A stretch of DNA of 64,000 nucleotides from a virus: positions 1,409 through 65,408 of the IMG/VR virus record IMGVR_UViG_3300045988_083295. The stretch is one strand, 5' to 3'. A program made the translations under genes and the position numbers. Position 1 is the first letter of the stretch. Every line of letters starts with the position of its first letter. Under the pieces are notes generated by a model that had not been told where the DNA came from, searched no databases, and saw only the letters and a program-made list of their open reading frames with translations. Shown one piece after another: positions 1 to 64,000 of the stretch.

Positions 1-11
1 TCACCGATGGC

Positions 12-3000
12 GTGCTTCGCACAGTCAAAAATGGTGACGATGTGATGAATCGGGTTAATAGGCAAGTTGCCAGAGCTACACGCCCCAATCAGCAGAAGGT
101 TAATCTTGGCTTCAACAACAAGCATAGTCTGTTGGGTGGTGGTAGTCAGGTTCAGCATGAAGGCAAGAAGTTCGATGCAGCCAAAGGTGACTTCGTTGAC
201 CAATATTCAACGGAGGCCGGTAACGTGTATGACAACACGTATGAAGCCGATGCCGAACAGTACAATATCAACCGCAACAAGAGGGATGCGGATACTCTTG
301 ATATGGTGGCCGACATAGAGAGACAGATTCGCGAGCAGGAGGAATTGCTGGAGAAGACAAGGAAGGCCTCTCGCGATGTCAAAGCACCAGACAATCTGTG
401 GGATGCGCTCCGTTACACCATGTCTCATGCTGATGGTTCCCGTCTTGATCAAGAAGATATTGACGAGGAAGCCATTAAGGCCAATATCACAAACCTCCAG
501 AATAGGCGATCGCTCCTGCTACATGGTACTTCAATAGGTCAGAAGGTAGGCAAGTCCATTGGCGACCAACTTGCAGAGGTCAATAAGATGATCAACGCGA
601 ATCTTGATGATTATTACAAGAATCATCCTGACGGTGGTCCTAAAATTCATGACCTTGAATATAACGAGATTTGGTCCATTCCTTCCAATCCTTATCTGGA
701 TGTGGCTAAGAGGTCTCTTGAGGATGCCCAAGAGATGTTCAATGAGGCTGGAAAGTCTGTAGGCGAGAGTGGATTGACGGGGTTCGGTAAAGGAGTAATA
801 AGAGGCTTCGGCAGTAAGTTGTTCGACGCACGTACATGGGACATGGGCTACACCGACCTGAAGGGAGGGCTGTCTCTTGCAGAGGTCTTAAAAAAGGCCG
901 ATGAAGGCAAACCACTTACGGTTGAACAGCAGAAGATGCTCGATGCCAAGGCTACGGAATTGGCATGTGCGGCCTACTTCAGTGGGGCGTTAGGGCGTGG
1001 ATATAAGGCAGGACAAGTGACGGCTGAATCTATTCCCTTCATGCTTGAATTTATGCTCAATCCGCTGTCGGGCACTGGCAGATCAGCGCAAGCCATGCTG
1101 ACGAGATATGCCCTTAAGCGATTCGGTCGTAAGGCCACCATGGAGCTGGGTGAAGATGCGGCCAAGAAGATTCTCTATGGCGATATCAGGCAGCTCACCA
1201 AATCTGTCTTCGACAAGGGTCTTAGCAAGGGTGCAAGAAGGCTTGCAGCGAAGACTCTTGCAGGCAAGGCGAGTGCTCGCATTGCAGGTGATATAACTGG
1301 TGCCGCTGGCATGACGTTCACCACTGGGCAAGGCCGTGTGGCTGCCGATATGCTCAACCGCGCGACTGGCCAAGTGAAGTTTGGCGTAGACACAGACGGC
1401 AAAGTAAAATATACAGGTCACGATGCTCCTGAAGAGAGTAGCCTTCTTACGGCTTACGGTAAGGCGTTCGGTTCGCAATTCAGTGAGAATTACTCGGAGT
1501 TCATGGGTCCCTATATCTCCTATGTTGGAGGCATGTTCGCCAATGGCCTGAAGAAGATAGGAGGAAAGTACTTGTTCGATGGTCTTTCTTCCTTGCGCAA
1601 TCGCTCTGCGGCAGCGGTTATGAAGCTTCCGTTCGCCCCTATGGTGTCTGACTTCATTCGTGAAGCAACCAAGTCTGATTGGGCGAAGGTTATAAAGGGC
1701 ATGCAGAAGCGTGCCCACTGGGACGGCACAGCAGAGGAATATCTTGAGGAGGTTGCTGGCAATATGCTTAATGCCATCCTCGTAGGGGACAACGATTTTT
1801 CAACCGAGGAGGGACGTGGTGTGTTCAACCTGAGCGATAACATTGATACCTTCCTTGGTGTCGGCCTGATGTCGGGTGCGATGTCGGTTTCCTCTGCGGC
1901 TGGCTATCGCACACCGGCCTATCGTGCTCGCAAGATGGTTGAGAATGCTGATGCTAGGGGTGAGAAACTTATGGGCGGCAGTCTGTGGGGGAAGTTCAGA
2001 TCTTCCTTCGATGCGGCTCAGAGCGAGCAGGACAAGCAGGTGATTCTTACTTCATTGCTTCAGAATAGTAGCCTTACAAACGAAGGGCGTAGGGCTGCGC
2101 TGCAATATGCAATCGGTAAACAATTCCAGCAAGCTGTGGCTGACGGCACCTTCCGCGAGATGGAGGAAGATGCTGAGAAGGGCAATGAAGTTGAGCGTGC
2201 TTGCCGTGCCGAATATGCAGAAGGGCAGAATATTGATTCTGTGGAGGAGATGCGTGATGCCAAGACGAGGTATAACGTGTTGCTCCGTGAAGCTCTTGCC
2301 GTTGAACCTAACGCTGAGATATATTCTGACCCTCAGTTTTACGAGCAGTCCAATCCGAATGCTACGCCTGAACAGAAGGCCGCTATGCGTGCTTATGCTG
2401 AAGCCAAGGCTCAATATGAGGGTGTGGCCGACCGAATGAAGACGGACATGGCCGATCAACAGCAGAAGGCCAACGAGCAGGTCGATAGGTTCAAGAATCA
2501 GACTGACGGATTGATCACTAGGGTCAGATTGAGGGGCAGCGATGCGGAGTTCTACGTGACCAGCGGCCACATATCCCTGAACAATGACGGAACGATAAAT
2601 GATGCAGCCACTAGCAGTAACCTTACTATCGTTGATGGTGAGGGAAATGAGCGATTCATCTCACGTGGTGATGTCGTTGATGTGCTCGCGCAGAACACCC
2701 CGGAGGAGACCCTTGAGCAGCTTAACGATATTATCATGAATGAAGCCAAGGCGAAGGCCGATCTCATTGACGGCAAATTGTCCTTCCGTGCTGGCGATAC
2801 GTTTACCATCCTCAACAACGAAGGTCAGGAACAGAAGGTGACCATTGCGCAAGACCCGTCAACGATGGCCATGTCTGCCGTCATTGAGGGTGAGCAAGCC
2901 GCTGTACCTCTTACGGAGGATTCCATGGCCAAGTTGCAGCAGATGTCTGATGCTTATCAGGAGTCTCGATTCGGCAAGTATAGGCAAGAACAGCTGGATG

Positions 3001-6000
3001 CTGTTGCCAATGCTGAGAACGAGGCCACGCAAGAGGGTACTGCTCCTGCTTCACCTACTGCCGCACAAGAGGAGACCGGTGAGCCTACCGAAGCCCGTTC
3101 ATATGGCTATGGAGAGAGCGTAAGCTACGTGGATGGCGAAGGCCATACGCAGGAGGGTGTTGTCCATGGGAAGACTCCTGAAGGAACGTATGAGGTTGAG
3201 TTCGACAATCCTCCTTCAGGCAAGAATGTCGTGGATGAATATACGCAAGAGGAACTTGATGCACTTGTCCAGCCTATTCCTGCCGGACAAACGGAAGAGG
3301 CAATCCCCGAGCCTACCGCATTGGAGCGTGTACCCATCAACGAGGAGACCGGTGAACCTATGTTCGAGAAGGCTGACAGCGAGACTGCCCTTGATGCCCT
3401 CAATGAAGTTACCGGAGGAAACGAAGACAATACTACCGCCATCGTGAGAGCGCAAGTGGAACAGGCGACCAAGGCGCTTGAAGCGTTGAAGAAGAAGAAA
3501 CCCAGCAAGAAAGCTCCTTCGCTGAAGGGTTCTCCACTGGCGATGGTAAAGGCGCAGCAGGAAGCAGAGGCCAACTACAACACTGCGATGGAAGAGTATA
3601 ACGCCCAAGTAGCCGCTGCAGAAGAGAATTTGAACGCTTGGTCGCGTATCAACTCCCTTATGAATGACAGAAAGCGTGCTATCCGTGAGCAGCAGGAGGC
3701 AGAGCGCAAGGCTCGCGAGGAAGAGCTACATGCCGAAGCCGTTGCACGCCTGGAGGAAGACAAGCGCATTGCCGCTGAGAAGGCAGCCGAGCAGGAAGCA
3801 GTAGGAACCCATGCCGTGAACCCGAAGATAAAGGCCAAGTGGGACGGAGCTACCAAGGTTGAGGGCAATCCTAACGCTATCACCCTTGCAGACGGTTCTA
3901 CAATCCGTGGTCACTACGTCCTCACTGAGGCAGGAGCAGCCACCGCCAGCCATGACGTGAACAACGCTTACGAGCCTACTGAAGGTTTCCCTGTCGACGA
4001 GAATGGTGAGAGCGTGAATGACCGCGACTACAAGCGTGACAGAGATGCGCAGCGCATTGTCAGGGATATGGCAGACAGCTACGACGGCAGAGCGTTGCAG
4101 TCTCCGGTCATTGTCAGCAAGGACGGTGTTGTGCTTTCGGGCAATAACCGCACCATGTCGGGCGAGATTGCAGCAAGGCAAGGTACAGACAAGGCGTATG
4201 TGGCCCACTTGCGCGAGTTTGGGGCCATGTTCGGTTTCACTCCCGAGCAGATTGACGGTATGCAGCATCCGCGCGTAGTCTTCGTTCCTGATGAGGAACT
4301 GCCATACGATGCCAATACGTTTGCACGCTTCAATGCCGAACAGCAGAAGAAGCAGAGCAAGCCGGAGCATGCCGTGAAACTTGGCAAGATTGTTCCTGAC
4401 AATGTGTTCACAAGCATTGTGGGTGACATCAGCCGCTTTGATCGCATGTCGGACTACTATGCCGACGGCAAGGCCGCAGCTTCAGCCATTAGCCAGTTGT
4501 TGGATGCTGGTGTTATCAATGAGATGCAGTTGCCGGAGCTTCGCACTGGCAATGCTTTGTCAGCTGCCGGCAAGGAACTTATCGAGAATACGCTTATAGG
4601 CAAGGTCTTCCAGACTTCGCCAGATGCCGTGCGTCAGATAATCAGCACACCGACATTGCGTCAGTCAGTAGTAATGGGCTTGAACGAGATTGCGAATAAC
4701 CGCACGCTCGCCAAGAGCGGCTACGACCTCAGCAAGGAGTTGGCAGCAGCCGTTGACCTTGTGAGCCGTGCCAAGGCAGAGGCTCCGGAAATCTATAAGG
4801 AAGGCATGCCTGTATCGCCTTACGGCAGACAGCAGGGGCTGTTTGATGACGAATACGGAGATAGCCGTGTGACCGATGGCGTGACGTTGCTCCTTGCGGA
4901 CCTGCTTAACAGCGGAAAACCGAGCGACCTGCGCAAGGTTCTCTCAACATACAATCACGAGGCAGCATCCCCTGCCGCAGGTCTGATGGACATGTTCAGC
5001 GGAGACGTGCCCTCTAAGGAAGACGTATTGAATAACGTATTAAATCATTTCAGGAATGCAACACCAAAAGAACAACAAGCAATCGTTGATGCAGCCATTG
5101 CAGAACGAAAGCGTAGAGCCGAAGCAGCAGAGCCAGGAGGAGGAAGCCAAGGAGGTGAACAAACTGAGAATGCTGTTAGGGGCAGTGAAGAAACATCAGC
5201 CGAGAACCTTGGAGGAAATCAGGCAGATGGTATTCAGGAAAAACTAACGGAAGAAGAGGCCGATGCAATGCTTGACAGAATGAAAAGCATCGCTGACCCT
5301 ATGCCTGAGGTTGAACTAACTCCTGAGAACTGGATGAATACCTTTGGGTTGAGTAATAAGATAGACACGCCTATTGGAGAAGTAAAAATGGGAGAATCAC
5401 AATATGCCAAGCTGATGGAGAAGAAACGCTCCAAGGAATTTGGTATGGTTGTTGGTACCATTACAGATCCTGATGTTGTGTTTATAGAGCCAAGTTCAGC
5501 AAAAGACGGACAGGTTACAGAGCGAGCTTATTCTTACGTATTTGTAAAGACATTCAAAAAGGAAGATGAGAACGTAAGATATTACTCTTCTGTAACGGTG
5601 TCTATTGACGGTATGGAAATATCTGTAAGCAGCCATTATATAAACAGCAATAAGGCCAAAAAAAAATTGCTGGAGTTGAACCGCAGATATACAAAAACTG
5701 CATTAATCTCCAACAGCTCTGATGGGCGCTTAGCTGAACAGCAGGATGCTGTGCCGGACCTCCTTCCTACGCAAGAGAATAATGCAGTTTCTGACCTTCC
5801 TTTTCCTAAGGATGGTGTTTCTGTAGGCGAAGATACAGCAAATTCTACAGAGTTGCAAGGAAATGGTAAGGAAAGTTCGCATAAAGGTTTTGTACCCGAT
5901 GAAAAGGTAATAGAAGAAAACGTGCAAAGGTCTGAAAGAGCGTTAGGATTACCAAGTTCTGTTAAACGTGAAAAGACAGAAGTAAAGGTTTCAGACAATG

Positions 6001-9000
6001 GTAAGGTGATGGTCATTAAGACTGACTATTCTGCAAACGGAAGCAAAGCAAGTGTGATAACCTTGTTAGCTGAAAATGATGGACAATTGGATTGGGCAGC
6101 TCAATCATTTGTTGATGGCAAACCTACTTCGGAATTAAAGTATGATTATACGTTGTCGTATGACGATATGATGGAGATGTTTGACGATAATGATGCTATA
6201 CGTCAAGACATTAATCCATTGAAACAGATAGCCCGAAATGCAGGCATAGACATTGATGCCTTACTCAATGGAAAGGAACATGGAACAAAAGTTTCAATAG
6301 AAGCGAGCAGAGAGAAAACTTCTGAAAACGAAGGTGAAAAAACCCTTTCAGCCCAGATTGAAGATGCTTCAGCCGATGTGAACACCGAACCCACCGAGGC
6401 ACAGAAGGAAGCTGGCAACTACAAGAAGGGGCATGTGCATGTCGGTTCGTTCGACATTACCATTGAACAGCCGCAAGGAAGTGTGCGCAAAGGCACGGAT
6501 GCCAATGGCAAGCAATGGGAAAGCAAGATGCACAACACCTATGGATACTTCCGAGGTACAGAAGGCGTGGATGGAGATCACATTGATGTGTTCCTCTCCA
6601 ATGACATTGACGGTTGGAACAGACAAACAGTGTTTGTTGTTGACCAGTACAACCCTGATGGCAGCTTTGACGAGCACAAGGTTATGCTTGGCTTCAATAA
6701 TGCAGAAGAGGCCAAGAGGGATTATCTTGCCAACTATGAGAAGGGCTGGGAAAATGGCCGTAGGATTGACGTGTCCGCTGTGAACCTTGCAGATTTCGAG
6801 AAGTGGATAGCGAGCAGCCACCGCAAGACCAAGCCATTCAGTGAATATTCATCGGTGAAGAAGGAAGGCTCTTCCTCATCAGAAACCAAGCAGTCAAAGT
6901 CCACTGCTGAGGAGAAGCCTTTCAACGCGGTCATTGAGATGCTCCGCAAGAAATTCCCTGATGCCAGCATGGAAGCACTCACGGCTGCTGACAGGCTTTT
7001 GCGTGAACAGGCATTGCCCGGTGAGCGACAGAAGGCCATTGAGGCTGTAGCGAAGGCTCTTGGCCTCAAGGTCGAATGGCGCGACACGATGGAAAAGGAA
7101 AATGGTACGTTCAATCCGAAGACCCGCACCATCACCATTGCACGCGACTCCGAGCATGCCCTTGCCAACACGTTCGGGCATGAGGTGACGCATGCCGTGC
7201 GCAAACTCTCTGAAGCCGACTACAAGAACCTGAAGGATGCCGTAAGAAGACTGTATCCCTCCGAGAAGGAATACAATGAGGCTGTGCAGGCTTATGGCGA
7301 AGTGTACACCGACTTGGACTTTGATGCTCTGGAAGAGGAACTTATTGCCGACAACATTGGTTTCATGATTGGAGGCAGGAACGACATGACGCAGGAACTT
7401 GCCTCACGCATGAACCATCGCGTTCTGTGGGCTATCCATGACGCAATGAATAAGGTGAGGAATGCCCTTGCGAAGGTTCTGCACATTGACTCCAAGAAGA
7501 ACGGACTCTTGGAGGCTATTGATAGTGCCAGAGCTACTATCCGCGAAACGATGGCGAACGCCCAGCGTATTGCGAAGGAGAAGGGACAAGGACTTTCAAA
7601 CGAATCGGATTCCACAAAGCAGTCTCTTCGCACGCAGGACACCACCATACGCGATGCCCTTGTCGAGCGTATGCGCTTGTCGGGCATGGATGTGATCACT
7701 GATGAGACCGGACAGAGGGTGCTGGATATGGCGAATGGAAGGGATACGCGGTTTGAAGCAGCTCGCCACAAGAGCGAAGCAGCACGTAGACGTGACGAAA
7801 TGCTCCGCGCAATAGACCAAGCTAAAGCTTTTATTTCAGGCAAGACTGAGCAGCAGACTCGAGCAGAACGCCGTGAAAGAGAGCGGAAATTCAGAGAAGA
7901 GACCAAAGTTTTGTATGACAGAGTTTTGGCAGGAAATTTTGATTCCGTAACTTTGCAGCTGTTAGACGATTTCATCAACAAAGTAACTCCTAATAATTAT
8001 TATGGAAGACCTCTTTCTAAACGACTTTCAGAGAGAACACTACGAAAAGTGTATGAAAGAGAACGAACGAGTAGCGTCGATGCACTTTTCAGCAGAATAT
8101 CTGAGAGCGCAGTCCCAGCGGATGAACGAACTCGTCCAGAAGCAAAAAGAAGAATTGAGGAGAAAAAGAAAGAACTCCTCAAAGGCTGGGCAATAGCCAC
8201 TGGTAATTGGCACACAGCTGTATCTGATTTTACAGATGACACCAAGCCAATTGGCAGTGGTAAGGATTCTGTTGTATATCACAGCAAGGACGGCAAAAGC
8301 GTAATCAAGGTTTCCAAGGGAAAGGAAAGTGCAAGAAAATTCCGTCCCGACATGGACAATGTTGCTCTCTTCAACACTGTATTCCCTGCAAGCAAATACG
8401 AAATCATAGGCTATGGCGAAATTGACGGCAAGTTCGTTCGCTTTCTTCGTCAGCCAATTGTGGACTTCACCGACAGCACTCCGTTGTCGGTGGAGGAACG
8501 TGTTGCCTATATGGAACGCCTTGGCTTTAGGCCGATGAACGATGAAAAGACTGCTTTCACAAATGGAGAGATAGTTGCTTCGGATATCCAAGGCAATAAT
8601 ATAGTGAAAGATAGAGATGGGAATATCCGTGTGATTGATGCGGATATGCGTTTCCACACTAAAGAGTTTGGTGGAAAATATTCCTATCCAGCAGTTGAGA
8701 CGGATACTGAAACAGCGCCTAACATTCGTGAGCAGCGCGTCTACCATGGTAATGGTGCTAATGATGTCCGTTTCTTCCGCACTGCAAATGGCAAGGCTTA
8801 CGGCTTTACTGTTGGCGGCAAGATTTACATTGACCCAAGGATTGCGACAAGCGAGACCCCGGTGCATGAGTATGCCCATTTGTGGGCAACAGCCTTGAAG
8901 AGTGCGAATGCCAAGGAATGGCAGAACGTGGTAGGGCTGATGAAGGGCACGAAGGTTTGGGATGAGGTGAAGGCTCTTTATCCCGAATTGAAATCAGATG

Positions 9001-12000
9001 ACGAAATCGCTGATGAGGTGCTTGCCACTTATTCAGGCAGACGTGGTGCTGAACGCTTGCGTGAGGAGCAGCGTAGAATTGCCAAGGGAAATGGCAGTGT
9101 GTTCGAGAAGGCTGAAGCTATCAGTGCTTTGGAACGCGTGAAGCAGGCTCTGAAGAGATTCTGGAAGGGCGTTGCTGATTTCCTGCATATTCACTATACG
9201 AGTGCGGAAGAGGTTGCCGACCGCGTGATGAAGGATTTGCTGGATGGGGTTGATCCGCGTAAGTTTGGTGATGGTGGTAAGTCTCTTGATGCCTACAACA
9301 AAATTCGCAAGCATTTCATCGGTGAGCAGGGTGCGGAGCGTGCCGACCATGCTGAAGAGGTGACAACTCGCATTGACAACCTGAACGTTGCTCGCGAGAT
9401 GGAAGATGCCAAGAAAGATGCCAAGGCTATCAAGATGGCTACCGGTTGGGAACGTGGTGCTGACGGCAAGTGGCGGTATGAGATACCCGACTTGAAGTAT
9501 TTTGGCAAGGGTGATGCTGGTTACAAAAAGGCACGTGGAAAGCAACCTTGGAGCAAGGAACTTGATGGCTTGTCAGACAAGATATTTGATGGTGAAGAAC
9601 TTTCGGAATCAGAATACCGACGTTTTGATGAACTTGCACAAAAGGAAGATGATTTCAAGACAGACTATCTGAATAGAGAAAAACCGCACCTTGCTGATTG
9701 GGTGGAGAATGACGAGTTGTTCAAGGCTTATCCCGACTTGAAGCGTGTGAATGTTGTGTTTACTGACCAACTGCCTACAAATGTGGGTGGCAGTTACAAT
9801 GAGCGTGAGCATACTATTGTTGTCAATACGAATTATGTGGGAGACATAGATTCCGTATTGGCTCATGAGGTTCAGCATGCTATTCAGAAGATTGAGGGTT
9901 TTGCGAGGGGCGGTAATCCAGAATCTATACAAGAACGGTTTAAGGCTGCTAAAAAGGAATGGCGTGCGCGTGCTTGGGCTGATGAATTGCGTTACAAGGC
10001 AGATGAAATGGGCGAACATTACAATCAAGCAGCAGTGGAAAAAGCCTTGATTGATGAGTATAAGGAGATGGGCATGGATGATGATGAATGGATGCCTGAC
10101 AAAGAAACTCGCATGAAGGGCTTTAATTACTTTGCAAGGGGTTATGCAGACAGAAGCATGGATGCTGATATTAAGAATTTCAGGTTGGCTGAATCCACTC
10201 GTGCAGACTTTAATCCTTATATGGAATACACTAAACTTGGTGGTGAAGTAGAAAGCCGTAACGTTGAGAAGCGCATGAAAATGTCCCCAGAGGAGCGAAG
10301 AGCAAGTCTTGCCGCAGAGACAGAGGATGTTTCCAGGGAAGACCAGATATTCTTGTTTGGCGAGGACGGTACTAGCATGAAGACCTCATCTGATTTGAAC
10401 GAAATGTTTGGCAATCGTTGGCTTGACGAGCAGACGAACGATGATGGCCGTCATACCACTCAGGTGAAGAGCACCATCAACTCTTACAAGAAGTTTGGGG
10501 ATTGGGTGAAGCGCGACTCCAATGGCCGTGACGTGGACGTGCTTGATGCGAGCAGTGGATTGGGGCTTGGTACGGCATGGATGAGGGACAATGGGTTCAA
10601 GGTTGATGACGTTGAGCCGTTCCCATCAGACAGTCGTGAAGCACCTACGTTCAGCAGCTATGATGAGATAGACAAGAAGTATGACTATATCATCAGCAAT
10701 GCGGTTCTCAATGTGATCCCTGACGATTGGCGTGCCAATGTGCTTCATCAGATGGCCGACAAACTCAAGGATGGCGGCAAGCTGGTGATTAATGTGCGTG
10801 GAGCGGAGGGTATCCGTAAACAAGGCATTGAGGGCAAGACTCGCACCACACTTGATGATGCTTCCGAGATTCTTGTCCATCGTCCTGACGGCAGCATTAA
10901 ATCCTATCAGAAGGGCTTCACGAAGAGCGAACTGAAGGAATGGTGCGAAAAGGAATTGGGCGAAGGTTATTCGGTTGAAATAGCGAATAACAAGAATGCT
11001 GGCGGTAGCTATGACACTGCGGTTGTGGTGACTAAAAATAACGAAAGCGACATTGAGACTATCAATACGAAATTCAATGAGGAATTGCAGCAGCAGATAG
11101 ACGGCACATTGCCAGAAGGTCACATCTATAAGATGGGCAAGCCTGGGCGCATATTGCTCTCTACTGGCGTACCAAATCTTCCCATACAGATGAATGCGAA
11201 AAGACTCCAAGTCAAGGCTACATTATTTGACCATGATTTTGACCTATCGGAAGTGAAAGATTTAGTGAGAGTCTTGCAGCACCCATTGGCAGTTTTTGCC
11301 TATGGTGACAAGTCGAAGGCGCAGAACATCATTGTTCCGCTGCAAAAAGATGGTAAGAACTTTATCGTTGGACTTTCACTCAATCCCACTGTTGGCGGTC
11401 GCAAGTTGGAAATAAACAGCATAAGAAACGTCTTTCCGAAAGACAATTCAGAATGGCTCAATTGGATAAATCAAGACAAGGCCTTGTATATAGACAAAGA
11501 AAAAATCCAAACCCTCATAGACCAACAGCGAACCAATCTCGCTGACGTGGCCTACTTGGATTTGGACTCTGTTGCAAATGTAATGGAAAATTTTGAAAAT
11601 CCAAAGGTTTCTGACGAAAATGTTGCAGATGGCGGCATTATGTTCCGCAATGGTGGGGCTGCGGATGCTGAAAAGCAGTCTCGCAGAGGAACGCCCAATC
11701 TCTACCCAGACCATATTGCACAAGCTATCTATGAGCAGTCTGTGAGCGGTTTCAAGTTTGACTTGGATGAAGCATGGCATGACTCCTTGCTCAGTGTGAA
11801 ACGTCTTCAGGAGGCCATATCCGAGACTCGCGGTGTGCCTATCAGGGACTTCGAGAACGTCTATTGGCATGCCGTTACCCTCAGCAGTGTGAATGCGGCT
11901 GAGATGGAGCAGTTGATGAATCTTCGTATCCAGCCGTTCATTGAGGCGGTTCAGGATATATGCAAGAAGCATGACCTGACTCAGGAAGACATTGAGGTGT

Positions 12001-14966
12001 ATCTCAACTGCAAGCATGGCTTGGAACGTAACGAAGCGATGGCTCGCAAGTTTGCCGAGGCCAAGGCCGAAGAGGAATTTGAGGCTGAACTCAAGAAAGC
12101 CCAGAAGACTGCAACAGCCAATCCTAACGACCAAGCTGCCCAGCTGGCTCTTTTGGATGTGCAGCTGCGCATGAATGACAGAAAGCACGAACTCTATCTC
12201 AAGAACCGCGAGAAGGATTACTCAGGTCTTACGGATATTTTCGACCCGAAGGATAAGGTCACTGGAGACAGACTGGATCTCACCGTTTCGGAATTGGAAG
12301 ATAAGGCAAAGAAGTGTGTTGATGATTTCGAGGCTAAAGTAGGTGTAGCGGAAGTGACCAAGCTGTGGGACAACATTCATGAACTCAACAACTACTCACT
12401 TCGCAAGTCCTATCTCAGTGGTCTTATCAGCAAGAATCAGTACGACAGCGTGAAACAGATGTACCAGTGGTATGTGCCTCTGCGAGGCTTCAACGAAGAG
12501 GTTGCTGGCGATGTGTACACGTATGTGACAAGAGGCGAGACGAGGACTCAGCAGCTTCTGAAGGAGGCCAAGGGACGTACTTCACGTGCTGGAGATATTC
12601 TTGCCACCATGATGAATATGGCCAATTCTGCCGTGAACCAGGGAAACCGAAATCTCATGAAGCAGAAGATCCTCAATCTCGCGCTTAACGCCAAGAGTCC
12701 TCTGTTGTCTGTGAGCAGTACATGGTATCAGACGGATGCCAACGGATTTGACGTACCCATTGAGCCGCCCATCAACGACCAGATGACTCCTTCAGAGCAG
12801 AAGGATGCCATCGAACAGTGGGAGGATACGATGGAGATGCTGGCCAAGCAGGGCAAGGTTCATCGCATGAGCGACAATCTCAGATTGAATCTCCGCACCC
12901 AGAAATGGCAGGCAGATGAGCATTGTATCCGCGTGCAGCGTGGCGGCAAGGAATATTGCGTATGGGTGAATGGTAATCCACGTGCAGCTCAAGCACTCAA
13001 TGACAGACTTGGGAATCAGGTCACCAAACCGTACAAGGCAACTGAGACTATTCTGGACAAGGCCGAAGACCTCTTCACGGATGGCTTCATAAAGATATTC
13101 AGATATATGGCTCAGAGCGTGACAAGCCTTAACCCCGAATTCGTCATCAGCAACTTCCAGCGAGACCTCGCTTCCGCTTCGCTCATCAGCACGGGCAAGT
13201 ATGGTGCAGGTTACACGAAGGACTTCCTTGTCAACGTGAAACGACTTGGCGTGCTCACAGGAACTATGTCTCACAAGAAGGAATACCGCAACGCAGCAGG
13301 TATCTATACGCTCTACAGCAAGTATAAGTCAGGAAACCTTGACAACAACAACGAGATGGAGCGTTACTTTGCCGAATTCATGGCGAACGGAGGCGAGACC
13401 GGCTACACGCAGTCGCTCAGTATTAAGGACTACCAGTCCCGTATCCAATCAGCACTTGGAGACAAAGGCTTTGTGAAATGGTCAAAGAATGCTGGCCATG
13501 CCGTTGCTGATTTCGTTGAGATGGCCAATAGGGGTGTGGAGAACACCTGCCGATTCGCAGCATACATGACAAGCCGTCAACACGGCAAGAGTGTGCTGCA
13601 ATCCATCGTTGATGCGAAGGAAGCGAGTACGAATTTCAATCTCCATGGCGCAGGAGGATTCGGTAACGCTTGGCTGAGGAAGAGCATTATCTTCATCAAT
13701 CCTGCCGTGCAGAGTATTGTGCAGTATTGCCAACTGACGGCCAAGCACCCGAAGGCCATGCTTTCCATGCTTGGCGGTACCATCGGCCTTGGTGCAGCTA
13801 TGGCATTTGCTTGCGCCAGTATGGTCGCACCGGGTGGCGGTGATCCTGACAGTAATTACTGGGATCTGTCTGATTACGTCCGACACAATTACATTGTGAT
13901 ACCTAGCGGTAATGGGAATTGGACACGTATTGCACTCCCTCCCGAAATCAGAGCCGTGTATGGCCTTGGCGTCATCGCGATGGAGGCCGCGATGGGACGG
14001 ATGAATCATAGCAGCATTCCTGCGGCTATCGGTGATCAGCTTATGCAGTTCTCCCCCGTTGCCTTCCTTGATCCACGCAACTTCTTCAACAGAAGCGACA
14101 GCGATCACCCTGTCGGCAAGACCTTGTTCAGGGCATTTATACCTACGCTCCTTTCACCTCTTGCAGATGCATACGTATTTGACGAGGATTTCATGGGGAG
14201 ACAGATTACGGGCAAGAATGACTTCAATGATGACAAGCCAGAGTTTCAGCGGACAAGCTATGATACCCTTCCGCAGTTGGTATCCTTCTCAAGGTGGCTC
14301 AACAATATCAGTGGCGGCAACGACTACAAGAAGGGCTGGATCAATGTCAATCCATCGTCAGCAGGTTATGTGGCTTCCCAATATATCGGTGGTCCCTTGC
14401 AGTTCTTCACGAAGATAGGCAAGACGGTTGCCATGATTACCTATGAGGACTTGCGCGATATGCGCAATGTGCCGTTCCTGAGCCGATTCATGACATCCAC
14501 AGACAATGACTATGGCCGCAATCAGGTAAGCAATGCAGAATTCAAGTATTGGTCTGCCATTGCAGATGATGTCAGAACTCAAATCAGAGGATTCGAGAAG
14601 GAGATTGAATCTGGCGATACAAAGAATCTTGATGACTACAAGAAACTCGTCAGCAGTAAGGAATACGAGATGTATCAGATGATTGACTATATGGATTGGC
14701 TGAAGGATATCAGGGAACTCAACCAGAAACGCAAGGAAGAGACTACGCAGGATGCCCAGAAGCAGGTTACGCTTGAGATTTATGAGGTTCGTCGCAAGAT
14801 GGCCGAATGTCTCAACAAGGCTGAAGAGATGGGTGTTTATCTGGAGATGGGTCAACTCAACCTTGAATTGGCCAATGCCAAGACCACGGAAGAGAGGGCT
14901 GCCATACAAGCCAAGATCAACGAGAAACGCAAAGAGAATCTAAAGAAAATCGGAGCGATTGAATGA
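12..14966 (+). CDS. Giant polyvalent (multi-effector) virion-type protein, >=4,984 aa, 5' end possibly outside window
   Basis: Single uninterrupted ORF. There is no in-frame stop between nt 3 and the GTG at 12, so the true start may lie upstream. It contains ParB-like, InPase-like, three HExxH, kinase-like, SAM-MTase, MuF_C-like and PLxRFG-like motifs (sub-features below). TGA stop at 14964-14966 is followed by a terminator. Confidence 0.9.
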   Translation: MLRTVKNGDDVMNRVNRQVARATRPNQQKVNLGFNNKHSLLGGGSQVQHEGKKFDAAKGDFVDQYSTEAGNVYDNTYEADAEQYNINRNKRDADTLDMVADIERQIREQEELLEKTRKASRDVKAPDNLWDALRYTMSHADGSRLDQEDIDEEAIKANITNLQNRRSLLLHGTSIGQKVGKSIGDQLAEVNKMINANLDDYYKNHPDGGPKIHDLEYNEIWSIPSNPYLDVAKRSLEDAQEMFNEAGKSVGESGLTGFGKGVIRGFGSKLFDARTWDMGYTDLKGGLSLAEVLKKADEGKPLTVEQQKMLDAKATELACAAYFSGALGRGYKAGQVTAESIPFMLEFMLNPLSGTGRSAQAMLTRYALKRFGRKATMELGEDAAKKILYGDIRQLTKSVFDKGLSKGARRLAAKTLAGKASARIAGDITGAAGMTFTTGQGRVAADMLNRATGQVKFGVDTDGKVKYTGHDAPEESSLLTAYGKAFGSQFSENYSEFMGPYISYVGGMFANGLKKIGGKYLFDGLSSLRNRSAAAVMKLPFAPMVSDFIREATKSDWAKVIKGMQKRAHWDGTAEEYLEEVAGNMLNAILVGDNDFSTEEGRGVFNLSDNIDTFLGVGLMSGAMSVSSAAGYRTPAYRARKMVENADARGEKLMGGSLWGKFRSSFDAAQSEQDKQVILTSLLQNSSLTNEGRRAALQYAIGKQFQQAVADGTFREMEEDAEKGNEVERACRAEYAEGQNIDSVEEMRDAKTRYNVLLREALAVEPNAEIYSDPQFYEQSNPNATPEQKAAMRAYAEAKAQYEGVADRMKTDMADQQQKANEQVDRFKNQTDGLITRVRLRGSDAEFYVTSGHISLNNDGTINDAATSSNLTIVDGEGNERFISRGDVVDVLAQNTPEETLEQLNDIIMNEAKAKADLIDGKLSFRAGDTFTILNNEGQEQKVTIAQDPSTMAMSAVIEGEQAAVPLTEDSMAKLQQMSDAYQESRFGKYRQEQLDAVANAENEATQEGTAPASPTAAQEETGEPTEARSYGYGESVSYVDGEGHTQEGVVHGKTPEGTYEVEFDNPPSGKNVVDEYTQEELDALVQPIPAGQTEEAIPEPTALERVPINEETGEPMFEKADSETALDALNEVTGGNEDNTTAIVRAQVEQATKALEALKKKKPSKKAPSLKGSPLAMVKAQQEAEANYNTAMEEYNAQVAAAEENLNAWSRINSLMNDRKRAIREQQEAERKAREEELHAEAVARLEEDKRIAAEKAAEQEAVGTHAVNPKIKAKWDGATKVEGNPNAITLADGSTIRGHYVLTEAGAATASHDVNNAYEPTEGFPVDENGESVNDRDYKRDRDAQRIVRDMADSYDGRALQSPVIVSKDGVVLSGNNRTMSGEIAARQGTDKAYVAHLREFGAMFGFTPEQIDGMQHPRVVFVPDEELPYDANTFARFNAEQQKKQSKPEHAVKLGKIVPDNVFTSIVGDISRFDRMSDYYADGKAAASAISQLLDAGVINEMQLPELRTGNALSAAGKELIENTLIGKVFQTSPDAVRQIISTPTLRQSVVMGLNEIANNRTLAKSGYDLSKELAAAVDLVSRAKAEAPEIYKEGMPVSPYGRQQGLFDDEYGDSRVTDGVTLLLADLLNSGKPSDLRKVLSTYNHEAASPAAGLMDMFSGDVPSKEDVLNNVLNHFRNATPKEQQAIVDAAIAERKRRAEAAEPGGGSQGGEQTENAVRGSEETSAENLGGNQADGIQEKLTEEEADAMLDRMKSIADPMPEVELTPENWMNTFGLSNKIDTPIGEVKMGESQYAKLMEKKRSKEFGMVVGTITDPDVVFIEPSSAKDGQVTERAYSYVFVKTFKKEDENVRYYSSVTVSIDGMEISVSSHYINSNKAKKKLLELNRRYTKTALISNSSDGRLAEQQDAVPDLLPTQENNAVSDLPFPKDGVSVGEDTANSTELQGNGKESSHKGFVPDEKVIEENVQRSERALGLPSSVKREKTEVKVSDNGKVMVIKTDYSANGSKASVITLLAENDGQLDWAAQSFVDGKPTSELKYDYTLSYDDMMEMFDDNDAIRQDINPLKQIARNAGIDIDALLNGKEHGTKVSIEASREKTSENEGEKTLSAQIEDASADVNTEPTEAQKEAGNYKKGHVHVGSFDITIEQPQGSVRKGTDANGKQWESKMHNTYGYFRGTEGVDGDHIDVFLSNDIDGWNRQTVFVVDQYNPDGSFDEHKVMLGFNNAEEAKRDYLANYEKGWENGRRIDVSAVNLADFEKWIASSHRKTKPFSEYSSVKKEGSSSSETKQSKSTAEEKPFNAVIEMLRKKFPDASMEALTAADRLLREQALPGERQKAIEAVAKALGLKVEWRDTMEKENGTFNPKTRTITIARDSEHALANTFGHEVTHAVRKLSEADYKNLKDAVRRLYPSEKEYNEAVQAYGEVYTDLDFDALEEELIADNIGFMIGGRNDMTQELASRMNHRVLWAIHDAMNKVRNALAKVLHIDSKKNGLLEAIDSARATIRETMANAQRIAKEKGQGLSNESDSTKQSLRTQDTTIRDALVERMRLSGMDVITDETGQRVLDMANGRDTRFEAARHKSEAARRRDEMLRAIDQAKAFISGKTEQQTRAERRERERKFREETKVLYDRVLAGNFDSVTLQLLDDFINKVTPNNYYGRPLSKRLSERTLRKVYERERTSSVDALFSRISESAVPADERTRPEAKRRIEEKKKELLKGWAIATGNWHTAVSDFTDDTKPIGSGKDSVVYHSKDGKSVIKVSKGKESARKFRPDMDNVALFNTVFPASKYEIIGYGEIDGKFVRFLRQPIVDFTDSTPLSVEERVAYMERLGFRPMNDEKTAFTNGEIVASDIQGNNIVKDRDGNIRVIDADMRFHTKEFGGKYSYPAVETDTETAPNIREQRVYHGNGANDVRFFRTANGKAYGFTVGGKIYIDPRIATSETPVHEYAHLWATALKSANAKEWQNVVGLMKGTKVWDEVKALYPELKSDDEIADEVLATYSGRRGAERLREEQRRIAKGNGSVFEKAEAISALERVKQALKRFWKGVADFLHIHYTSAEEVADRVMKDLLDGVDPRKFGDGGKSLDAYNKIRKHFIGEQGAERADHAEEVTTRIDNLNVAREMEDAKKDAKAIKMATGWERGADGKWRYEIPDLKYFGKGDAGYKKARGKQPWSKELDGLSDKIFDGEELSESEYRRFDELAQKEDDFKTDYLNREKPHLADWVENDELFKAYPDLKRVNVVFTDQLPTNVGGSYNEREHTIVVNTNYVGDIDSVLAHEVQHAIQKIEGFARGGNPESIQERFKAAKKEWRARAWADELRYKADEMGEHYNQAAVEKALIDEYKEMGMDDDEWMPDKETRMKGFNYFARGYADRSMDADIKNFRLAESTRADFNPYMEYTKLGGEVESRNVEKRMKMSPEERRASLAAETEDVSREDQIFLFGEDGTSMKTSSDLNEMFGNRWLDEQTNDDGRHTTQVKSTINSYKKFGDWVKRDSNGRDVDVLDASSGLGLGTAWMRDNGFKVDDVEPFPSDSREAPTFSSYDEIDKKYDYIISNAVLNVIPDDWRANVLHQMADKLKDGGKLVINVRGAEGIRKQGIEGKTRTTLDDASEILVHRPDGSIKSYQKGFTKSELKEWCEKELGEGYSVEIANNKNAGGSYDTAVVVTKNNESDIETINTKFNEELQQQIDGTLPEGHIYKMGKPGRILLSTGVPNLPIQMNAKRLQVKATLFDHDFDLSEVKDLVRVLQHPLAVFAYGDKSKAQNIIVPLQKDGKNFIVGLSLNPTVGGRKLEINSIRNVFPKDNSEWLNWINQDKALYIDKEKIQTLIDQQRTNLADVAYLDLDSVANVMENFENPKVSDENVADGGIMFRNGGAADAEKQSRRGTPNLYPDHIAQAIYEQSVSGFKFDLDEAWHDSLLSVKRLQEAISETRGVPIRDFENVYWHAVTLSSVNAAEMEQLMNLRIQPFIEAVQDICKKHDLTQEDIEVYLNCKHGLERNEAMARKFAEAKAEEEFEAELKKAQKTATANPNDQAAQLALLDVQLRMNDRKHELYLKNREKDYSGLTDIFDPKDKVTGDRLDLTVSELEDKAKKCVDDFEAKVGVAEVTKLWDNIHELNNYSLRKSYLSGLISKNQYDSVKQMYQWYVPLRGFNEEVAGDVYTYVTRGETRTQQLLKEAKGRTSRAGDILATMMNMANSAVNQGNRNLMKQKILNLALNAKSPLLSVSSTWYQTDANGFDVPIEPPINDQMTPSEQKDAIEQWEDTMEMLAKQGKVHRMSDNLRLNLRTQKWQADEHCIRVQRGGKEYCVWVNGNPRAAQALNDRLGNQVTKPYKATETILDKAEDLFTDGFIKIFRYMAQSVTSLNPEFVISNFQRDLASASLISTGKYGAGYTKDFLVNVKRLGVLTGTMSHKKEYRNAAGIYTLYSKYKSGNLDNNNEMERYFAEFMANGGETGYTQSLSIKDYQSRIQSALGDKGFVKWSKNAGHAVADFVEMANRGVENTCRFAAYMTSRQHGKSVLQSIVDAKEASTNFNLHGAGGFGNAWLRKSIIFINPAVQSIVQYCQLTAKHPKAMLSMLGGTIGLGAAMAFACASMVAPGGGDPDSNYWDLSDYVRHNYIVIPSGNGNWTRIALPPEIRAVYGLGVIAMEAAMGRMNHSSIPAAIGDQLMQFSPVAFLDPRNFFNRSDSDHPVGKTLFRAFIPTLLSPLADAYVFDEDFMGRQITGKNDFNDDKPEFQRTSYDTLPQLVSFSRWLNNISGGNDYKKGWINVNPSSAGYVASQYIGGPLQFFTKIGKTVAMITYEDLRDMRNVPFLSRFMTSTDNDYGRNQVSNAEFKYWSAIADDVRTQIRGFEKEIESGDTKNLDDYKKLVSSKEYEMYQMIDYMDWLKDIRELNQKRKEETTQDAQKQVTLEIYEVRRKMAECLNKAEEMGVYLEMGQLNLELANAKTTEERAAIQAKINEKRKENLKKIGAIE
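3876..4215 (+). other. ParB/sulfiredoxin-like nuclease-fold module of the giant protein
   Basis: VIVSKDGVVLSGNNRTMSGEIA (nt 4107-4172) fits the ParB N-terminal DGxxxxxGxxR signature. Domain borders are approximate. Confidence 0.6.
6411..6809 (+). other. InPase-like (polyvalent-protein inorganic pyrophosphatase-like) module
   Basis: AGNYKKGHVHVGSFDITIEQPQGSVRKG...YGYFRGTEGVDGDHIDVFLS resembles, from memory, the InPase block described for polyvalent proteins. Confidence 0.55.
7056..7440 (+). other. Zincin metallopeptidase module 1 (MPTase-PolyVal/ArdC-like)
   Basis: HEVTH at nt 7179-7193, preceded by TRTITIARDSEHALANTFG, typical of polyvalent-protein zincins. Confidence 0.6.
8253..8648 (+). 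other. Protein-kinase-like fold module
   Basis: Glycine-rich loop plus Lys (GSGKDSVVYHSKDGKSVIKVSKG), then a catalytic-loop/DFG-like segment IQGNNIVKDRDGNIRVIDAD. Confidence 0.5.
8739..8900 (+). other. Zincin metallopeptidase module 2
   Basis: HEYAH at nt 8865-8879, preceded by GGKIYIDPRIATSETPV. Confidence 0.5.
9750..9915 (+). other. Zincin metallopeptidase module 3
   Basis: HEVQH at nt 9864-9878 in the context EREHTIVVNTNYVGDIDSVLAHEVQHAIQKIEGFARGGN. Confidence 0.5.
10440..11030 (+). other. Class I SAM-dependent methyltransferase module
   Basis: Motif I VLDASSGLGLG (nt 10539-10571), an acidic residue after beta-2 (FKVDDVEP), and a later YDYIISNAVLNVIP...GGKLVINV block. Confidence 0.6.
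11109..11510 (+). other. MuF_C-like / large-polyvalent-protein-associated module
   Basis: LPEGHIYKMGKPGRILLSTGVPNLPIQMNAKRL...HPLAVFAYGD...NFIVGLSLNP...EINSIRNVFPKD matches the conserved MuF C-terminal-type block as I remember it. Confidence 0.5.
12471..12494 (+). other. PLxRFG-like motif (YVPLRGFN)
   Basis: Motif seen in the translated sequence. Assignment to the PLxRFG domain family is from memory only. Confidence 0.35.
13690..13850 (+). other. Hydrophobic/transmembrane-like helices in the C-terminal part of the giant protein
   Basis: IIFINPAVQSIVQYCQL and LSMLGGTIGLGAAMAFACASMVAPGGG are long apolar, Gly/Ala-rich stretches. Confidence 0.5.
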
Positions 14967-14974
14967 CAAAGAAG

Positions 14975-15006
14975 AATCCCCTGCCTCATGGTGGGGGATT
15001 TTTTTG
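14975..15006 (+). terminator. Rho-independent terminator after the giant gene
   Basis: Stem AATCCCC (14975-14981) / GGGGATT (14994-15000), followed by TTTTT. Confidence 0.8.
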
Positions 15007-15012
15007 TTGCGT

Positions 15013-15058
15013 GAGGACGGAAATACGGCAACGCTATGGTTATCTACGCCTAACTTCG
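15013..15058 (+). promoter_or_regulatory. Late promoter copy: GAGGACGGAAATACG box plus -7-like TAACTTCG
   Basis: The 15-mer is identical to 19956-19970. GACGGAAATAC starts exactly 35 nt upstream of the -7-like box, as in the other two copies. Confidence 0.55.
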
Positions 15059-15062
15059 CGAC

Positions 15063-15647
15063 ATGGACAATAAAAACGAAGATACGAGCATATTGCGTAA
15101 TATCGCTTATGTGATGCAGATTATACTCTTCATAATCTGCATTGCTTACACATATCGCAACTATCGCCTTCATTCGGGTACGGATGATGTATCCTTACGT
15201 GTGGATACCCTATATGTTACGCGAACGGAACGAGTGGGTTCGCCAACAGTACGCGATAGTGTTGTGCTCAGATTCAAAACAATCCCTGTCGTGAACGAAG
15301 CGATGCGTCCAGACACAGCCATGACCGATACAGCCTCCGATGTTGTTGGAATAGAGGCTTCACGTGATAGCGTGAATATTCCCATCGTTCAGCACGTCTA
15401 TGCAGATACGCTGCACAATGGAATATCGTATCAGGCTTGGGTGAGCGGATACGATGCGAGTCTTGACTCCATCTGTATCAATTCGCGCACACAGACCCTT
15501 ACCAGGGAAATGCGCATACGCTCTCCCACTGATGAAGCTCATTCGAAGACAAGGAGATTCGGATTGGGCATTGTTGGCGGATGGGGAATAACACAGCATG
15601 GTTTCTCGCCATTCTTGGGGGTTGGCGTGACATATAGACTATATTGA
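15063..15647 (+). CDS. Hypothetical membrane-anchored protein
   Basis: ORF track. N-terminal hydrophobic helix IILFIICIAYTY. An alternative in-frame ATG at 15106 fits the promoter spacing better. Confidence 0.6.
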   Translation: MDNKNEDTSILRNIAYVMQIILFIICIAYTYRNYRLHSGTDDVSLRVDTLYVTRTERVGSPTVRDSVVLRFKTIPVVNEAMRPDTAMTDTASDVVGIEASRDSVNIPIVQHVYADTLHNGISYQAWVSGYDASLDSICINSRTQTLTREMRIRSPTDEAHSKTRRFGLGIVGGWGITQHGFSPFLGVGVTYRLY

Positions 15648-15649
15648 CA

Positions 15650-16147
15650 ATGGAATACAATTACAACTGTGATGTGACGGCTTTGATTGCCGATATCCGT
15701 AAGGAGGTTGAGGTTCGTGCTTCAGCCCTCACAGATGCTGATGGTGGAGCCTATCTGCGAATGAGTATCACGGAACGCACGTTGCCTCTCATTGTACAAT
15801 ATATCTCAGATGCGTTTGGCAAGGCTGTGGCCATGTGCAGCAAACGATACAATGTGAGTCTTGATGCAGATAACCCCGATGTCTCAATCGGTGTTACGCT
15901 GGATATCGCGAAGAATCACGATGATGAGACCTTGAAAGTCGCATTCAGGAATCTTCGGGATTACGCCATGTACACGGCTGTCGCAAGATGGTACGCCCAG
16001 ACTTCAACCGCTTCGGCAGATGTCGAGTTGTTCAACAGTAGAGCTGCCGAGAGTTATGCAGCATTCGCACGACTGCTCGCAAGGCGTACACCACCGACAA
16101 GGACGGTGCCTGAAACACTGGAAAGAGAGGCAACTAACTTTGAGTAA
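15650..16147 (+). CDS. Hypothetical late protein
   Basis: ORF track (TTG at 15644). First ATG at 15650, just after the upstream stop. Confidence 0.6.
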   Translation: MEYNYNCDVTALIADIRKEVEVRASALTDADGGAYLRMSITERTLPLIVQYISDAFGKAVAMCSKRYNVSLDADNPDVSIGVTLDIAKNHDDETLKVAFRNLRDYAMYTAVARWYAQTSTASADVELFNSRAAESYAAFARLLARRTPPTRTVPETLEREATNFE

Positions 16148-16156
16148 GGATACAAG

Positions 16157-16765
16157 ATGAAGCACACAATAGAGATTAGGTTGTACATGAGCGAGATGGC
16201 GTATGACGTGCAACGCATTCTTTACACCATCGGTGAGGGCATATCCGTCAGCAGTGATGTGCCCGAATCATCCACGCTCCTGCAGGATGACAGTGAAGAA
16301 CGCAAGCTAGGCATGCTTCGCTCGTTCACTTCCACATATGGAACGCTCAAGGCTGCACTGAGCGAATATCTCATTGAGGATGAACACCTCGCTGACAATG
16401 TGCTTATGGAACTGACCAAGCATCCCCAGTCTCTTACGCTGTATTTCTCTTACAAGGGTAAGCCCGTGGAAGACAAGAGTAAGATTGTTGACAATACATT
16501 GATTACGTTGCTCCGCGTGCCGTCCAACTTCAGGACTTCTGTGAAGGAACAGATCACCAAGTGCATGCACGACTGCATGGTGTCCAATGCCGTTGCGGAT
16601 GCATTGTCATTGACTCCATATGCAGAGTATGCCGCAAGCTATCTTCAGAGGGTGCAGGATGACATGCTGGGCATTGAGACGGCATTGCAGTTGCGCCAGC
16701 GTCCCACACGCGTACATGCCCCATCGGCAGACGAACCACACACCAACGATATGAGATATGAGTAA
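16157..16765 (+). CDS. Hypothetical late protein
   Basis: ORF track, ATG start, tightly packed in the late operon. Confidence 0.6.
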   Translation: MKHTIEIRLYMSEMAYDVQRILYTIGEGISVSSDVPESSTLLQDDSEERKLGMLRSFTSTYGTLKAALSEYLIEDEHLADNVLMELTKHPQSLTLYFSYKGKPVEDKSKIVDNTLITLLRVPSNFRTSVKEQITKCMHDCMVSNAVADALSLTPYAEYAASYLQRVQDDMLGIETALQLRQRPTRVHAPSADEPHTNDMRYE

Positions 16766-17387
16766 CGACAAAAACAAGACGGAAGCTATATACGGCAGAT
16801 ACGGATGGCTCATCGGACCATCAGACTTGGTTGAATGGATGGAGGCCAATGCTCTGAGGAAGATGAATCAGGACACACGGCATGTCACACTGCTTTTCAA
16901 GCGTGATGCGCTTGTCTACGATATCAGCAATGTGGCTTATGTCGAGGGTGATGTGATGAATCCTGCTGAGAAACGTGGCATGGGGGAACATGCAGGTCAT
17001 CAGACGCAGGATATTGCCGAGGATGGCAACATAGACCGCGTAACGCGCATGCTTGACCTTGCCCATGCATTGTGTGTGGAAATGCTCTATCCGTATACAC
17101 AGAGCCAGTGCAATGACGGAATGGAACTGACTGATGACTTCGGGGAGACCGCTTGCTACCGCATAGAGATGGATGTTCCATCCAAGTTCAGCCATACGAC
17201 CGCCATTCTTCTTGAGAAACTTATCCATGAATTCATGGTTGCACGCGTACTTTGCGACTGGCTGATGATCACCAAACCCGATGCAGCCCAATTATGGGCG
17301 GCTAGGGCAAGCGAAGTATTGGACAAGGCCAAGAGCGTGATGCGCGCTAGGTCAGGGATCCTGACACGCCCATTGCGCCCATTCTGA
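16758..17387 (+). CDS. Hypothetical late protein (position compatible with a small terminase subunit)
   Basis: Overlaps the upstream gene by 8 nt and lies immediately upstream of terL. No motif recognised. Confidence 0.55.
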   Translation: MSNDKNKTEAIYGRYGWLIGPSDLVEWMEANALRKMNQDTRHVTLLFKRDALVYDISNVAYVEGDVMNPAEKRGMGEHAGHQTQDIAEDGNIDRVTRMLDLAHALCVEMLYPYTQSQCNDGMELTDDFGETACYRIEMDVPSKFSHTTAILLEKLIHEFMVARVLCDWLMITKPDAAQLWAARASEVLDKAKSVMRARSGILTRPLRPF

Positions 17388-17394
17388 TTAGACT

Positions 17395-19515
17395 ATGAGC
17401 GAAGATGATATCATAAGAATCAACGAAGAACGTAACGCTCGCCTATTCGCCCCATTCAACCCGGTAACGGGAGAGGGCAGTATAGGCGAGCGTGTTCGTA
17501 TAGAGATAACTGACTTCCCGATTCGAGTGCAGTATATCCCCAAGCAGATGATGAGCAACAGCTATGTGCGTAGGCTTGTCAAGGCAGGAAGTGTCGTTGA
17601 ATTCTGCAAGAGATATCTGCATGACGAGGACGGAGGCAAGATAACACGACCCGACCCTTGTCAGATTGAATGCGTCATCAAGCAGATGACACGCATACGA
17701 TGCCGATTTGACTTTCCGTTCTGGGCGGTTGTTTACGTGATGATCAAGGTGAAGGGCGGTGGTGCAGACATACACTTTTCGCTGAATTACCCACAGCGCA
17801 AACTCATATCCACATTCGAGGCGATGCGCGTTGCAGGAATGCCCATCCGACTTATCCTGCTCAAGGCTCGTCAGTGGGGTGGCTCTACCGCTACACAGAT
17901 ATATATGTCTTGGTTGCAGCTTGTTCACCAAGTCGGCCTTAACTCTCTCATTGTCGGACATGTGAAGGATGCCTCCTATGAGGTAAAGGATATGTTCGAC
18001 CGCATGATCAACAGTTATCCAGCAGAGATGCTGCATGAACTCAACGAACAATATGATCCCGCAGAACGCAAGATTGAAGGTGTTGGCAACAGTGGCAATA
18101 TCACCAGAATCATCGCACGCAATTGTAAGATCAAGATTGGCTCATATGAGAAACCTGAATCAGCACGTGGCGGTGATTACAACTTGGTTCATTGCACGGA
18201 GGTCGGTCTGTGGGAGTCAACTGACAAGAAGACTGCCGCCAAGGTCGTTCGTTCGGCATGCGGCGGTATGGCCTACAAGCCATACACGATGATTGTGTAT
18301 GAGAGTACGGCTAACGGAACTGGCAACTTCTTCGAGAAGGAATACCATGATGCCAAGAAGAATGACTCCCAATACAAAGCTTTGTTTATTGCGTGGTTCG
18401 AGATTGAACTATATAGGCTTGAGGTTAAAAACAAACGTGCCTTTGCCGCAAGCCTTCTGAAGAACAAGAATAACGCCTACTCTCCCAGTGACCGAAGCGA
18501 GCCGGGAAGGTATCTGTGGTATCTGTGGGAATGCGGTGCTACACTTGAGGCCATCGCATGGTATATAGAGGAGCGCAAAAAATACTACGACCATGGGGAT
18601 ATGGCTTCGGAGTATCCTACTGATGACGATGAAGCATTCACCTATTCAGGCTGCAAGGTCTTCGACAAGATTCTTGTGGAGCAGCTTAGGGGAGGATGCC
18701 GTCCTCCGCGTTATGTCGGGGATGTGTATGGCAATTCGGATGGAGGCAAGAAAGCCTTGCTTGGTCTTCGATTCAAGGAAGATTCAACGGGCTTGCTATG
18801 CGTATGGGAGAAGCCAGAGATATTCACGGACATTCGTATTACCGACAGATATCTGGTTGTGGTTGATATCGGTGGCCGACATGCCAAGGCCGACTGGTCT
18901 GTCATTGTCGTCATTGACCGACTGCCCTTGATGGATGGTGGCCATCCCGAAGTCGTTGCACAATGGTATGGCCACATTGACATGGACTTGCTTGCATGGA
19001 AGGCGATGCAGATATCGTCATGGTATGATGATGCATTGCTTGTCATCGAATCGAATACGCTTGAAACGAAAGACAAGGAACGAATCGTGGAAGGGGACCA
19101 AAGTGAATTCATCCTGAATCAAGTCAAGTCCGTCTACCCGAATCTGTATGCACGCCAACAGAGCGAAGCGGACATACGTGAAGGTGCTCCAGTCAAGTAT
19201 GGCTTCCATACCAATGTGTCAACAAAGCCGATGATCATCAGTCATCTTATCAAGATGGTGCGCGAGAAGGGATGGGTTGAACGCGACGAGCAATGTCTTG
19301 ACGAGTTGCTTACCTACGAGTTGAAACCGAATGGGGCATATGGTGCCATAGCTGGCAAGCACGATGACTTGCTGATGACTCGCGCTATCGGGCTATGGAT
19401 AGCGTACAACATTAATGTGATGCCATTACCTCGTCAGGTTACTCTTCATCCCAATAACGATGGACTTAAAGGTGTCGCAAGCCATGTGAAGAATGTGACG
19501 GAGGCCGTCATGTAG
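17395..19515 (+). CDS. terL: Terminase large subunit
   Basis: 706 aa. Walker A-like LLKARQWGGSTAT (terminase K-x-R-Q-x-G-x-S/T signature). C-terminal nuclease-type acidic strand VVVDIGGRHAKADWSVIVVID. Confidence 0.85.
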   Translation: MSEDDIIRINEERNARLFAPFNPVTGEGSIGERVRIEITDFPIRVQYIPKQMMSNSYVRRLVKAGSVVEFCKRYLHDEDGGKITRPDPCQIECVIKQMTRIRCRFDFPFWAVVYVMIKVKGGGADIHFSLNYPQRKLISTFEAMRVAGMPIRLILLKARQWGGSTATQIYMSWLQLVHQVGLNSLIVGHVKDASYEVKDMFDRMINSYPAEMLHELNEQYDPAERKIEGVGNSGNITRIIARNCKIKIGSYEKPESARGGDYNLVHCTEVGLWESTDKKTAAKVVRSACGGMAYKPYTMIVYESTANGTGNFFEKEYHDAKKNDSQYKALFIAWFEIELYRLEVKNKRAFAASLLKNKNNAYSPSDRSEPGRYLWYLWECGATLEAIAWYIEERKKYYDHGDMASEYPTDDDEAFTYSGCKVFDKILVEQLRGGCRPPRYVGDVYGNSDGGKKALLGLRFKEDSTGLLCVWEKPEIFTDIRITDRYLVVVDIGGRHAKADWSVIVVIDRLPLMDGGHPEVVAQWYGHIDMDLLAWKAMQISSWYDDALLVIESNTLETKDKERIVEGDQSEFILNQVKSVYPNLYARQQSEADIREGAPVKYGFHTNVSTKPMIISHLIKMVREKGWVERDEQCLDELLTYELKPNGAYGAIAGKHDDLLMTRAIGLWIAYNINVMPLPRQVTLHPNNDGLKGVASHVKNVTEAVM

Positions 19516-19903
19516 TGCGTCTTACACGGTTGATGATGGACTTGGCTTGCGATGCAGACAGATAGAATCGTGGTGCAGGAGAATTGACCACGATGGATAC
19601 AAGCAGTTGTAGCGGTGCTTCGGGGTGGGAGATTCGCAATTCCTTGACACGAGCGAAGATCTCATCGTACATATCACGTTTCTCCCCGGTCGTGCAGATG
19701 TAACGCCCAGCCATCATTGTACGTATGACTGTTATGGCACGCTCCTCAGACACCCAGAACCGTGAGCACGGCATGGATACGACTTCAGAAAATACCTGAT
19801 TCATGATGATATGTTTAGTTGTGGCCATCACAACGCGAAACGCATGCAGCAACTCTCTCTCTCGCTCAGCTGCATAGGGAAAAATAGAACCTATGTGTTT
19901 CAT
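19508..19903 (-). CDS. Hypothetical protein, opposite strand inside the late region
   Basis: ORF track. Has its own TACCTTTG -7 box 25 nt upstream. Its 3' end overlaps the terL stop by 8 nt. Confidence 0.6.
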   Translation of the reverse strand: MKHIGSIFPYAAERERELLHAFRVVMATTKHIIMNQVFSEVVSMPCSRFWVSEERAITVIRTMMAGRYICTTGEKRDMYDEIFARVKELRISHPEAPLQLLVSIVVNSPAPRFYLSASQAKSIINRVRRTT

Positions 19904-19928
19904 GTGTAAGGGGAATATGATGTGGTTG

Positions 19929-19936
19929 CAAAGGTA
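19929..19936 (-). promoter_or_regulatory. Bacteroides-type -7 box (TACCTTTG on minus strand)
   Basis: Matches the TAnnTTTG consensus, 25 nt upstream of the ATG at 19903. Confidence 0.55.
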
Positions 19937-19955
19937 ATCAATATATACTACTCAA

Positions 19956-20001
19956 GAGGACGGAAATACGATTTTTATTCGGAAGCATGCCTTTATCTTT
20001 G
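19956..20001 (+). promoter_or_regulatory. Late promoter copy: GAGGACGGAAATACG box plus TATCTTTG -7 box
   Basis: GACGGAAATAC starts 35 nt upstream of TATCTTTG (19994-20001). ATG at 20024. Confidence 0.6.
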
Positions 20002-20023
20002 CGTAAAATAATGTGACATATAT

Positions 20024-20857
20024 ATGGACGAAAAGGACAAGAAAACGGAAGAGGCCGAGCATAAAGCCGAACAGCTTACGCCTGAGTTGCCTCCTGCCAA
20101 GGATACGGAAGGAGGGGAAGCACCTGCCGGTGCGCCTATGCCCTCCAAGCGTGATGCCTTGCGTGATAGGTTGAGGAAGAAATATCCCGACAAGAACTTT
20201 GACGATGACGAAGTGCTCGCAGGACAGATTAGCGATGACTACGATGCCACCGAGAAGGAACTTGGCGAATACCGCGAACATGAACGTCAGCTTGGAGATA
20301 TGCTCGATGCAGACCCTCGCAGTGCTGTCGTTCTTCAGGATCTGAAGAACGGCAAGAATATAGTCACCTCACTTGTGAATAAGTTCGGTATGGACTTCCT
20401 CGAATACATGGATGATCCTGAACACCAAGAGGAACTTGCCCAAGCACAGAAGGAATATCTCGAACGTGTGGCCAACGAGAAGAAACTCGAAGATGAATAC
20501 CAGAAGAATCTTGAATCTTCGCTGAATGCCATTGACAAGGCTCAGGAAGAGAACGGTTGGGATGACGATTTCGTCAACAACGGTTTCAAGAAGGTGTTCG
20601 ACATTGTCAACGATGCCATCAATGGCAAGATCTCACCCGAAACCATCCGACTCCTCAACGATGGTGACAGTCATGACGATGACGTGGCCAAGGCTGGCGA
20701 AGAGGGAGAGGTTCGTGGCCGCAACGCCAAAATCACCAATGCGCTCCGCAAGGGCAAAAAGGGCGATGGTACGCCCCACCTTGGCGGTGGCGCAGGTTCC
20801 AAGCCTCGCAAGGAAGGTGGCAGTTCCATCTTCGATATTGCGGCTGGAGCACGATAA
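20024..20857 (+). CDS. Scaffolding-like protein
   Basis: Highly acidic/charged, helical-looking 277-aa protein directly upstream of the capsid-like gene. Confidence 0.5.
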   Translation: MDEKDKKTEEAEHKAEQLTPELPPAKDTEGGEAPAGAPMPSKRDALRDRLRKKYPDKNFDDDEVLAGQISDDYDATEKELGEYREHERQLGDMLDADPRSAVVLQDLKNGKNIVTSLVNKFGMDFLEYMDDPEHQEELAQAQKEYLERVANEKKLEDEYQKNLESSLNAIDKAQEENGWDDDFVNNGFKKVFDIVNDAINGKISPETIRLLNDGDSHDDDVAKAGEEGEVRGRNAKITNALRKGKKGDGTPHLGGGAGSKPRKEGGSSIFDIAAGAR

Positions 20858-20896
20858 GAATATTATTAATCCAAATAAACAAGACATAAAAGAATT

Positions 20897-22420
20897 ATGG
20901 GAGAAGAAGTTAAAACTGTGGCAGACCCCACTATTGTCCCTTCCGAGGGTTCGGCTGGCGTGAAGAGCCAGATTAACGGTCAGGCCGTAACCGTCAGTGC
21001 AGGTGCAGAGGCCACTGGCGGCATTAACGCTGGTAACCTTTTTGATTCCGCTCTTGACAAAGACCTGTTCATGTTCAAGAGCGATGATACGCCTCTTATG
21101 CAGCTCATGCTCACGGCCAAGGCCGTTCAGGTGGACTCACCCGTAGTCCAGCACTACATGATTGACGAGCCGAAACATACCATCACTCAGCTTACCGAGA
21201 TTGAAGCCAACACGGGTGCAGACACCTTCGAACTCAATCTCAGTGCTGCTGACAAACGTATCCCGGCTGCATATGGCACTATCCTCGTCAAGGGTGTTGA
21301 TGGCTATGCCGCAGACGGCAAGACCAAGATGCCCGGTCAGGCTCTCATGCTGTTCGTGGTGAGCAACAACGACAACAAGCCCACGGTGATGGCTGTCAAC
21401 GGTCCCAAGACGGATGCTTCCGATGAATTCTGTACCGTTCCCCAGATACCTGCCGGTACGGAGATGGTTGTGCTCTCAAACGCATGTTACGAGACCCAGA
21501 AGCATGTTGACCCCGACATGGTTGTTCCGCAGCCTCAGACGCTCTATCTTCAGAAGCGCGTGATGAATCAGATCATCTCTGATTACTTCGACCATCAGAA
21601 GAAGCGTATCCCGTTCAACAACGCCATCATCGCAGAACAGATGCTCACGAACTTCAAGACTCGCAACAACCGCACACTGTGGGCTGGCCAGCAGGGCAAG
21701 TTCACCGTGATGGGCAAGAACGGTACTGGTCAGCAGACCGTCTACTGCACCAAGGGTGTACGCTGGCAGTTCAAGCGCGAGTTGCAGCATGAGGGTAAGT
21801 GGACTGTCGAGAAGCTCATTGCCCTTGCCAAGATGTTCTACACGGGCGAAGACGTACCTGCAACTGGTATCATCCTCGCTGGTAAGAACTTCCTGGAGAA
21901 TATCCAGTGTATCGACTACAGCAAGCACCCCGAGATCCAGATTACCACCAAGGTCAACCCCATAGGCTGGGAGGTGACGAACTTCCACACCGTATTCGGT
22001 GACTTGCAGATCAAGCGTGAACCGACTCTTGACAGACTCGGCTGGAGCAATTCCGCTGCCGTTCTTGGTATGGGTCGCTTGGTACACTACAAGTATACCA
22101 ATGAGCATGAATTCAACGAGAACGTTGAAGGTGAAGAAGCCAAGCGCAAGGGCTTGATCCTTTGGGACGGCCTTGCCCTGAAGGGTGCATGCCATATCTG
22201 GATTGACGGTGAGGGTGACAGCACAACCGGTGATGGTGTCAGCGCAATGACCATGAAGATGTGGGATAGCGAGGAAGCCCCTGCCAAGGACAAGATGGTG
22301 TACTACCTGATGAAGGACTGCCCCGGTATCGGAGCCAACGCCAAGAGCGGAACGATGTGGCAGTGGAACGGCACAAGCTGGGCACCCTACAACGGTGAGG
22401 TGATGAGCAAAAGTGCATAA
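20897..22420 (+). CDS. Major capsid protein candidate
   Basis: 507-aa ORF after the scaffold-like gene, followed by a strong hairpin. The call is position-based only. Confidence 0.55.
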   Translation: MGEEVKTVADPTIVPSEGSAGVKSQINGQAVTVSAGAEATGGINAGNLFDSALDKDLFMFKSDDTPLMQLMLTAKAVQVDSPVVQHYMIDEPKHTITQLTEIEANTGADTFELNLSAADKRIPAAYGTILVKGVDGYAADGKTKMPGQALMLFVVSNNDNKPTVMAVNGPKTDASDEFCTVPQIPAGTEMVVLSNACYETQKHVDPDMVVPQPQTLYLQKRVMNQIISDYFDHQKKRIPFNNAIIAEQMLTNFKTRNNRTLWAGQQGKFTVMGKNGTGQQTVYCTKGVRWQFKRELQHEGKWTVEKLIALAKMFYTGEDVPATGIILAGKNFLENIQCIDYSKHPEIQITTKVNPIGWEVTNFHTVFGDLQIKREPTLDRLGWSNSAAVLGMGRLVHYKYTNEHEFNENVEGEEAKRKGLILWDGLALKGACHIWIDGEGDSTTGDGVSAMTMKMWDSEEAPAKDKMVYYLMKDCPGIGANAKSGTMWQWNGTSWAPYNGEVMSKSA

Positions 22421-22431
22421 TGAATAACTCT

Positions 22432-22463
22432 AGCGGAGGCGATGTTCGGATTTCGCCTCCGCT
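22432..22463 (+). terminator. Strong hairpin after the capsid-like gene (terminator/attenuator-like, no U tract)
   Basis: 10-bp stem AGCGGAGGCG / CGCCTCCGCT with a 12-nt loop. Confidence 0.4.
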
Positions 22464-22489
22464 AATATAACTCCATAAACATACGCATA

Positions 22490-22978
22490 ATGGCTAAAAT
22501 TAAAGTGTATGGCGTGATGGGTCTCATCGAATGGAAGCCAGTCATCCACATTGGCCAAGCCACGTTCTGTCCTCTTTTTACGGGAGGCTCAGTCAGTGGA
22601 TTCGGTATTACCCCAGCAACATACAAGACATCAAACCCCGCAGAGCAGCATATCATCGAACACAGTTCGCACTTCAAGAGCGGACGAATCACTCTTCGTT
22701 ACACGCTTGACGCACCGACCCAGCAGGAGGAGGATGCGGAAGAGGTCGAAAATGACAGTGCAGCTCACCAAGACAAGGAATCAGTGGAACTGCCCCCTAA
22801 CCGCACCAAGAAGACAGAAGACCCTTCCATCAGCGAAGAGATGGAATTCGGCTCATTGAGTGACGCGCGTGCATGGCTGTTTGACACTTATGGCATCGAC
22901 AAGAGCAGCGTGATCACCAAGGCCGCAGTTGCGAAGGCTGCTCGCGCGAAGGGCGTTAAGGTTACGTTTACTGATTAA
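22490..22978 (+). CDS. Hypothetical late protein
   Basis: ORF track, ATG start, acidic central region. Confidence 0.6.
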   Translation: MAKIKVYGVMGLIEWKPVIHIGQATFCPLFTGGSVSGFGITPATYKTSNPAEQHIIEHSSHFKSGRITLRYTLDAPTQQEEDAEEVENDSAAHQDKESVELPPNRTKKTEDPSISEEMEFGSLSDARAWLFDTYGIDKSSVITKAAVAKAARAKGVKVTFTD

Positions 22979-22989
22979 GCGATACAAAC

Positions 22990-25002
22990 ATGGCGAACGC
23001 AAAGAAACTTCATTCCCTTAAGAACGTTCGAGTTGAAGACTCAATGGAAGAGAACGACATTGACAGCGTGGCCTACGCCAAGGCCCGAAGACCTGCCCGT
23101 GCCTATGACATCCTTCTCGAAGCGAAGACTTACTGGGACAACATGGACTTCTACCGAAAGGAGCGTGAACGTTGTAAGAACTACAACTTCGGCAAGCAAT
23201 GGGATGATATGATTGAGGTTGATGGCGTGCGCATGTCTGAAGAGAAGTACATTCACAGTATGGGCAATGTAGCCCTCAAGAACAACCTCATCAGACGCTT
23301 GGTTCGTAACGTGATCGGTGTCTATCGCTCGCAGGACAAGGAACCTACATGCATGGCACGTGACCGTGCCGAACAGAAGGAGGCCGAAACGCTCAGCACC
23401 ATCCTGCAATACAACATGCAGACCAACCGCATGAGTGAGATGTATGCTCGCACCATGGAGGAATTCCTCATCGGTGCTTTCATTGTCCACAAGAAGTGGT
23501 GGGGATGGAAGGATAGCCGTCAGGACTGTTGGACGGACAATGTCAATCCGAGAAGGTTCTTCATTGACACCAATGCCCGCGACATGAGAGGATGGGACGT
23601 GACGTGTGTTGGTGAGATTCACGATGTGACGTTTGGTGAACTTGCGTCCAATTTCGCCACTAATCCGCAGGATTATGAGCGACTGTCGCAGATATACCAT
23701 GCGGCTCATCAGATGAAGCCCAATGGCGTGATGTTCCGTAATACGTTCGGTATGCCTGACACGAAGAGTTTCGATTTCCTCTTCAGTGAGGATGAATCGC
23801 TGTGCAGGGTCATCGAAGTGTGGCGCAAGGAAACCAAGCCCCGTTACCGCTGTCACGACTGGAACACCGGCCAGATGTTCCGAATTGACGTGGAGGATTA
23901 CGCGGAAGTCGTGGAGGCGGAGAACAAGCGTAGGCTTGAGATGGGGCAGAGCGTCGGCATGGATGCTGATGACATTCCTCTCATTGAGGCGGAGTGGTAC
24001 GTTGACAACTACTGGTACTTCTACTATCTCAGCCCATTCGGCGATGTGCTTGGTGAAGGAGAGACACCTTACGCCCATGGCAGTCACCCTTACGTGTTCA
24101 AGGCTTATCCATTCATTGATGGCGAGATACATTCCTTCGTCTCTGATGTGATAGACCAACAGCGTTACACCAACCGACTCATCACCCTTTACGACTGGGT
24201 GATACGTGCAAGTGCCAAGGGTGTGCTTCTTGTGCCTGATGACTGTATCCCCGATGACGTTAGCCCAGAACAGTTTGCGGATTCGTGGACACGTGTGAAT
24301 GGTGTCGTGTTGTATAAGGCCAAGCCGGGCGTTCCTGCTCCTACTCAGGTTGCCCAGAATTCAACCAATGTCGGTATTGGTGACCTGCTCAATGTGCAGC
24401 TGAAGTTCTTCGAGGATATCAGTGGCGTGCATGGCGCGCTCCAAGGACGCAAGGGCGTAAGCGGTGAGAGTGGTGCTCTCTACGCCCAACAGACGCAGAA
24501 CGCAACGACCTCATTGCTAGACATTCTTGATTCGTTCTCTCAGTTCGAGATTGATGCTGCTTATAAGGATATCAAGAATATCCAGCAGTTCTACGATGCC
24601 AAGCGTGTTACCAATATCGCTGGAGACGATTCCAGGACGTTCAGTGCGGACCCTGAGAAGGTTCTACAGATTGAATGCGACATCAGCATTACGGAAAGTT
24701 CTACTTCACCAGCTTATAGGGACAATGCCAATCAGATGCTTCTCCAGTTCTGGCAGGCCAATCAGATTACGCTCAAGCAATTGCTTGAGGTAGGCAAATT
24801 CCCCTTCGCAGACGAGTTGCTTCAGAATATTGAAAGTCAGGAGCAACAGATGGCCAATGGTGAGCAGGTGCAAGGTATTGACCCGTCTGTGATGCAGCAA
24901 GCAGCCCAAGAGGGCAATCCGAGCACAGCAGACAGAATCTACGACCTTATCAGAAGCGGTGATAGCGGCAATGTTCAACAACCTAATCAGATGGCACAAT
25001 GA
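22990..25002 (+). CDS. Portal protein candidate
   Basis: 670 aa. N-terminal NYNFGKQWDD resembles the Y-x-G-x-QW motif common in portal/connector proteins. Q-rich C-terminus. Confidence 0.45.
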   Translation: MANAKKLHSLKNVRVEDSMEENDIDSVAYAKARRPARAYDILLEAKTYWDNMDFYRKERERCKNYNFGKQWDDMIEVDGVRMSEEKYIHSMGNVALKNNLIRRLVRNVIGVYRSQDKEPTCMARDRAEQKEAETLSTILQYNMQTNRMSEMYARTMEEFLIGAFIVHKKWWGWKDSRQDCWTDNVNPRRFFIDTNARDMRGWDVTCVGEIHDVTFGELASNFATNPQDYERLSQIYHAAHQMKPNGVMFRNTFGMPDTKSFDFLFSEDESLCRVIEVWRKETKPRYRCHDWNTGQMFRIDVEDYAEVVEAENKRRLEMGQSVGMDADDIPLIEAEWYVDNYWYFYYLSPFGDVLGEGETPYAHGSHPYVFKAYPFIDGEIHSFVSDVIDQQRYTNRLITLYDWVIRASAKGVLLVPDDCIPDDVSPEQFADSWTRVNGVVLYKAKPGVPAPTQVAQNSTNVGIGDLLNVQLKFFEDISGVHGALQGRKGVSGESGALYAQQTQNATTSLLDILDSFSQFEIDAAYKDIKNIQQFYDAKRVTNIAGDDSRTFSADPEKVLQIECDISITESSTSPAYRDNANQMLLQFWQANQITLKQLLEVGKFPFADELLQNIESQEQQMANGEQVQGIDPSVMQQAAQEGNPSTADRIYDLIRSGDSGNVQQPNQMAQ

Positions 25003-25694
25003 AGGCTTACAATATAATGGATATCAAGCGGAGGGTTCGCTCCATCATTGACCAGAATATGGAAGATGGTCAGCTGAGTGCCAATATGGATGTTGACACA
25101 CTTGAACTTGACGATGTGATTCAGGAGAACATTGTTCCCGGTATACGCATGGTTGAGATTGGAGCTGCATTCATGCTGCTTGGCAATGGCAAGGATTTCA
25201 GTGAGGGGTTGGTTGGCAAGCCTGATCCTAAAGTTGATGACTGCATGGTGTTCAAAATGCCGAAGGATTATCTGAGGCTGGTCTACTTCTGTATGTCTTC
25301 ATGGATGGTTGGCGTGAGCCGAACCATCAGTGTGCAAGACCCACGTTACGCCATGCAGAGAGGAACGGTCGGAATGGCCAGAGGTTGTGCAGAACGACCT
25401 GTCGTTGCTGAGGCATACAGCAAGGAAGGACTTACTCTTGAGGCGTATGGCTGCAACAGTGATGACACTGTGCTCGTTGCGCAGTATATTCCTGAGCCAG
25501 CTATCAATGAGTCTGACCAAGTTGAATTTCCCCACCGACTGGAAGAGGCTTCGCTCTATGCCATTGCAGCTCTTACTTGCACCTCATTCGGCGATGTTGG
25601 CCGTGCGCAGATATTCATGACTACAGCTCGCCAATTAGGCAGTATTCATATTGACAGTTCAGAAGTGGAACAGAATAATACGAGCGATCAATGA
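24999..25694 (+). CDS. Hypothetical virion protein
   Basis: ATGA overlap with the upstream gene. ORF track. Confidence 0.6.
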   Translation: MKAYNIMDIKRRVRSIIDQNMEDGQLSANMDVDTLELDDVIQENIVPGIRMVEIGAAFMLLGNGKDFSEGLVGKPDPKVDDCMVFKMPKDYLRLVYFCMSSWMVGVSRTISVQDPRYAMQRGTVGMARGCAERPVVAEAYSKEGLTLEAYGCNSDDTVLVAQYIPEPAINESDQVEFPHRLEEASLYAIAALTCTSFGDVGRAQIFMTTARQLGSIHIDSSEVEQNNTSDQ

Positions 25695-26431
25695 AGAAAG
25701 AATGGAAAGACATAGAAGGCTACAGGGTACGCATTGACGTAGGCAGTAGTCTTTCAGAAGCCATGTCGAGTAGCATGGAGGCGGCTGTCATCTGTTTCAC
25801 CACGGATGGACATATCGTGCTCAATGGTATCTCTTACATTGTCAGTACGACTGAGTTTGAATCTCTGAAGACTGACGTTGAATCATGGGGACAGATTATC
25901 AGCGACAATCAGCAGTCCATCCGCACACTTAGGGATGATGTTGATACGCTGAAGACCCAGATGGAGGATGCTATCAACTGCATTGGCGAATTGCAGGAAA
26001 ACGACAAGAAGCACGACAAGCGACTTGATGAGTTGGATGGCATTGCGGATGACCTCAGTCAGCGTGTGGTTGATCTTGAGACGTTCAGGGAAACTGCAAC
26101 TAACGATATTGACTTCCTCAAGAGACAAGACACAGCTCACTCGACCATTGAGAATGCGCATGCCGCGAGGATTGAATCCCTTGAGACTTCCTATCAATCT
26201 ATCCCATCAATCTACGCCACTAAGGAAAATCTATCCACAGTGGGCAAGATGGCGAACGAGGCACAGAAGAGTAGCCAGACCAACTCGAAATTTATCTTCG
26301 ATCACGAGGAGAGAATTTCAGCTTTGGAGAAGGGTGGTGGTGGAGGCTCTTCTGATTCTGCCCTTAAAGCTCGCGTAGCGGAACTTGAGGCTCAGATGGA
26401 TGCAATCAAGAAACTTCTCACGATGGTATAA
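25691..26431 (+). CDS. Coiled-coil fibre-like protein
   Basis: The N-terminus (IEGYRVRIDVGSS...TTDGHIVLNG) is paralogous to the N-terminus of the 30456 fibre. Long heptad-like region and a GGGGGSS linker. Confidence 0.6.
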   Translation: MKKEWKDIEGYRVRIDVGSSLSEAMSSSMEAAVICFTTDGHIVLNGISYIVSTTEFESLKTDVESWGQIISDNQQSIRTLRDDVDTLKTQMEDAINCIGELQENDKKHDKRLDELDGIADDLSQRVVDLETFRETATNDIDFLKRQDTAHSTIENAHAARIESLETSYQSIPSIYATKENLSTVGKMANEAQKSSQTNSKFIFDHEERISALEKGGGGGSSDSALKARVAELEAQMDAIKKLLTMV

Positions 26432-26493
26432 TGACTATCTAAAATAAGAATGTAGCTACATTTTACAAATAACAAACAAAAACAATTAATCAA

Positions 26494-27300
26494 ATGGCAA
26501 ATCTTAAAGACATTGCTGCGGGAACTATGATTGGCTTCAGTGCCAATAAGACCGAAGCTCAGGCCAAAGCAGATACTTCTACTAATCGTGTGGATATCTG
26601 TAAGACTAAGCAGCTCTACCTCAACGGTGAGAGAGTCGGCCTTAGTGACGCGGAAGCTGGATACCTCACCAAGAAGGTTCAGGAAGAGTATAACGCACGC
26701 ATGAGTGTGAGCGTATCTCTCAGTAATAATGTGCTTGAGAAGGGTGCGCAGAACACCGTTCTGATTAATGTCCACGTGAAGTGGGACGGTGCCTTTGTTG
26801 ACCCCGGCAAGAGCAATATCACCTGCAAGATTGGCGGAACGGTCATTGAACTCACTAAGAGTGGCAGCGCCTACACTGGCTCAACCACGCAAACCACTTC
26901 TTTCTCAGTCAGCGTTACTGCCACCTATAATGGTATCACCAAGACGGCATCTGCATCTGCTTCTGCATACTACAAGTTCTACGTTGGTCAGTCCACGGCA
27001 AGCAGCATCACATCTCTTCCTTCAAGCGGATTCACGGCTAAGGGTCCTCAGGCAAGTGCGGCTGGTACTTATCCGTTCACGTTCACAGCCGGTCAGTATG
27101 CATACTTTCTTCTTCCTGAAGGTGTGGCAAGAGGTAAGTTTACTTCAGCTGGTGCTGACGGCCTCTATCACGCTGTGGAAGGTGTATCGGACGTTCCGTT
27201 CATCAAACAGTCAACTGCGGCCTCAATCGGTGGTGTGTCCTATGATGTGTTCCGTCTCGCCAACGCGCAGGCTGCATCGTCTCATTCAATCACCATCTAA
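26494..27300 (+). CDS. Structural protein, S/T-rich beta-type (fibre/receptor-binding candidate)
   Basis: ORF track. The composition and its neighbours suggest a tail appendage. Confidence 0.55.
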   Translation: MANLKDIAAGTMIGFSANKTEAQAKADTSTNRVDICKTKQLYLNGERVGLSDAEAGYLTKKVQEEYNARMSVSVSLSNNVLEKGAQNTVLINVHVKWDGAFVDPGKSNITCKIGGTVIELTKSGSAYTGSTTQTTSFSVSVTATYNGITKTASASASAYYKFYVGQSTASSITSLPSSGFTAKGPQASAAGTYPFTFTAGQYAYFLLPEGVARGKFTSAGADGLYHAVEGVSDVPFIKQSTAASIGGVSYDVFRLANAQAASSHSITI

Positions 27301-27315
27301 AAAGCGTAGTAGACA

Positions 27316-29448
27316 ATGGCAACGATTTATTGTAGATTCGTTGGTGTCGTAACCGCAGATGGTTTTGCTTCTATAGGGAAGGCTGAGAAGGGTGATGTTT
27401 ACCAAGTCTCAGAACCCTTCTCTATTGGTGGCAAGAGATATGATTCGGGTTTCCACGTTGTCTGCGAACAATCCTTTTCATCGAAGATTACTCCAGATGA
27501 ATCACATTGGAAGGCATTCGATAGGGTAGAGGTTGAGCTTTACAGAGTCGGTGGTAAGTCTTACAACACGGCATGTTTCCCATTCCCGACCTATAAGGTT
27601 AGCGGAGCGAAGGGGTACATATTCACTGGAGGTACTTATCATGAAGTCCAACAGGTATCAAAAGACGCATTTGCGGCAAACGAGGGTATCTTTCTTGAGA
27701 GCGAAGAAGGGAATAGCAGTGCGACCTTTCTTGTCGGAGGCGATGGTGTGAATACCTCTCCGTCTTGGTGGAAGGGTAACACAGAGAGCATCAGTGTTTT
27801 GCCACAAGGCTCTATTCTTATTCTTGGCCCATCAACTACTTCCAATGACGTCGGATTCTTTATTCCAGCGGATGGTGTAACGACATTATACCCAAATCAT
27901 GCATATATTGTAACAAACAAAAATATGGCAGATAAAACTTATATTCAATTTACTGGCCGTCTGAAGGCCACAAGCCAAGAGGGTATCTTGGCCGAGGCTC
28001 AGCAGATTGCCATCTCAGGAAGTGATAACACTAATGTCAAGCAGTACATTGACAACAAGATCTCTTCCGTTAACAATAACATCAATTCTGTAGCAGGAAG
28101 CGTGTATCGCCCGAAGGGTAGCATAACCTTCGCAGGACTTAAGGCGTTGGCTTCGGCTACGGCAGGTGACGTGTACAATGTGACTGACGCATTCACGCTT
28201 GGTTCCAAGAGTTATCCTGCTGGTTCCAACGTTGCGTGCCTCAAGTCATTCTCTTCCGCTGTCACTCCCAGTGAGACCTACTGGGACGTGCTCGCTGGAT
28301 TCGTAGACCTCTCTCCGTATGCCAAGACTTCTGAGGTGAGCACCATCAAGGGTAACCTTGAGAAGTCCATCTCAGACAATGTGTCAACGCTCACTACGAA
28401 GGTCGGCACGGCTCAGACTACGGCCAATGCCGCGAAGTCGGCAGCTTCCACCAATGCAGGTGAAATCACCAAGATCAAGACTCGTGTATCTTCTTTGGAG
28501 GGTGTTGGCGCTCAGGCCAATGTCATCGAATCCGTGAAGGTCAATGGCTCGGCTCTTCCTATCTCTAACAAGAGTGTGAATGTTGACCTCAGTGCTTATA
28601 CCAAGACAACGGAACTCGACAACAGAATCAACTTGAAGAGTGAAAGCGGTGGCTATAAAAGCGTGTCAATCTTTGGTGGCGCGGTTAGGTTGTCTGTAGG
28701 AACAGATGTCAACCATCAACAGATTAACATTGGTGACGGAGTCGTTATCGGTACTAACGTAGAAATCCGTACTGGCGTAAAAATTAGTCTAGGCGGAAAC
28801 GGTAGACTTCAGCTCATTGGTAATACTGTTAAAGATATTGCCAATGTTGAAGACTTAGCCGGATACGTACAGAAGGTGTCAGGCAAGGGCTTGTCATCAA
28901 ACGACTATACGAGTGCTGAGAAGACCAAGCTTGCAGGTATCGCCTCTTCGGCTCAGGTGAACGTCATCGAATCTGTCAAAGTCAATGGTTCGGCATTGGC
29001 CGTTGCTAACAAGGCCGTGAACATTGACCTCTCTTCTTACGCCAAGGGTTCGGATGTCGACAGACTGAAGAAAATGACCAAGAAGTTTGTTGCTCTTCCG
29101 TTTACGTTCGGCATCGAAGTCGGAACTCCTACGTTTGAAAGTAGTTCGATTACTATCAATGGCGAGACCACGGTCTACTACAGCAAGGCTGGCAAGACTT
29201 TCTACGTGCAGTCTAACATGAAGAATTACAAAAGTTGGGCTAATTCTGCTGGTTTCCCGGGTAAAGTGGAGTATAACGATGAGAATATTCTCTTCCTTGA
29301 GACCACCACGAAAGGGTTGTACATGAAGACCGCAGATGGTCTTGTGCTCTGCAATCAGAGTATTGTCAGTGGTTATGCGACCACTTCTGCTCTGAAGGCC
29401 GCTGAGAATCGTATCACCGCACTTGAGAACCTTCTCAAGCTTGCATAA
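27316..29448 (+). CDS. Tail fibre protein with internal repeats
   Basis: 710 aa. Duplicated GDVY(Q/N)V...(S/A)..TP.E..W block (nt 27391 and 28165) and a duplicated NVIESVKVNGSAL...N(K)(S/A)VN(V/I)DLS block. Confidence 0.7.
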   Translation: MATIYCRFVGVVTADGFASIGKAEKGDVYQVSEPFSIGGKRYDSGFHVVCEQSFSSKITPDESHWKAFDRVEVELYRVGGKSYNTACFPFPTYKVSGAKGYIFTGGTYHEVQQVSKDAFAANEGIFLESEEGNSSATFLVGGDGVNTSPSWWKGNTESISVLPQGSILILGPSTTSNDVGFFIPADGVTTLYPNHAYIVTNKNMADKTYIQFTGRLKATSQEGILAEAQQIAISGSDNTNVKQYIDNKISSVNNNINSVAGSVYRPKGSITFAGLKALASATAGDVYNVTDAFTLGSKSYPAGSNVACLKSFSSAVTPSETYWDVLAGFVDLSPYAKTSEVSTIKGNLEKSISDNVSTLTTKVGTAQTTANAAKSAASTNAGEITKIKTRVSSLEGVGAQANVIESVKVNGSALPISNKSVNVDLSAYTKTTELDNRINLKSESGGYKSVSIFGGAVRLSVGTDVNHQQINIGDGVVIGTNVEIRTGVKISLGGNGRLQLIGNTVKDIANVEDLAGYVQKVSGKGLSSNDYTSAEKTKLAGIASSAQVNVIESVKVNGSALAVANKAVNIDLSSYAKGSDVDRLKKMTKKFVALPFTFGIEVGTPTFESSSITINGETTVYYSKAGKTFYVQSNMKNYKSWANSAGFPGKVEYNDENILFLETTTKGLYMKTADGLVLCNQSIVSGYATTSALKAAENRITALENLLKLA
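28519..29049 (+). repeat. Two ~90-nt intragenic repeat copies (28519-28608 and 28960-29049)
   Basis: Both encode NVIESVKVNGSAL(P/A)(I/V)(S/A)NK(S/A)VN(V/I)DLS(A/S)Y(T/A)K. Roughly three quarters of the nucleotides are identical by eye. Confidence 0.8.
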
Positions 29449-29454
29449 CCAATT

Positions 29455-29493
29455 GCAGCACCCTGCATCCCCTTGTGGGGTGCTGCCCTTTTC
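29455..29493 (+). terminator. Terminator after the tail fibre gene
   Basis: 9-bp stem GCAGCACCC / GGGTGCTGC, followed by CCTTTTC. Confidence 0.6.
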
Positions 29494-29513
29494 AAACAAA
29501 CAATAAACTACAC

Positions 29514-30410
29514 ATGAGAAAGACAAGGTGCTCCATCGTCATTACAGCATACAATGTTGACCGCTACATCAAGCAGTGCGTAGACAGCGCGCTGAATCAG
29601 ACAGAACCTTGCGAGGTTATCGTTGTGGCCGACTGTCCTACTGACAATACAAAGGATATTCTTGCTTCGTATGGCAAGAAAATCAAATTGGTGAATCACT
29701 TATGCAACCAAGGCGCCGGCCAATCACGTAGGGATGGCATCAGCCATGCTACGTCAGAGTTTGTTCTTCTTCTGGACGGAGATGATTACATTGACAGAGA
29801 CTTTGTAAAGCAATTGGTAGCCAAGGCTGACAAGACGGGTGCCGACATTGTCAGTGGCGGTATCCGCATATTGAACGAAGATGGTTCATGGAATGCGACC
29901 TCTTACGGAGAGTGCATCACGGAAGGCCGCGACAAGGTGACCAAATTCTGGGGCGAGAGAATTGTCTTCATGAATAACAAAATAATCAAAAGATCCCTTT
30001 ACGAAACCGTTCCCTACTGCAATAGGCGATACATTGAGGATACGCCCACGATAATTCCTATCATGTTCTATGCGAACAAGGTTGCTTACGTGGACAATAT
30101 CGGATACACGTATCGCATGAATCCCCAATCGCTCACCCACACTTCGAACCTCATGAAAGACTTGATCTACAAGGGGCTGTGTTGGCTTGATATGGTGGAT
30201 TTCTTTAACGAGCATGACAAGGGTATGTTCGAGGCCATTGATATCATTGGCTATCTCCGTAACATTATCGGTACGCTCAACAAGGTGCATATCACGGATA
30301 CAATGATTGTTCCCTACAAGAAACAATGGGATGAATTCATTCTTCGATTGATGAATTGCATTGAGATTACCAATGTGAATATTATTGATGGGGTAAAGGG
30401 GTGTAACTGA
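29514..30410 (+). CDS. Family 2 (GT-A) glycosyltransferase
   Basis: CSIVITAYNVDRYIKQCVDSALNQT N-terminal GT2 signature and a DxD (LLLDGDDYI). ATG at 29514 is preferred over the GTG at 29475, which lies in the terminator. Confidence 0.8.
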   Translation: MRKTRCSIVITAYNVDRYIKQCVDSALNQTEPCEVIVVADCPTDNTKDILASYGKKIKLVNHLCNQGAGQSRRDGISHATSEFVLLLDGDDYIDRDFVKQLVAKADKTGADIVSGGIRILNEDGSWNATSYGECITEGRDKVTKFWGERIVFMNNKIIKRSLYETVPYCNRRYIEDTPTIIPIMFYANKVAYVDNIGYTYRMNPQSLTHTSNLMKDLIYKGLCWLDMVDFFNEHDKGMFEAIDIIGYLRNIIGTLNKVHITDTMIVPYKKQWDEFILRLMNCIEITNVNIIDGVKGCN

Positions 30411-30455
30411 AATGTTGACCACTATGCCAATTAATGAATTAAAGTCAACAAACAT

Positions 30456-31379
30456 ATGGCAAACGTATCATGGAGCAGCCTTGAAGGGAACTTTTTTCGC
30501 ATAGATGTTGGCACAAGCAAGGCCAGCGCGCTTACCGTAACGGACAATACCATTCTGCATATCTGCACGGATGGCGCAATCGTGATGAATGGAGAGACCA
30601 TTGCCGAACGCAATGCAGACCTTTCTGGTTATATGCAGAAGTCGGGCGGTACGTTTACGGGTAACGTGAATGTTGGTTCTACTTCCACCAACCGAAATAT
30701 GTATGTTTATGGCCTAACGAGTTTGCAGGGGAATGTGACAATCGGTAACGCGACCACGAACAAGACTCTCAAGGTCTACGGCAAGGCCAGCACCACGAGT
30801 GATTTGACAGTTGGCGGTTCGTTGGCTGTCACCTCAGATAGGATCACCCTGAAGAACAATGGTTACTCAGTCTATCTGTATAAGCCCACAGACGAATACT
30901 TCTACCTCTTGATGTCCAACAAGAACGGATCGACATGGAACGACCTTCGACCGTTGACCATCAACATGACCAACGGATGGATGTCGCTTGCAAGTGGTGC
31001 GATGACATTGGTCAACAACGGCGATGTGAAAGTGGCCAATACCCTGACGGCAACCAAATTGGTTCAGACCAGCACCTCAGACCTTCGTGCCAAGGAAAAT
31101 CTCAATGCAGACTTTGACGCGTTGGCGAAGTTGCGCGAGTTGGGCGATGTGTATGAATTCGACTACAAGGCTGACGGCAAGCATAGCTATGGCCTTATTG
31201 CCCAGAATGTGGAACAGTCGGAGTTGAAGGATATGGTTGGCTATGTTGATAAGGATGATCCTGATTCGCTTCGGTATGTCAATTATCTTGACCCTAGAAT
31301 TACGGCACTTCTTATCAAGAGTGTCAGGCAGTTGCAGGATGAGGTGACCAAACTTCGTTCTGAGCGATTAAAAGAATGA
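30456..31379 (+). CDS. Tail fibre/spike with C-terminal S74 intramolecular chaperone domain
   Basis: SDLRAKENL...YEFDYKADGKHSYGLIAQNVEQ... matches the peptidase S74 auto-cleaving chaperone signature. Confidence 0.8.
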   Translation: MANVSWSSLEGNFFRIDVGTSKASALTVTDNTILHICTDGAIVMNGETIAERNADLSGYMQKSGGTFTGNVNVGSTSTNRNMYVYGLTSLQGNVTIGNATTNKTLKVYGKASTTSDLTVGGSLAVTSDRITLKNNGYSVYLYKPTDEYFYLLMSNKNGSTWNDLRPLTINMTNGWMSLASGAMTLVNNGDVKVANTLTATKLVQTSTSDLRAKENLNADFDALAKLRELGDVYEFDYKADGKHSYGLIAQNVEQSELKDMVGYVDKDDPDSLRYVNYLDPRITALLIKSVRQLQDEVTKLRSERLKE

Positions 31380-31383
31380 TACG

Positions 31384-31917
31384 ATGATTAATGTAACAAC
31401 AAGCGGTGGCAACATGGCTGTCAATGCAGGTGCGGCTGTTGGTGTTGGCGTGTTCTACGAGGAGATGTTGCAGGTGTTCTTTGACCTGCGATGGGCGGTG
31501 GCTTTCATCGGTATCCTTGTTCTCACGGATTTTTGGCTCGGTCTGACCGCCAGTGTTCGTGTACGTGGGGAGGACTTCCGCTTCAGTAGGGCATTGCGAA
31601 GAACAACAACCAAGTTCTTGGAGTATGTCTGCTACATCGTGTTCGGTGTATTGCTAGTCAAGGCTTGCATTGAGCCATTCGGTATTGGCAGTGATCTCAT
31701 GGGTGGCGCGATTGGCGCAAGCGTGGGCTTCATTGCTGAGTTTGACAGCATATATGGACACTTCTGTGACCTGCATGGAATCAAGAGGCGTATATCCCTG
31801 AAGCGCATCTTTGTGGCATGGCTCAAGCAGAAGAACGAAGGTGTCGGTGAGGCCGTAGAGCAGGCATTAAATGAATCTGAAAAAGAAGCAGGAAATGAAA
31901 CGAATAGCAACACATAA
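31384..31917 (+). CDS. Holin candidate
   Basis: 177 aa with three hydrophobic helices and a charged C-terminal tail. First gene of the lysis cassette. Confidence 0.5.
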   Translation: MINVTTSGGNMAVNAGAAVGVGVFYEEMLQVFFDLRWAVAFIGILVLTDFWLGLTASVRVRGEDFRFSRALRRTTTKFLEYVCYIVFGVLLVKACIEPFGIGSDLMGGAIGASVGFIAEFDSIYGHFCDLHGIKRRISLKRIFVAWLKQKNEGVGEAVEQALNESEKEAGNETNSNT

Positions 31918-32440
31918 CAGTGTGACGGGGGAGAAGGGCAAGGGATTGCTCTCCTTCCTTGTTGCTCCATTTTCCAAGTGTCAGAGCAAGACTTTGGAAG
32001 AGCAGTATGATGCAGGATGCCGATTCTTCGACATTCGTACATGGTTGCGACCTGATGGTATATGGGTGTGCGGCCATGGAATGTGGACGGCTAAGATTAC
32101 GCTATCCGATGTGCTGGATTTCTTCTTGAAGCATGAGGATGCCTATTTCAGTATTACCATTGAGAAGGGTGAACTGGATGAGTATGCCAACCAGCTGCTA
32201 TACGATTTCGGATTCATCAATGGATGTCATCTTCGATATCAACTGGCGTACATTGCGGTCAAGAAGCCTCAGTGGCGTATTGTGAAGAGCTTTTACGATA
32301 TGAATATCGCTGAGGGTTATAAGAATCTTGATGGAAGGTCTTGGCACACTTACCTTCCTATTCCTTGGCTATGGAAGAAGATCTACTACAACAAGCCGGT
32401 ATTCCTTAACAGCATATACGTGATGGTTGACTTCCTCTAA
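31895..32440 (+). CDS. PI-PLC X-domain-like phosphodiesterase
   Basis: ATHNS (His7), FFDIR (Arg48) and CGHG (His61), with the His-Arg-His order and spacing of bacterial PI-PLC catalytic residues. The start overlaps the holin 3' end. Confidence 0.55.
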   Translation: MKRIATHNSVTGEKGKGLLSFLVAPFSKCQSKTLEEQYDAGCRFFDIRTWLRPDGIWVCGHGMWTAKITLSDVLDFFLKHEDAYFSITIEKGELDEYANQLLYDFGFINGCHLRYQLAYIAVKKPQWRIVKSFYDMNIAEGYKNLDGRSWHTYLPIPWLWKKIYYNKPVFLNSIYVMVDFL

Positions 32441-32456
32441 TAATACTATATAACTT

Positions 32457-33026
32457 ATGGCAAACTTCAATACTTACGCCCAGTTTCTGCAATCGTGGGA
32501 AGGTGGGTATGTTAATGACAAGGATGACAGCGGTGGCGCAACGATGTGTGGTGTGACCATCGCTGCGTGGACTAGCTATTGCCGTCAGCATGGCATGCGC
32601 GCCACGACGCAGACTCTTCGCTCCATGACCAAGGAACAGTGGGGTGAGATCATGAAGAACGGATATTGGGATGCCGTGTGGGGTGACCATATCCACAGTC
32701 TGAGCATTGCTTCGATGATGGCCGATTGGGCCATCAATTCAGGACCCAAGAGGGTTGTCAAGTATGTTCAGCGGATTCTTCCCGGTATCTCTGTTGACGG
32801 GATCATGGGTCCGAAGACCTTGAACCGAATCAACGCGATGAAGCCTTCTGTGTTGTTTGCCGAGATTCGCAAGGCAAGGCTTAACTACTACGCCGGCCTT
32901 GCCGAGAAGGATGAGCGCAAGAAGAAATATCTGGAAGGATGGAACAATCGCGTGAATGCGATGCAGTTTGGTGTGCTTGTGTGCAACGACAAGAAGCACA
33001 CCAAGATTACTTGGAGCGAATCATAA
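32457..33026 (+). CDS. Endolysin, GH108 muramidase with PG_binding_3 domain
   Basis: WEGGYVNDKDDSGGATMCGVT (GH108 signature with catalytic Glu) and VDGIMGPKTLNRIN (peptidoglycan-binding motif). Confidence 0.85.
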   Translation: MANFNTYAQFLQSWEGGYVNDKDDSGGATMCGVTIAAWTSYCRQHGMRATTQTLRSMTKEQWGEIMKNGYWDAVWGDHIHSLSIASMMADWAINSGPKRVVKYVQRILPGISVDGIMGPKTLNRINAMKPSVLFAEIRKARLNYYAGLAEKDERKKKYLEGWNNRVNAMQFGVLVCNDKKHTKITWSES

Positions 33027-33047
33027 CATTACAATTGACGCAATAAT

Positions 33048-33371
33048 ATGGAAGGACGCAAGACCGGTGGACGCAAGAAAGGGACTCCCAACAAGCAGAA
33101 ACCTTCGCAACAGATTATACACGGCATACTCACTCAGACTGTAGGCGAATACTTCGAATCCGATGAATTTGCTGCGGATATGGCTCAGCTTGAACCAAAG
33201 GACAGACTGTTGGTGATGGAGCGTTTGGCGCAATATATTTTACCCAAGCAGCAAGCTCAGAAGGTGGAAATGAATGCCACGGCCAATGTCGCACCTTCCT
33301 TTGCTGCACAATTGCGTGATCTCGCTTCACAATATGAATCACCATCCACGACTGAGGATCAAAAGGAATAA
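33048..33371 (+). CDS. Hypothetical protein with basic N-terminus (GGRKKGTPNK)
   Basis: ORF track. AT-hook-like basic motif. Function unknown. Confidence 0.55.
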   Translation: MEGRKTGGRKKGTPNKQKPSQQIIHGILTQTVGEYFESDEFAADMAQLEPKDRLLVMERLAQYILPKQQAQKVEMNATANVAPSFAAQLRDLASQYESPSTTEDQKE

Positions 33372-36217
33372 TGGCTATGGAGCAATTGACGATACAATAT
33401 AAGGGTATGGCCTCGCAGCCGTCTGATTATTTGGTTGAGGACGGCAATCTGAATATGGCCGTCAATCTTGAGATGCGTGATGGAAGCTTGCATGCGGCTC
33501 GGGTTCCGCGAAATAAGTGGTTCCATTGCGATAAATTCACGCCTCGCTTCATCCACAATACGAGTGATGGAAGGGAGATAGTTCTCGGCATTGTCGAGGA
33601 GTATGAGGTTGTCAGCCATGACGGCGAAGGCAGTTCACACACTCAACGGACTGGCAAGTATACGATTGGCGCATGCGATATAACGGGTGACAGGGATACG
33701 TTTGAAGAACTGGAGATGGACGGCATGCCTTCAGCGGACGAGCCTAGTGACATTGGCAATTTCTGTGCCATTGGGAATCTGGTATCTCTGACGGTCAATG
33801 GGGTGCTGATGCATATGTCTTACAATGATTGGACTTACAATATTCTTGAGCATTCCATTCCGTTTATACCTCTTCATTTTGACACATTGAGGGTGGCCGA
33901 CAATCTTTCTACGGTTGATGGAGGCCGGGATTTGGATTCCGTTCTTCCTAATCGTATGGATTGTTTGCCGAAGAGTGGGGATCTACCCTATTTATTGCCC
34001 AATAAGTATAAGACGGAGAAGGAGATTATCGAATGGTACAAGACAACCGAGTCTTACCAGAAGATGTCTGACCAGTGTCTTGGAACGCATAATAAGGTAC
34101 GTGAACGACTTCTCAAGGACAATGTACTCATGTATCCAGTCATGCTGGTGTACGCCATCAAACTGTATGACGGAAGCTATGTTCAGAAGTCGAATCCAAT
34201 TCTGTTGTTCCCGGTGGCAAATAGTGTTGAATGCAAGGCCAACTTTCCGACAGATTTTCCGGGTTATGACAGCGGTGATGAGCAGATAAGCAAGCCAGAC
34301 AGTGAATTCAAATATCACTTCAAGGTTCGTGGCATGTTCTACGAGGCGTATAGGATTTGCATGACGTCGCTGACAGACGAGGCGAATGAGGCAATTAAAA
34401 AGATTCGCGAATCTTATGGAAGCATTGTTGAAGGAGTTGATTTCTTTTTGAGTGAAAATATATACACCATTAATCCTGACGAGATGGAAGTGGCCACCCA
34501 GAAACTTTTGATGCAGGATGGCTCAAGCTTCACCCCAAGGATTTTTGTTTCCCCTCAGTTCGAGACGAGAGACTTGTGGCAAGAGATTCCCAAGATTGGT
34601 AACTTCTATCTTGTCAAGTCGGTGAAGCTGGAAGAACTTCCGAAGCTATGCAAGGATGGCACATATCTTCTTGACAAGAGTCGAGACAATACTGACCTTA
34701 CCAATTACACCCAGAAAGAGAGCATAACCCTGACCAATGTCCAAGGGTATACGAATATGCATTGCGAGGGGCTGATGTCGTACAACTCAAGACTCATCGC
34801 CTACGGCATACGCAGCAGCATGCTTGACCTTAACGATATGGATGTGTATTGCCCAACAATATCCAATCCCAGCGGCGGCAAGGAATTGCCCAATGATTAT
34901 GCCAAGGCTCACTTGTATTCCCGAATATACAACAAGGTGCGCATTGTCGTGAAGCCTCCGTTTGAGAGGGAGATTGTTATTGGGTATGACAGCAATATGG
35001 AAAGGTTGTTCCCGATCCTATTCATGTATCCATCCCTATATTGCACTGATGCTTATCTCGGCATGCCTGATAACAAGTCATGCTTGCATAAGGAGATGAC
35101 GGCACACAAGCTTCTTGTTATGTCGTATATAATCACCAAGCCTACTAGGCCAGGGCAGCTCACCTTGTCAGACTGGAAGTTGTCCTTGGATGCCCTTCCC
35201 GATGTGAGCAAGGATAAGACTGTGGCCAACGAGAATCTGGTCAAGGCTTCCGATGTCAACAATCCATTTGTGTTCAGCGATGGCAATTCTACAACTTGTG
35301 GCAAGGGTAAGGTGAAGGTCGTTGCAGCTAACACGCAACCTATCAGCCAAGGTCAGTTTGGCCAATATCCTATCTTCGCTTTCTGCTCTGATGGCGTGTA
35401 TGCTATAGGCATAGGTGGCAATGGCACCATACAGAATTGCGTGCCGTACAGCACGGATGTCATTACTGATGCCGTCAGCTTGTGCAATGTTGGACGTGAT
35501 ATAGTATTCGTGAGCAGTTCGGGCGTTATGTCTATTGGGGATGAGGGACGCAAGATGTTGCTGTCCGCTGACAAGAATGCAACATATGTGTTCGACGACA
35601 ACAATCAGAATGGTGTAATTCGTGAGGTCATCAATAATCATTATCCTGCTATCACGATACCATCGATGGCCAACCTCTATAAGTACCTGACTGATGGTGC
35701 CCGAATCGCCTTCGACTATCAAAATCGAAGGTTGATTGTGTTCAATCCGCAATACACTTACAGCTATCTGATGGATCTTGATACGCAGCAGTGGACCGTA
35801 CTTACCCGGAAATTCGTTGATCATCTCAACCCGGTGGCGCAATGTCTGATGGTGGATGCCGACAATGAGACGGTCTATGACTATAGTACAGATGACGTTC
35901 AGCAAGAGATGGCTGCATGGCTGTCAACGCGCGCCATGAAGTTAGGCGCTCCAGACTATCACAAGACTATTCGCACTATGATTCAACGAGGGCAACTCCA
36001 CAGCCGTACTTCCGTAGGGCAATTGCTGTATGGCTCCAGGGATATGGTCAGCTGGTACCCAATCCGATCGAGCATAACCTCAGTGATGAGGGGCTTCGGA
36101 GGATCGGGCTACAAGTACTTTCGCGTTTTCGCATTCCTTCCGCAGATGACTCAGAAGGACAGCCTATATGGATGTAGCGTAGGTTTTGATATTAGGATGA
36201 CAAGCAGGATGCGTTAG
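33371..36217 (+). CDS. Large virion structural protein (tail/baseplate candidate)
   Basis: 948-aa ORF with TAATG start-stop overlap. No motif recognised. Confidence 0.6.
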   Translation: MAMEQLTIQYKGMASQPSDYLVEDGNLNMAVNLEMRDGSLHAARVPRNKWFHCDKFTPRFIHNTSDGREIVLGIVEEYEVVSHDGEGSSHTQRTGKYTIGACDITGDRDTFEELEMDGMPSADEPSDIGNFCAIGNLVSLTVNGVLMHMSYNDWTYNILEHSIPFIPLHFDTLRVADNLSTVDGGRDLDSVLPNRMDCLPKSGDLPYLLPNKYKTEKEIIEWYKTTESYQKMSDQCLGTHNKVRERLLKDNVLMYPVMLVYAIKLYDGSYVQKSNPILLFPVANSVECKANFPTDFPGYDSGDEQISKPDSEFKYHFKVRGMFYEAYRICMTSLTDEANEAIKKIRESYGSIVEGVDFFLSENIYTINPDEMEVATQKLLMQDGSSFTPRIFVSPQFETRDLWQEIPKIGNFYLVKSVKLEELPKLCKDGTYLLDKSRDNTDLTNYTQKESITLTNVQGYTNMHCEGLMSYNSRLIAYGIRSSMLDLNDMDVYCPTISNPSGGKELPNDYAKAHLYSRIYNKVRIVVKPPFEREIVIGYDSNMERLFPILFMYPSLYCTDAYLGMPDNKSCLHKEMTAHKLLVMSYIITKPTRPGQLTLSDWKLSLDALPDVSKDKTVANENLVKASDVNNPFVFSDGNSTTCGKGKVKVVAANTQPISQGQFGQYPIFAFCSDGVYAIGIGGNGTIQNCVPYSTDVITDAVSLCNVGRDIVFVSSSGVMSIGDEGRKMLLSADKNATYVFDDNNQNGVIREVINNHYPAITIPSMANLYKYLTDGARIAFDYQNRRLIVFNPQYTYSYLMDLDTQQWTVLTRKFVDHLNPVAQCLMVDADNETVYDYSTDDVQQEMAAWLSTRAMKLGAPDYHKTIRTMIQRGQLHSRTSVGQLLYGSRDMVSWYPIRSSITSVMRGFGGSGYKYFRVFAFLPQMTQKDSLYGCSVGFDIRMTSRMR

Positions 36218-36301
36218 AACGCATGACGGGGGGTAATAAAAAAACGTCCCCAACACTTTAAAGAAATGAAGGCTCAACTACATTCTTAACTACACATGTT
36301 T

Positions 36302-36365
36302 GCACAAGCACAGCGTGTCGGGGACGGGGATTGTCCTTAATTCTGCTGTGCTTGTGCGTTTTTTA
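36302..36365 (+). terminator. Strong terminator with 13-bp stem
   Basis: GCACAAGCACAGC / GCTGTGCTTGTGC with a 30-nt structured loop, then GTTTTTT. It is nested in an outer 9-bp stem, CTCAACTAC (36273) / GTAGTTGAG (36376). Confidence 0.75.
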
Positions 36366-36411
36366 TGTGCGTAGCGTAGTTGAGTCAAGGGCAAAGGTAA
36401 GAAAGAATCTT

Positions 36412-36419
36412 TAAATTTG
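36412..36419 (+). promoter_or_regulatory. -7 box TAAATTTG
   Basis: Matches TAnnTTTG but lies only 6 nt before the ATG at 36426, so the transcript would be leaderless or this is a chance match. Confidence 0.3.
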
Positions 36420-36425
36420 CCAACT

Positions 36426-36731
36426 ATGAGAGTGAAAAGAACCAAGGATATGTTGTATAACATATTTTGCAAGGCTGTGGAAGCCACATTGGAGGCAAGC
36501 GGACTGACGTTTGACAAGCTTGCAACCTCTAGAGATGAGAAGAGCGTTACGGCCAGAGTCGTTCTTATTGATGTGCTTATGACTGCCGGGATGAGTGAAT
36601 CGATGATTGTGGAGTTGAGTGGCATGAGCCAACAACGCGTTAACCGTCTCAAGAACTCTGCTCGCTATAGACTCAAGGGGTTGCTTGGCAAGATGATGCG
36701 CAAGGAAGTTGGTGATGCCTTGGCCGTATAA
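36426..36731 (+). CDS. Small HTH-like protein (possible regulator)
   Basis: ARVVLIDVLMTAGMSESMIVELSGMSQQRVNRL looks like a helix-turn-helix of the DnaA-C/sigma region 4 type. Confidence 0.45.
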   Translation: MRVKRTKDMLYNIFCKAVEATLEASGLTFDKLATSRDEKSVTARVVLIDVLMTAGMSESMIVELSGMSQQRVNRLKNSARYRLKGLLGKMMRKEVGDALAV

Positions 36732-36832
36732 TACAAGCAATTAACACATATCACATATTGTATACACTTTGTTGTTCCCGATTTTTGCGGTGTCAAGCAA
36801 TGGTGCCTGACACGACTTAAAACCATACAACT

Positions 36833-37657
36833 ATGGAAGGAATTGAAAAAGTTATCTGTTGCGACAGAGGTTCCAATGATGCATTGGCCTACGCAGCAAT
36901 GGCCAACAAGCAAGATCCGATGGCCATGATGGCCGCAATGAATGGCGGCATGAACTCTTGGAACAACAGTCCTTGGATGTACCTTATCTTCCTTGCACTC
37001 TTCGGTGGCAATGGATTCGGCTTCGGCAATAGGGGTGGACTTCAGAATGCAGAGATTCAGAATCAGATTGCTTCCCTCCGTTCACAGATGGCCGACAACC
37101 ACAATGCCGACCTGATGATGTCTGCAATCAAGGGGAATAACGATGCTCTTACCACGTTGGGTGCCAACCTTAATTGCGACTTCAACCAGTTGCAGCAGGG
37201 TGTGTGCGCCATACGTTCAGCCATTGAGCAGGTGGGCGGTCAGGTAGGCTTCAGTGCAGAACGCGTGATCAATGCAGTAGAGAAGGGTGATGCCAATGTC
37301 ATTCAGGCCATTCAGAACTGTTGCTGCCAGACCCAGCAGAACATCATCCGCATGGGATACGAGAATCAGCTTGGCCAGAAGGATATCGTGAACGGTATGC
37401 AGCAAGGATTCTCCTATACAAACACGGGAATGGAACGTGGATTCTCCAATGTCGGATTCCAGATGTCACAGATGGCATGTGACCTGAAAACCAACGCCAA
37501 TGCCAACACGCAGAGAATCGTTGACGTGTTGAACCAGCATTGGAACTCCGACCTGCAGCAGCGTTACAACGATGCCAGGCTTGAGCTTTCACAGCAGAGG
37601 CAGAATGCTGCACTCATCGCTGCACTTGGCACGAAGACCACGACTGCTACCACTTAA
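36833..37657 (+). CDS. Membrane-anchored Q/N-rich protein
   Basis: TM helix WMYLIFLALFGG, then a Gly-rich stretch and a long Q/N-rich helical part with a CCC motif. Confidence 0.6.
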   Translation: MEGIEKVICCDRGSNDALAYAAMANKQDPMAMMAAMNGGMNSWNNSPWMYLIFLALFGGNGFGFGNRGGLQNAEIQNQIASLRSQMADNHNADLMMSAIKGNNDALTTLGANLNCDFNQLQQGVCAIRSAIEQVGGQVGFSAERVINAVEKGDANVIQAIQNCCCQTQQNIIRMGYENQLGQKDIVNGMQQGFSYTNTGMERGFSNVGFQMSQMACDLKTNANANTQRIVDVLNQHWNSDLQQRYNDARLELSQQRQNAALIAALGTKTTTATT

Positions 37658-37675
37658 TGTTGGTGCGAAGATTTG

Positions 37676-37708
37676 AATGTTGGACGCAATATAGTTTGCG
37701 TCCAACAT
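37676..37708 (+). terminator. 14-bp perfect hairpin (terminator/processing-site-like, no U tract)
   Basis: AATGTTGGACGCAA / TTGCGTCCAACATT with a 5-nt loop. Confidence 0.45.
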
Positions 37709-37736
37709 TATATTAACAACGCTAAAGATATACATT

Positions 37737-38225
37737 ATGCTATTCAAGGATATGAAGCAAGGTTACACTGTTTACTTCCTTGACAAGGAGTCAGTGAGAG
37801 GCTATCAAGGTAAGGTCGTCAGTGTGGCCGTACCTCGATACGATGCGCCTATCTTCGGCCAGCAATCGCAGCCTAGTGGTATGGTCGTGGACGTAACGAT
37901 CGAGGCAGAAGGAGCGACAAGGACGTACACCATACCTGAATCTTCGTCCGTTGCCTATGCAGGCACGTTGGTTATCTCTACGGATAGAGATGGTGTGGTG
38001 CGTGAAGCAGAATCAATCAAGGCCGCAGCTCAGGATGCTCTATCCAAGGTTGAGCATTATCGTGATGCCGTGGACAAGTGTGATGCTCTTCTGGAAGAAT
38101 GGAATCCTGCACTTGCCGAGAAGCGAGAACAAGAGAGGCGCATTGGCGGCATAGAGAATGAAGTGAAGAACCTCGGCACGTTGGTGCGTGAATTTATCAG
38201 CAACTTTAACAAGAGTCAATCATGA
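37737..38225 (+). CDS. Hypothetical protein
   Basis: ORF track, ATG start. Confidence 0.6.
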   Translation: MLFKDMKQGYTVYFLDKESVRGYQGKVVSVAVPRYDAPIFGQQSQPSGMVVDVTIEAEGATRTYTIPESSSVAYAGTLVISTDRDGVVREAESIKAAAQDALSKVEHYRDAVDKCDALLEEWNPALAEKREQERRIGGIENEVKNLGTLVREFISNFNKSQS

Positions 38226-38584
38226 GACAATACTATATATACAAGCCGGGCGAGCATGCCAATCGTCATGTTCGGCATTATGACCATGATGTAGCCGTGC
38301 AGATAGTTGATGATATCAGCTATACTGACAGACAAGGAATGAAGCACCAAGGTGCTCATTGGACTTCTGAAGAATGCCAGCAATATGCTTCAAGCATGGG
38401 ATTGTCATTCCCTGCTGGGACTACCGAATGGGACGTGTATGTGGCGTTCAATTCATTCTACGCTGACACCAACAAGGTTCTGAGCGATACGGATATCATC
38501 CGCGCAGCTCATTCGTTTTACTTTGCTGACGAGGATGCTCCAGATATGAAGCTGCAACATTACATGCTTGCCATGCACGATTAG
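38222..38584 (+). CDS. Hypothetical protein (last gene of the late block)
   Basis: ORF track, 4-nt overlap with the upstream gene. Confidence 0.6.
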   Translation: MRQYYIYKPGEHANRHVRHYDHDVAVQIVDDISYTDRQGMKHQGAHWTSEECQQYASSMGLSFPAGTTEWDVYVAFNSFYADTNKVLSDTDIIRAAHSFYFADEDAPDMKLQHYMLAMHD

Positions 38585-38614
38585 AATTATAAACTCAAGT
38601 TTTCTGATTTAGAA

Positions 38615-38696
38615 TACGTGCATAAAAAAACTCCCAACACTGTTGTGTCGGGAGTCTAAGCCCATGATGGGGCTTGGCGTTAAATAATAGTACTAG
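38615..38696 (-). repeat. Copy A of an ~80-bp structured 3' module (inverted partner at 62948-63026)
   Basis: The reverse complement aligns with 62948-63026 at roughly 85-90% identity by eye. It comprises TAGTACTATTATTTAACG, a small hairpin, a terminator hairpin and a T run. Confidence 0.85.
38624..38654 (-). terminator. Rho-independent terminator of hicAB (minus strand)
   Basis: On the minus strand: CTCCCGACA / TGTTGGGAG stem, followed by TTTTTTT. Confidence 0.8.
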
Positions 38697-38699
38697 GTG

Positions 38700-39119
38700 C
38701 TATCTTATAATGGATAGATATTCACCAATATGGCGAATACCTTCTAATATTCGAATATGTTGTTTCTCTCTTGGCTTTTTCAATCCAGTTGCGTAGTGGT
38801 TGAGCAAAGCCGGATTGATACCAGTTACCCTAGATATAGCTATCAGGGTTGTATATTTCTCAGCCTTGCGAATCAGAGCGGCAGTGCTTAATGTTTCAAC
38901 GAAAGCATAATCACCATCCACCAACCATTTAGGCAAGTGTTCGCCATCTTCCAATAATCCTTCCACATGAGAGGATATGGCCTCACGTAGATTAGAGATA
39001 AGCTCTTCATAAGTCCTGCCAGTAGCAATGACCATACCGCACAAACGATCATCCTCTGTGACGGCAGAGAAGTTCTTATCACACCAATCTATAATAATCT
39101 TGATATTCTCCATTTTCAT
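38700..39119 (-). CDS. hicB: HicB-family antitoxin
   Basis: N-terminal HicB-fold segment (FSAVTEDDRLCGMVIATGRTYEELISNLREAISSHVE) plus a C-terminal HTH-like part. Lies directly downstream of hicA. Confidence 0.8.
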   Translation of the reverse strand: MKMENIKIIIDWCDKNFSAVTEDDRLCGMVIATGRTYEELISNLREAISSHVEGLLEDGEHLPKWLVDGDYAFVETLSTAALIRKAEKYTTLIAISRVTGINPALLNHYATGLKKPREKQHIRILEGIRHIGEYLSIIR

Positions 39120-39161
39120 TAAGGGTTAAAGATATGGGCGCAAACACACCCATATCTTAGT

Positions 39162-39362
39162 TTACTTGTTCCAACCAGCTTGTTTCCAAATGCTGTGGGT
39201 TAGTTCTTCTCCCAAGGTATCGCTTAATTTGCCGTTAACGGTTACGCGACCCTTCTTCGTCTCATGCTTGAACTGACGATGTGATGTCCCTGTTCTTTTG
39301 CATAGATACCAGCCATCGTCTAACAACAGCTTGATAATTTCTTTTACCTTGTATTTTCTCAC
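39162..39362 (-). CDS. hicA: HicA-family mRNA interferase toxin
   Basis: 66 aa. KEIIKLLLDDGWYLCKRTGTSHRQFKHETKKGRVTV is the classic HicA signature. GTG start. Confidence 0.85.
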   Translation of the reverse strand: MRKYKVKEIIKLLLDDGWYLCKRTGTSHRQFKHETKKGRVTVNGKLSDTLGEELTHSIWKQAGWNK

Positions 39363-39387
39363 ATAGCGAAACTATTATTTAACGCTG

Positions 39388-39395
39388 CAAAGGTA
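39388..39395 (-). promoter_or_regulatory. -7 box TACCTTTG for hicAB
   Basis: TAnnTTTG match 25 nt upstream of the hicA start. Confidence 0.55.
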
Positions 39396-39511
39396 AGTAT
39401 TTATTTACTTCCAACCAAGAAAATATTCATAAAAGTATTGAAATATTTACCATATAAGATAATGGACGTAATAAGGGTGCTTGAATCCTTGCGGACGTTG
39501 TTTTAAATTCG

Positions 39512-39519
39512 TATCTTTG
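39512..39519 (+). promoter_or_regulatory. -7 box TATCTTTG, divergent from the hicAB promoter
   Basis: TAnnTTTG match. The shared TTTGCAGCG forms a 10-bp inverted repeat with the hicAB promoter region. Confidence 0.45.
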
Positions 39520-39525
39520 CAGCGT

Positions 39526-39626
39526 TTGTTGGTTCGGCATTCTCATCACGTTGAACAACATATTCTTCGTTTCCTTCCGCGTAAGCAGAGGGGGAATCCC
39601 ACGCCTTGTCAGCGTGGGGTTTTTTG
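39526..39626 (+). ncRNA. Candidate ~100-nt small RNA, convergent with the integrase 3' end
   Basis: A promoter-like box and an intrinsic terminator bracket a ~100-nt stretch containing no ATG. Confidence 0.35.
39598..39626 (+). terminator. Rho-independent terminator
   Basis: CCCACGC / GCGTGGG stem, followed by GTTTTTTG. It abuts the integrase stop codon. Confidence 0.75.
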
Positions 39627-39629
39627 TTT

Positions 39630-40838
39630 CTAATAACTACCCTCGCCAAATACATATTCTATCAGAGTCTTGTTGGCTTCATTGATCGCTGAGTAATCTT
39701 TCTTGACGTAAAGATTCGTTACCCTCATGGACTCGTCTATGTGGCACAACATGTCGTTGACTATATATATAGGTATCCTCACGTCATTGACCGAGATGGT
39801 GGCCATCGAATGGCGAGCAGAGTAAAATTGCAATCTGTCCACACCGATTTCCTCCCCAACCTTCTTCAAGCCGTAACTTAGGGCATCGTTGAAGGTTTTG
39901 GATGTTGAATAACGGTCAGCGAAGTTCAATACATTCTCTCCGTCAGACTTGCTCAAGTACTCATCCAGTATAGGCTTGATGATAGCAGGAACGTGAACGA
40001 CCATCTTTGCGCCATCACTTCTTCTGTCGCGTGTTTTCGTCCGGTAATAGGTGATGGTCTTGCCGTCATAGTCGGTGAGATTGTATAGGTCTATGGCGTT
40101 AATGCCCATCAGACAAAACGATATAAGGAAACAGTCGCGTGCCTGGTCGAACAGACCTTTGTCTCCATGTCGGGGAAGGTTCATGATTCTTCGGATCACG
40201 TCAACTTCTACTGCACGCTTTTCGGCCACATTCTGTTTAGGCAGTTTGAAGCCCGACAAGGACTCCTTGATTCGGATCACGTTGTTGTCGTAGTCGTTGT
40301 AATAGTTCCTCGCATCGTTGAATATCTTGACAATGGCGTTGGTATATAGAGATTTAGCACGTTTCTTGTCACCGAGATATTTGACGTAGTCGTTCATACG
40401 TGAGACGGTTATTTCGTTCATGAGAATCTTTCTGCCTCCGTGGAAGCGGATAAACGAACGGACAGCCGACCGATAATTGAGTATGCCCTTCTTACTCTCA
40501 TTCTCAGAGAGCCATCTGGAACAATAGTCGGTGAAGTATATGCCAGTAGACTCATCCTTCATCTTCAATCGTTCTACGATTCTATCGAATGGTATGTCGT
40601 TTAACTCCAGCATAAGCGTGTTGAGTTTCCTTCTATACTCTCTGATAAGGTCGTCGCCTCTGTCTAGAATCTGCTGGTTCTTAATCTTGAATGAGGCAGT
40701 TAGGTCTTTCTTCATCTGCGCGATCATAGTAGTCGGCAGATAAGTGACATGCTTGCCATGTGTGTAGCGAACGTACACAGTAAAAGTACCGTCCGCTCTC
40801 ATTCTGTCCTTGCGGACGAGCAATTTAAAATTGTCCAT
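39630..40838 (-). CDS. int: Tyrosine site-specific integrase (Bacteroidota phage-integrase type)
   Basis: 402 aa. YYRTKTRDR (box I Arg), YSARHSMAT (H-x-x-R region), MLCH and a C-terminal Tyr in NLYVKKDY. N-terminal arm-binding/SAM-like region. Confidence 0.85.
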   Translation of the reverse strand: MDNFKLLVRKDRMRADGTFTVYVRYTHGKHVTYLPTTMIAQMKKDLTASFKIKNQQILDRGDDLIREYRRKLNTLMLELNDIPFDRIVERLKMKDESTGIYFTDYCSRWLSENESKKGILNYRSAVRSFIRFHGGRKILMNEITVSRMNDYVKYLGDKKRAKSLYTNAIVKIFNDARNYYNDYDNNVIRIKESLSGFKLPKQNVAEKRAVEVDVIRRIMNLPRHGDKGLFDQARDCFLISFCLMGINAIDLYNLTDYDGKTITYYRTKTRDRRSDGAKMVVHVPAIIKPILDEYLSKSDGENVLNFADRYSTSKTFNDALSYGLKKVGEEIGVDRLQFYSARHSMATISVNDVRIPIYIVNDMLCHIDESMRVTNLYVKKDYSAINEANKTLIEYVFGEGSY

Positions 40839-40856
40839 AATTCTTCGTTTTGAGTG

Positions 40857-41183
40857 TTTGGAAAACTATTGGAAAAATTTGTGGCAAACCTTTGTTGGTT
40901 ACTTGTGGTATATTTCGTCTACAAGTTTCCCTCATTCGTTTTTTAGCGTTACAGAAATGTATAGCTAAACGCTTGATTATCAGCTTGAGTACCAGCTTTA
41001 TCTCTGAGAATCAACCTTTATTTTTTATGTAGTTCAGCAGGGGGGGAGAACCCTAGGCTATCAGATTGCGATGCTATCGTTATCTATACATAAGCCGTTG
41101 ATAATCAGCCTTGTTTGTTTGGTTTACCTGTAAATTGGAAAAATAGTGGAAAAATTTGGGTTGAATGCTTGTGGATTTTTAGT
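40857..41183. promoter_or_regulatory. Candidate attP / integrase arm-site region
   Basis: Two ~50-bp direct repeats (40866-40917 and 41131-41183) each carry (T/G)TGGAAAA(A/C)T twice plus CTTGTGG. An inner direct repeat TTGAT(T/A)ATCAGC lies at 40973 and 41098. Confidence 0.4.
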
Positions 41184-41247
41184 CTAACATCTATGCCTTG
41201 TTGACGATGATTCCCATAATGGTTGCGTGTGCAAGGTTCGCGTTAGT

Positions 41248-41928
41248 TTAGAAGTCGGAATCTTCTTGAATAAAATCGGCTATTGGATCGTATGATAAAA
41301 TCAAGTACAATCGCTCAACATTGTCTTTCCCTTTTGCTCGCGTGAGTGTTATGTCACCGTACATAGTTACGCCATTTTCCTCCTCGCCTATGAATTCATA
41401 GCATTTATAGCCTAAACTGTTCTTATATCCAAATATCTGATATTTATTCTCAAGTTTATTCTTTAGATACTCTCTGCTACGCTTCATCGGTTCCGCTTCA
41501 CTTACAGGCTTCCATTTCTGAAATTCCGCTCTATAAAATCTCGCAACACCATCAACCCATTGAAAATACAAAGTACCACAGTCAAATGAAAAATCGCCCA
41601 TTTCAAAATTGAACAATGTGAGATTTCCGCTATCTTCAGACAATTGATAGCCGTAACGCTCTCGTAGCGCATTCTTTGCATTTGAATAACTCTCACCAAC
41701 TTTTATCCCAAGCACAGATTGGGCAAATGTCGAAACTGCAAAAGCAGTCATCATTACTGTCAACAATAGAAATCTTTTCATTTTCTCCCCTGGTTTACTA
41801 CGACGTACATTGCCTATATAATTTGACAACGTAGCTCTTTCAGTACCTATAGCCTTAGCAAAAGCTGCTTTATCACCATTAAAGCGTTCATTTACAAGCA
41901 TTTCAATACGGTCATTAATTGTTTCCAT
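41248..41928 (-). CDS. XRE-type HTH fused to a TM/signal segment and an extracytoplasmic domain
   Basis: N-terminal HTH (DKAAFAKAIGTERATLSNYIGN), followed in frame by MKRFLLLTVMMTAFAVSTFAQ and a ~155-aa domain. Confidence 0.6.
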   Translation of the reverse strand: METINDRIEMLVNERFNGDKAAFAKAIGTERATLSNYIGNVRRSKPGEKMKRFLLLTVMMTAFAVSTFAQSVLGIKVGESYSNAKNALRERYGYQLSEDSGNLTLFNFEMGDFSFDCGTLYFQWVDGVARFYRAEFQKWKPVSEAEPMKRSREYLKNKLENKYQIFGYKNSLGYKCYEFIGEEENGVTMYGDITLTRAKGKDNVERLYLILSYDPIADFIQEDSDF

Positions 41929-42008
41929 ATCTTATTTTTTAATTCGTTAATTCTATCTTTTAAATCATCTTTAGTCACCCACCTTGCGATGGGTGACTAA
42001 TTGTATCA

Positions 42009-42794
42009 CTATATGCACGTTCGGATCAATCCCATTACCCGATACAGTCTGATGACATCGTACTTGGGTACGTGGAAGGAGACGTAACGTGATTGGTTGT
42101 TCGTACTTTGACATTCGTATTCGTTGCCCCTGTCTATCAGAATTCTAATGAACAATCCGTGGTTCTTTGTATCCATCGCGTATATGTTACCGTTGAGGAT
42201 ATAAGTGTCTTTGGACAGCGCGCTGATGGCAACCTTGTCCCCTACCTTGAAGTCTGGGAGCATCGACTCATCTTGCACTTCCATGTACATCTGATATTCA
42301 GAGAATCCCGAAAAATAGGGTATCAATTCAACTCCTACTTGCTTCTTGTTTACTATTGACTCATACACATCTGTGTTTGTTTTTTTATAGAGGTTCATGG
42401 GGATGAGAGGCCGCACCTTGCTTCCTGCATCCTCAATCTCCATAGGTTCAATTCGCCTCTCTGCATAATTATTATGATTGACATTCGTGGCGAACATGGT
42501 TGCGCCGGGCGAATATAAGTTGCGTTGTTCCACGCTCGCCCCAACCGCAGGTATCTTCACCTGCCTCTCTTGTTGTGGACAAAGCATTTCTCCTTCGCCA
42601 GTTATTACCCAATTCATGTTTAGCTGCGGGTTAGCTGCTTCTATTTTGGATAATGTTTTCTTCGTTATATTCTGTTTTCCTTTTAGCATTCGTGCAAAAT
42701 TAGCCGGATCTACACCTGCATTTTTGGCGAATGCGTTTACACTACTTTCTATCGTATAGATGTACTTAATGAGGTTATCTGCTATACTAGACAT
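42009..42794 (-). CDS. CI/LexA-like repressor (HTH plus S24 peptidase domain)
   Basis: N-terminal HTH (VNAFAKNAGVDPANFARMLKGKQNI). The C-terminal QDESMLPDFKVGDKVAI resembles the S24 G-D-S-M catalytic Ser motif. Confidence 0.75.
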   Translation of the reverse strand: MSSIADNLIKYIYTIESSVNAFAKNAGVDPANFARMLKGKQNITKKTLSKIEAANPQLNMNWVITGEGEMLCPQQERQVKIPAVGASVEQRNLYSPGATMFATNVNHNNYAERRIEPMEIEDAGSKVRPLIPMNLYKKTNTDVYESIVNKKQVGVELIPYFSGFSEYQMYMEVQDESMLPDFKVGDKVAISALSKDTYILNGNIYAMDTKNHGLFIRILIDRGNEYECQSTNNQSRYVSFHVPKYDVIRLYRVMGLIRTCI

Positions 42795-42828
42795 AACAAA
42801 TCAGTTTAATATAGGTTAATAGTCAAAT

Positions 42829-42861
42829 TACACGTGTAGAAAGTTTGGTTTTACACGTGTA
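42829..42861. promoter_or_regulatory. Two copies of the perfect palindrome TACACGTGTA (operator candidates)
   Basis: 42829-42838 and 42852-42861, 23 bp centre to centre, upstream of the repressor gene. Confidence 0.55.
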
Positions 42862-42867
42862 TTGCCA

Positions 42868-42903
42868 TACTTTTGCATCAGAAATCAATCGGACATTGTC
42901 CGA
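42868..42903 (+). promoter_or_regulatory. Promoter/operator unit: TACTTTTG -7 box plus palindrome TCGGACATTGTCCGA
   Basis: The 25-bp stretch GAAATCAATCGGACATTGTCCGAAA is identical to 44585-44609, with the same 13-nt spacing from the -7 box. Confidence 0.6.
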
Positions 42904-42997
42904 AACTAACTCACCCGTTAGGTTCAGAAGTTTTCTTCAGTTCTTCGGCAACGGCCTTTACGAGTGATTCAACCGAGAGTTGTCCGCTCAAGGTTGT

Positions 42998-43022
42998 AAA
43001 AAACAAAGGTACGAAAACCTTT
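42998..43022 (-). terminator. Weak terminator of the minus-strand immunity operon
   Basis: On the minus strand: AAAGGT-TTTCGT-ACCTTT, followed by GTTTTTT. Confidence 0.4.
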
Positions 43023-43110
43023 GGGAAGTTACACGTTTCACACGCTAAAAATATGGTGAAGAATCGTTTCCGAAGATACGTGACGAGTTTCTCTGTTGAG
43101 GCTAGTCACT

Positions 43111-43581
43111 TCAGTGGGAGTTATCAGAGGTCTTATTCTTCTTATCGACTCTGCTTGCCATCACCAAAAGGCATACCAGAAAGAAAAGTAGAGCAATACC
43201 TGCAATGCAACGCGCGAGAACTGGTGCGTTGTCAGCAAGAATTGCAGAACCTAGGAAGCCAGATAAAGTCGAATACACAATCAGTAGATATCGCATTTTC
43301 GCCTCTTCTGTTTGTCGTTTATCTTCTTTCTGGTGTCTTGATTGGTGCTCTGCTCGCCTTGTATATCCTCCTTCCTTGAGAAAGGATTCTGCTAGTGGTG
43401 TGGCTTCTGCGTGAAGCACATCTCTAGAAGGAAAGTCTATACTGTCGATTTTGACATAGCCGTCATTGGCAAGTATGCGAATCAGGTCGGAATTGGCAGC
43501 AAAGGTGTCTTCCATAATCCATCTGCGGAGATATATTTCCCTTAGGGCATTGTCTTTTTGTTCAGGTGTAAATTGGTTCAT
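43111..43581 (-). CDS. Small C-terminally membrane-anchored protein
   Basis: Soluble N-terminal domain (ILANDGYVKID...), a charged linker and two hydrophobic helices. Confidence 0.6.
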   Translation of the reverse strand: MNQFTPEQKDNALREIYLRRWIMEDTFAANSDLIRILANDGYVKIDSIDFPSRDVLHAEATPLAESFLKEGGYTRRAEHQSRHQKEDKRQTEEAKMRYLLIVYSTLSGFLGSAILADNAPVLARCIAGIALLFFLVCLLVMASRVDKKNKTSDNSH

Positions 43582-43868
43582 TGATTAAAAATTAGGAAGT
43601 AACATGAAGAAGAGATTATTCGTATCGGTGTTAAAGCCTTACTTCGCCAAGATCGTTCTTGAAGATGGAAGTATGCGAACGCCTACTCCATGGGAGATGG
43701 CTAAGGGGGTATGTATCATCTATTCCCAGTATCTCCTCGACTTCTGGGCTTGCGTTAAAATGTGGTGGACATGTTCCATCAAGGCTCGCTTCAGGAAAGA
43801 TGGCTCCTGCGAGATGCCTTCCTCTGCTCGCGATGTCCAACTGCTTAAAAGACGTGAGAGTATGCGAA

Positions 43869-44210
43869 TTATGCTATTGATGCAACAAGTGACATTAGTG
43901 ACACAAGCAGTGTCAGCACTGCTGCTATCGCTGTCATCGTTTGTCTTATGCATTCTATGCGTTTCCGTTTAAGTTCGGTGAAGCCTCCACAACAGAAGTG
44001 TCGGTATCCAGTGTGAGTGATTCGGATTGAGGGTTGTTGTTCAGTTCCTCCATTGGAGTAGAAGACAAATCCTTCTTCAATGAGGTAGTTCAACTCTGGG
44101 GCTATTTCTTGAATTTGCTCACTATCGCTGATTGAGTTGTTGATGATTCGGCCAAGAATGTCATCAAGATGCTCAGCATTAAATTCGGGTTTCTTTCTCA
44201 TACACTTCAT
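43869..44210 (-). CDS. Small C-terminally membrane-anchored protein
   Basis: Same architecture as 43111-43581 (LIEEGFVFY..., a basic linker, then TM AIAAVLTLLVSLMSLVASIA). Confidence 0.6.
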   Translation of the reverse strand: MKCMRKKPEFNAEHLDDILGRIINNSISDSEQIQEIAPELNYLIEEGFVFYSNGGTEQQPSIRITHTGYRHFCCGGFTELKRKRIECIRQTMTAIAAVLTLLVSLMSLVASIA

Positions 44211-44500
44211 ACCTTCCGCTTCTTGTGGACTTCATCGAACAATTTGAAGACGAGTTCTTCAATGTGGCTTGGCTGGCAGGTCGTTGGCATATCCTTCTTG
44301 AGCATTGGTCCTTCTCCCGAGAGGAGCCAATCTCCTGAGATTCCTTCGCACTTCGTGTAGATTAACTCTGCATCGAATGTCTCGCGAGATGCCCATGTAC
44401 TCACAGTTTGAGGCGACACTTCAAGCAACTTCGCAAATTGCGCTTTATTACCATCGGTAAAATGCTGAATAAGAGATAGTAACATTTCCTTCTTGTTCAT
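44207..44500 (-). CDS. CI-type HTH regulator (short)
   Basis: GNKAQFAKLLEVSPQTVSTWASRE is an HTH. The GDWLLSGEGPM tail is typical of Bacteroidota phage CI-repressor-like HTH proteins. Confidence 0.7.
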   Translation of the reverse strand: MNKKEMLLSLIQHFTDGNKAQFAKLLEVSPQTVSTWASRETFDAELIYTKCEGISGDWLLSGEGPMLKKDMPTTCQPSHIEELVFKLFDEVHKKRKV

Positions 44501-44523
44501 AATGCGTATAATTGATTAAAGAT

Positions 44524-44544
44524 TTGAGGATAAATAATCCTCAA
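44524..44544. promoter_or_regulatory. 21-bp palindrome TTGAGGA-TAAATAA-TCCTCAA between divergent promoters
   Basis: Perfect 7-bp arms, located between the minus-strand HTH gene start and the rightward early promoter. Confidence 0.45.
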
Positions 44545-44572
44545 AAAGTTTGGGTGATACACACATTTTGCG

Positions 44573-44608
44573 TACATTTGCACCCGAAATCAATCGGACA
44601 TTGTCCGA
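44573..44608 (+). promoter_or_regulatory. Rightward early promoter/operator: TACATTTG plus TCGGACATTGTCCGA
   Basis: TAnnTTTG box, a TTTG about 20 nt upstream, and an operator palindrome identical to 42889-42903. Confidence 0.65.
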
Positions 44609-44643
44609 AATCATTTGAGACAACAAATATACGAAAAAAAATA

Positions 44644-44850
44644 ATGGCATACAAAAAACAGAGACTCGAAATTGTAGTTCCGTATGGAAATATTACGAAG
44701 CTCGCAAAGTCCTTCGGTATTAGACGTGAGACGGTATCCTTCGCGCTCCGCTTCTGCTCTTCATCCCAGTTGGCTGAGAACATCCGCGAGAGAGCCATCA
44801 AGGAGTATGGCGGCAAAATGCAGACAATCACACTGAGTCCTGCCGAATAG
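44644..44850 (+). CDS. Cro-like small HTH protein
   Basis: 68 aa. ITKLAKSFGIRRETVSFALRF is HTH-like. First gene after the early promoter. ATG 44644 lies in frame within track ORF 44512. Confidence 0.55.
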   Translation: MAYKKQRLEIVVPYGNITKLAKSFGIRRETVSFALRFCSSSQLAENIRERAIKEYGGKMQTITLSPAE

Positions 44851-44880
44851 ACAGAGACTCCAACAAACACAAAGAAGAAT

Positions 44881-45180
44881 ATGACAATATCAGCAATACA
44901 GCAGCTCATGCAGGAGTCCTTCCAAGTGGGCTACATGCAGGCCATGAAGACTTTCGAGCCTTCGTCCTGCGACATTCGAGAGACAGAGGTCAATTCCTGG
45001 TTATTGGCTATCGGTGTCAGCCGGGACGCATGGAATCGATTGAAGAAGACGGGATTGGTTCAGGCGTTCCGCAAGGGGAACGGCACAAACTCTCCTCTCT
45101 ACTACAGCAAACTTGACATCAAGAAAGCCCTCATCACGAAAGACCTCTGCAAGTGGTACACGGATGGGTTAATAGGATAA
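44881..45180 (+). CDS. Hypothetical protein, excisionase/HTH_17-like
   Basis: IRETEVNSWLLAIGVSRDAWNRLKKTGLVQAFRKG...YYSKLDIKKAL resembles MerR/excisionase-type HTH proteins. Confidence 0.4.
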   Translation: MTISAIQQLMQESFQVGYMQAMKTFEPSSCDIRETEVNSWLLAIGVSRDAWNRLKKTGLVQAFRKGNGTNSPLYYSKLDIKKALITKDLCKWYTDGLIG

Positions 45181-45212
45181 CACGTTTCAACAACTTAAAA
45201 AAACTCGGAAGT

Positions 45213-45323
45213 ATGAGAAAGTCAAATGCTAATTCTGAATTGCTGGAAGGAATTAAGGTCGTTGTGATGGGGGTGCTCATTATGGTGGTTGGTATCACGA
45301 TGATCTGGCTCGCCAGCGTGTAG
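45213..45323 (+). CDS. 36-aa single-TM peptide (below the ORF-track cutoff)
   Basis: MRKSNANSELLEGIKVVVMGVLIMVVGITMIWLASV, translated by hand. Lies immediately upstream of tRNA-like element 1. Confidence 0.3.
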   Translation: MRKSNANSELLEGIKVVVMGVLIMVVGITMIWLASV

Positions 45324-45341
45324 GCCTCCTCCATGGATACC

Positions 45342-45453
45342 GGATGTGGATATGCAGCCTAACGGTTACGGCTGTGAAGTTAGATGATTGCTTCGTTTCG
45401 ATTGTTTGAATTTCGTGTGAATTACATGAGGGTTCGACTCCCTCCCACATCCC
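45342..45453 (+). ncRNA. tRNA-like element 1 (112 nt, non-canonical)
   Basis: 8-bp acceptor GGATGTGG/CCACATCC, T-arm GAGGG-TTCGACT-CCCTC and a D-like hairpin GCAGCC-TAACGGTTAC-GGCTGT. No convincing anticodon arm. Confidence 0.5.
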
Positions 45454-45534
45454 TTGACACTAGCACAGTGATTTTTTTCTTAAATTAACTTTAATCGCAA
45501 GTAGACTTGCGGTTCGTGAGAATAGCAAGTCTTA

Positions 45535-45614
45535 TCGGGACAGTTGGTCAGGGTTGTTTGGGTAGCTCTTTAAGCCTTGTGGCAACTGGTGCGGTTCGAC
45601 TCCGCGAGTCCCGA
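45535..45614 (+). ncRNA. tRNA-like element 2 (80 nt, non-canonical)
   Basis: Acceptor TCGGGAC/GTCCCGA and T-arm TGCGG-TTCGACT-CCGCG. CAGTTG (45541) pairs with CAACTG (45583) in place of a D-arm. Confidence 0.5.
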
Positions 45615-45706
45615 CACCGTAATGGTTAAATGGATTGGCAACGTGGGTGTGTTAGCCCCTACGCATGATTGATTTTAAGTTGATGTTGCCCCCAAGCGAG
45701 GGGGAC

Positions 45707-45780
45707 GGGACTTTAGCTCAGACGGTCAGAGCAGCTGACTCATAATCAGAAGGTCGCGAGTTCAAGCCTCGCAGGTCCCA
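45707..45780 (+). tRNA. tRNA-Met (or Ile-lysidine type), anticodon CAT
   Basis: Hand-folded 74-nt cloverleaf: GGGACTT/AGGTCCC acceptor, GCTC/GAGC D-stem, loop CTCATAA (CAT at 45741-45743), T-arm GCGAG-TTCAAGC-CTCGC. Confidence 0.85.
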
Positions 45781-45836
45781 CCGCTTTTGGAGTTCTTGTT
45801 AAGGTGTTTTTGTGGCAGCCCGGAAAGACGGGCACG

Positions 45837-45908
45837 GACTGAATAGCTCAACGGACAGAGCATCCCCCTCCTAAGGGGAAGATGAGGGTTCGATTCCCCC
45901 TTCAGTCA
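45837..45908 (+). tRNA. tRNA-Arg, anticodon CCT
   Basis: Hand-folded 72-nt cloverleaf: GACTGAA/TTCAGTC acceptor, TCCCC-CTCCTAA-GGGGA anticodon arm (CCT at 45870-45872), T-arm with one A-C mismatch. Confidence 0.75.
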
Positions 45909-45951
45909 CTATGAGATTTTCAACATTACTAATCGAATAAGACGAAGAATC

Positions 45952-46983
45952 ATGAACAATTCTGAAAGTAACCTTATGGAAGTCGTTCCTGCTGAGGTAC
46001 AGATCATCAAAGCCAAGCAGGACGCGGAATTTGCCATGACCACCGCAGGTCAGATGTTGCGGTCGTTCGAGGCCACGCAACGCATCGCGAAGATGTATGC
46101 CACCAGTTCACTTATACCGGCTTCTCTCAAGGGTGACCCGAACAAGGAGTTCGGCACCCCCGAACAGAAGGTTCAGGCCGCTATGCAGAAGACTTACGCC
46201 AACTGCACGATTGCATTGAACATGGCACAGCGCATGAACGCTGACCCCCTCATGGTCATGCAGAATCTTTACATTGTTCACGGCCAGCCTTCCTTTTCCT
46301 CCAAGTTTCTTATTGCTTGCATCAACAAGTGTGGCCGCTATGCTCCGCTGCGCTACGAGTTCAAGGGCGAGCAAGGCACGGACGATTACGGGTGTCGCGC
46401 TTACACTTATGAGACCTCGGACGTGAAGCACAAGGAACCCATCTACGGCACTTGGGTCACAATGGGAATGGCCAAGAAGGAAGGTTGGACAACGAAGAAC
46501 GGCAGCAAGTGGCTGACCATGCCCGACCAAATGCTCATCTATCGCGCAGCCGCCTTCTTCCAGCGCAGTAACTGCCCTGAAATCAGTATGGGCTTGAGTA
46601 CTTCCGAAGAACTTCAGGACATGGGCGAACAACCCGTATATGTTGAGGAAGTGAAGGACAACGACTTGAGTTCCCTCGCTATGAAGCGCATGAAGAGACC
46701 TGCTGCCATCGCTCAAGCCGAGGCTGGAACCGCCGGCATTCGGCTTCACAAAGATCAAGCTGCCATCGCTCAAGCCGAGGCCACAACTGTAGATGGAAGA
46801 AAAGATCCAGCTGAAGCTGAAGAGGCTGAAGGTGCTCCTGCACCGCAAGGCAATCCCTTCGAGCAAGCCGAAGAAGTCAATGAACAGGCCGCAGAAGTCA
46901 ATGAACAGGCCGCAGCTAAAGAACAGTCCGAAGCAACGCAGCAGAATGCGGCCAATCAGAATAACCGCCCTTCTCTTCTCTAG
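45952..46983 (+). CDS. Single-strand annealing protein, RecT/Red-beta-like
   Basis: The conserved-looking core ADPLMVMQNLYIVHGQPSFSSKFLIACI resembles RecT-family proteins. Paired with a YqaJ exonuclease. The repetitive acidic tail has AAIAQAEA x2 and EVNEQAA x2. Confidence 0.6.
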   Translation: MNNSESNLMEVVPAEVQIIKAKQDAEFAMTTAGQMLRSFEATQRIAKMYATSSLIPASLKGDPNKEFGTPEQKVQAAMQKTYANCTIALNMAQRMNADPLMVMQNLYIVHGQPSFSSKFLIACINKCGRYAPLRYEFKGEQGTDDYGCRAYTYETSDVKHKEPIYGTWVTMGMAKKEGWTTKNGSKWLTMPDQMLIYRAAAFFQRSNCPEISMGLSTSEELQDMGEQPVYVEEVKDNDLSSLAMKRMKRPAAIAQAEAGTAGIRLHKDQAAIAQAEATTVDGRKDPAEAEEAEGAPAPQGNPFEQAEEVNEQAAEVNEQAAAKEQSEATQQNAANQNNRPSLL

Positions 46984-46986
46984 CCT

Positions 46987-47736
46987 ATGAACGCAGAATA
47001 CGGTCAGGAACAGAATACGTTAGGTTGGTACCGCGCAAGAATCGGACAGATAACGGGTAGCGCGGTCGGCAACCTGATGGGTGAAGGTCGAGGTGGAAAC
47101 TGGTCTGCTACGGCAGTCAGCTATATGCAGCAACTCGCCTTCGAGCGGACGATGGATGAGGAGATTCTCAACAATGATGAACTGTTCGCCCAGTATGTCG
47201 GCATCACTGAGGTAAAGTCCAAGATTCTTGAATGGGGACACAAGATGGAGGGTCCTGCGGCAGACCTGTTTGCCGCGATGTTCCTTCAGATCTATGAACC
47301 CAATGCCAAGTGCAACGAGGAGATTGTCCTTGAAGAGCCGCCATCGGTCAAGCATCCCACACTTGAACACTTCGCGAGTTCGCCAGACAGAATGTTTGCC
47401 AACCCGGTCACGGGGGAGAGTTGCTGCATCGAGATCAAGAGTCCGCAAGGCAAGGCGTTCGCCAAGTATGCCAGCATCATTCTTCTTCCCACGGAGGCCA
47501 TGAGGCTTGAAGCCTTGAAGAAGGCTGAACCCAACTATTATTGGCAGCTCTTCTCACACATGATGGTTACGGGTACAACTACTTGCTATTGGGTTGTCTA
47601 CAATCCATTCAACAAGGTGCCTCTGTTCAGCATGGAAGTCCATTGGGACGATGAGATTGTTCAGAAGATCGAGACGCGCGTGAAGGAGGCCAACAAATAC
47701 ATTGACGCATTGGCGCGCAATATGATTGGCCTATGA
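46987..47736 (+). CDS. YqaJ/lambda-exonuclease-like PD-(D/E)XK recombination exonuclease
   Basis: WYRARIGQITGSAVGNLMG (YqaJ N-terminal signature) and SSPDRMF...CCIEIKSPQ (D...E-x-K motif). Confidence 0.8.
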   Translation: MNAEYGQEQNTLGWYRARIGQITGSAVGNLMGEGRGGNWSATAVSYMQQLAFERTMDEEILNNDELFAQYVGITEVKSKILEWGHKMEGPAADLFAAMFLQIYEPNAKCNEEIVLEEPPSVKHPTLEHFASSPDRMFANPVTGESCCIEIKSPQGKAFAKYASIILLPTEAMRLEALKKAEPNYYWQLFSHMMVTGTTTCYWVVYNPFNKVPLFSMEVHWDDEIVQKIETRVKEANKYIDALARNMIGL

Positions 47737-48248
47737 CACGCAAGGAGATTCTGGAACAATTCTGGGTGACGGCATTCAAGGGTCTGTCAAAGGTGATTCC
47801 CTTCGAAAAGGTGTGTGCCAAGGCATTGCTGGACGAGAGGATTACAACAGAGACAGCCATTCATTACCTGAGCGGTTCGGGCGAGCAGCACGTGAGCAAT
47901 CTCAAGGAATTGCAGACGGAAGAAGGACGCAAGACCTACCGCGATACACTTGATTTTCGCTGTGCGGCCTATGTGGACTCCAAAGTCCTGTTTGCCAAGA
48001 ATCTACCCAACAACAAACAACAAGAAGAAACAATGAGCGAGAACAACAACAACGGCACGCAGGAAGAGAAGATGGAACGCACGTTCCTGGTGCAGTGCTC
48101 GAAGGAGCAGCTGATTGCCTTGGGCAACTGGATGTACGACAACGGCATCTTCTTCTGCAAGTGCAGTGACAAGATCAATGCGGAGGCTCACCGCTTCACC
48201 TTTCCCGAAGAGGAAGCCAAAGAAGCTGATGGAACTGTACGCCCTTAG
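47733..48248 (+). CDS. Hypothetical early protein
   Basis: ORF track, ATGA overlap with the upstream gene. Confidence 0.6.
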   Translation: MTRKEILEQFWVTAFKGLSKVIPFEKVCAKALLDERITTETAIHYLSGSGEQHVSNLKELQTEEGRKTYRDTLDFRCAAYVDSKVLFAKNLPNNKQQEETMSENNNNGTQEEKMERTFLVQCSKEQLIALGNWMYDNGIFFCKCSDKINAEAHRFTFPEEEAKEADGTVRP

Positions 48249-48666
48249 AGACGGATGTTCACTGCTCCCATGCTACGACGATGACGCAGACAAGCTGCGA
48301 AGCCTCTCAGCCGATCGGCCGGTCTTCATCACCATTCACGAAGCAAGGAGCATCCGAATGCACAGACGATACTTCGCACTTGTCAACACCGCATGGGGGT
48401 GCATGGCAGAAGAAGAGCGAAGGCTGTTCAGAGACAACCTCGACTGCTTCAGGCGAAGCCTTACATTGCTCGCAGGATTCACCGACCCCGTCTACAACGC
48501 AAGGACAGGAGAATGGAATGAAGTGCCCCGAAGCATCTCCTTCGAAAACATGGGAGAGCATGAGTTCCGACAACTCTACGAGGCAACCATCAGAGTCATC
48601 TTCGACAGACTCATCCCCGATGCCGAGCGAAGGGATACGTTCCTACTCGCATTGCACGATTTCTGA
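48229..48666 (+). CDS. Hypothetical early protein
   Basis: ATG at 48229, in frame within track ORF 48115-48666. The sequence upstream of it overlaps the previous gene. Confidence 0.55.
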   Translation: MELYALRDGCSLLPCYDDDADKLRSLSADRPVFITIHEARSIRMHRRYFALVNTAWGCMAEEERRLFRDNLDCFRRSLTLLAGFTDPVYNARTGEWNEVPRSISFENMGEHEFRQLYEATIRVIFDRLIPDAERRDTFLLALHDF

Positions 48667-48670
48667 GGTC

Positions 48671-48913
48671 TTGCCGAAGAGTCTTGTGGCAGAATGTGCT
48701 AGGTTGTTCGCAAGCGCGATGAGCATCGTATTCCGCGATGACTTCGGCAAGAATCCGATTCACAAGGTTGTCGGTATGCTGGCCAGAGCCGAGCGCATTC
48801 TTGACGAGCATCAGCATGAGACCACGACCTACGCCAACCAGCTTCGGCTTATCCGCCAAATCAAGACCAAGGTGGAGGCCAAGATGAAGAAGGCCAACAT
48901 TGAACAATTCTAA
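48671..48913 (+). CDS. Hypothetical small protein (start uncertain: TTG 48671 or ATG 48719)
   Basis: 3' part of track ORF 48281-48913 that is not overlapped by the previous gene. Confidence 0.35.
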   Translation: MPKSLVAECARLFASAMSIVFRDDFGKNPIHKVVGMLARAERILDEHQHETTTYANQLRLIRQIKTKVEAKMKKANIEQF

Positions 48914-48937
48914 AAACGCTATATAGTTTAACTCCCT

Positions 48938-49010
48938 GGTGGCGCGCCTTCGGGTGGCATAGCGATGTCGCACTTTTTGTAGGCGTTTTTGGGTGCGCCA
49001 CCTCTTTTTT
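48938..49010 (+). terminator. Structured terminator
   Basis: Outer stem GGTGGCGC / GCGCCACC encloses a TTCG-tetraloop hairpin and is followed by TCTTTTTT. Confidence 0.55.
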
Positions 49011-49035
49011 AAAAACAAAATAAAAAACGAAGATT

Positions 49036-49449
49036 ATGATTTACGAAGCAAGTGTTGCTTACAAGAAGCAGAATGAGAATGGCCTTGAAGTTTCCGTTAA
49101 GGAAGTATTCCTCGTACAGGCCATCAGCTTTGCCGAAGCCGAACAGAAGGCCATGGCATTAGGGGGACATCTGACCACGTCTGACTTCGATATTACGGCT
49201 ATCAAGGAGAGTGCCGTTGCTGACGTGATCCATAACGGAGAAGACGGCAAGTTCTTCAAGGTGACGTTCAACTTCATCACCACTGACCAGAATGGTCACG
49301 ACAAGAAGACCAAGAGGTTCATCTACGCTGAATCACTGGACCTTGATGACGCGAAGCAGCTCTTTACGGATTCACAGAAGAATTCCATGTTGGACTACGA
49401 GGTTGTCGGAGTCCAAGAAACCAAAATCACGGAGTACATTATCGATTAA
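49036..49449 (+). CDS. DUF4494-like protein
   Basis: The N-terminus YEASVAYKKQNENGLEVSVKEVFLVQAISFAEAEQKA resembles the Bacteroidota DUF4494 pattern from memory. Confidence 0.45.
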   Translation: MIYEASVAYKKQNENGLEVSVKEVFLVQAISFAEAEQKAMALGGHLTTSDFDITAIKESAVADVIHNGEDGKFFKVTFNFITTDQNGHDKKTKRFIYAESLDLDDAKQLFTDSQKNSMLDYEVVGVQETKITEYIID

Positions 49450-49462
49450 CATCAAACAGATT

Positions 49463-49732
49463 ATGAAATCGAAGAAAAGCATTGTTCTGGAAGCCGCAAG
49501 GGCGAACGGAACGAAAATCAATGAGGCAACCAACCTGACGAACACCTTCATAGGATTGATTGCAGCCGCGCTCAAGGATGGCGAGTCCGTAAGAATCAAC
49601 GGCCTTGGCACATTCAGTATCCTTGAACGCAAGGAACATACGGCACGCAACCCCAAGACGGGTGAAGCCATTGTGGTTCCTACGCGTAAGGTCATCAAGT
49701 TCGTTGCATGTCAAGACTTGAAGAACTTATAG
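49463..49732 (+). CDS. HU/IHF-family DNA-binding protein
   Basis: GLGTFSILERKEHTARNPKTGEAIVVPTRKVIKF is the HU beta-arm signature (R-N-P-x-T-G). Confidence 0.85.
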   Translation: MKSKKSIVLEAARANGTKINEATNLTNTFIGLIAAALKDGESVRINGLGTFSILERKEHTARNPKTGEAIVVPTRKVIKFVACQDLKNL

Positions 49733-50124
49733 CAGCTGAACGGCAGAAGCACCACACCAGGGTGAGACATGGCGATGAGGAGCACAGAATCCAAGTCGCA
49801 TGTGTCAACTGGTTCCGCATTCAGTACCCGAGCCTCAGGCTACGGTTGTTCGCAGTGCCCAACGGAGGCAAGCGAGATGTTGTTACCGCCGGGAAGTTGA
49901 AAGCGGAAGGTGCTCTGCCGGGAGTTGCCGACCTGATTCTCCTGAAGCCTAACTCGCAATATGGTGCCCTACTCATCGAGATGAAGACGGAGAAGGGCAG
50001 ACAGAGCGAGAGCCAGAGGGTATGGGAGACCGACCTCTGCAGGTCGGATGAATACAAGTATGTGGTATGCCACGGAACGGAAGACTTCATCAAGGAGGTC
50101 ACGGATTATCTGAGGGATACCTAA
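49708..50124 (+). CDS. VRR-NUC domain nuclease
   Basis: ALPGVADLILLKPNSQYGALLIEMKTEKGRQSESQRVW fits the PD-(D/E)XK VRR-NUC motif (D...E-x-K...Q). Confidence 0.75.
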   Translation: MSRLEELIAAERQKHHTRVRHGDEEHRIQVACVNWFRIQYPSLRLRLFAVPNGGKRDVVTAGKLKAEGALPGVADLILLKPNSQYGALLIEMKTEKGRQSESQRVWETDLCRSDEYKYVVCHGTEDFIKEVTDYLRDT

Positions 50125-50134
50125 CAAGGACAAT

Positions 50135-50962
50135 ATGGCAAAGAAACTGAAACAATATTACTTCCAGCACGATGCCTTTGCCCGAGAAGACCCAAAAATC
50201 GTCAGCCTACGCATTAGGCACGGATCAGCGGGGTATGGAGTATACTTCATGCTATTGGAATATCTATTCTCGCAAGAGGATTACGTGAGCGAAACTACCT
50301 ATAACACCATAGGCTACAACCTTCATGAATCCGCGAGTCTAGTTAAGTCAGTCGTTGAGGACTTCGGCTTGTTCACCTTATCAGAGGATGGTAAGTGGTT
50401 TCATTCGGAGTCTTTCAGCCGTAGGATGGCTTCAATAGGTTCCACCGCAAGCAGTCGCTCAGAAGCAGCGCGGAAGGCCGCGCTTGCAAGATGGGGGACA
50501 GCCCCCGATGCGTCCGCACTGAAAAATGATGCGTCACGCATGCGTCACGCATGCAAAAACGATGCGGAACGCATGCGTCACGCATACGAAAACGATGCCA
50601 ATAATATAAGAGAAGAAGATATTAAGAGAGAGACGCGTGCGTGTGCGTGTACGTGCGAGGATTTCCAAGCTGAACTTTTGAGGCAAGGCGAATTCTGGGA
50701 AACGGCAAGTATGCGTTTCCATTTCGACATTGATAAGCTCAAATCTTATGTTATTCCATTCGGGCAAGAATTGGTGTGCAAGGGCATAAGGCATGACAGC
50801 TTCAGTCGGTACAGACAGCACTTCTTCGACTGGCTGAGGATTCAACTGGAAAAAATCAACAATGACAACAAATCAAAACAACAACGGAAGGTTGAATCTT
50901 CCAAGCGTGGACGGGCTGAAAGCGATGCTGTTACAGCGGAAGATTTCGCGCGAGGGTTTTAA
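50135..50962 (+). CDS. DUF4373 (Lin1244/Lin1753-like) replication-initiation-type protein
   Basis: The N-terminal YYFQHDAFAREDPKIVSLRIRHGSAGYGVYFMLLEYL matches this phage replication-module family from memory. Contains internal iterons. Confidence 0.6.
   Translation: MAKKLKQYYFQHDAFAREDPKIVSLRIRHGSAGYGVYFMLLEYLFSQEDYVSETTYNTIGYNLHESASLVKSVVEDFGLFTLSEDGKWFHSESFSRRMASIGSTASSRSEAARKAALARWGTAPDASALKNDASRMRHACKNDAERMRHAYENDANNIREEDIKRETRACACTCEDFQAELLRQGEFWETASMRFHFDIDKLKSYVIPFGQELVCKGIRHDSFSRYRQHFFDWLRIQLEKINNDNKSKQQRKVESSKRGRAESDAVTAEDFARGF
50506..50600 (+). repeat. Iteron-like array: five copies of ATGCG(T/G)(C/A)(C/A)CGC(A), including a 33-bp tandem unit x2.4
   Basis: GATGCGTCCGCA, ATGCGTCACGC x3 and ATGCGGAACGC, followed by an AT-rich stretch (50600-50630) and then ACGCGTGCGTGTGCGTGTACGTGCG. 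Confidence 0.75.
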
Positions 50963-51551
50963 CGTTCCGATTCACCCGGAAGATTTTTATAAAATTTTCG
51001 TTGCAGCCTATAATGCAGAAGTCGAATATCGCGGAAGTCGGGCTGTGCTGGATGACGAGAACGGCGCGAAATACATCCTATGGGATATCAGCAAGATGAT
51101 GACAACGACCGCGAGAAAGAAGAACGGCCTGATGCTCAACGGCCTCTACGGCAACGGCAAGACAACAACGGTGTATGCCCTCAAGGCTACGCTGAACTTC
51201 CTTCGTGACAAGGGTTACGTTGACGGAGACAGGCTGGGCGTGAGGATCATTGATGCCAAGCAGCTCGCCATTCTGGCACCCAACCCGAATGCCATGACGG
51301 ATCTAGCGAAGACCGAATGTGCCTTATGCATTGAGGATATGGGGCGTGAGGCCAGCGAGGTGATGAGCTACGGAAACATCCTGAATCCCGTGGCAGACAT
51401 CGTTGAACAGCGTTATGCCGACCAGCTGTTCACCATCATCACGACCAATCTGACTCCCGAACAGATCAAGGAGCGTTACGGTGGCCGTGTTGCAGACCGA
51501 TTCCGCGAGATGCTGGAAGTGATAACCTTCAGGCATGCGTCGTATCGGTGA
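50862..51551 (+). CDS. DnaC/IstB-like AAA+ helicase loader
   Basis: Walker A GLYGNGKTT and Walker B LCIEDMG. Overlaps the 3' end of the initiator-type gene. Confidence 0.7.
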   Translation: MTTNQNNNGRLNLPSVDGLKAMLLQRKISREGFNVPIHPEDFYKIFVAAYNAEVEYRGSRAVLDDENGAKYILWDISKMMTTTARKKNGLMLNGLYGNGKTTTVYALKATLNFLRDKGYVDGDRLGVRIIDAKQLAILAPNPNAMTDLAKTECALCIEDMGREASEVMSYGNILNPVADIVEQRYADQLFTIITTNLTPEQIKERYGGRVADRFREMLEVITFRHASYR

Positions 51552-51587
51552 CAAGAAGAGAACCAACAACAACAAACGAAAAAGGAT

Positions 51588-51785
51588 ATGATGACGATAT
51601 ACGTTGACGTGATGACATATGACATGGATAGATTCATCTGCACGGAGAAGGTTGAGATTGACCCTGCGTTCTACAAGCTGGATGAGGTATGCAGGGAGGT
51701 TGTGAGACGGCACCCGACCCTCAAGGGCAGAGATGACATCGTCTTCATCCCCGAATTCAACAAACCAAAACCTATCAGACGATGA
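51588..51785 (+). CDS. Hypothetical small protein
   Basis: ORF track. Confidence 0.5.
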   Translation: MMTIYVDVMTYDMDRFICTEKVEIDPAFYKLDEVCREVVRRHPTLKGRDDIVFIPEFNKPKPIRR

Positions 51786-52342
51786 AGAATATCAGCAAGG
51801 AAGATCTTGAGGGAAGGCTTGCGGCACGGTGTGAATTTTTCTCTCTCGTCCAGCGGATGCGATTCCTGCAACGCAAGTTCTACGAAGAGAAGCGATGTAC
51901 AGGGAATGAGAGTCGAGAACTCTACGCGATACTCGACAGAGTGGATGCCATTATCGAACGTGGCGTGACTGCGCTCAAGAAGGCTGGATTGGTTGAGGAT
52001 GACCCAGACAAGAGGTGGAACGGTGGGTATGGGAATCTATCCTACTGTCAAAAACCCCCGAGGATTTCATATAATGCCCGTAGAGGCGTTAAAATCCCGA
52101 AGAGGATGGATTTCTTTCTGAGGGTGATGGAGCTTCGTAAATGGCAAATCAGAATCTCAACAACGGGGCAGACTTCCGTATGCCTTACTCCTCTGTTCGG
52201 GCTGTGCGAACTTGTTGACAGGCACATCGCCCAGGGCGAACTACACGACCAACTTGAAACGCTGTCCGAAGAGACGGTGATCTACCCCGACTACTCCTAC
52301 AAGGAAGAACAAGAAACAACAACAGAAGAATATGAAGAATGA
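51782..52342 (+). CDS. Hypothetical protein with internal duplication
   Basis: FFSLVQRMRFLQ...LDRVDAIIERG and FFLRVMELRKWQ...LVDRHIAQGE are two similar halves. Confidence 0.55.
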   Translation: MKNISKEDLEGRLAARCEFFSLVQRMRFLQRKFYEEKRCTGNESRELYAILDRVDAIIERGVTALKKAGLVEDDPDKRWNGGYGNLSYCQKPPRISYNARRGVKIPKRMDFFLRVMELRKWQIRISTTGQTSVCLTPLFGLCELVDRHIAQGELHDQLETLSEETVIYPDYSYKEEQETTTEEYEE

Positions 52343-53066
52343 ACTTGAACTGAAGATCGACAAACTTGCCGAATGCAGTAAGGAGCTGGGAATAGCACCG
52401 GTTGAACTGCTCATGACTATCTACATGGAGCTTTGCCTTGGATACGCCTTTGAGGCTACGGGTCAACTGATGCGTGTACCCTACTTCCAGAAGCACCGAG
52501 GCAAGAAGCTATACAACATGGCTCACCGCCTGATGATTGAGAGTGATGACCGAATCTGCCGATTCATCGGTGACAAGGATCGGCTGGACTTCATCAACAA
52601 GGTGTGTGACGATTACACGGAGCATATCCGCGAGAGCATTACGCGATACCGCGAGACCATCAACAAGATCCTGCTTCGCGGAGATTACCCCTACGTGAAT
52701 GCGTATGTGGCGATGGTGACGGCCTCTTCGGTGATTCACCTTGCCAACGACATGGAGCAGGATTCACTCATCGGAGTGATCAAATCCATCTCGTTCGTCA
52801 ATGACGGTGGTGTTATGAAGGTGTTCAAGGGCTACAGCGACTACGTGCAGCACTGCCAGTCCATGAGCGTCAGGAAGTTGCGCGATGCGTTCCTCCAGAT
52901 TGAGAAGGAATTCGATACGGTCAGGGAATTGCAGGACAGCCGGGTGACGTTCACACCGACCGACCGCAAGGTTATCGAGAACATATCAAGAGAGGTGGTC
53001 GGGAGATTCTATCAGATCGGAATGCTCGTTGACTCCATCGAGAAGCACTCCCGTAAGGTGGTATAA
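52332..53066 (+). CDS. Hypothetical protein
   Basis: ORF track. Confidence 0.6.
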   Translation: MKNELELKIDKLAECSKELGIAPVELLMTIYMELCLGYAFEATGQLMRVPYFQKHRGKKLYNMAHRLMIESDDRICRFIGDKDRLDFINKVCDDYTEHIRESITRYRETINKILLRGDYPYVNAYVAMVTASSVIHLANDMEQDSLIGVIKSISFVNDGGVMKVFKGYSDYVQHCQSMSVRKLRDAFLQIEKEFDTVRELQDSRVTFTPTDRKVIENISREVVGRFYQIGMLVDSIEKHSRKVV

Positions 53067-53096
53067 CTAACAACAATATTAACCAATCAACCTACA

Positions 53097-53306
53097 ATGA
53101 CTATGGACATCATCAAGAAACCCATCGTTAAGCACGACATCGACTTGTGCTGCGAGTGTGCAGCATTCTGCCACGAAGACAAGGGTAACCGCCCCTTCTG
53201 CAAGATGAAGCAGAAGTTCCTGCTGAGCGCGTTCACCCAAGCATGCGACAATCCGCAATATCCTGCGGATCTGAGGAAGAAAAAATACCGCAACCAAAAG
53301 AAGTAG
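53097..53306 (+). CDS. Small Cys-rich (zinc-binding-like) protein
   Basis: CCECAAFCHEDKGNRPFCK and a later C. Confidence 0.5.
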   Translation: MTMDIIKKPIVKHDIDLCCECAAFCHEDKGNRPFCKMKQKFLLSAFTQACDNPQYPADLRKKKYRNQKK

Positions 53307-53309
53307 ACT

Positions 53310-53858
53310 ATGGGAGACTATGTAACCAAGGTGATTCCGTTCACCATGGAGCTGGCCGAGATGATTCTCCGAGGCGAGGCCAAGAATTGCGAAGTGCAGA
53401 CGCGCGAAGGACTCAAGGCCAGACTCCTTGCAACCGACATCAAGGACGTTAGGACGGTTGCAGCTGCCGTGACTAATGTTGCAGGAATGGAGGCTGTTGA
53501 CACGTTCTACCGGGACGGCACTTTCTATGAAGATTCCAAATATTCCGACTAAGACCTTGTGATTCGAGTCAGAACATTCTATCGGGATTACAAGAACTTC
53601 AGACCGACCATGTATCAGGCTTGCCTTGTGCGAGACGTATGTGGATGGTGCGAGTCGGTATGTGTTGGATGGCAAGGTAACGATCCCGACCTAACCCCGG
53701 TATGGTTAAGCTGTAAAGCGAGGATTGCAAGCAAGTTCGAGGCTATCCCCATGACGGCCAACACCATCGGGATTCTAGGTAAGGATATCTCCTACGAAGA
53801 ATATGTTAATGAACAGATGAGGGATATACCTCTTAATAAACTGATTGAGAATGACTAA
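53310..53858 (+). pseudogene. Paralogue of 60400-60897 interrupted by one in-frame TAA (53550-53552)
   Basis: ORFs 53310-53552 and 53559-53858 are in the same frame. Joined, they align along the whole 165-aa paralogue, including DLVIRVRTFYRDYKNFRPTMYQACL against DLHIVVNSRFKDYSNFTPSLFQSCL across the stop. Confidence 0.6.
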
Positions 53859-54399
53859 GAATGATAGATGGAAGACCTTACGTAAGATGGTCGCACTAGA
53901 TTGGAAGCTCATTAAATATGGCTGCGGTAGGTTCATCCCTGAAACAGGCATCGCAACCCTATCGTTGATTCTGTTGATATGCGCTGTTGTCGGTGCGTTC
54001 AATGGGTTCGGAGAATTGGCAGCTGGATGCTCTTTCGTGGCGGTTGCATTGCTTTTCGCGCTGGCATTCTCGATCTATAGCGCAAGCAAGGTTTTTGCTG
54101 ATAGAGAATTGTTAAACATTCATGCAAGGAAAATGTTGTCGGAGAAATGGAGCACCGATTTGGACGACATTAAGATGGGTAGTGAGGATGGTGCAATATA
54201 CATTGTGGTCATCACCCACGTCGGCTATGTATTCCAAGTGAATACGTATGACACCAGATTCGACAACCAAGCCGAAGAAATGCGCTCATCGCTCGACTTT
54301 TTTCGGAAATATCGCAACGCAAAGATTCATTACATCAAGGCTATTGACCTTTTAAAACTATCACTCGATGCTGAAGAGATTCGTCACGAACTTGAATAA
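53851..54399 (+). CDS. Membrane protein (2 TM)
   Basis: ATG at 53851. Helices IATLSLILLICAVVGAF and CSFVAVALLFALAFSIY. Confidence 0.55.
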   Translation: MTKNDRWKTLRKMVALDWKLIKYGCGRFIPETGIATLSLILLICAVVGAFNGFGELAAGCSFVAVALLFALAFSIYSASKVFADRELLNIHARKMLSEKWSTDLDDIKMGSEDGAIYIVVITHVGYVFQVNTYDTRFDNQAEEMRSSLDFFRKYRNAKIHYIKAIDLLKLSLDAEEIRHELE

Positions 54400-54610
54400 G
54401 GACTTCCGCGTTAAGCGCAGAAGACATCTGGCCTACGATATGTGGGACAAGGCTAGCCTGCCCGACATAGAATACTTCTACGACTACGCGTTGCAATATC
54501 AGATTCTGCCGTTCATCTGGATAACTATTCAGATATTCTACGATGACGAAGAATGGGTTGCCAAGGCGCAAGCGGAAGAGGCTCTTTATTACCTGACAAT
54601 TAATGATTGA
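54368..54610 (+). CDS. Hypothetical small protein
   Basis: ORF track. Has a 32-nt overlap with the upstream gene. Confidence 0.35.
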   Translation: MLKRFVTNLNKDFRVKRRRHLAYDMWDKASLPDIEYFYDYALQYQILPFIWITIQIFYDDEEWVAKAQAEEALYYLTIND

Positions 54611-54872
54611 AACGACAATGAAAAAAGTTGAAACAATGGCATGGATGGCCACAAGCAAGATCGGTGTGGTCAACATATTCCTGAAGGAGCCTAAAATGAC
54701 TCCCTATGGTGATTACTTCGGTGAAGGCATGGTGGCCACAATTGGAACAGTCGGAGCTGGTAAGTTCCCTAACCACCACGCCTTCATACTCACCGATGGA
54801 ATTGATTTCCCGAAGGAAGGCAATAAGGTTAGAGTGAAGATAACATTCGAAGTCGTAGATGAGCAAGAATGA
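54603..54872 (+). CDS. Hypothetical small protein
   Basis: ORF track. Confidence 0.5.
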   Translation: MIETTMKKVETMAWMATSKIGVVNIFLKEPKMTPYGDYFGEGMVATIGTVGAGKFPNHHAFILTDGIDFPKEGNKVRVKITFEVVDEQE

Positions 54873-55176
54873 GAAACCTTACCCGTTGACCAGACCTTTC
54901 CTTGATACGGCTGTAGGGGATGATGGGAGGCTGATACTGCACGTCAGGCAAGCCACCAATAAGGGGTATGCCGTGTGCGTATCGGGTGGGGTATTCGACC
55001 CCTCTTATCCCTCATCCGTCTACAGACGATCAAGAACTAAGGATGACGGCAACATCGCTTCGGCCATTATGGCCAACGAGAGCCTATGCACGTTCATTGA
55101 ATATGAAGAGAAGGTATATTTTATTAACTTTGCTTTCTATTACAATCGAAAAATCAACAGCAAACACAAACAATGA
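54859..55176 (+). CDS. Hypothetical small protein
   Basis: ORF track. Confidence 0.5.
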   Translation: MSKNEKPYPLTRPFLDTAVGDDGRLILHVRQATNKGYAVCVSGGVFDPSYPSSVYRRSRTKDDGNIASAIMANESLCTFIEYEEKVYFINFAFYYNRKINSKHKQ

Positions 55177-55188
55177 TAAACATTATTT

Positions 55189-56139
55189 ATGGCGAAAGCG
55201 AAACCTTTCATCAAGTGGGTTGGAGGTAAGGGTCAACTCCTGGAACAACTAGATGCACAACTCCCAGCTGACTTTGACAGTTGGGACAATATAACGTACA
55301 TTGAGTCGTTTGTGGGTGGTGGTGCAATGCTCTTTTATTTGCTCCAACGCTACCCTAACATCCAACATGCAATAATCAATGATATCAATCCAGACCTCAC
55401 TACGTGCTATAAGACAGTAAGAGATAACCCGAAGCAACTGATTGAATCATTGAGAGATATAGAGAATACTTATCTAGCTCTTCAAACCGAGGAGGCAAGA
55501 AAGGATTTCTTTTTGGCTACTCGCGAACGATACAACGAAAAGAATCTAGACTCCATCGAGAATACTACCAAGTTTTTTTTCTTAAACAAAACTTGCTTCA
55601 ACGGATTATACCGTGTCAACAAGAAGGGATTGTTTAATGTCCCCTTTGGCAAATATGCCAATCCTACTATCTGCGATTCTGAGACGATTCTCAAAGACAG
55701 CGAACTTCTCCAACGAGTAGAAATACTTAACGGTGATTTTGAGAAAACTTTTGACTACGCTAATGGTGATACGCTTTTCTACTTTGACCCTCCTTATCGT
55801 CCGCTGAGCGATACGTCCAGCTTTAATGATTACGCAAAAGAAGCATTCAACGATGACGCTCAGATTCGATTGAAAGCGTACTGCGACAGAATTCATCAAG
55901 CTGGTTTCAAGTTCATGCTAAGCAACTCGGACTGCAAGGGCAAGAATGAAGAAGACAACTTCTTTGATGTTCTTTATTCTTCTTATCAAATTGAAAGAGT
56001 CTGGGCTTCACGTAGCATCAACTCAAACCCCAACAAACGTGGCAAATTAACAGAGATTCTTGTGCATAATTACCAAAACACAAAAGCAACCTCTTACCAC
56101 AATGATTTTGGACCATTATTCTCACCGAGCAATATGTGA
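55189..56139 (+). CDS. dam: Dam-type N6-adenine DNA methyltransferase (GATC class, DpnM/MboIA-like)
   Basis: KPFIKWVGGKGQLL, FVGGGAMLF (FxGxG) and FYFDPPY (DPPY) motifs in the D12-class order. Confidence 0.85.
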   Translation: MAKAKPFIKWVGGKGQLLEQLDAQLPADFDSWDNITYIESFVGGGAMLFYLLQRYPNIQHAIINDINPDLTTCYKTVRDNPKQLIESLRDIENTYLALQTEEARKDFFLATRERYNEKNLDSIENTTKFFFLNKTCFNGLYRVNKKGLFNVPFGKYANPTICDSETILKDSELLQRVEILNGDFEKTFDYANGDTLFYFDPPYRPLSDTSSFNDYAKEAFNDDAQIRLKAYCDRIHQAGFKFMLSNSDCKGKNEEDNFFDVLYSSYQIERVWASRSINSNPNKRGKLTEILVHNYQNTKATSYHNDFGPLFSPSNM

Positions 56140-56170
56140 GATCTCACACAAACTGCAAATAAATAATCTT

Positions 56171-56329
56171 ATGCAACAATTCGACACATTCATGTCTCAA
56201 CTTCAAGAGACCAATCAAACTCTTGATTTCTTCTGTGATTTCGACAAAATCTCACAGAATGTAGATGACATCAAGTTAAGCCTTTGCATGCTTAATATAC
56301 TCATTGAATATACAGAAGAAACAACATGA
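56171..56329 (+). pseudogene. Vestigial N-terminal fragment of a DpnII/MboI-type GATC restriction endonuclease
   Basis: MQQFDTFMSQLQETNQTLDFFCDFDKISQNVDDIKLSLCMLNILI parallels the R.DpnII N-terminus as I remember it (FDEWLSTM...YYTDFPKVYKNVSSIKVALNIMNSLI), then stops after 52 codons. Confidence 0.45.
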
Positions 56330-56925
56330 AGAAATATGTAATAAAGTATGCTGATGGAAGCGACCAGCATGAGATGCTGGCCATCCACGAGACAAAAGAG
56401 TCTGCTGTCAGAGGGTTGATTGAATACATCAAGCTATTTGACAACCCACGTTCTCCTTTTGACTTCAAAATTGAAGAAGTCGAATGTGATATAAGTGAGT
56501 GTATTGACTCATTTGATAATGCAATGAAATATCTTGGCCTCGAAAGAAATGATGACTTTATCATAGCTCGTGATATTTTATCACAAAACTCTCTTGAGTT
56601 AGGAAAGGTCAAAAAACTTGTTTCGTGTGTCAACCCCAAGCACATTGAAGCGTTGATTGCCTTGAACAAGTTGTTCACCATCGCTGAAGCATGGAACAAG
56701 GAAGATGGATTTGTACCCGATTTCTCTGATCTGAAACAAGACAAGTGGTATCCCTGGTTCAAGTACGACAATGATGCTACGGGGTTCGTGTACGCGGGTA
56801 CGGCTTACACGCCTACGACTGCGTATGCGCCTTTCGGTTCTCGACTTTGTTTTAAATCGTCCGAGCGCGCCGTGCAATTCGGAAAGCAATTCGCTGACCT
56901 TTACAATTCAGTCTTTCTTTCATAG
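56326..56925 (+). CDS. Hypothetical protein (paralogue family with 57748-58233)
   Basis: Both end in ...G(S/F)R(L/F)(C/R)F(K/N)S(S/E)E(R/A)A..(F/A)(G/A).QF.DL(Y/F). ATGA overlap with the upstream fragment. Confidence 0.6.
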   Translation: MKKYVIKYADGSDQHEMLAIHETKESAVRGLIEYIKLFDNPRSPFDFKIEEVECDISECIDSFDNAMKYLGLERNDDFIIARDILSQNSLELGKVKKLVSCVNPKHIEALIALNKLFTIAEAWNKEDGFVPDFSDLKQDKWYPWFKYDNDATGFVYAGTAYTPTTAYAPFGSRLCFKSSERAVQFGKQFADLYNSVFLS

Positions 56926-56952
56926 AAGATTCGATTGATTATATAAAAGAGA

Positions 56953-57240
56953 ATGACAACAAGAAAAATGGAAATAGAAGAATCAAACATCAGAAGATGG
57001 GCCGAGGAATTCGACTATATAAGGAAGTTCGTCAATGCGTCTCCATCATGCTGGAGATGGTGCGAGCCAACCCAGCAAATCCTGAAAATCCTGCCGCCTG
57101 TGGTGGATGACTATTATCTCTGTACATTCATAGTCAAGGGATACAACCGCGACAAGCCGATAATGATCACCGGGTACTACAAAAGACCCCGATGGAGCGA
57201 TTTTTTCTGCCTCTCGGTAAGTCGTGCTGTTGCGACCTGA
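56953..57240 (+). CDS. Hypothetical small protein
   Basis: ORF track. Confidence 0.5.
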   Translation: MTTRKMEIEESNIRRWAEEFDYIRKFVNASPSCWRWCEPTQQILKILPPVVDDYYLCTFIVKGYNRDKPIMITGYYKRPRWSDFFCLSVSRAVAT

Positions 57241-57407
57241 TTGACAGCAAACGCATAGAAGCGCGTTTCCTTCAGATGGCAAAAGACATCAAAGGTACAT
57301 CCCATCTGAGAGCCAGTAAAAAACTTGCCCAAGCATTCCTCGACAACGTGTATACGTCAGGATCAGACAACCAGTCAAGCCCTTCGGGCACAAAGAAAGA
57401 TTAAAAC

Positions 57408-57761
57408 ATGAAAGTGCAAGAACAACACTGGAAGGACTTCGATAGATACCTTCTTATCAACGACCACGTCGATGCAAGTGTACGTGTCAGTATAAGGAGA
57501 AGCGAGCCGGACACTGCCATCATTGACTCTTTATGGGTCTCAGAGAGAGATCGCGGAAATGGGGACGGGGGATTCCTCCTTGAGACGGCAGAAATGCTTG
57601 CCAAATCCAAAGGGTGTAAGTATGTGGCATTAGCGTATGATGAAACGTTCTCCCCGACATGGGTCTTGGATTGGTACAAGCGTATCGGCTACAAGCCATA
57701 CAAGGTTAATTCAATTGGGTGGATTTTACTCAAGAAAGAAATACAAAATGGAAGCAAATAA
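57408..57761 (+). CDS. GNAT-family N-acetyltransferase
   Basis: IDSLWVSERDRGNGDGGFLLETAEMLAKSKG fits GNAT motif A (R-x-x-G-x-G). Confidence 0.6.
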   Translation: MKVQEQHWKDFDRYLLINDHVDASVRVSIRRSEPDTAIIDSLWVSERDRGNGDGGFLLETAEMLAKSKGCKYVALAYDETFSPTWVLDWYKRIGYKPYKVNSIGWILLKKEIQNGSK

Positions 57762-58233
57762 AAAAACATTCGATTTCCACGAAATCAAGACATTTGAAGA
57801 TGCTTGCCAACGTTTGGGGATTGCTCCTTTCCCTTGTGTCTATCCCGAAAAAGGAAATAAAGAATCAATCTTGCAAGCAGATGCACTTTGCAAACTGATT
57901 GTCATCCAAAAGGCTATCAACAATGGCAAGTGGTGCGACAAATACGGATGGTGTTATTACCCATACTGGATTCTCCGTCCTAACGGGGAAAAGGAGAGCA
58001 TGAGTGAGTATGAGAAGCAGAGAATGGGAATTAAACCACTCCTCTCCTGTGCTTTTGAGGCCATTCCGGAGAATTCGGGTGTTCGCAGTTCGTGTGTGGG
58101 TAGTCATGGTGCGATGACGAGTACTGATTATGGTTTCCCATTCCGCTTTAACAGCGAGGAAGCAGCACTATATGCAGCCCAGCAGTTTGAGGATTTGTTC
58201 TTTAAATTCTACGGAATCAAAGTTAAAGAGTGA
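57748..58233 (+). CDS. Hypothetical protein (paralogue family with 56326-56925)
   Basis: ATG 57748 in frame within track ORF 57637. Shares the C-terminal pattern with 56326-56925. Confidence 0.6.
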   Translation: MEANKKTFDFHEIKTFEDACQRLGIAPFPCVYPEKGNKESILQADALCKLIVIQKAINNGKWCDKYGWCYYPYWILRPNGEKESMSEYEKQRMGIKPLLSCAFEAIPENSGVRSSCVGSHGAMTSTDYGFPFRFNSEEAALYAAQQFEDLFFKFYGIKVKE

Positions 58234-58293
58234 AACTTGGACGATGTTTTTTCTGGCCTTTGGAAGAATTTAGTAACCAAACAAAAAACAAAA

Positions 58294-58497
58294 ATGAAAA
58301 TATCCAAATGGAAAATCACAGCCTTTATCGGGTGGATTGTAGCAACGCTCATCGTTGTCAGCACCACCATGAGAGGCATAAGTAAGGCCGACACGGCAAC
58401 CAACCTCATCAGTGCAGCTGCACTGTTGGCATGGGTGCTGCTATCTCTTGCAACCAATTGTTTCACTTTTATAAATAACAAAAATGAGAAAAATTAA
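58294..58497 (+). CDS. Small 2-TM membrane protein
   Basis: ATG 58294. Helices ITAFIGWIVATLIVVST and LISAAALLAWVLLSLA. Overlaps the start of the SPFH gene. Confidence 0.5.
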   Translation: MKISKWKITAFIGWIVATLIVVSTTMRGISKADTATNLISAAALLAWVLLSLATNCFTFINNKNEKN

Positions 58498-59266
58498 AAT
58501 CTTGAGTTTGTCGTTCCTGCTTCTTGCAGGATTGAGCCTGACATCTTGCAGCGAGCGTATTGACGCTGGTTCGGAAGGCATTCTTGTAAACCTTTATGGC
58601 TCTGACAAGGGCGTTGATGATGTGAGCCTCGTCACTGGTCGTGTATGGTACAATCCCTTCACAGAAGAGGTCTATGAGTATCCGACCTTCGTCCAGACCA
58701 TCGACTACCCGGCATTCACCATCAATGCCAAGGATGGCTCGGAGTTCACCGTTGACCCTACGGTTTCCCTGAAGATGATTGACGGCAACGCACCGCAGGT
58801 CTTCAAGAAGTATCGCAAGGACTTGGGCGACATCATCAACGGAACGCTCTTCAACTACGTCAAGGACGCTTTCCGAATCCAGCTCAACAAGTACACCACT
58901 GACCAGATTGTCAGCAACCGTGATATTGTTGAGCGTGCGATTGAGGCGCAGCTGAGCGAGGCGCTTGCCAAGGAGCATTTTCACCTTGAGCAGCTGACAT
59001 CCGGATTGAAATATCCCAAGTCGATTGCGGATGCTGTGAACCAGAAGAACAAAGCCATTCAGGAAGCACAGCGTGCGCTGAACGAGGTCGAAGTCAAGAA
59101 GGCTGAAGCGGAGAAAATGCTCGTACAGGCTCGCGCAGAGCGAGAGGCAAATGAGCTGAAATCCGCATCACTTACTCCAGCGATCCTCAAGAAGATGTGG
59201 ATTGAGAGATGGGACGGCAAGCTCCCCGTCTACGGGAACGTTCCGCAGATCATGTTGGCGAAGTAA
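58484..59266 (+). CDS. SPFH/band-7 (prohibitin-like) lipoprotein
   Basis: Lipobox signal peptide LLLAGLSLTSC. SPFH-type body followed by an Ala/Glu-rich coiled coil (IQEAQRALNEVEVKKAEAEKMLVQARAEREANEL). Confidence 0.7.
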   Translation: MRKIKILSLSFLLLAGLSLTSCSERIDAGSEGILVNLYGSDKGVDDVSLVTGRVWYNPFTEEVYEYPTFVQTIDYPAFTINAKDGSEFTVDPTVSLKMIDGNAPQVFKKYRKDLGDIINGTLFNYVKDAFRIQLNKYTTDQIVSNRDIVERAIEAQLSEALAKEHFHLEQLTSGLKYPKSIADAVNQKNKAIQEAQRALNEVEVKKAEAEKMLVQARAEREANELKSASLTPAILKKMWIERWDGKLPVYGNVPQIMLAK

Positions 59267-59279
59267 CATTCCATGTATG

Positions 59280-59311
59280 CCTATCCTTAACCATTAGTAG
59301 TTAAGGATAGG
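59280..59311 (+). terminator. 12-bp perfect hairpin after the SPFH gene (no U tract)
   Basis: CCTATCCTTAAC / GTTAAGGATAGG with an 8-nt loop. Confidence 0.45.
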
Positions 59312-59370
59312 TATCATTCCAGACTCTGCACGAAAAGCGGAAACAGCTTAAAAAAACAAATCGAACAATT

Positions 59371-60069
59371 ATGAATGAGAACATTAACCTCGTGGAGATT
59401 CTCCGCGATTACCCTAGGAATATGATTTTTTACAGCCCCGTTTATGGGGATGTAATGTTCGTCGGAATCAAGAAGAGAGGCACCGTAAATACTATAATCG
59501 TGAGGCAGTTCGGTAAAAACCATGTCAACACGTTTACAGAGGATGGCCGTATTTTGTCTATTCCAGACACAGAATGTGCGTTATTCCCCTCAAAAGAATT
59601 GCGCGACTGGAGTAAATTCTGGAAGAATGGGGATATCCTGATCAAGGATGATACGCCTGACAAGATCTACAGATTCGACGGTTATCTGGACAAGACCTAC
59701 ATGAACTTCAGAGCTTTATCACTTAAGACCGATGGCGAATGTTCAACCTTAACCGTAAAGGGTGTTGCACCATTCAAGCTGGCCTCAGAGGACTATATCA
59801 TGGGGTTCTTTGCCAAACTGCACGAGGTGCCTGGTGAAGTGATAGATGTTGAGTGCGTGCCTAACGACCGAGAAGATGAACCGAGACAGCATTTCAAACC
59901 GTATGCCAAGGTGGTTGTTCGCTATGACGACTGGCAATATTGGGTGTGCGGATTGTTCAGTCACATATCTCCAGAAGGTGAATATGTCTGCGTTAACGGG
60001 ATCTACTACAAGCAATGTCTCCCCTATGAAGGTAATGAGCACTTGGTTGGAACGACTAATAACCCCTAG
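59371..60069 (+). CDS. Hypothetical protein
   Basis: ORF track. The C-terminal F-K-P-Y-x-K-V-V-V-R-Y-D-D-W module is related to the C-termini of 60400 and 53559. Confidence 0.6.
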   Translation: MNENINLVEILRDYPRNMIFYSPVYGDVMFVGIKKRGTVNTIIVRQFGKNHVNTFTEDGRILSIPDTECALFPSKELRDWSKFWKNGDILIKDDTPDKIYRFDGYLDKTYMNFRALSLKTDGECSTLTVKGVAPFKLASEDYIMGFFAKLHEVPGEVIDVECVPNDREDEPRQHFKPYAKVVVRYDDWQYWVCGLFSHISPEGEYVCVNGIYYKQCLPYEGNEHLVGTTNNP

Positions 60070-60070
60070 C

Positions 60071-60415
60071 ATGAGCAGAAGAGTTATTTACTTCGGCACA
60101 GAGGGGTGTGGCCGCGCAGGACACTACCCCCTTGGAATCAACTGTGAATTGTCTCGTGAGGAATATGAGCAGGTATTCAATGTTGACAAACTCTCTCCAG
60201 ATGGCTTCTTCCGATTCGATGAGTTCCTTGGGTATGGTGTTCCCTTCTCCCCCGATGACATGCGAGGAGGGTGTAAGACGATTGTCCTTGTTGAGAATGG
60301 CACTGAAGACGAGATCATCTACTGCATCAACAATAATGAATTTCTCAATAGGCAGTTCAACAGAGTAAAAGAAATGTACAATTTAAAAATTCCATTCCTA
60401 TGCGTAAAAACTTAA
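60071..60415 (+). CDS. Hypothetical protein
   Basis: ATG 60071 in frame within track ORF 59846, which overlaps the previous gene. Confidence 0.55.
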   Translation: MSRRVIYFGTEGCGRAGHYPLGINCELSREEYEQVFNVDKLSPDGFFRFDEFLGYGVPFSPDDMRGGCKTIVLVENGTEDEIIYCINNNEFLNRQFNRVKEMYNLKIPFLCVKT

Positions 60416-60897
60416 TAAAGATTATTCCATTTGACCTTAAAAAGGCAAAGAGGATTATGAATGGGGAGATGAAGGGGGTGATAACGGATGGGCTTGGACG
60501 TAAAGCTCGCATTGTCGCTACAGACGTTGCAGGAGAGCAGCCAATTCTAGCGTTAGTTGATTATTTCGATAGGGAAGAGACACCGCAGCTATACAATATA
60601 GACGGAACCCTCCCCAGTGACAGAGGAAAAGATCTTCATATTGTTGTCAATTCAAGATTCAAGGATTACTCAAACTTCACCCCTTCTCTCTTCCAATCCT
60701 GCTTGGCTCGGGAAGGTAAAGGTTATGTATGGAAGGTGTGCGTCTTCTTGGGGAAGACCACATATGGGAGTATGACTTTCCTCATGAGCGACAACGAGGA
60801 ACACGAATTCCCCGAATACCTTCCGCTATCCAAGGACACCTACGGCCTTATTGATTCAACAAGCTCCTACAATGATTATATTAGCGAATTGATTTAA
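60400..60897 (+). CDS. Hypothetical protein, intact paralogue of the split gene at 53310-53858
   Basis: ORF track. Alignment described under 53310-53858. Confidence 0.6.
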   Translation: MRKNLIKIIPFDLKKAKRIMNGEMKGVITDGLGRKARIVATDVAGEQPILALVDYFDREETPQLYNIDGTLPSDRGKDLHIVVNSRFKDYSNFTPSLFQSCLAREGKGYVWKVCVFLGKTTYGSMTFLMSDNEEHEFPEYLPLSKDTYGLIDSTSSYNDYISELI

Positions 60898-60908
60898 AAA
60901 CGAAGAAA

Positions 60909-61268
60909 ATGACTAAAGAAGAAACAAAAAAACTTATTGCCGTCATGCAAGCCTATGTTGATGGCAAGGAGATTGAGTTCTACGATGTGAATGACGAAAA
61001 ATGGGTGACCACAGAAACCCCTTTATGGAGCCCTAATATTAGATACAGAGTTCGACCTATGCATAAGTATAGACCCTTCGAATCATCAGAGGAATGCTGG
61101 AACGAGATGCTCAAACATGAACCTTTCGGTTGGATTAAGGATCATGACGGTATCTATTTCCAAATCCAAAGTACAGATGGTAGCGAAGGTCGGTTTGAAC
61201 GTAGCTTCAAACGATACACCTTCGTTGACGGCAAGCCCCTCGGAGTAATCGAAGAAGAATCAAAATAA
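60909..61268 (+). CDS. Hypothetical small protein
   Basis: ORF track. Confidence 0.55.
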   Translation: MTKEETKKLIAVMQAYVDGKEIEFYDVNDEKWVTTETPLWSPNIRYRVRPMHKYRPFESSEECWNEMLKHEPFGWIKDHDGIYFQIQSTDGSEGRFERSFKRYTFVDGKPLGVIEEESK

Positions 61269-61275
61269 CAGACAC

Positions 61276-61422
61276 ATGTTAGATATTAGCAGAGACCCCT
61301 ACAGCTACACCGAGAAGGACTTTCCCCTTCCCGTGCCCGACAAGCAGCTCACTCCGAAGCAATTCGGGCAATTGCGTGACAACATGTCACGCTTTAAGCG
61401 AAACAAAGGGAAAAGGAAATAA
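61276..61422 (+). CDS. 48-aa basic peptide (below the ORF-track cutoff)
   Basis: Hand translation MLDISRDPYSYTEKDFPLPVPDKQLTPKQFGQLRDNMSRFKRNKGKRK. Fills the gap between neighbouring genes. Confidence 0.3.
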   Translation: MLDISRDPYSYTEKDFPLPVPDKQLTPKQFGQLRDNMSRFKRNKGKRK

Positions 61423-61427
61423 AGTAT

Positions 61428-61661
61428 ATGTGGTTAAAAGAAAGCAATAGACCTAAACACTTTGTTTACGCCATCCCGGCAGCATTTGTAGGAACTATCC
61501 TATTTGCTGCCGGGCTGGCAGTGGGCATGGAGTTCAAGGATAAGCAGTATGGTGGTGACTTCGACTGGCTCGACATCGCTGCAACGATTATTGGTGGACT
61601 TGTCGGACAGATATTGCAAGTGATGGCGATTTGGTCCATCCATTTTCTATTCTTAGAGTAA
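61428..61661 (+). CDS. Small membrane protein (2 TM)
   Basis: ORF track. Helices AIPAAFVGTILFAAGLAVG and IAATIIGGLVGQILQVMAIW. Confidence 0.55.
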   Translation: MWLKESNRPKHFVYAIPAAFVGTILFAAGLAVGMEFKDKQYGGDFDWLDIAATIIGGLVGQILQVMAIWSIHFLFLE

Positions 61662-61699
61662 TGGCGTATGATACCCGAAGACAGTTGTACTGATAGAAT

Positions 61700-61870
61700 A
61701 TGTTGAACGGTAAACTACAACCCGAACCTTGCACCAAGTGTGCGAAGTTCATGACACCACAATGTGACTACGGTTACAGCAATGGTGCGTCTCACCCTTG
61801 TCAAGGGTGGGGACAGAAAGCTAAAAAGTATTACGAACCAATTAAACGCAAGAAGAATGAGCGAGAATAA
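61700..61870 (+). CDS. 56-aa Cys-rich peptide (below the ORF-track cutoff)
   Basis: Hand translation MLNGKLQPEPCTKCAKFMTPQCDYGYSNGASHPCQGWGQKAKKYYEPIKRKKNERE. Confidence 0.3.
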   Translation: MLNGKLQPEPCTKCAKFMTPQCDYGYSNGASHPCQGWGQKAKKYYEPIKRKKNERE

Positions 61871-62381
61871 CATTCAAACCAACGAAACAAAATCAAAGAT
61901 TAAGATTATCGGAGTATATCCGCAGACCAAAAAACATCTGTATGAGGTATATGCTACGCCTATCAAGTTCAAGAAGCTGCACCCCGATGCCGTTACGCCT
62001 ACACACGCCTACTTCGGTGATGCAGGGTTCGACCTGACAGCTGTAGGAAAGAAGATTGACAGAACCAACCGATGCATTATCTACAACATCGGCATTGCCG
62101 TTGAGATTCCACTCGGCTATGCCATGTTTATCTTCCCACGCTCGTCAGCATACAAGCATGATGCTCTTATGGCGAACTGTGTGGGCGTAATCGATTCGGG
62201 GTATCGTGGGGATATTCACGTTATGTTCAAGGGGCTTGACGCTAACTATAACGTTGGAGATCGTATCGCTCAGGCCGTCATCTTGAAGGTTGACCCATTC
62301 TATTTTAAGGAAGCGGATGAGTTGTATGTCGGCTCTCGCGGTGAGAATGGTCTTGGTAGCAGCGGAGTAAAAAACAACTAA
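61857..62381 (+). CDS. dut: dUTP diphosphatase (trimeric dUTPase)
   Basis: DAGFDLTAV, IFPRSS and GVIDSGYRGDI motifs. ATG 61857 is preferred to the upstream alternative start of track ORF 61764. Confidence 0.85.
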   Translation: MSENNIQTNETKSKIKIIGVYPQTKKHLYEVYATPIKFKKLHPDAVTPTHAYFGDAGFDLTAVGKKIDRTNRCIIYNIGIAVEIPLGYAMFIFPRSSAYKHDALMANCVGVIDSGYRGDIHVMFKGLDANYNVGDRIAQAVILKVDPFYFKEADELYVGSRGENGLGSSGVKNN

Positions 62382-62394
62382 CATTTAAAAGAAT

Positions 62395-62787
62395 ATGGAT
62401 AAATACATTCTGAAGATGACTGTCCTCGCTGAGGGCATGTCGATGGAAGAAGCACAAGAGAAGGGCTATCTCAACAGAATAGATGCCGAGAAGATGCTCA
62501 GCAAGGGAGGTATCATGACGGGTGCACTCGTTCGGTACGAGAATGGATATCAGTCGTGGATGCCAGAAGATGTGTTCAATTCGTGTAGAAAGAAGAACAG
62601 CACCTTCCTAGAACGTCTCGTTGCCGAACGTGACGAACTTGTTGAGAAGATGGAGAAGTTGACCCTCTTCCTCAAGTCAGACATCTTTATGAATATGAAC
62701 GATTACTCACGTGATCTCCTGATGGAGCAGTACCGCATTATGACTAACTATGTGGACTGCCTTAATCGTAGGATTAAGGGGCACTGA
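62395..62787 (+). CDS. Hypothetical protein
   Basis: ORF track. Confidence 0.6.
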   Translation: MDKYILKMTVLAEGMSMEEAQEKGYLNRIDAEKMLSKGGIMTGALVRYENGYQSWMPEDVFNSCRKKNSTFLERLVAERDELVEKMEKLTLFLKSDIFMNMNDYSRDLLMEQYRIMTNYVDCLNRRIKGH

Positions 62788-62947
62788 TTGCACTGAATCT
62801 TAATCCTTGGAACTGAAGATGTTAAAGGCGAATGTCTACAAGTAGATTCATATAAGGAGAGTTTGCACCTTGTCATTCTATGCGGTGGTTCTCTTGGGTG
62901 GAAGCGCAGGAATGCTTACCTTTGCGCTGTTACCATCTCCGTAACAC

Positions 62948-63026
62948 ATAGTACTATTATTTAACGACCGACCCATCTAGGGTCTTCGACTCCCGACACA
63001 ACAGTGTTGGGAGTTTTTTATGCCCG
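62948..63026 (+). repeat. Copy B of the ~80-bp structured 3' module (inverted partner at 38615-38696)
   Basis: TAGTACTATTATTTAACG, the GACCC/GGGTC hairpin and the terminator hairpin. There are two compensatory base-pair changes relative to copy A. Confidence 0.85.
62990..63019 (+). terminator. Rho-independent terminator closing the early region
   Basis: CTCCCGACA / TGTTGGGAG stem, followed by TTTTTT. Confidence 0.8.
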
Positions 63027-63029
63027 TAT

Positions 63030-63075
63030 GGAGACGAAAATACACAGATGGAGTGTGTGCTACCTAATATCTTTG
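63030..63075 (+). promoter_or_regulatory. Late promoter copy: GGAGACGAAAATAC box plus TATCTTTG -7 box
   Basis: GACGAAAATAC starts 35 nt upstream of TATCTTTG (63068-63075). ATG at 63097. Confidence 0.55.
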
Positions 63076-63096
63076 CCATTAAAAATATATTGACAT

Positions 63097-63864
63097 ATGA
63101 TTGGAGCAATTGTAGGTGCGGCAACTGGGTTGGCCAGTTCTATATATGGAGGCATTGCCTCGGCTAGAGCCGCGAGAAAGCAAAAAAATGAGATAGCACG
63201 ACAGAAGGAGGCTAATAAGGCTTGGTATGAGAGGCGCTACAATGAGGATGCCACGCAGAGGAGCGATGCCCAGCGACTCCTTACGAAGACGCGTGAGGCG
63301 TATGAGAAGCGCAATCGTGAGGCTGCGGCAACTCAGGCCGTTGTGGGTGGTAGCGATGAATCTGTTGCGGCTACCAGAGAAGCCAATGCGAAGGGACTCG
63401 CTGATACGGCAAGCCAAATCAATGCGGCAAGCGAGGCTCGCAAGGATTCAGTTGAAGAATCCTATCGCAACCAAGACCAGCAGTTGGCCGGGCAGTTATC
63501 TGCCCTTGAGGCTCAGCGTTCGGCTAACATTGCCAATGCCACAAGTCAAGCCGTTGGTGCGGCTGCTCAGCTGGGTAGCGCAATCGATGGCTCGGTTGAA
63601 GACAGAAGAGCCAAGAAGGAAGAAGCGGCCAAGGCGGCACAGGCACAAGCTGCGGCTGAAGCCAAGACTTCGGGTGCGGCTCTCAACGCTCAGGTGGTGC
63701 AACAACAGCAACCGCAACAGTGGCTCTCTCCATTGGAGCCTACTCAGGCGGCCGAACCTATCAAGCTGAATGAATTTCATGGGGATAATAAGAAGAAACC
63801 TGACAACTGGATGGATATGTCTATCTTCGATAATGCTAAGAGAGCGCAGAATGCGACTTTTTAA
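63097..63864 (+). CDS. Gly-zipper N-terminal helix plus coiled-coil protein (internal virion/ejection-protein candidate)
   Basis: MIGAIVGAATGLASSIYGGIASA, followed by a long charged A/Q/E-rich region. First gene after the late promoter. Confidence 0.6.
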   Translation: MIGAIVGAATGLASSIYGGIASARAARKQKNEIARQKEANKAWYERRYNEDATQRSDAQRLLTKTREAYEKRNREAAATQAVVGGSDESVAATREANAKGLADTASQINAASEARKDSVEESYRNQDQQLAGQLSALEAQRSANIANATSQAVGAAAQLGSAIDGSVEDRRAKKEEAAKAAQAQAAAEAKTSGAALNAQVVQQQQPQQWLSPLEPTQAAEPIKLNEFHGDNKKKPDNWMDMSIFDNAKRAQNATF

Positions 63865-63867
63865 ACT

Positions 63868-64000
63868 ATGGGAAGTACATTTGACTATATAACGGGGAAG
63901 GACAAGAAGCAGACCCCTACGGCACAGCCAGCGCAACAGCCTACTCAGGTGGCACAGCCAGCGCAACAGCCTACTCAGGTGGCACAGCCAGCGCAACAGC
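63868..64000 (+). CDS. 5' part of an ORF with PAQQPTQVAQ repeats, continuing beyond the window
   Basis: ATG at 63868. Hand translation MGSTFDYITGKDKKQTPTAQPAQQPTQVAQPAQQPTQVAQPAQQ, still open at the window end. Confidence 0.5.
   Translation, partial: MGSTFDYITGKDKKQTPTAQPAQQPTQVAQPAQQPTQVAQPAQQ
63922..64000 (+). repeat. Perfect 30-bp tandem repeat (2.6 copies visible, truncated by the window end)
   Basis: GCACAGCCAGCGCAACAGCCTACTCAGGTG repeats at 63922, 63952 and 63982, in frame. Confidence 0.9.

Follow-up and report, generated by a model that had tools for sequence, protein, structure and literature searches.

A proposed hicAB 3′UTR fold-back arm with terminator, and its gene-less paralogue as a candidate small RNA, in a Bacteroidota-type temperate phage

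The window, that is, the whole 64-kb stretch of DNA that was analysed, is a temperate Bacteroidota-type phage. Genes for terminase, portal and tail fibre and for a 4984-aa polyvalent protein occupy 12-38584, and a rightward early block, starting with tRNA-Met (CAT, 45707-45782) and tRNA-Arg (CCT, 45837-45909), both on the plus strand, ends with a dUTPase and a crAss001_48-like protein. The polyvalent protein ORF (12-14966, plus strand) may run past the window start, and its domains include InPase, Kinase-PolyVal, LPD14/23/38, MuF_C, methyltransferase, SprT-like and ddrB-ParB. On the minus strand, a gene for a HicA_toxin-domain protein is followed by a HicB antitoxin gene, the composition of a type II hicAB operon. 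The HicB_lk_antitox score is 23.8 bits, under the 27-bit cut-off, and the assignment is backed by the adjacency to hicA and by homologues that are paired with HicA. The genes and promoter elements needed here are the following:

39630-40838, minus strand: integrase with Phage_int_SAM_5 and Arm-DNA-bind_5 domains
39380-39423, minus strand: hicA promoter, with the -7 box TACCTTTG at 39395-39388 and a -33-like CTTGG; the span overlaps the start of the leader
39162-39362, minus strand: hicA toxin gene, 66 aa, GTG start at 39362 (HicA_toxin, E = 1.2e-13)
38700-39119, minus strand: hicB-like antitoxin gene, 137-139 aa, HicB_lk_antitox at the N-terminus and helix-turn-helix-like at the C-terminus
63068-63075, plus strand: -7 box TATCTTTG, the only Bacteroidota-type box between copy B of the module described below and the first late ORF (63097-63864)

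The promoters of the window are of the TTTG...TAnnTTTG type and not of the sigma-70 type. A late promoter that the earlier note had placed at 63030 followed sigma-70 logic, the wrong promoter type for this host group, and was discarded. The spacer of the hicA promoter holds a palindrome, AAGTA..TACTT, which is a probable operator. In canonical hicAB operons HicB binds palindromic promoter operators (PMC11594946; PMC10865869), and the phage operon resembles them in this promoter-spacer palindrome and in the order hicA then hicB. Across the -33/-7 spacer the palindrome of the window reads AAGTAaataaaTACTT (39409-39394, minus strand), and the hicAB promoters of the homologous loci L041-L156 also carry perfect or near-perfect palindromes there, for example GATATAAATATTTATATC and GATAGAATTTTTACTATC. 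The palindrome sequence differs between groups of loci, and such palindromes are probably HicB operators. Back-to-back with the hicA promoter, within 39512-39628 (plus strand), lies a promoter-like box, TATCTTTGCAGCGTT, followed ~75 nt further on by a strong terminator of the plus strand (39591-39625), which adjoins the stop codon of the integrase gene. The ~105-nt RNA predicted from this box (fold z = -3.7) could be another small RNA, or else an attP or host-gene 3′ end fragment. In the lysogeny-control region, canonical TTTG-N19-TAnnTTTG promoters at 42868-42910 (plus), 44573-44615 (plus) and 44594-44631 (minus) each precede the same ~25-nt segment with the palindrome TCGGACAATGTCCGA; these segments are probably repressor operators of the lysis/lysogeny switch.

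A computed repeat search of the window recovered an inverted pair of 78 nt, 38625-38702 (copy A) and 62942-63019 (copy B), which the earlier note had described as an inverted module of about 80 bp. Its identity had been put at 85-90% by eye; the computed value is 83%. Copy A, whose sense strand is the minus strand, directly follows hicB and forms the end of hicAB, as had been proposed; copy B is read on the plus strand. A related contig joins the window end to the window start after about 1.5 kb, so that the genes following copy B run into the structural region. In this 39-kb contig (L002), window position 64000 lies ~1.5 kb upstream of window position ~800, and because of this junction the source is probably a circularly permuted ~65.5-kb phage genome rather than a prophage with host flanks. 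At window 62770-62790, the crAss001_48-like ORF of the relatives L002, L004 and L019 has 9 nt fewer at its 3′ end, and its C-terminus and stop codon are altered as a result. The parts of the two copies are as follows:

38624-38657, minus strand: copy A intrinsic terminator, with the stem at 38657-38628 (GACTCCCGACAC/GTGTTGGGAGTT) and the U run at 38630-38624
38658-38675, minus strand: copy A small hairpin AAGCCC-CAUCAU-GGGCUU, with AAGCCC at 38675-38670 and GGGCTT at 38663-38658
62970-62974 and 62980-62984, plus strand: copy B small hairpin GACCC/GGGTC, from the fold

Sense-strand folds of both copies (z = -4.9 and -5.5) contain the small hairpin, a G+C hairpin of 11-13 bp and a U run, in agreement with the layout first described. 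The terminator scan also picked up both copies, and each has the form of an intrinsic terminator, a stem of 11-13 bp with 6 G-C pairs followed by 6-7 U. Scan and folds bear out the claim that both are credible terminators aimed into the late (structural) region. Two elements are shared exactly: the 18-mer TAGTACTATTATTTAACG has two exact matches in the window, at 38678-38695 (minus) and 62949-62966 (plus), against 0.04 expected, and a 24-nt terminator core likewise has two, against 0 expected. The 18-mer and the 37-nt terminator are identical between the copies, and all 13 differences fall inside ~26 central positions. Alignment of the small hairpins outward from the loop shows two neighbouring pairs exchanged on either side of the stem (G-C to A-U and A-U to G-C), so the compensatory changes reported between AAGCCC/GGGCTT and GACCC/GGGTC stand in the computed alignment; copy B of a relative adds two pair-preserving changes in the terminator stem. 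The module sequence itself is known in three variants only (A, B and B′), from one narrow phage lineage, and the covariation inside the module therefore rests on three sequences. Exact-pattern scans with the 18-mer and the terminator through viral contigs, GTDB representative genomes and metagenomes returned near-identical copies from this one lineage and chance matches, and a DNA search of deposited phage genomes gave no match. The Rfam comparison proposed in the earlier note was run for both loci at gathering thresholds and at permissive E-values and yielded no family; only the tRNAs passed, and the best match of the module scored 21 bits against a gathering threshold of 47. Nor did the suggestion of a structured RNA of ~230 nt survive: the fold of the 158 nt that precede copy B (62790-62947) is not better than that of shuffled sequences (z = +0.22), and the whole-region z of -2.4 lends it no support because the signal comes from the module alone.

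The 18-mer had been regarded as one part of a 3′ module, which missed its role. A 14-nt core of the 18-mer (ACTATTATTTAACG) is the exact reverse complement of CGTTAAATAATAGT in the hicA leader (39384-39371), the only further occurrence of the 14-mer complement in the window and thus a third site. This leader sits between the -7 box and the GTG start. On the minus strand, the two arms are:

39360-39384, minus strand: hicA leader, 5′ arm, CGUUAAAUAAUAGU (39384-39371), then UUC, GCUA, U and GUG
38678-38699, minus strand: copy A 3′ arm, CAC-C-UAGU-ACUAUUAUUUAACG, beginning 1 nt past the hicB stop codon

In the minimum free energy (MFE) fold of the whole predicted hicAB mRNA (758 nt), the 5′ end pairs with the 3′UTR over 21 bp, made up of the 14-mer, GCUA/UAGU and GUG/CAC. 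The helix of the window reaches the start codon via a G.U pair, and because GUG/CAC joins it, the start codon is predicted to be sequestered. The segment common to A and B (CAC-N-TAGT-14mer) consists of exactly the leader-pairing nucleotides; the sole A/B difference within the 22-nt pairing segment is a single unpaired base, at which B and B′ differ as well. On this complementarity, the 18-mer is to be seen as no mere spacer; it supplies the 3′ arm of a long-range helix whose other arm is the hicA leader, and its pairing with the leader is the main biological content of the element.

A search for the module in relatives, as the earlier note had advised, finds it within the single lineage described above; the helix on the flanks of hicAB reaches dozens of operons. 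Homologues of HicB and HicA were located on contigs of metagenomic and viral origin, and 80 of the 204 hicAB loci detected in viral contigs were examined. Among 57 distinct flank combinations, 47 reach a score of 12 or more, where the null is 7.5 +/- 1.4. The helix is 11-24 bp long, with bulges and lineage-specific extensions, and pairs the leader with a stretch of ~25 nt that begins right after the hicB stop codon or overlaps it; its 5′ arm always starts 2-5 nt past the TAnnTTTG box. About 10 of the 57 flank sets go without a clear helix, so it is not obligatory. The closing helix appears in whole-mRNA MFE folds of most of the 31 operons folded, and four loci without a helix in the flank scoring show no clear one in these folds either. 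Cultured phages offered no further examples: a tblastn search for a cultured Bacteroides phage with this hicAB returned only Paenibacillus, Pseudomonas and a few other non-Bacteroides phages, and the hicAB loci of one Paenibacillus and one Pseudomonas phage contain no helix.

Arm sequences differ between homologues, and cognate 5′/3′ pairs outscore non-cognate ones. Relative to the consensus arms GTCAAACAATAAC and GTTATTGTTTGAC, compensated variants occur in L080 (..ACGATAAC../..GTTATCGT..), L135 (..CAATCAA../..TTGATTG..) and L125 (..CAAAAGTTA/TGACTTTTG..); the pairs of L037 and L140 are more divergent, and that of the window departs from the consensus by four compensated changes. When 31 distinct arm pairs were aligned without gaps, each arm being anchored to the consensus independently, the 13-bp core is ~99% paired, and changes on both sides occur in 17 of 21 aligned column pairs (49 cells). 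None of 500 shuffles matched the observed values of two-sided change, and slid registers gave 27-55% pairing against 75% in the true register. Complementarity, conservation and covariation of the two arms are observed in many operons, which together with the predicted folds gives the long-distance 5′-3′ UTR helix characteristic of a fold-back mRNA. Some loci of this set deviate in gene content. At ~9548-10430, L070, L071 and L073 have a HicB-like gene with the consensus 3′ arm, an unrelated 127-aa gene in the place of hicA and no 5′ arm, and L039 has a DUF2442 gene in place of hicA. A tandem array with a period of ~44 nt that contains GTTATTGTTTGACAAGATACTCTGGGTGTTTG, at ~8730-8870 of the very large viral contig L159 (IMGVR_UViG_3300024981_000255, 713 kb), turned up by chance in the scan for arms and seems to have no relation to hicAB.

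These results bear on two other explanations of the repeat. It could be a duplicated intrinsic terminator with which the 18-mer and the small hairpin hitch-hike, having no role of their own, and this would suit two strong terminators at operon ends, the lack of an Rfam match and the very narrow distribution. We give it very little credence, given that the 18-mer is complementary to the hicA leader, that it corresponds to a 3′UTR arm covarying with the leader in dozens of homologous operons, and that the differences between A and B lie wholly outside it. Alternatively, the arms could act as DNA, as the ends of a hicAB inverton or mobile cassette or as split half-sites for a protein such as HicB. 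The arm sequence GTCAAACAATAAC is conserved across divergent operons, and such strong conservation would also fit a protein or recombinase site; the arms are inverted around mobile-looking cargo, the integrase adjoins hicAB in the window, and Bacteroidales carry many invertible regions. Against these points, the promoter box lies directly upstream in 67 of 67 contigs with a 5′ arm and none of the 67 is inverted (at the level of assemblies), and the arms do not enclose the promoter or its palindrome, the likely operator. Within the core, internal one-sided changes are strand-asymmetric, with six G.U on the sense strand and no A.C, which favours pairing of the sense RNA over mere identity of a DNA repeat. 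A helix varying between 11 and 24 bp with bulges and lineage-specific extensions is also poorly suited to such a site, a recombinase is absent near most loci, and copy B repeats the 5′ arm in direct orientation, so that recombination between the two would delete 23.6 kb. A role of the arms as DNA consequently seems improbable to us, and the inverton and mobile-cassette readings in particular were judged unlikely on the absence of inverted contigs and the asymmetric wobble changes.

With the arms read as RNA, copy B calls for an explanation of its own. A second inverted pair, 39380-39423 and 62889-62932, relates the region upstream of hicA to that upstream of copy B, and both members contain TACCTTTG. 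Over 62889-62932, copy B and the hicA promoter are identical at 33 of 44 positions (z ~7.5; the next best segment in the window reaches 26), which makes the segment the unique paralogue of the hicA promoter in the window. Two features are predicted here:

62889-62928, plus strand: copy B promoter-like segment, paralogue of the hicA promoter, with the -7 box TACCTTTG at 62917-62924
62929-63019, plus strand: predicted ~90-nt copy B RNA, from promoter box, terminator and fold

The transcription start sites and the ~90-nt RNA are predictions from these signals. The RNA would begin with a weak 5′ hairpin GUUAC/GUAAC (62929-62945), continue through the arm CAC-A-UAGU-ACUAUUAUUUAACG (62945-62966) and the small hairpin (62970-62984), and end with the terminator stem (62988-63015) and the U run (63014-63019). 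The fold of the RNA, predicted at 93 nt, has z = -6.2, and the arm is unpaired in the MFE structure between two hairpins, a layout typical of small RNAs. There is no ATG in 62929-62990, and copy B holds no genes. When the arm was scanned against both strands of the 64 kb, with its own antisense strands set aside, the best non-self target was the hicA leader at -26.1 kcal/mol; the background was -5.9 +/- 2.5, and the target ranked next reached -19.4 kcal/mol. The predicted duplex with the leader has 22 bp, so that the seed is complementary to the translation initiation region. The terminator scan found no plus-strand terminator between 62220 and copy B, and for this reason early mRNAs would also end at copy B with the arm.

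The same data could describe a decayed, gene-less relic of a second hicAB that is kept only as the terminator of the early/late boundary, its arm doing nothing in trans, with the copy A arm acting in cis. Copy B does have a promoter and a 3′ end paralogous to those of hicAB without the genes between them. Searches within +/-10 kb of 37 hicB loci found no other solo copy of arm plus terminator, and a consensus-arm scan of viral contigs for solo copies likewise found none, its one extra copy belonging to a second complete hicAB in L054. This second operon, with the same arm and upstream of structural genes, suggests how such a site could originate. The conservation of the copy B region (92-97%, against 83-94% for its flanks) is not markedly higher and could reflect recent descent or gene conversion instead of selection. 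On the other hand, all 21 of the 21 leader-pairing nucleotides are intact in B and B′, in contrast to more than ten changes in the adjacent hairpin. Both promoter elements have been kept, the predicted fold leaves the arm single-stranded with a hairpin on either side, and as the 3′ end of early mRNAs the arm would be transcribed anyway. We regard a mere remnant, the main alternative, as unlikely, though it deserves to be taken seriously. As for L054 itself (IMGVR_UViG_3300010163_000314), its two hicAB operons (268-907 and 4173-4900) each come with a promoter of their own and are almost alike in their 5′ and 3′ arms. A portal-like gene comes directly after the second operon, whose HicB is only 28% identical to that of the window; around copy B, no protein-level synteny of the window with L054 was found.

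The reading that suits the element best is that of a hicAB 3′UTR fold-back arm with its terminator, accompanied by a gene-less paralogue as a candidate small RNA. Our preferred explanation, to which we lend slightly more belief than doubt, is that the module is the fold-back arm of the hicAB 3′UTR and that the gene-less copy B could yield a trans-acting RNA silencing hicA. Copy A is assigned to the hicAB 3′UTR because its helix with the leader flanks homologous operons, covaries and closes the whole-mRNA folds. This 3′UTR would comprise the 3′ arm CAC.UAGUACUAUUAUUUAACG, a small spacer hairpin and the intrinsic terminator. By pairing with the first ~25 nt of the same mRNA, namely the hicA leader and GUG, the arm would close the ~760-nt transcript as a panhandle, and the closed helix would lower translation of the toxin cistron and leave hicB translatable. 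Translation in Bacteroidota uses no Shine-Dalgarno sequence and depends on A-rich leaders around -11 to -15 (PMC7366714). The 5′ arm covers precisely this A-rich zone, and toxin translation would be held down because Bacteroidota ribosomes need the leader to be single-stranded. Copy B, in turn, may be a paralogue of the cassette ends (promoter, arm, small hairpin and terminator) from which the genes and the 5′ arm were lost or in which they were never present. It would end early rightward transcription ahead of the late genes and place the anti-hicA arm on an abundant short RNA, which would be either a primary transcript of ~90 nt started at the promoter of copy B or the 3′ terminal part of early mRNAs. 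Pairing of this RNA in trans with the hicA leader could keep the toxin silent, for example in lytic growth. From these sequence features we infer that arm and leader pair in RNA and repress translation, and that copy B is transcribed and works in trans. The cis 3′ arm that is already there counts against this, as a trans copy may then add little. The most specific form of the proposal, in which the hicAB of a Bacteroidota phage is locked by a hok-like fold-back and copy B is a dedicated trans RNA antitoxin that mimics the 3′ arm, is advanced tentatively, and we have considerable doubts about it. The HicA fold presumably resembles a double-stranded-RNA-binding domain, and the double-stranded panhandle of 13-21 bp might itself be a ligand of HicA.

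The element is a new form of known kinds of RNA control. In hok mRNA, the fold-back helix of tac and fbi joins the 5′ and 3′ UTRs and blocks translation initiation (PMC9841398). The phage operon is similar to the type I system hok/Sok in that a toxin mRNA is closed by a long-distance 5′-3′ UTR helix, here a predicted one, and in that a separate small RNA, here a candidate, complements the toxin leader. The toxin, however, is not a small membrane-toxic peptide as in hok but a 66-aa HicA of the type II RNase family with a protein antitoxin, HicB, and no mok/ucb/dcb refolding apparatus is present; the system lacks both the small membrane-toxic peptide and the overlapping cis-antisense RNA of the hok kind, and unlike Sok, the trans RNA would stem from a 3′UTR paralogue 24 kb away, there being no overlapping antisense gene. 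In icaR of Staphylococcus aureus, a 3′UTR segment pairs with the translation initiation region of its own mRNA. The phage arrangement likewise sets a 3′UTR segment against the initiation region of the same mRNA, and differs in that the target is an A-rich, Shine-Dalgarno-less Bacteroidota leader and that the pairing is family-wide in a mobile toxin-antitoxin cassette. GibS is a trans-acting small RNA of Bacteroides (PMC7366714). With RNAs of the GibS type, copy B would share its own predicted sigma-ABfr-type promoter, an intrinsic terminator and a conserved single-stranded seed directed at the initiation region; in contrast to GibS, to which it has no sequence or Rfam kinship, it is phage-encoded, originates from a toxin-antitoxin 3′UTR and is known here from sequence alone.

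Control of type II toxin-antitoxin systems is thought to consist of protein-level neutralisation and promoter autoregulation, and to our knowledge only type I systems have been described with a translational lock of the fold-back kind. UTR pairing and an RNA component go unmentioned both in a recent HicAB review and in a survey of HicA contexts (PMC11594946, PMC10865869), and unlike in canonical hicAB, the helix would add a post-transcriptional layer. If true, a covarying 5′-3′ helix in the hicAB mRNA of many gut and oral Bacteroidota phages would amount to a type I-like lock on a type II system, a hybrid of a protein antitoxin with an RNA translational silencer of the toxin, and would show in a specific case how RNA exerts control in a phylum that lacks Shine-Dalgarno sequences. 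With the gene-less copy comes a possible route of birth for a regulatory small RNA, out of both ends of a toxin-antitoxin cassette. The copy also hints at a means by which a temperate phage might stop its own abortive-infection-type module from firing. With an RNA made at the early/late boundary, the phage would be able to disarm the toxin that it carries in lytic growth.
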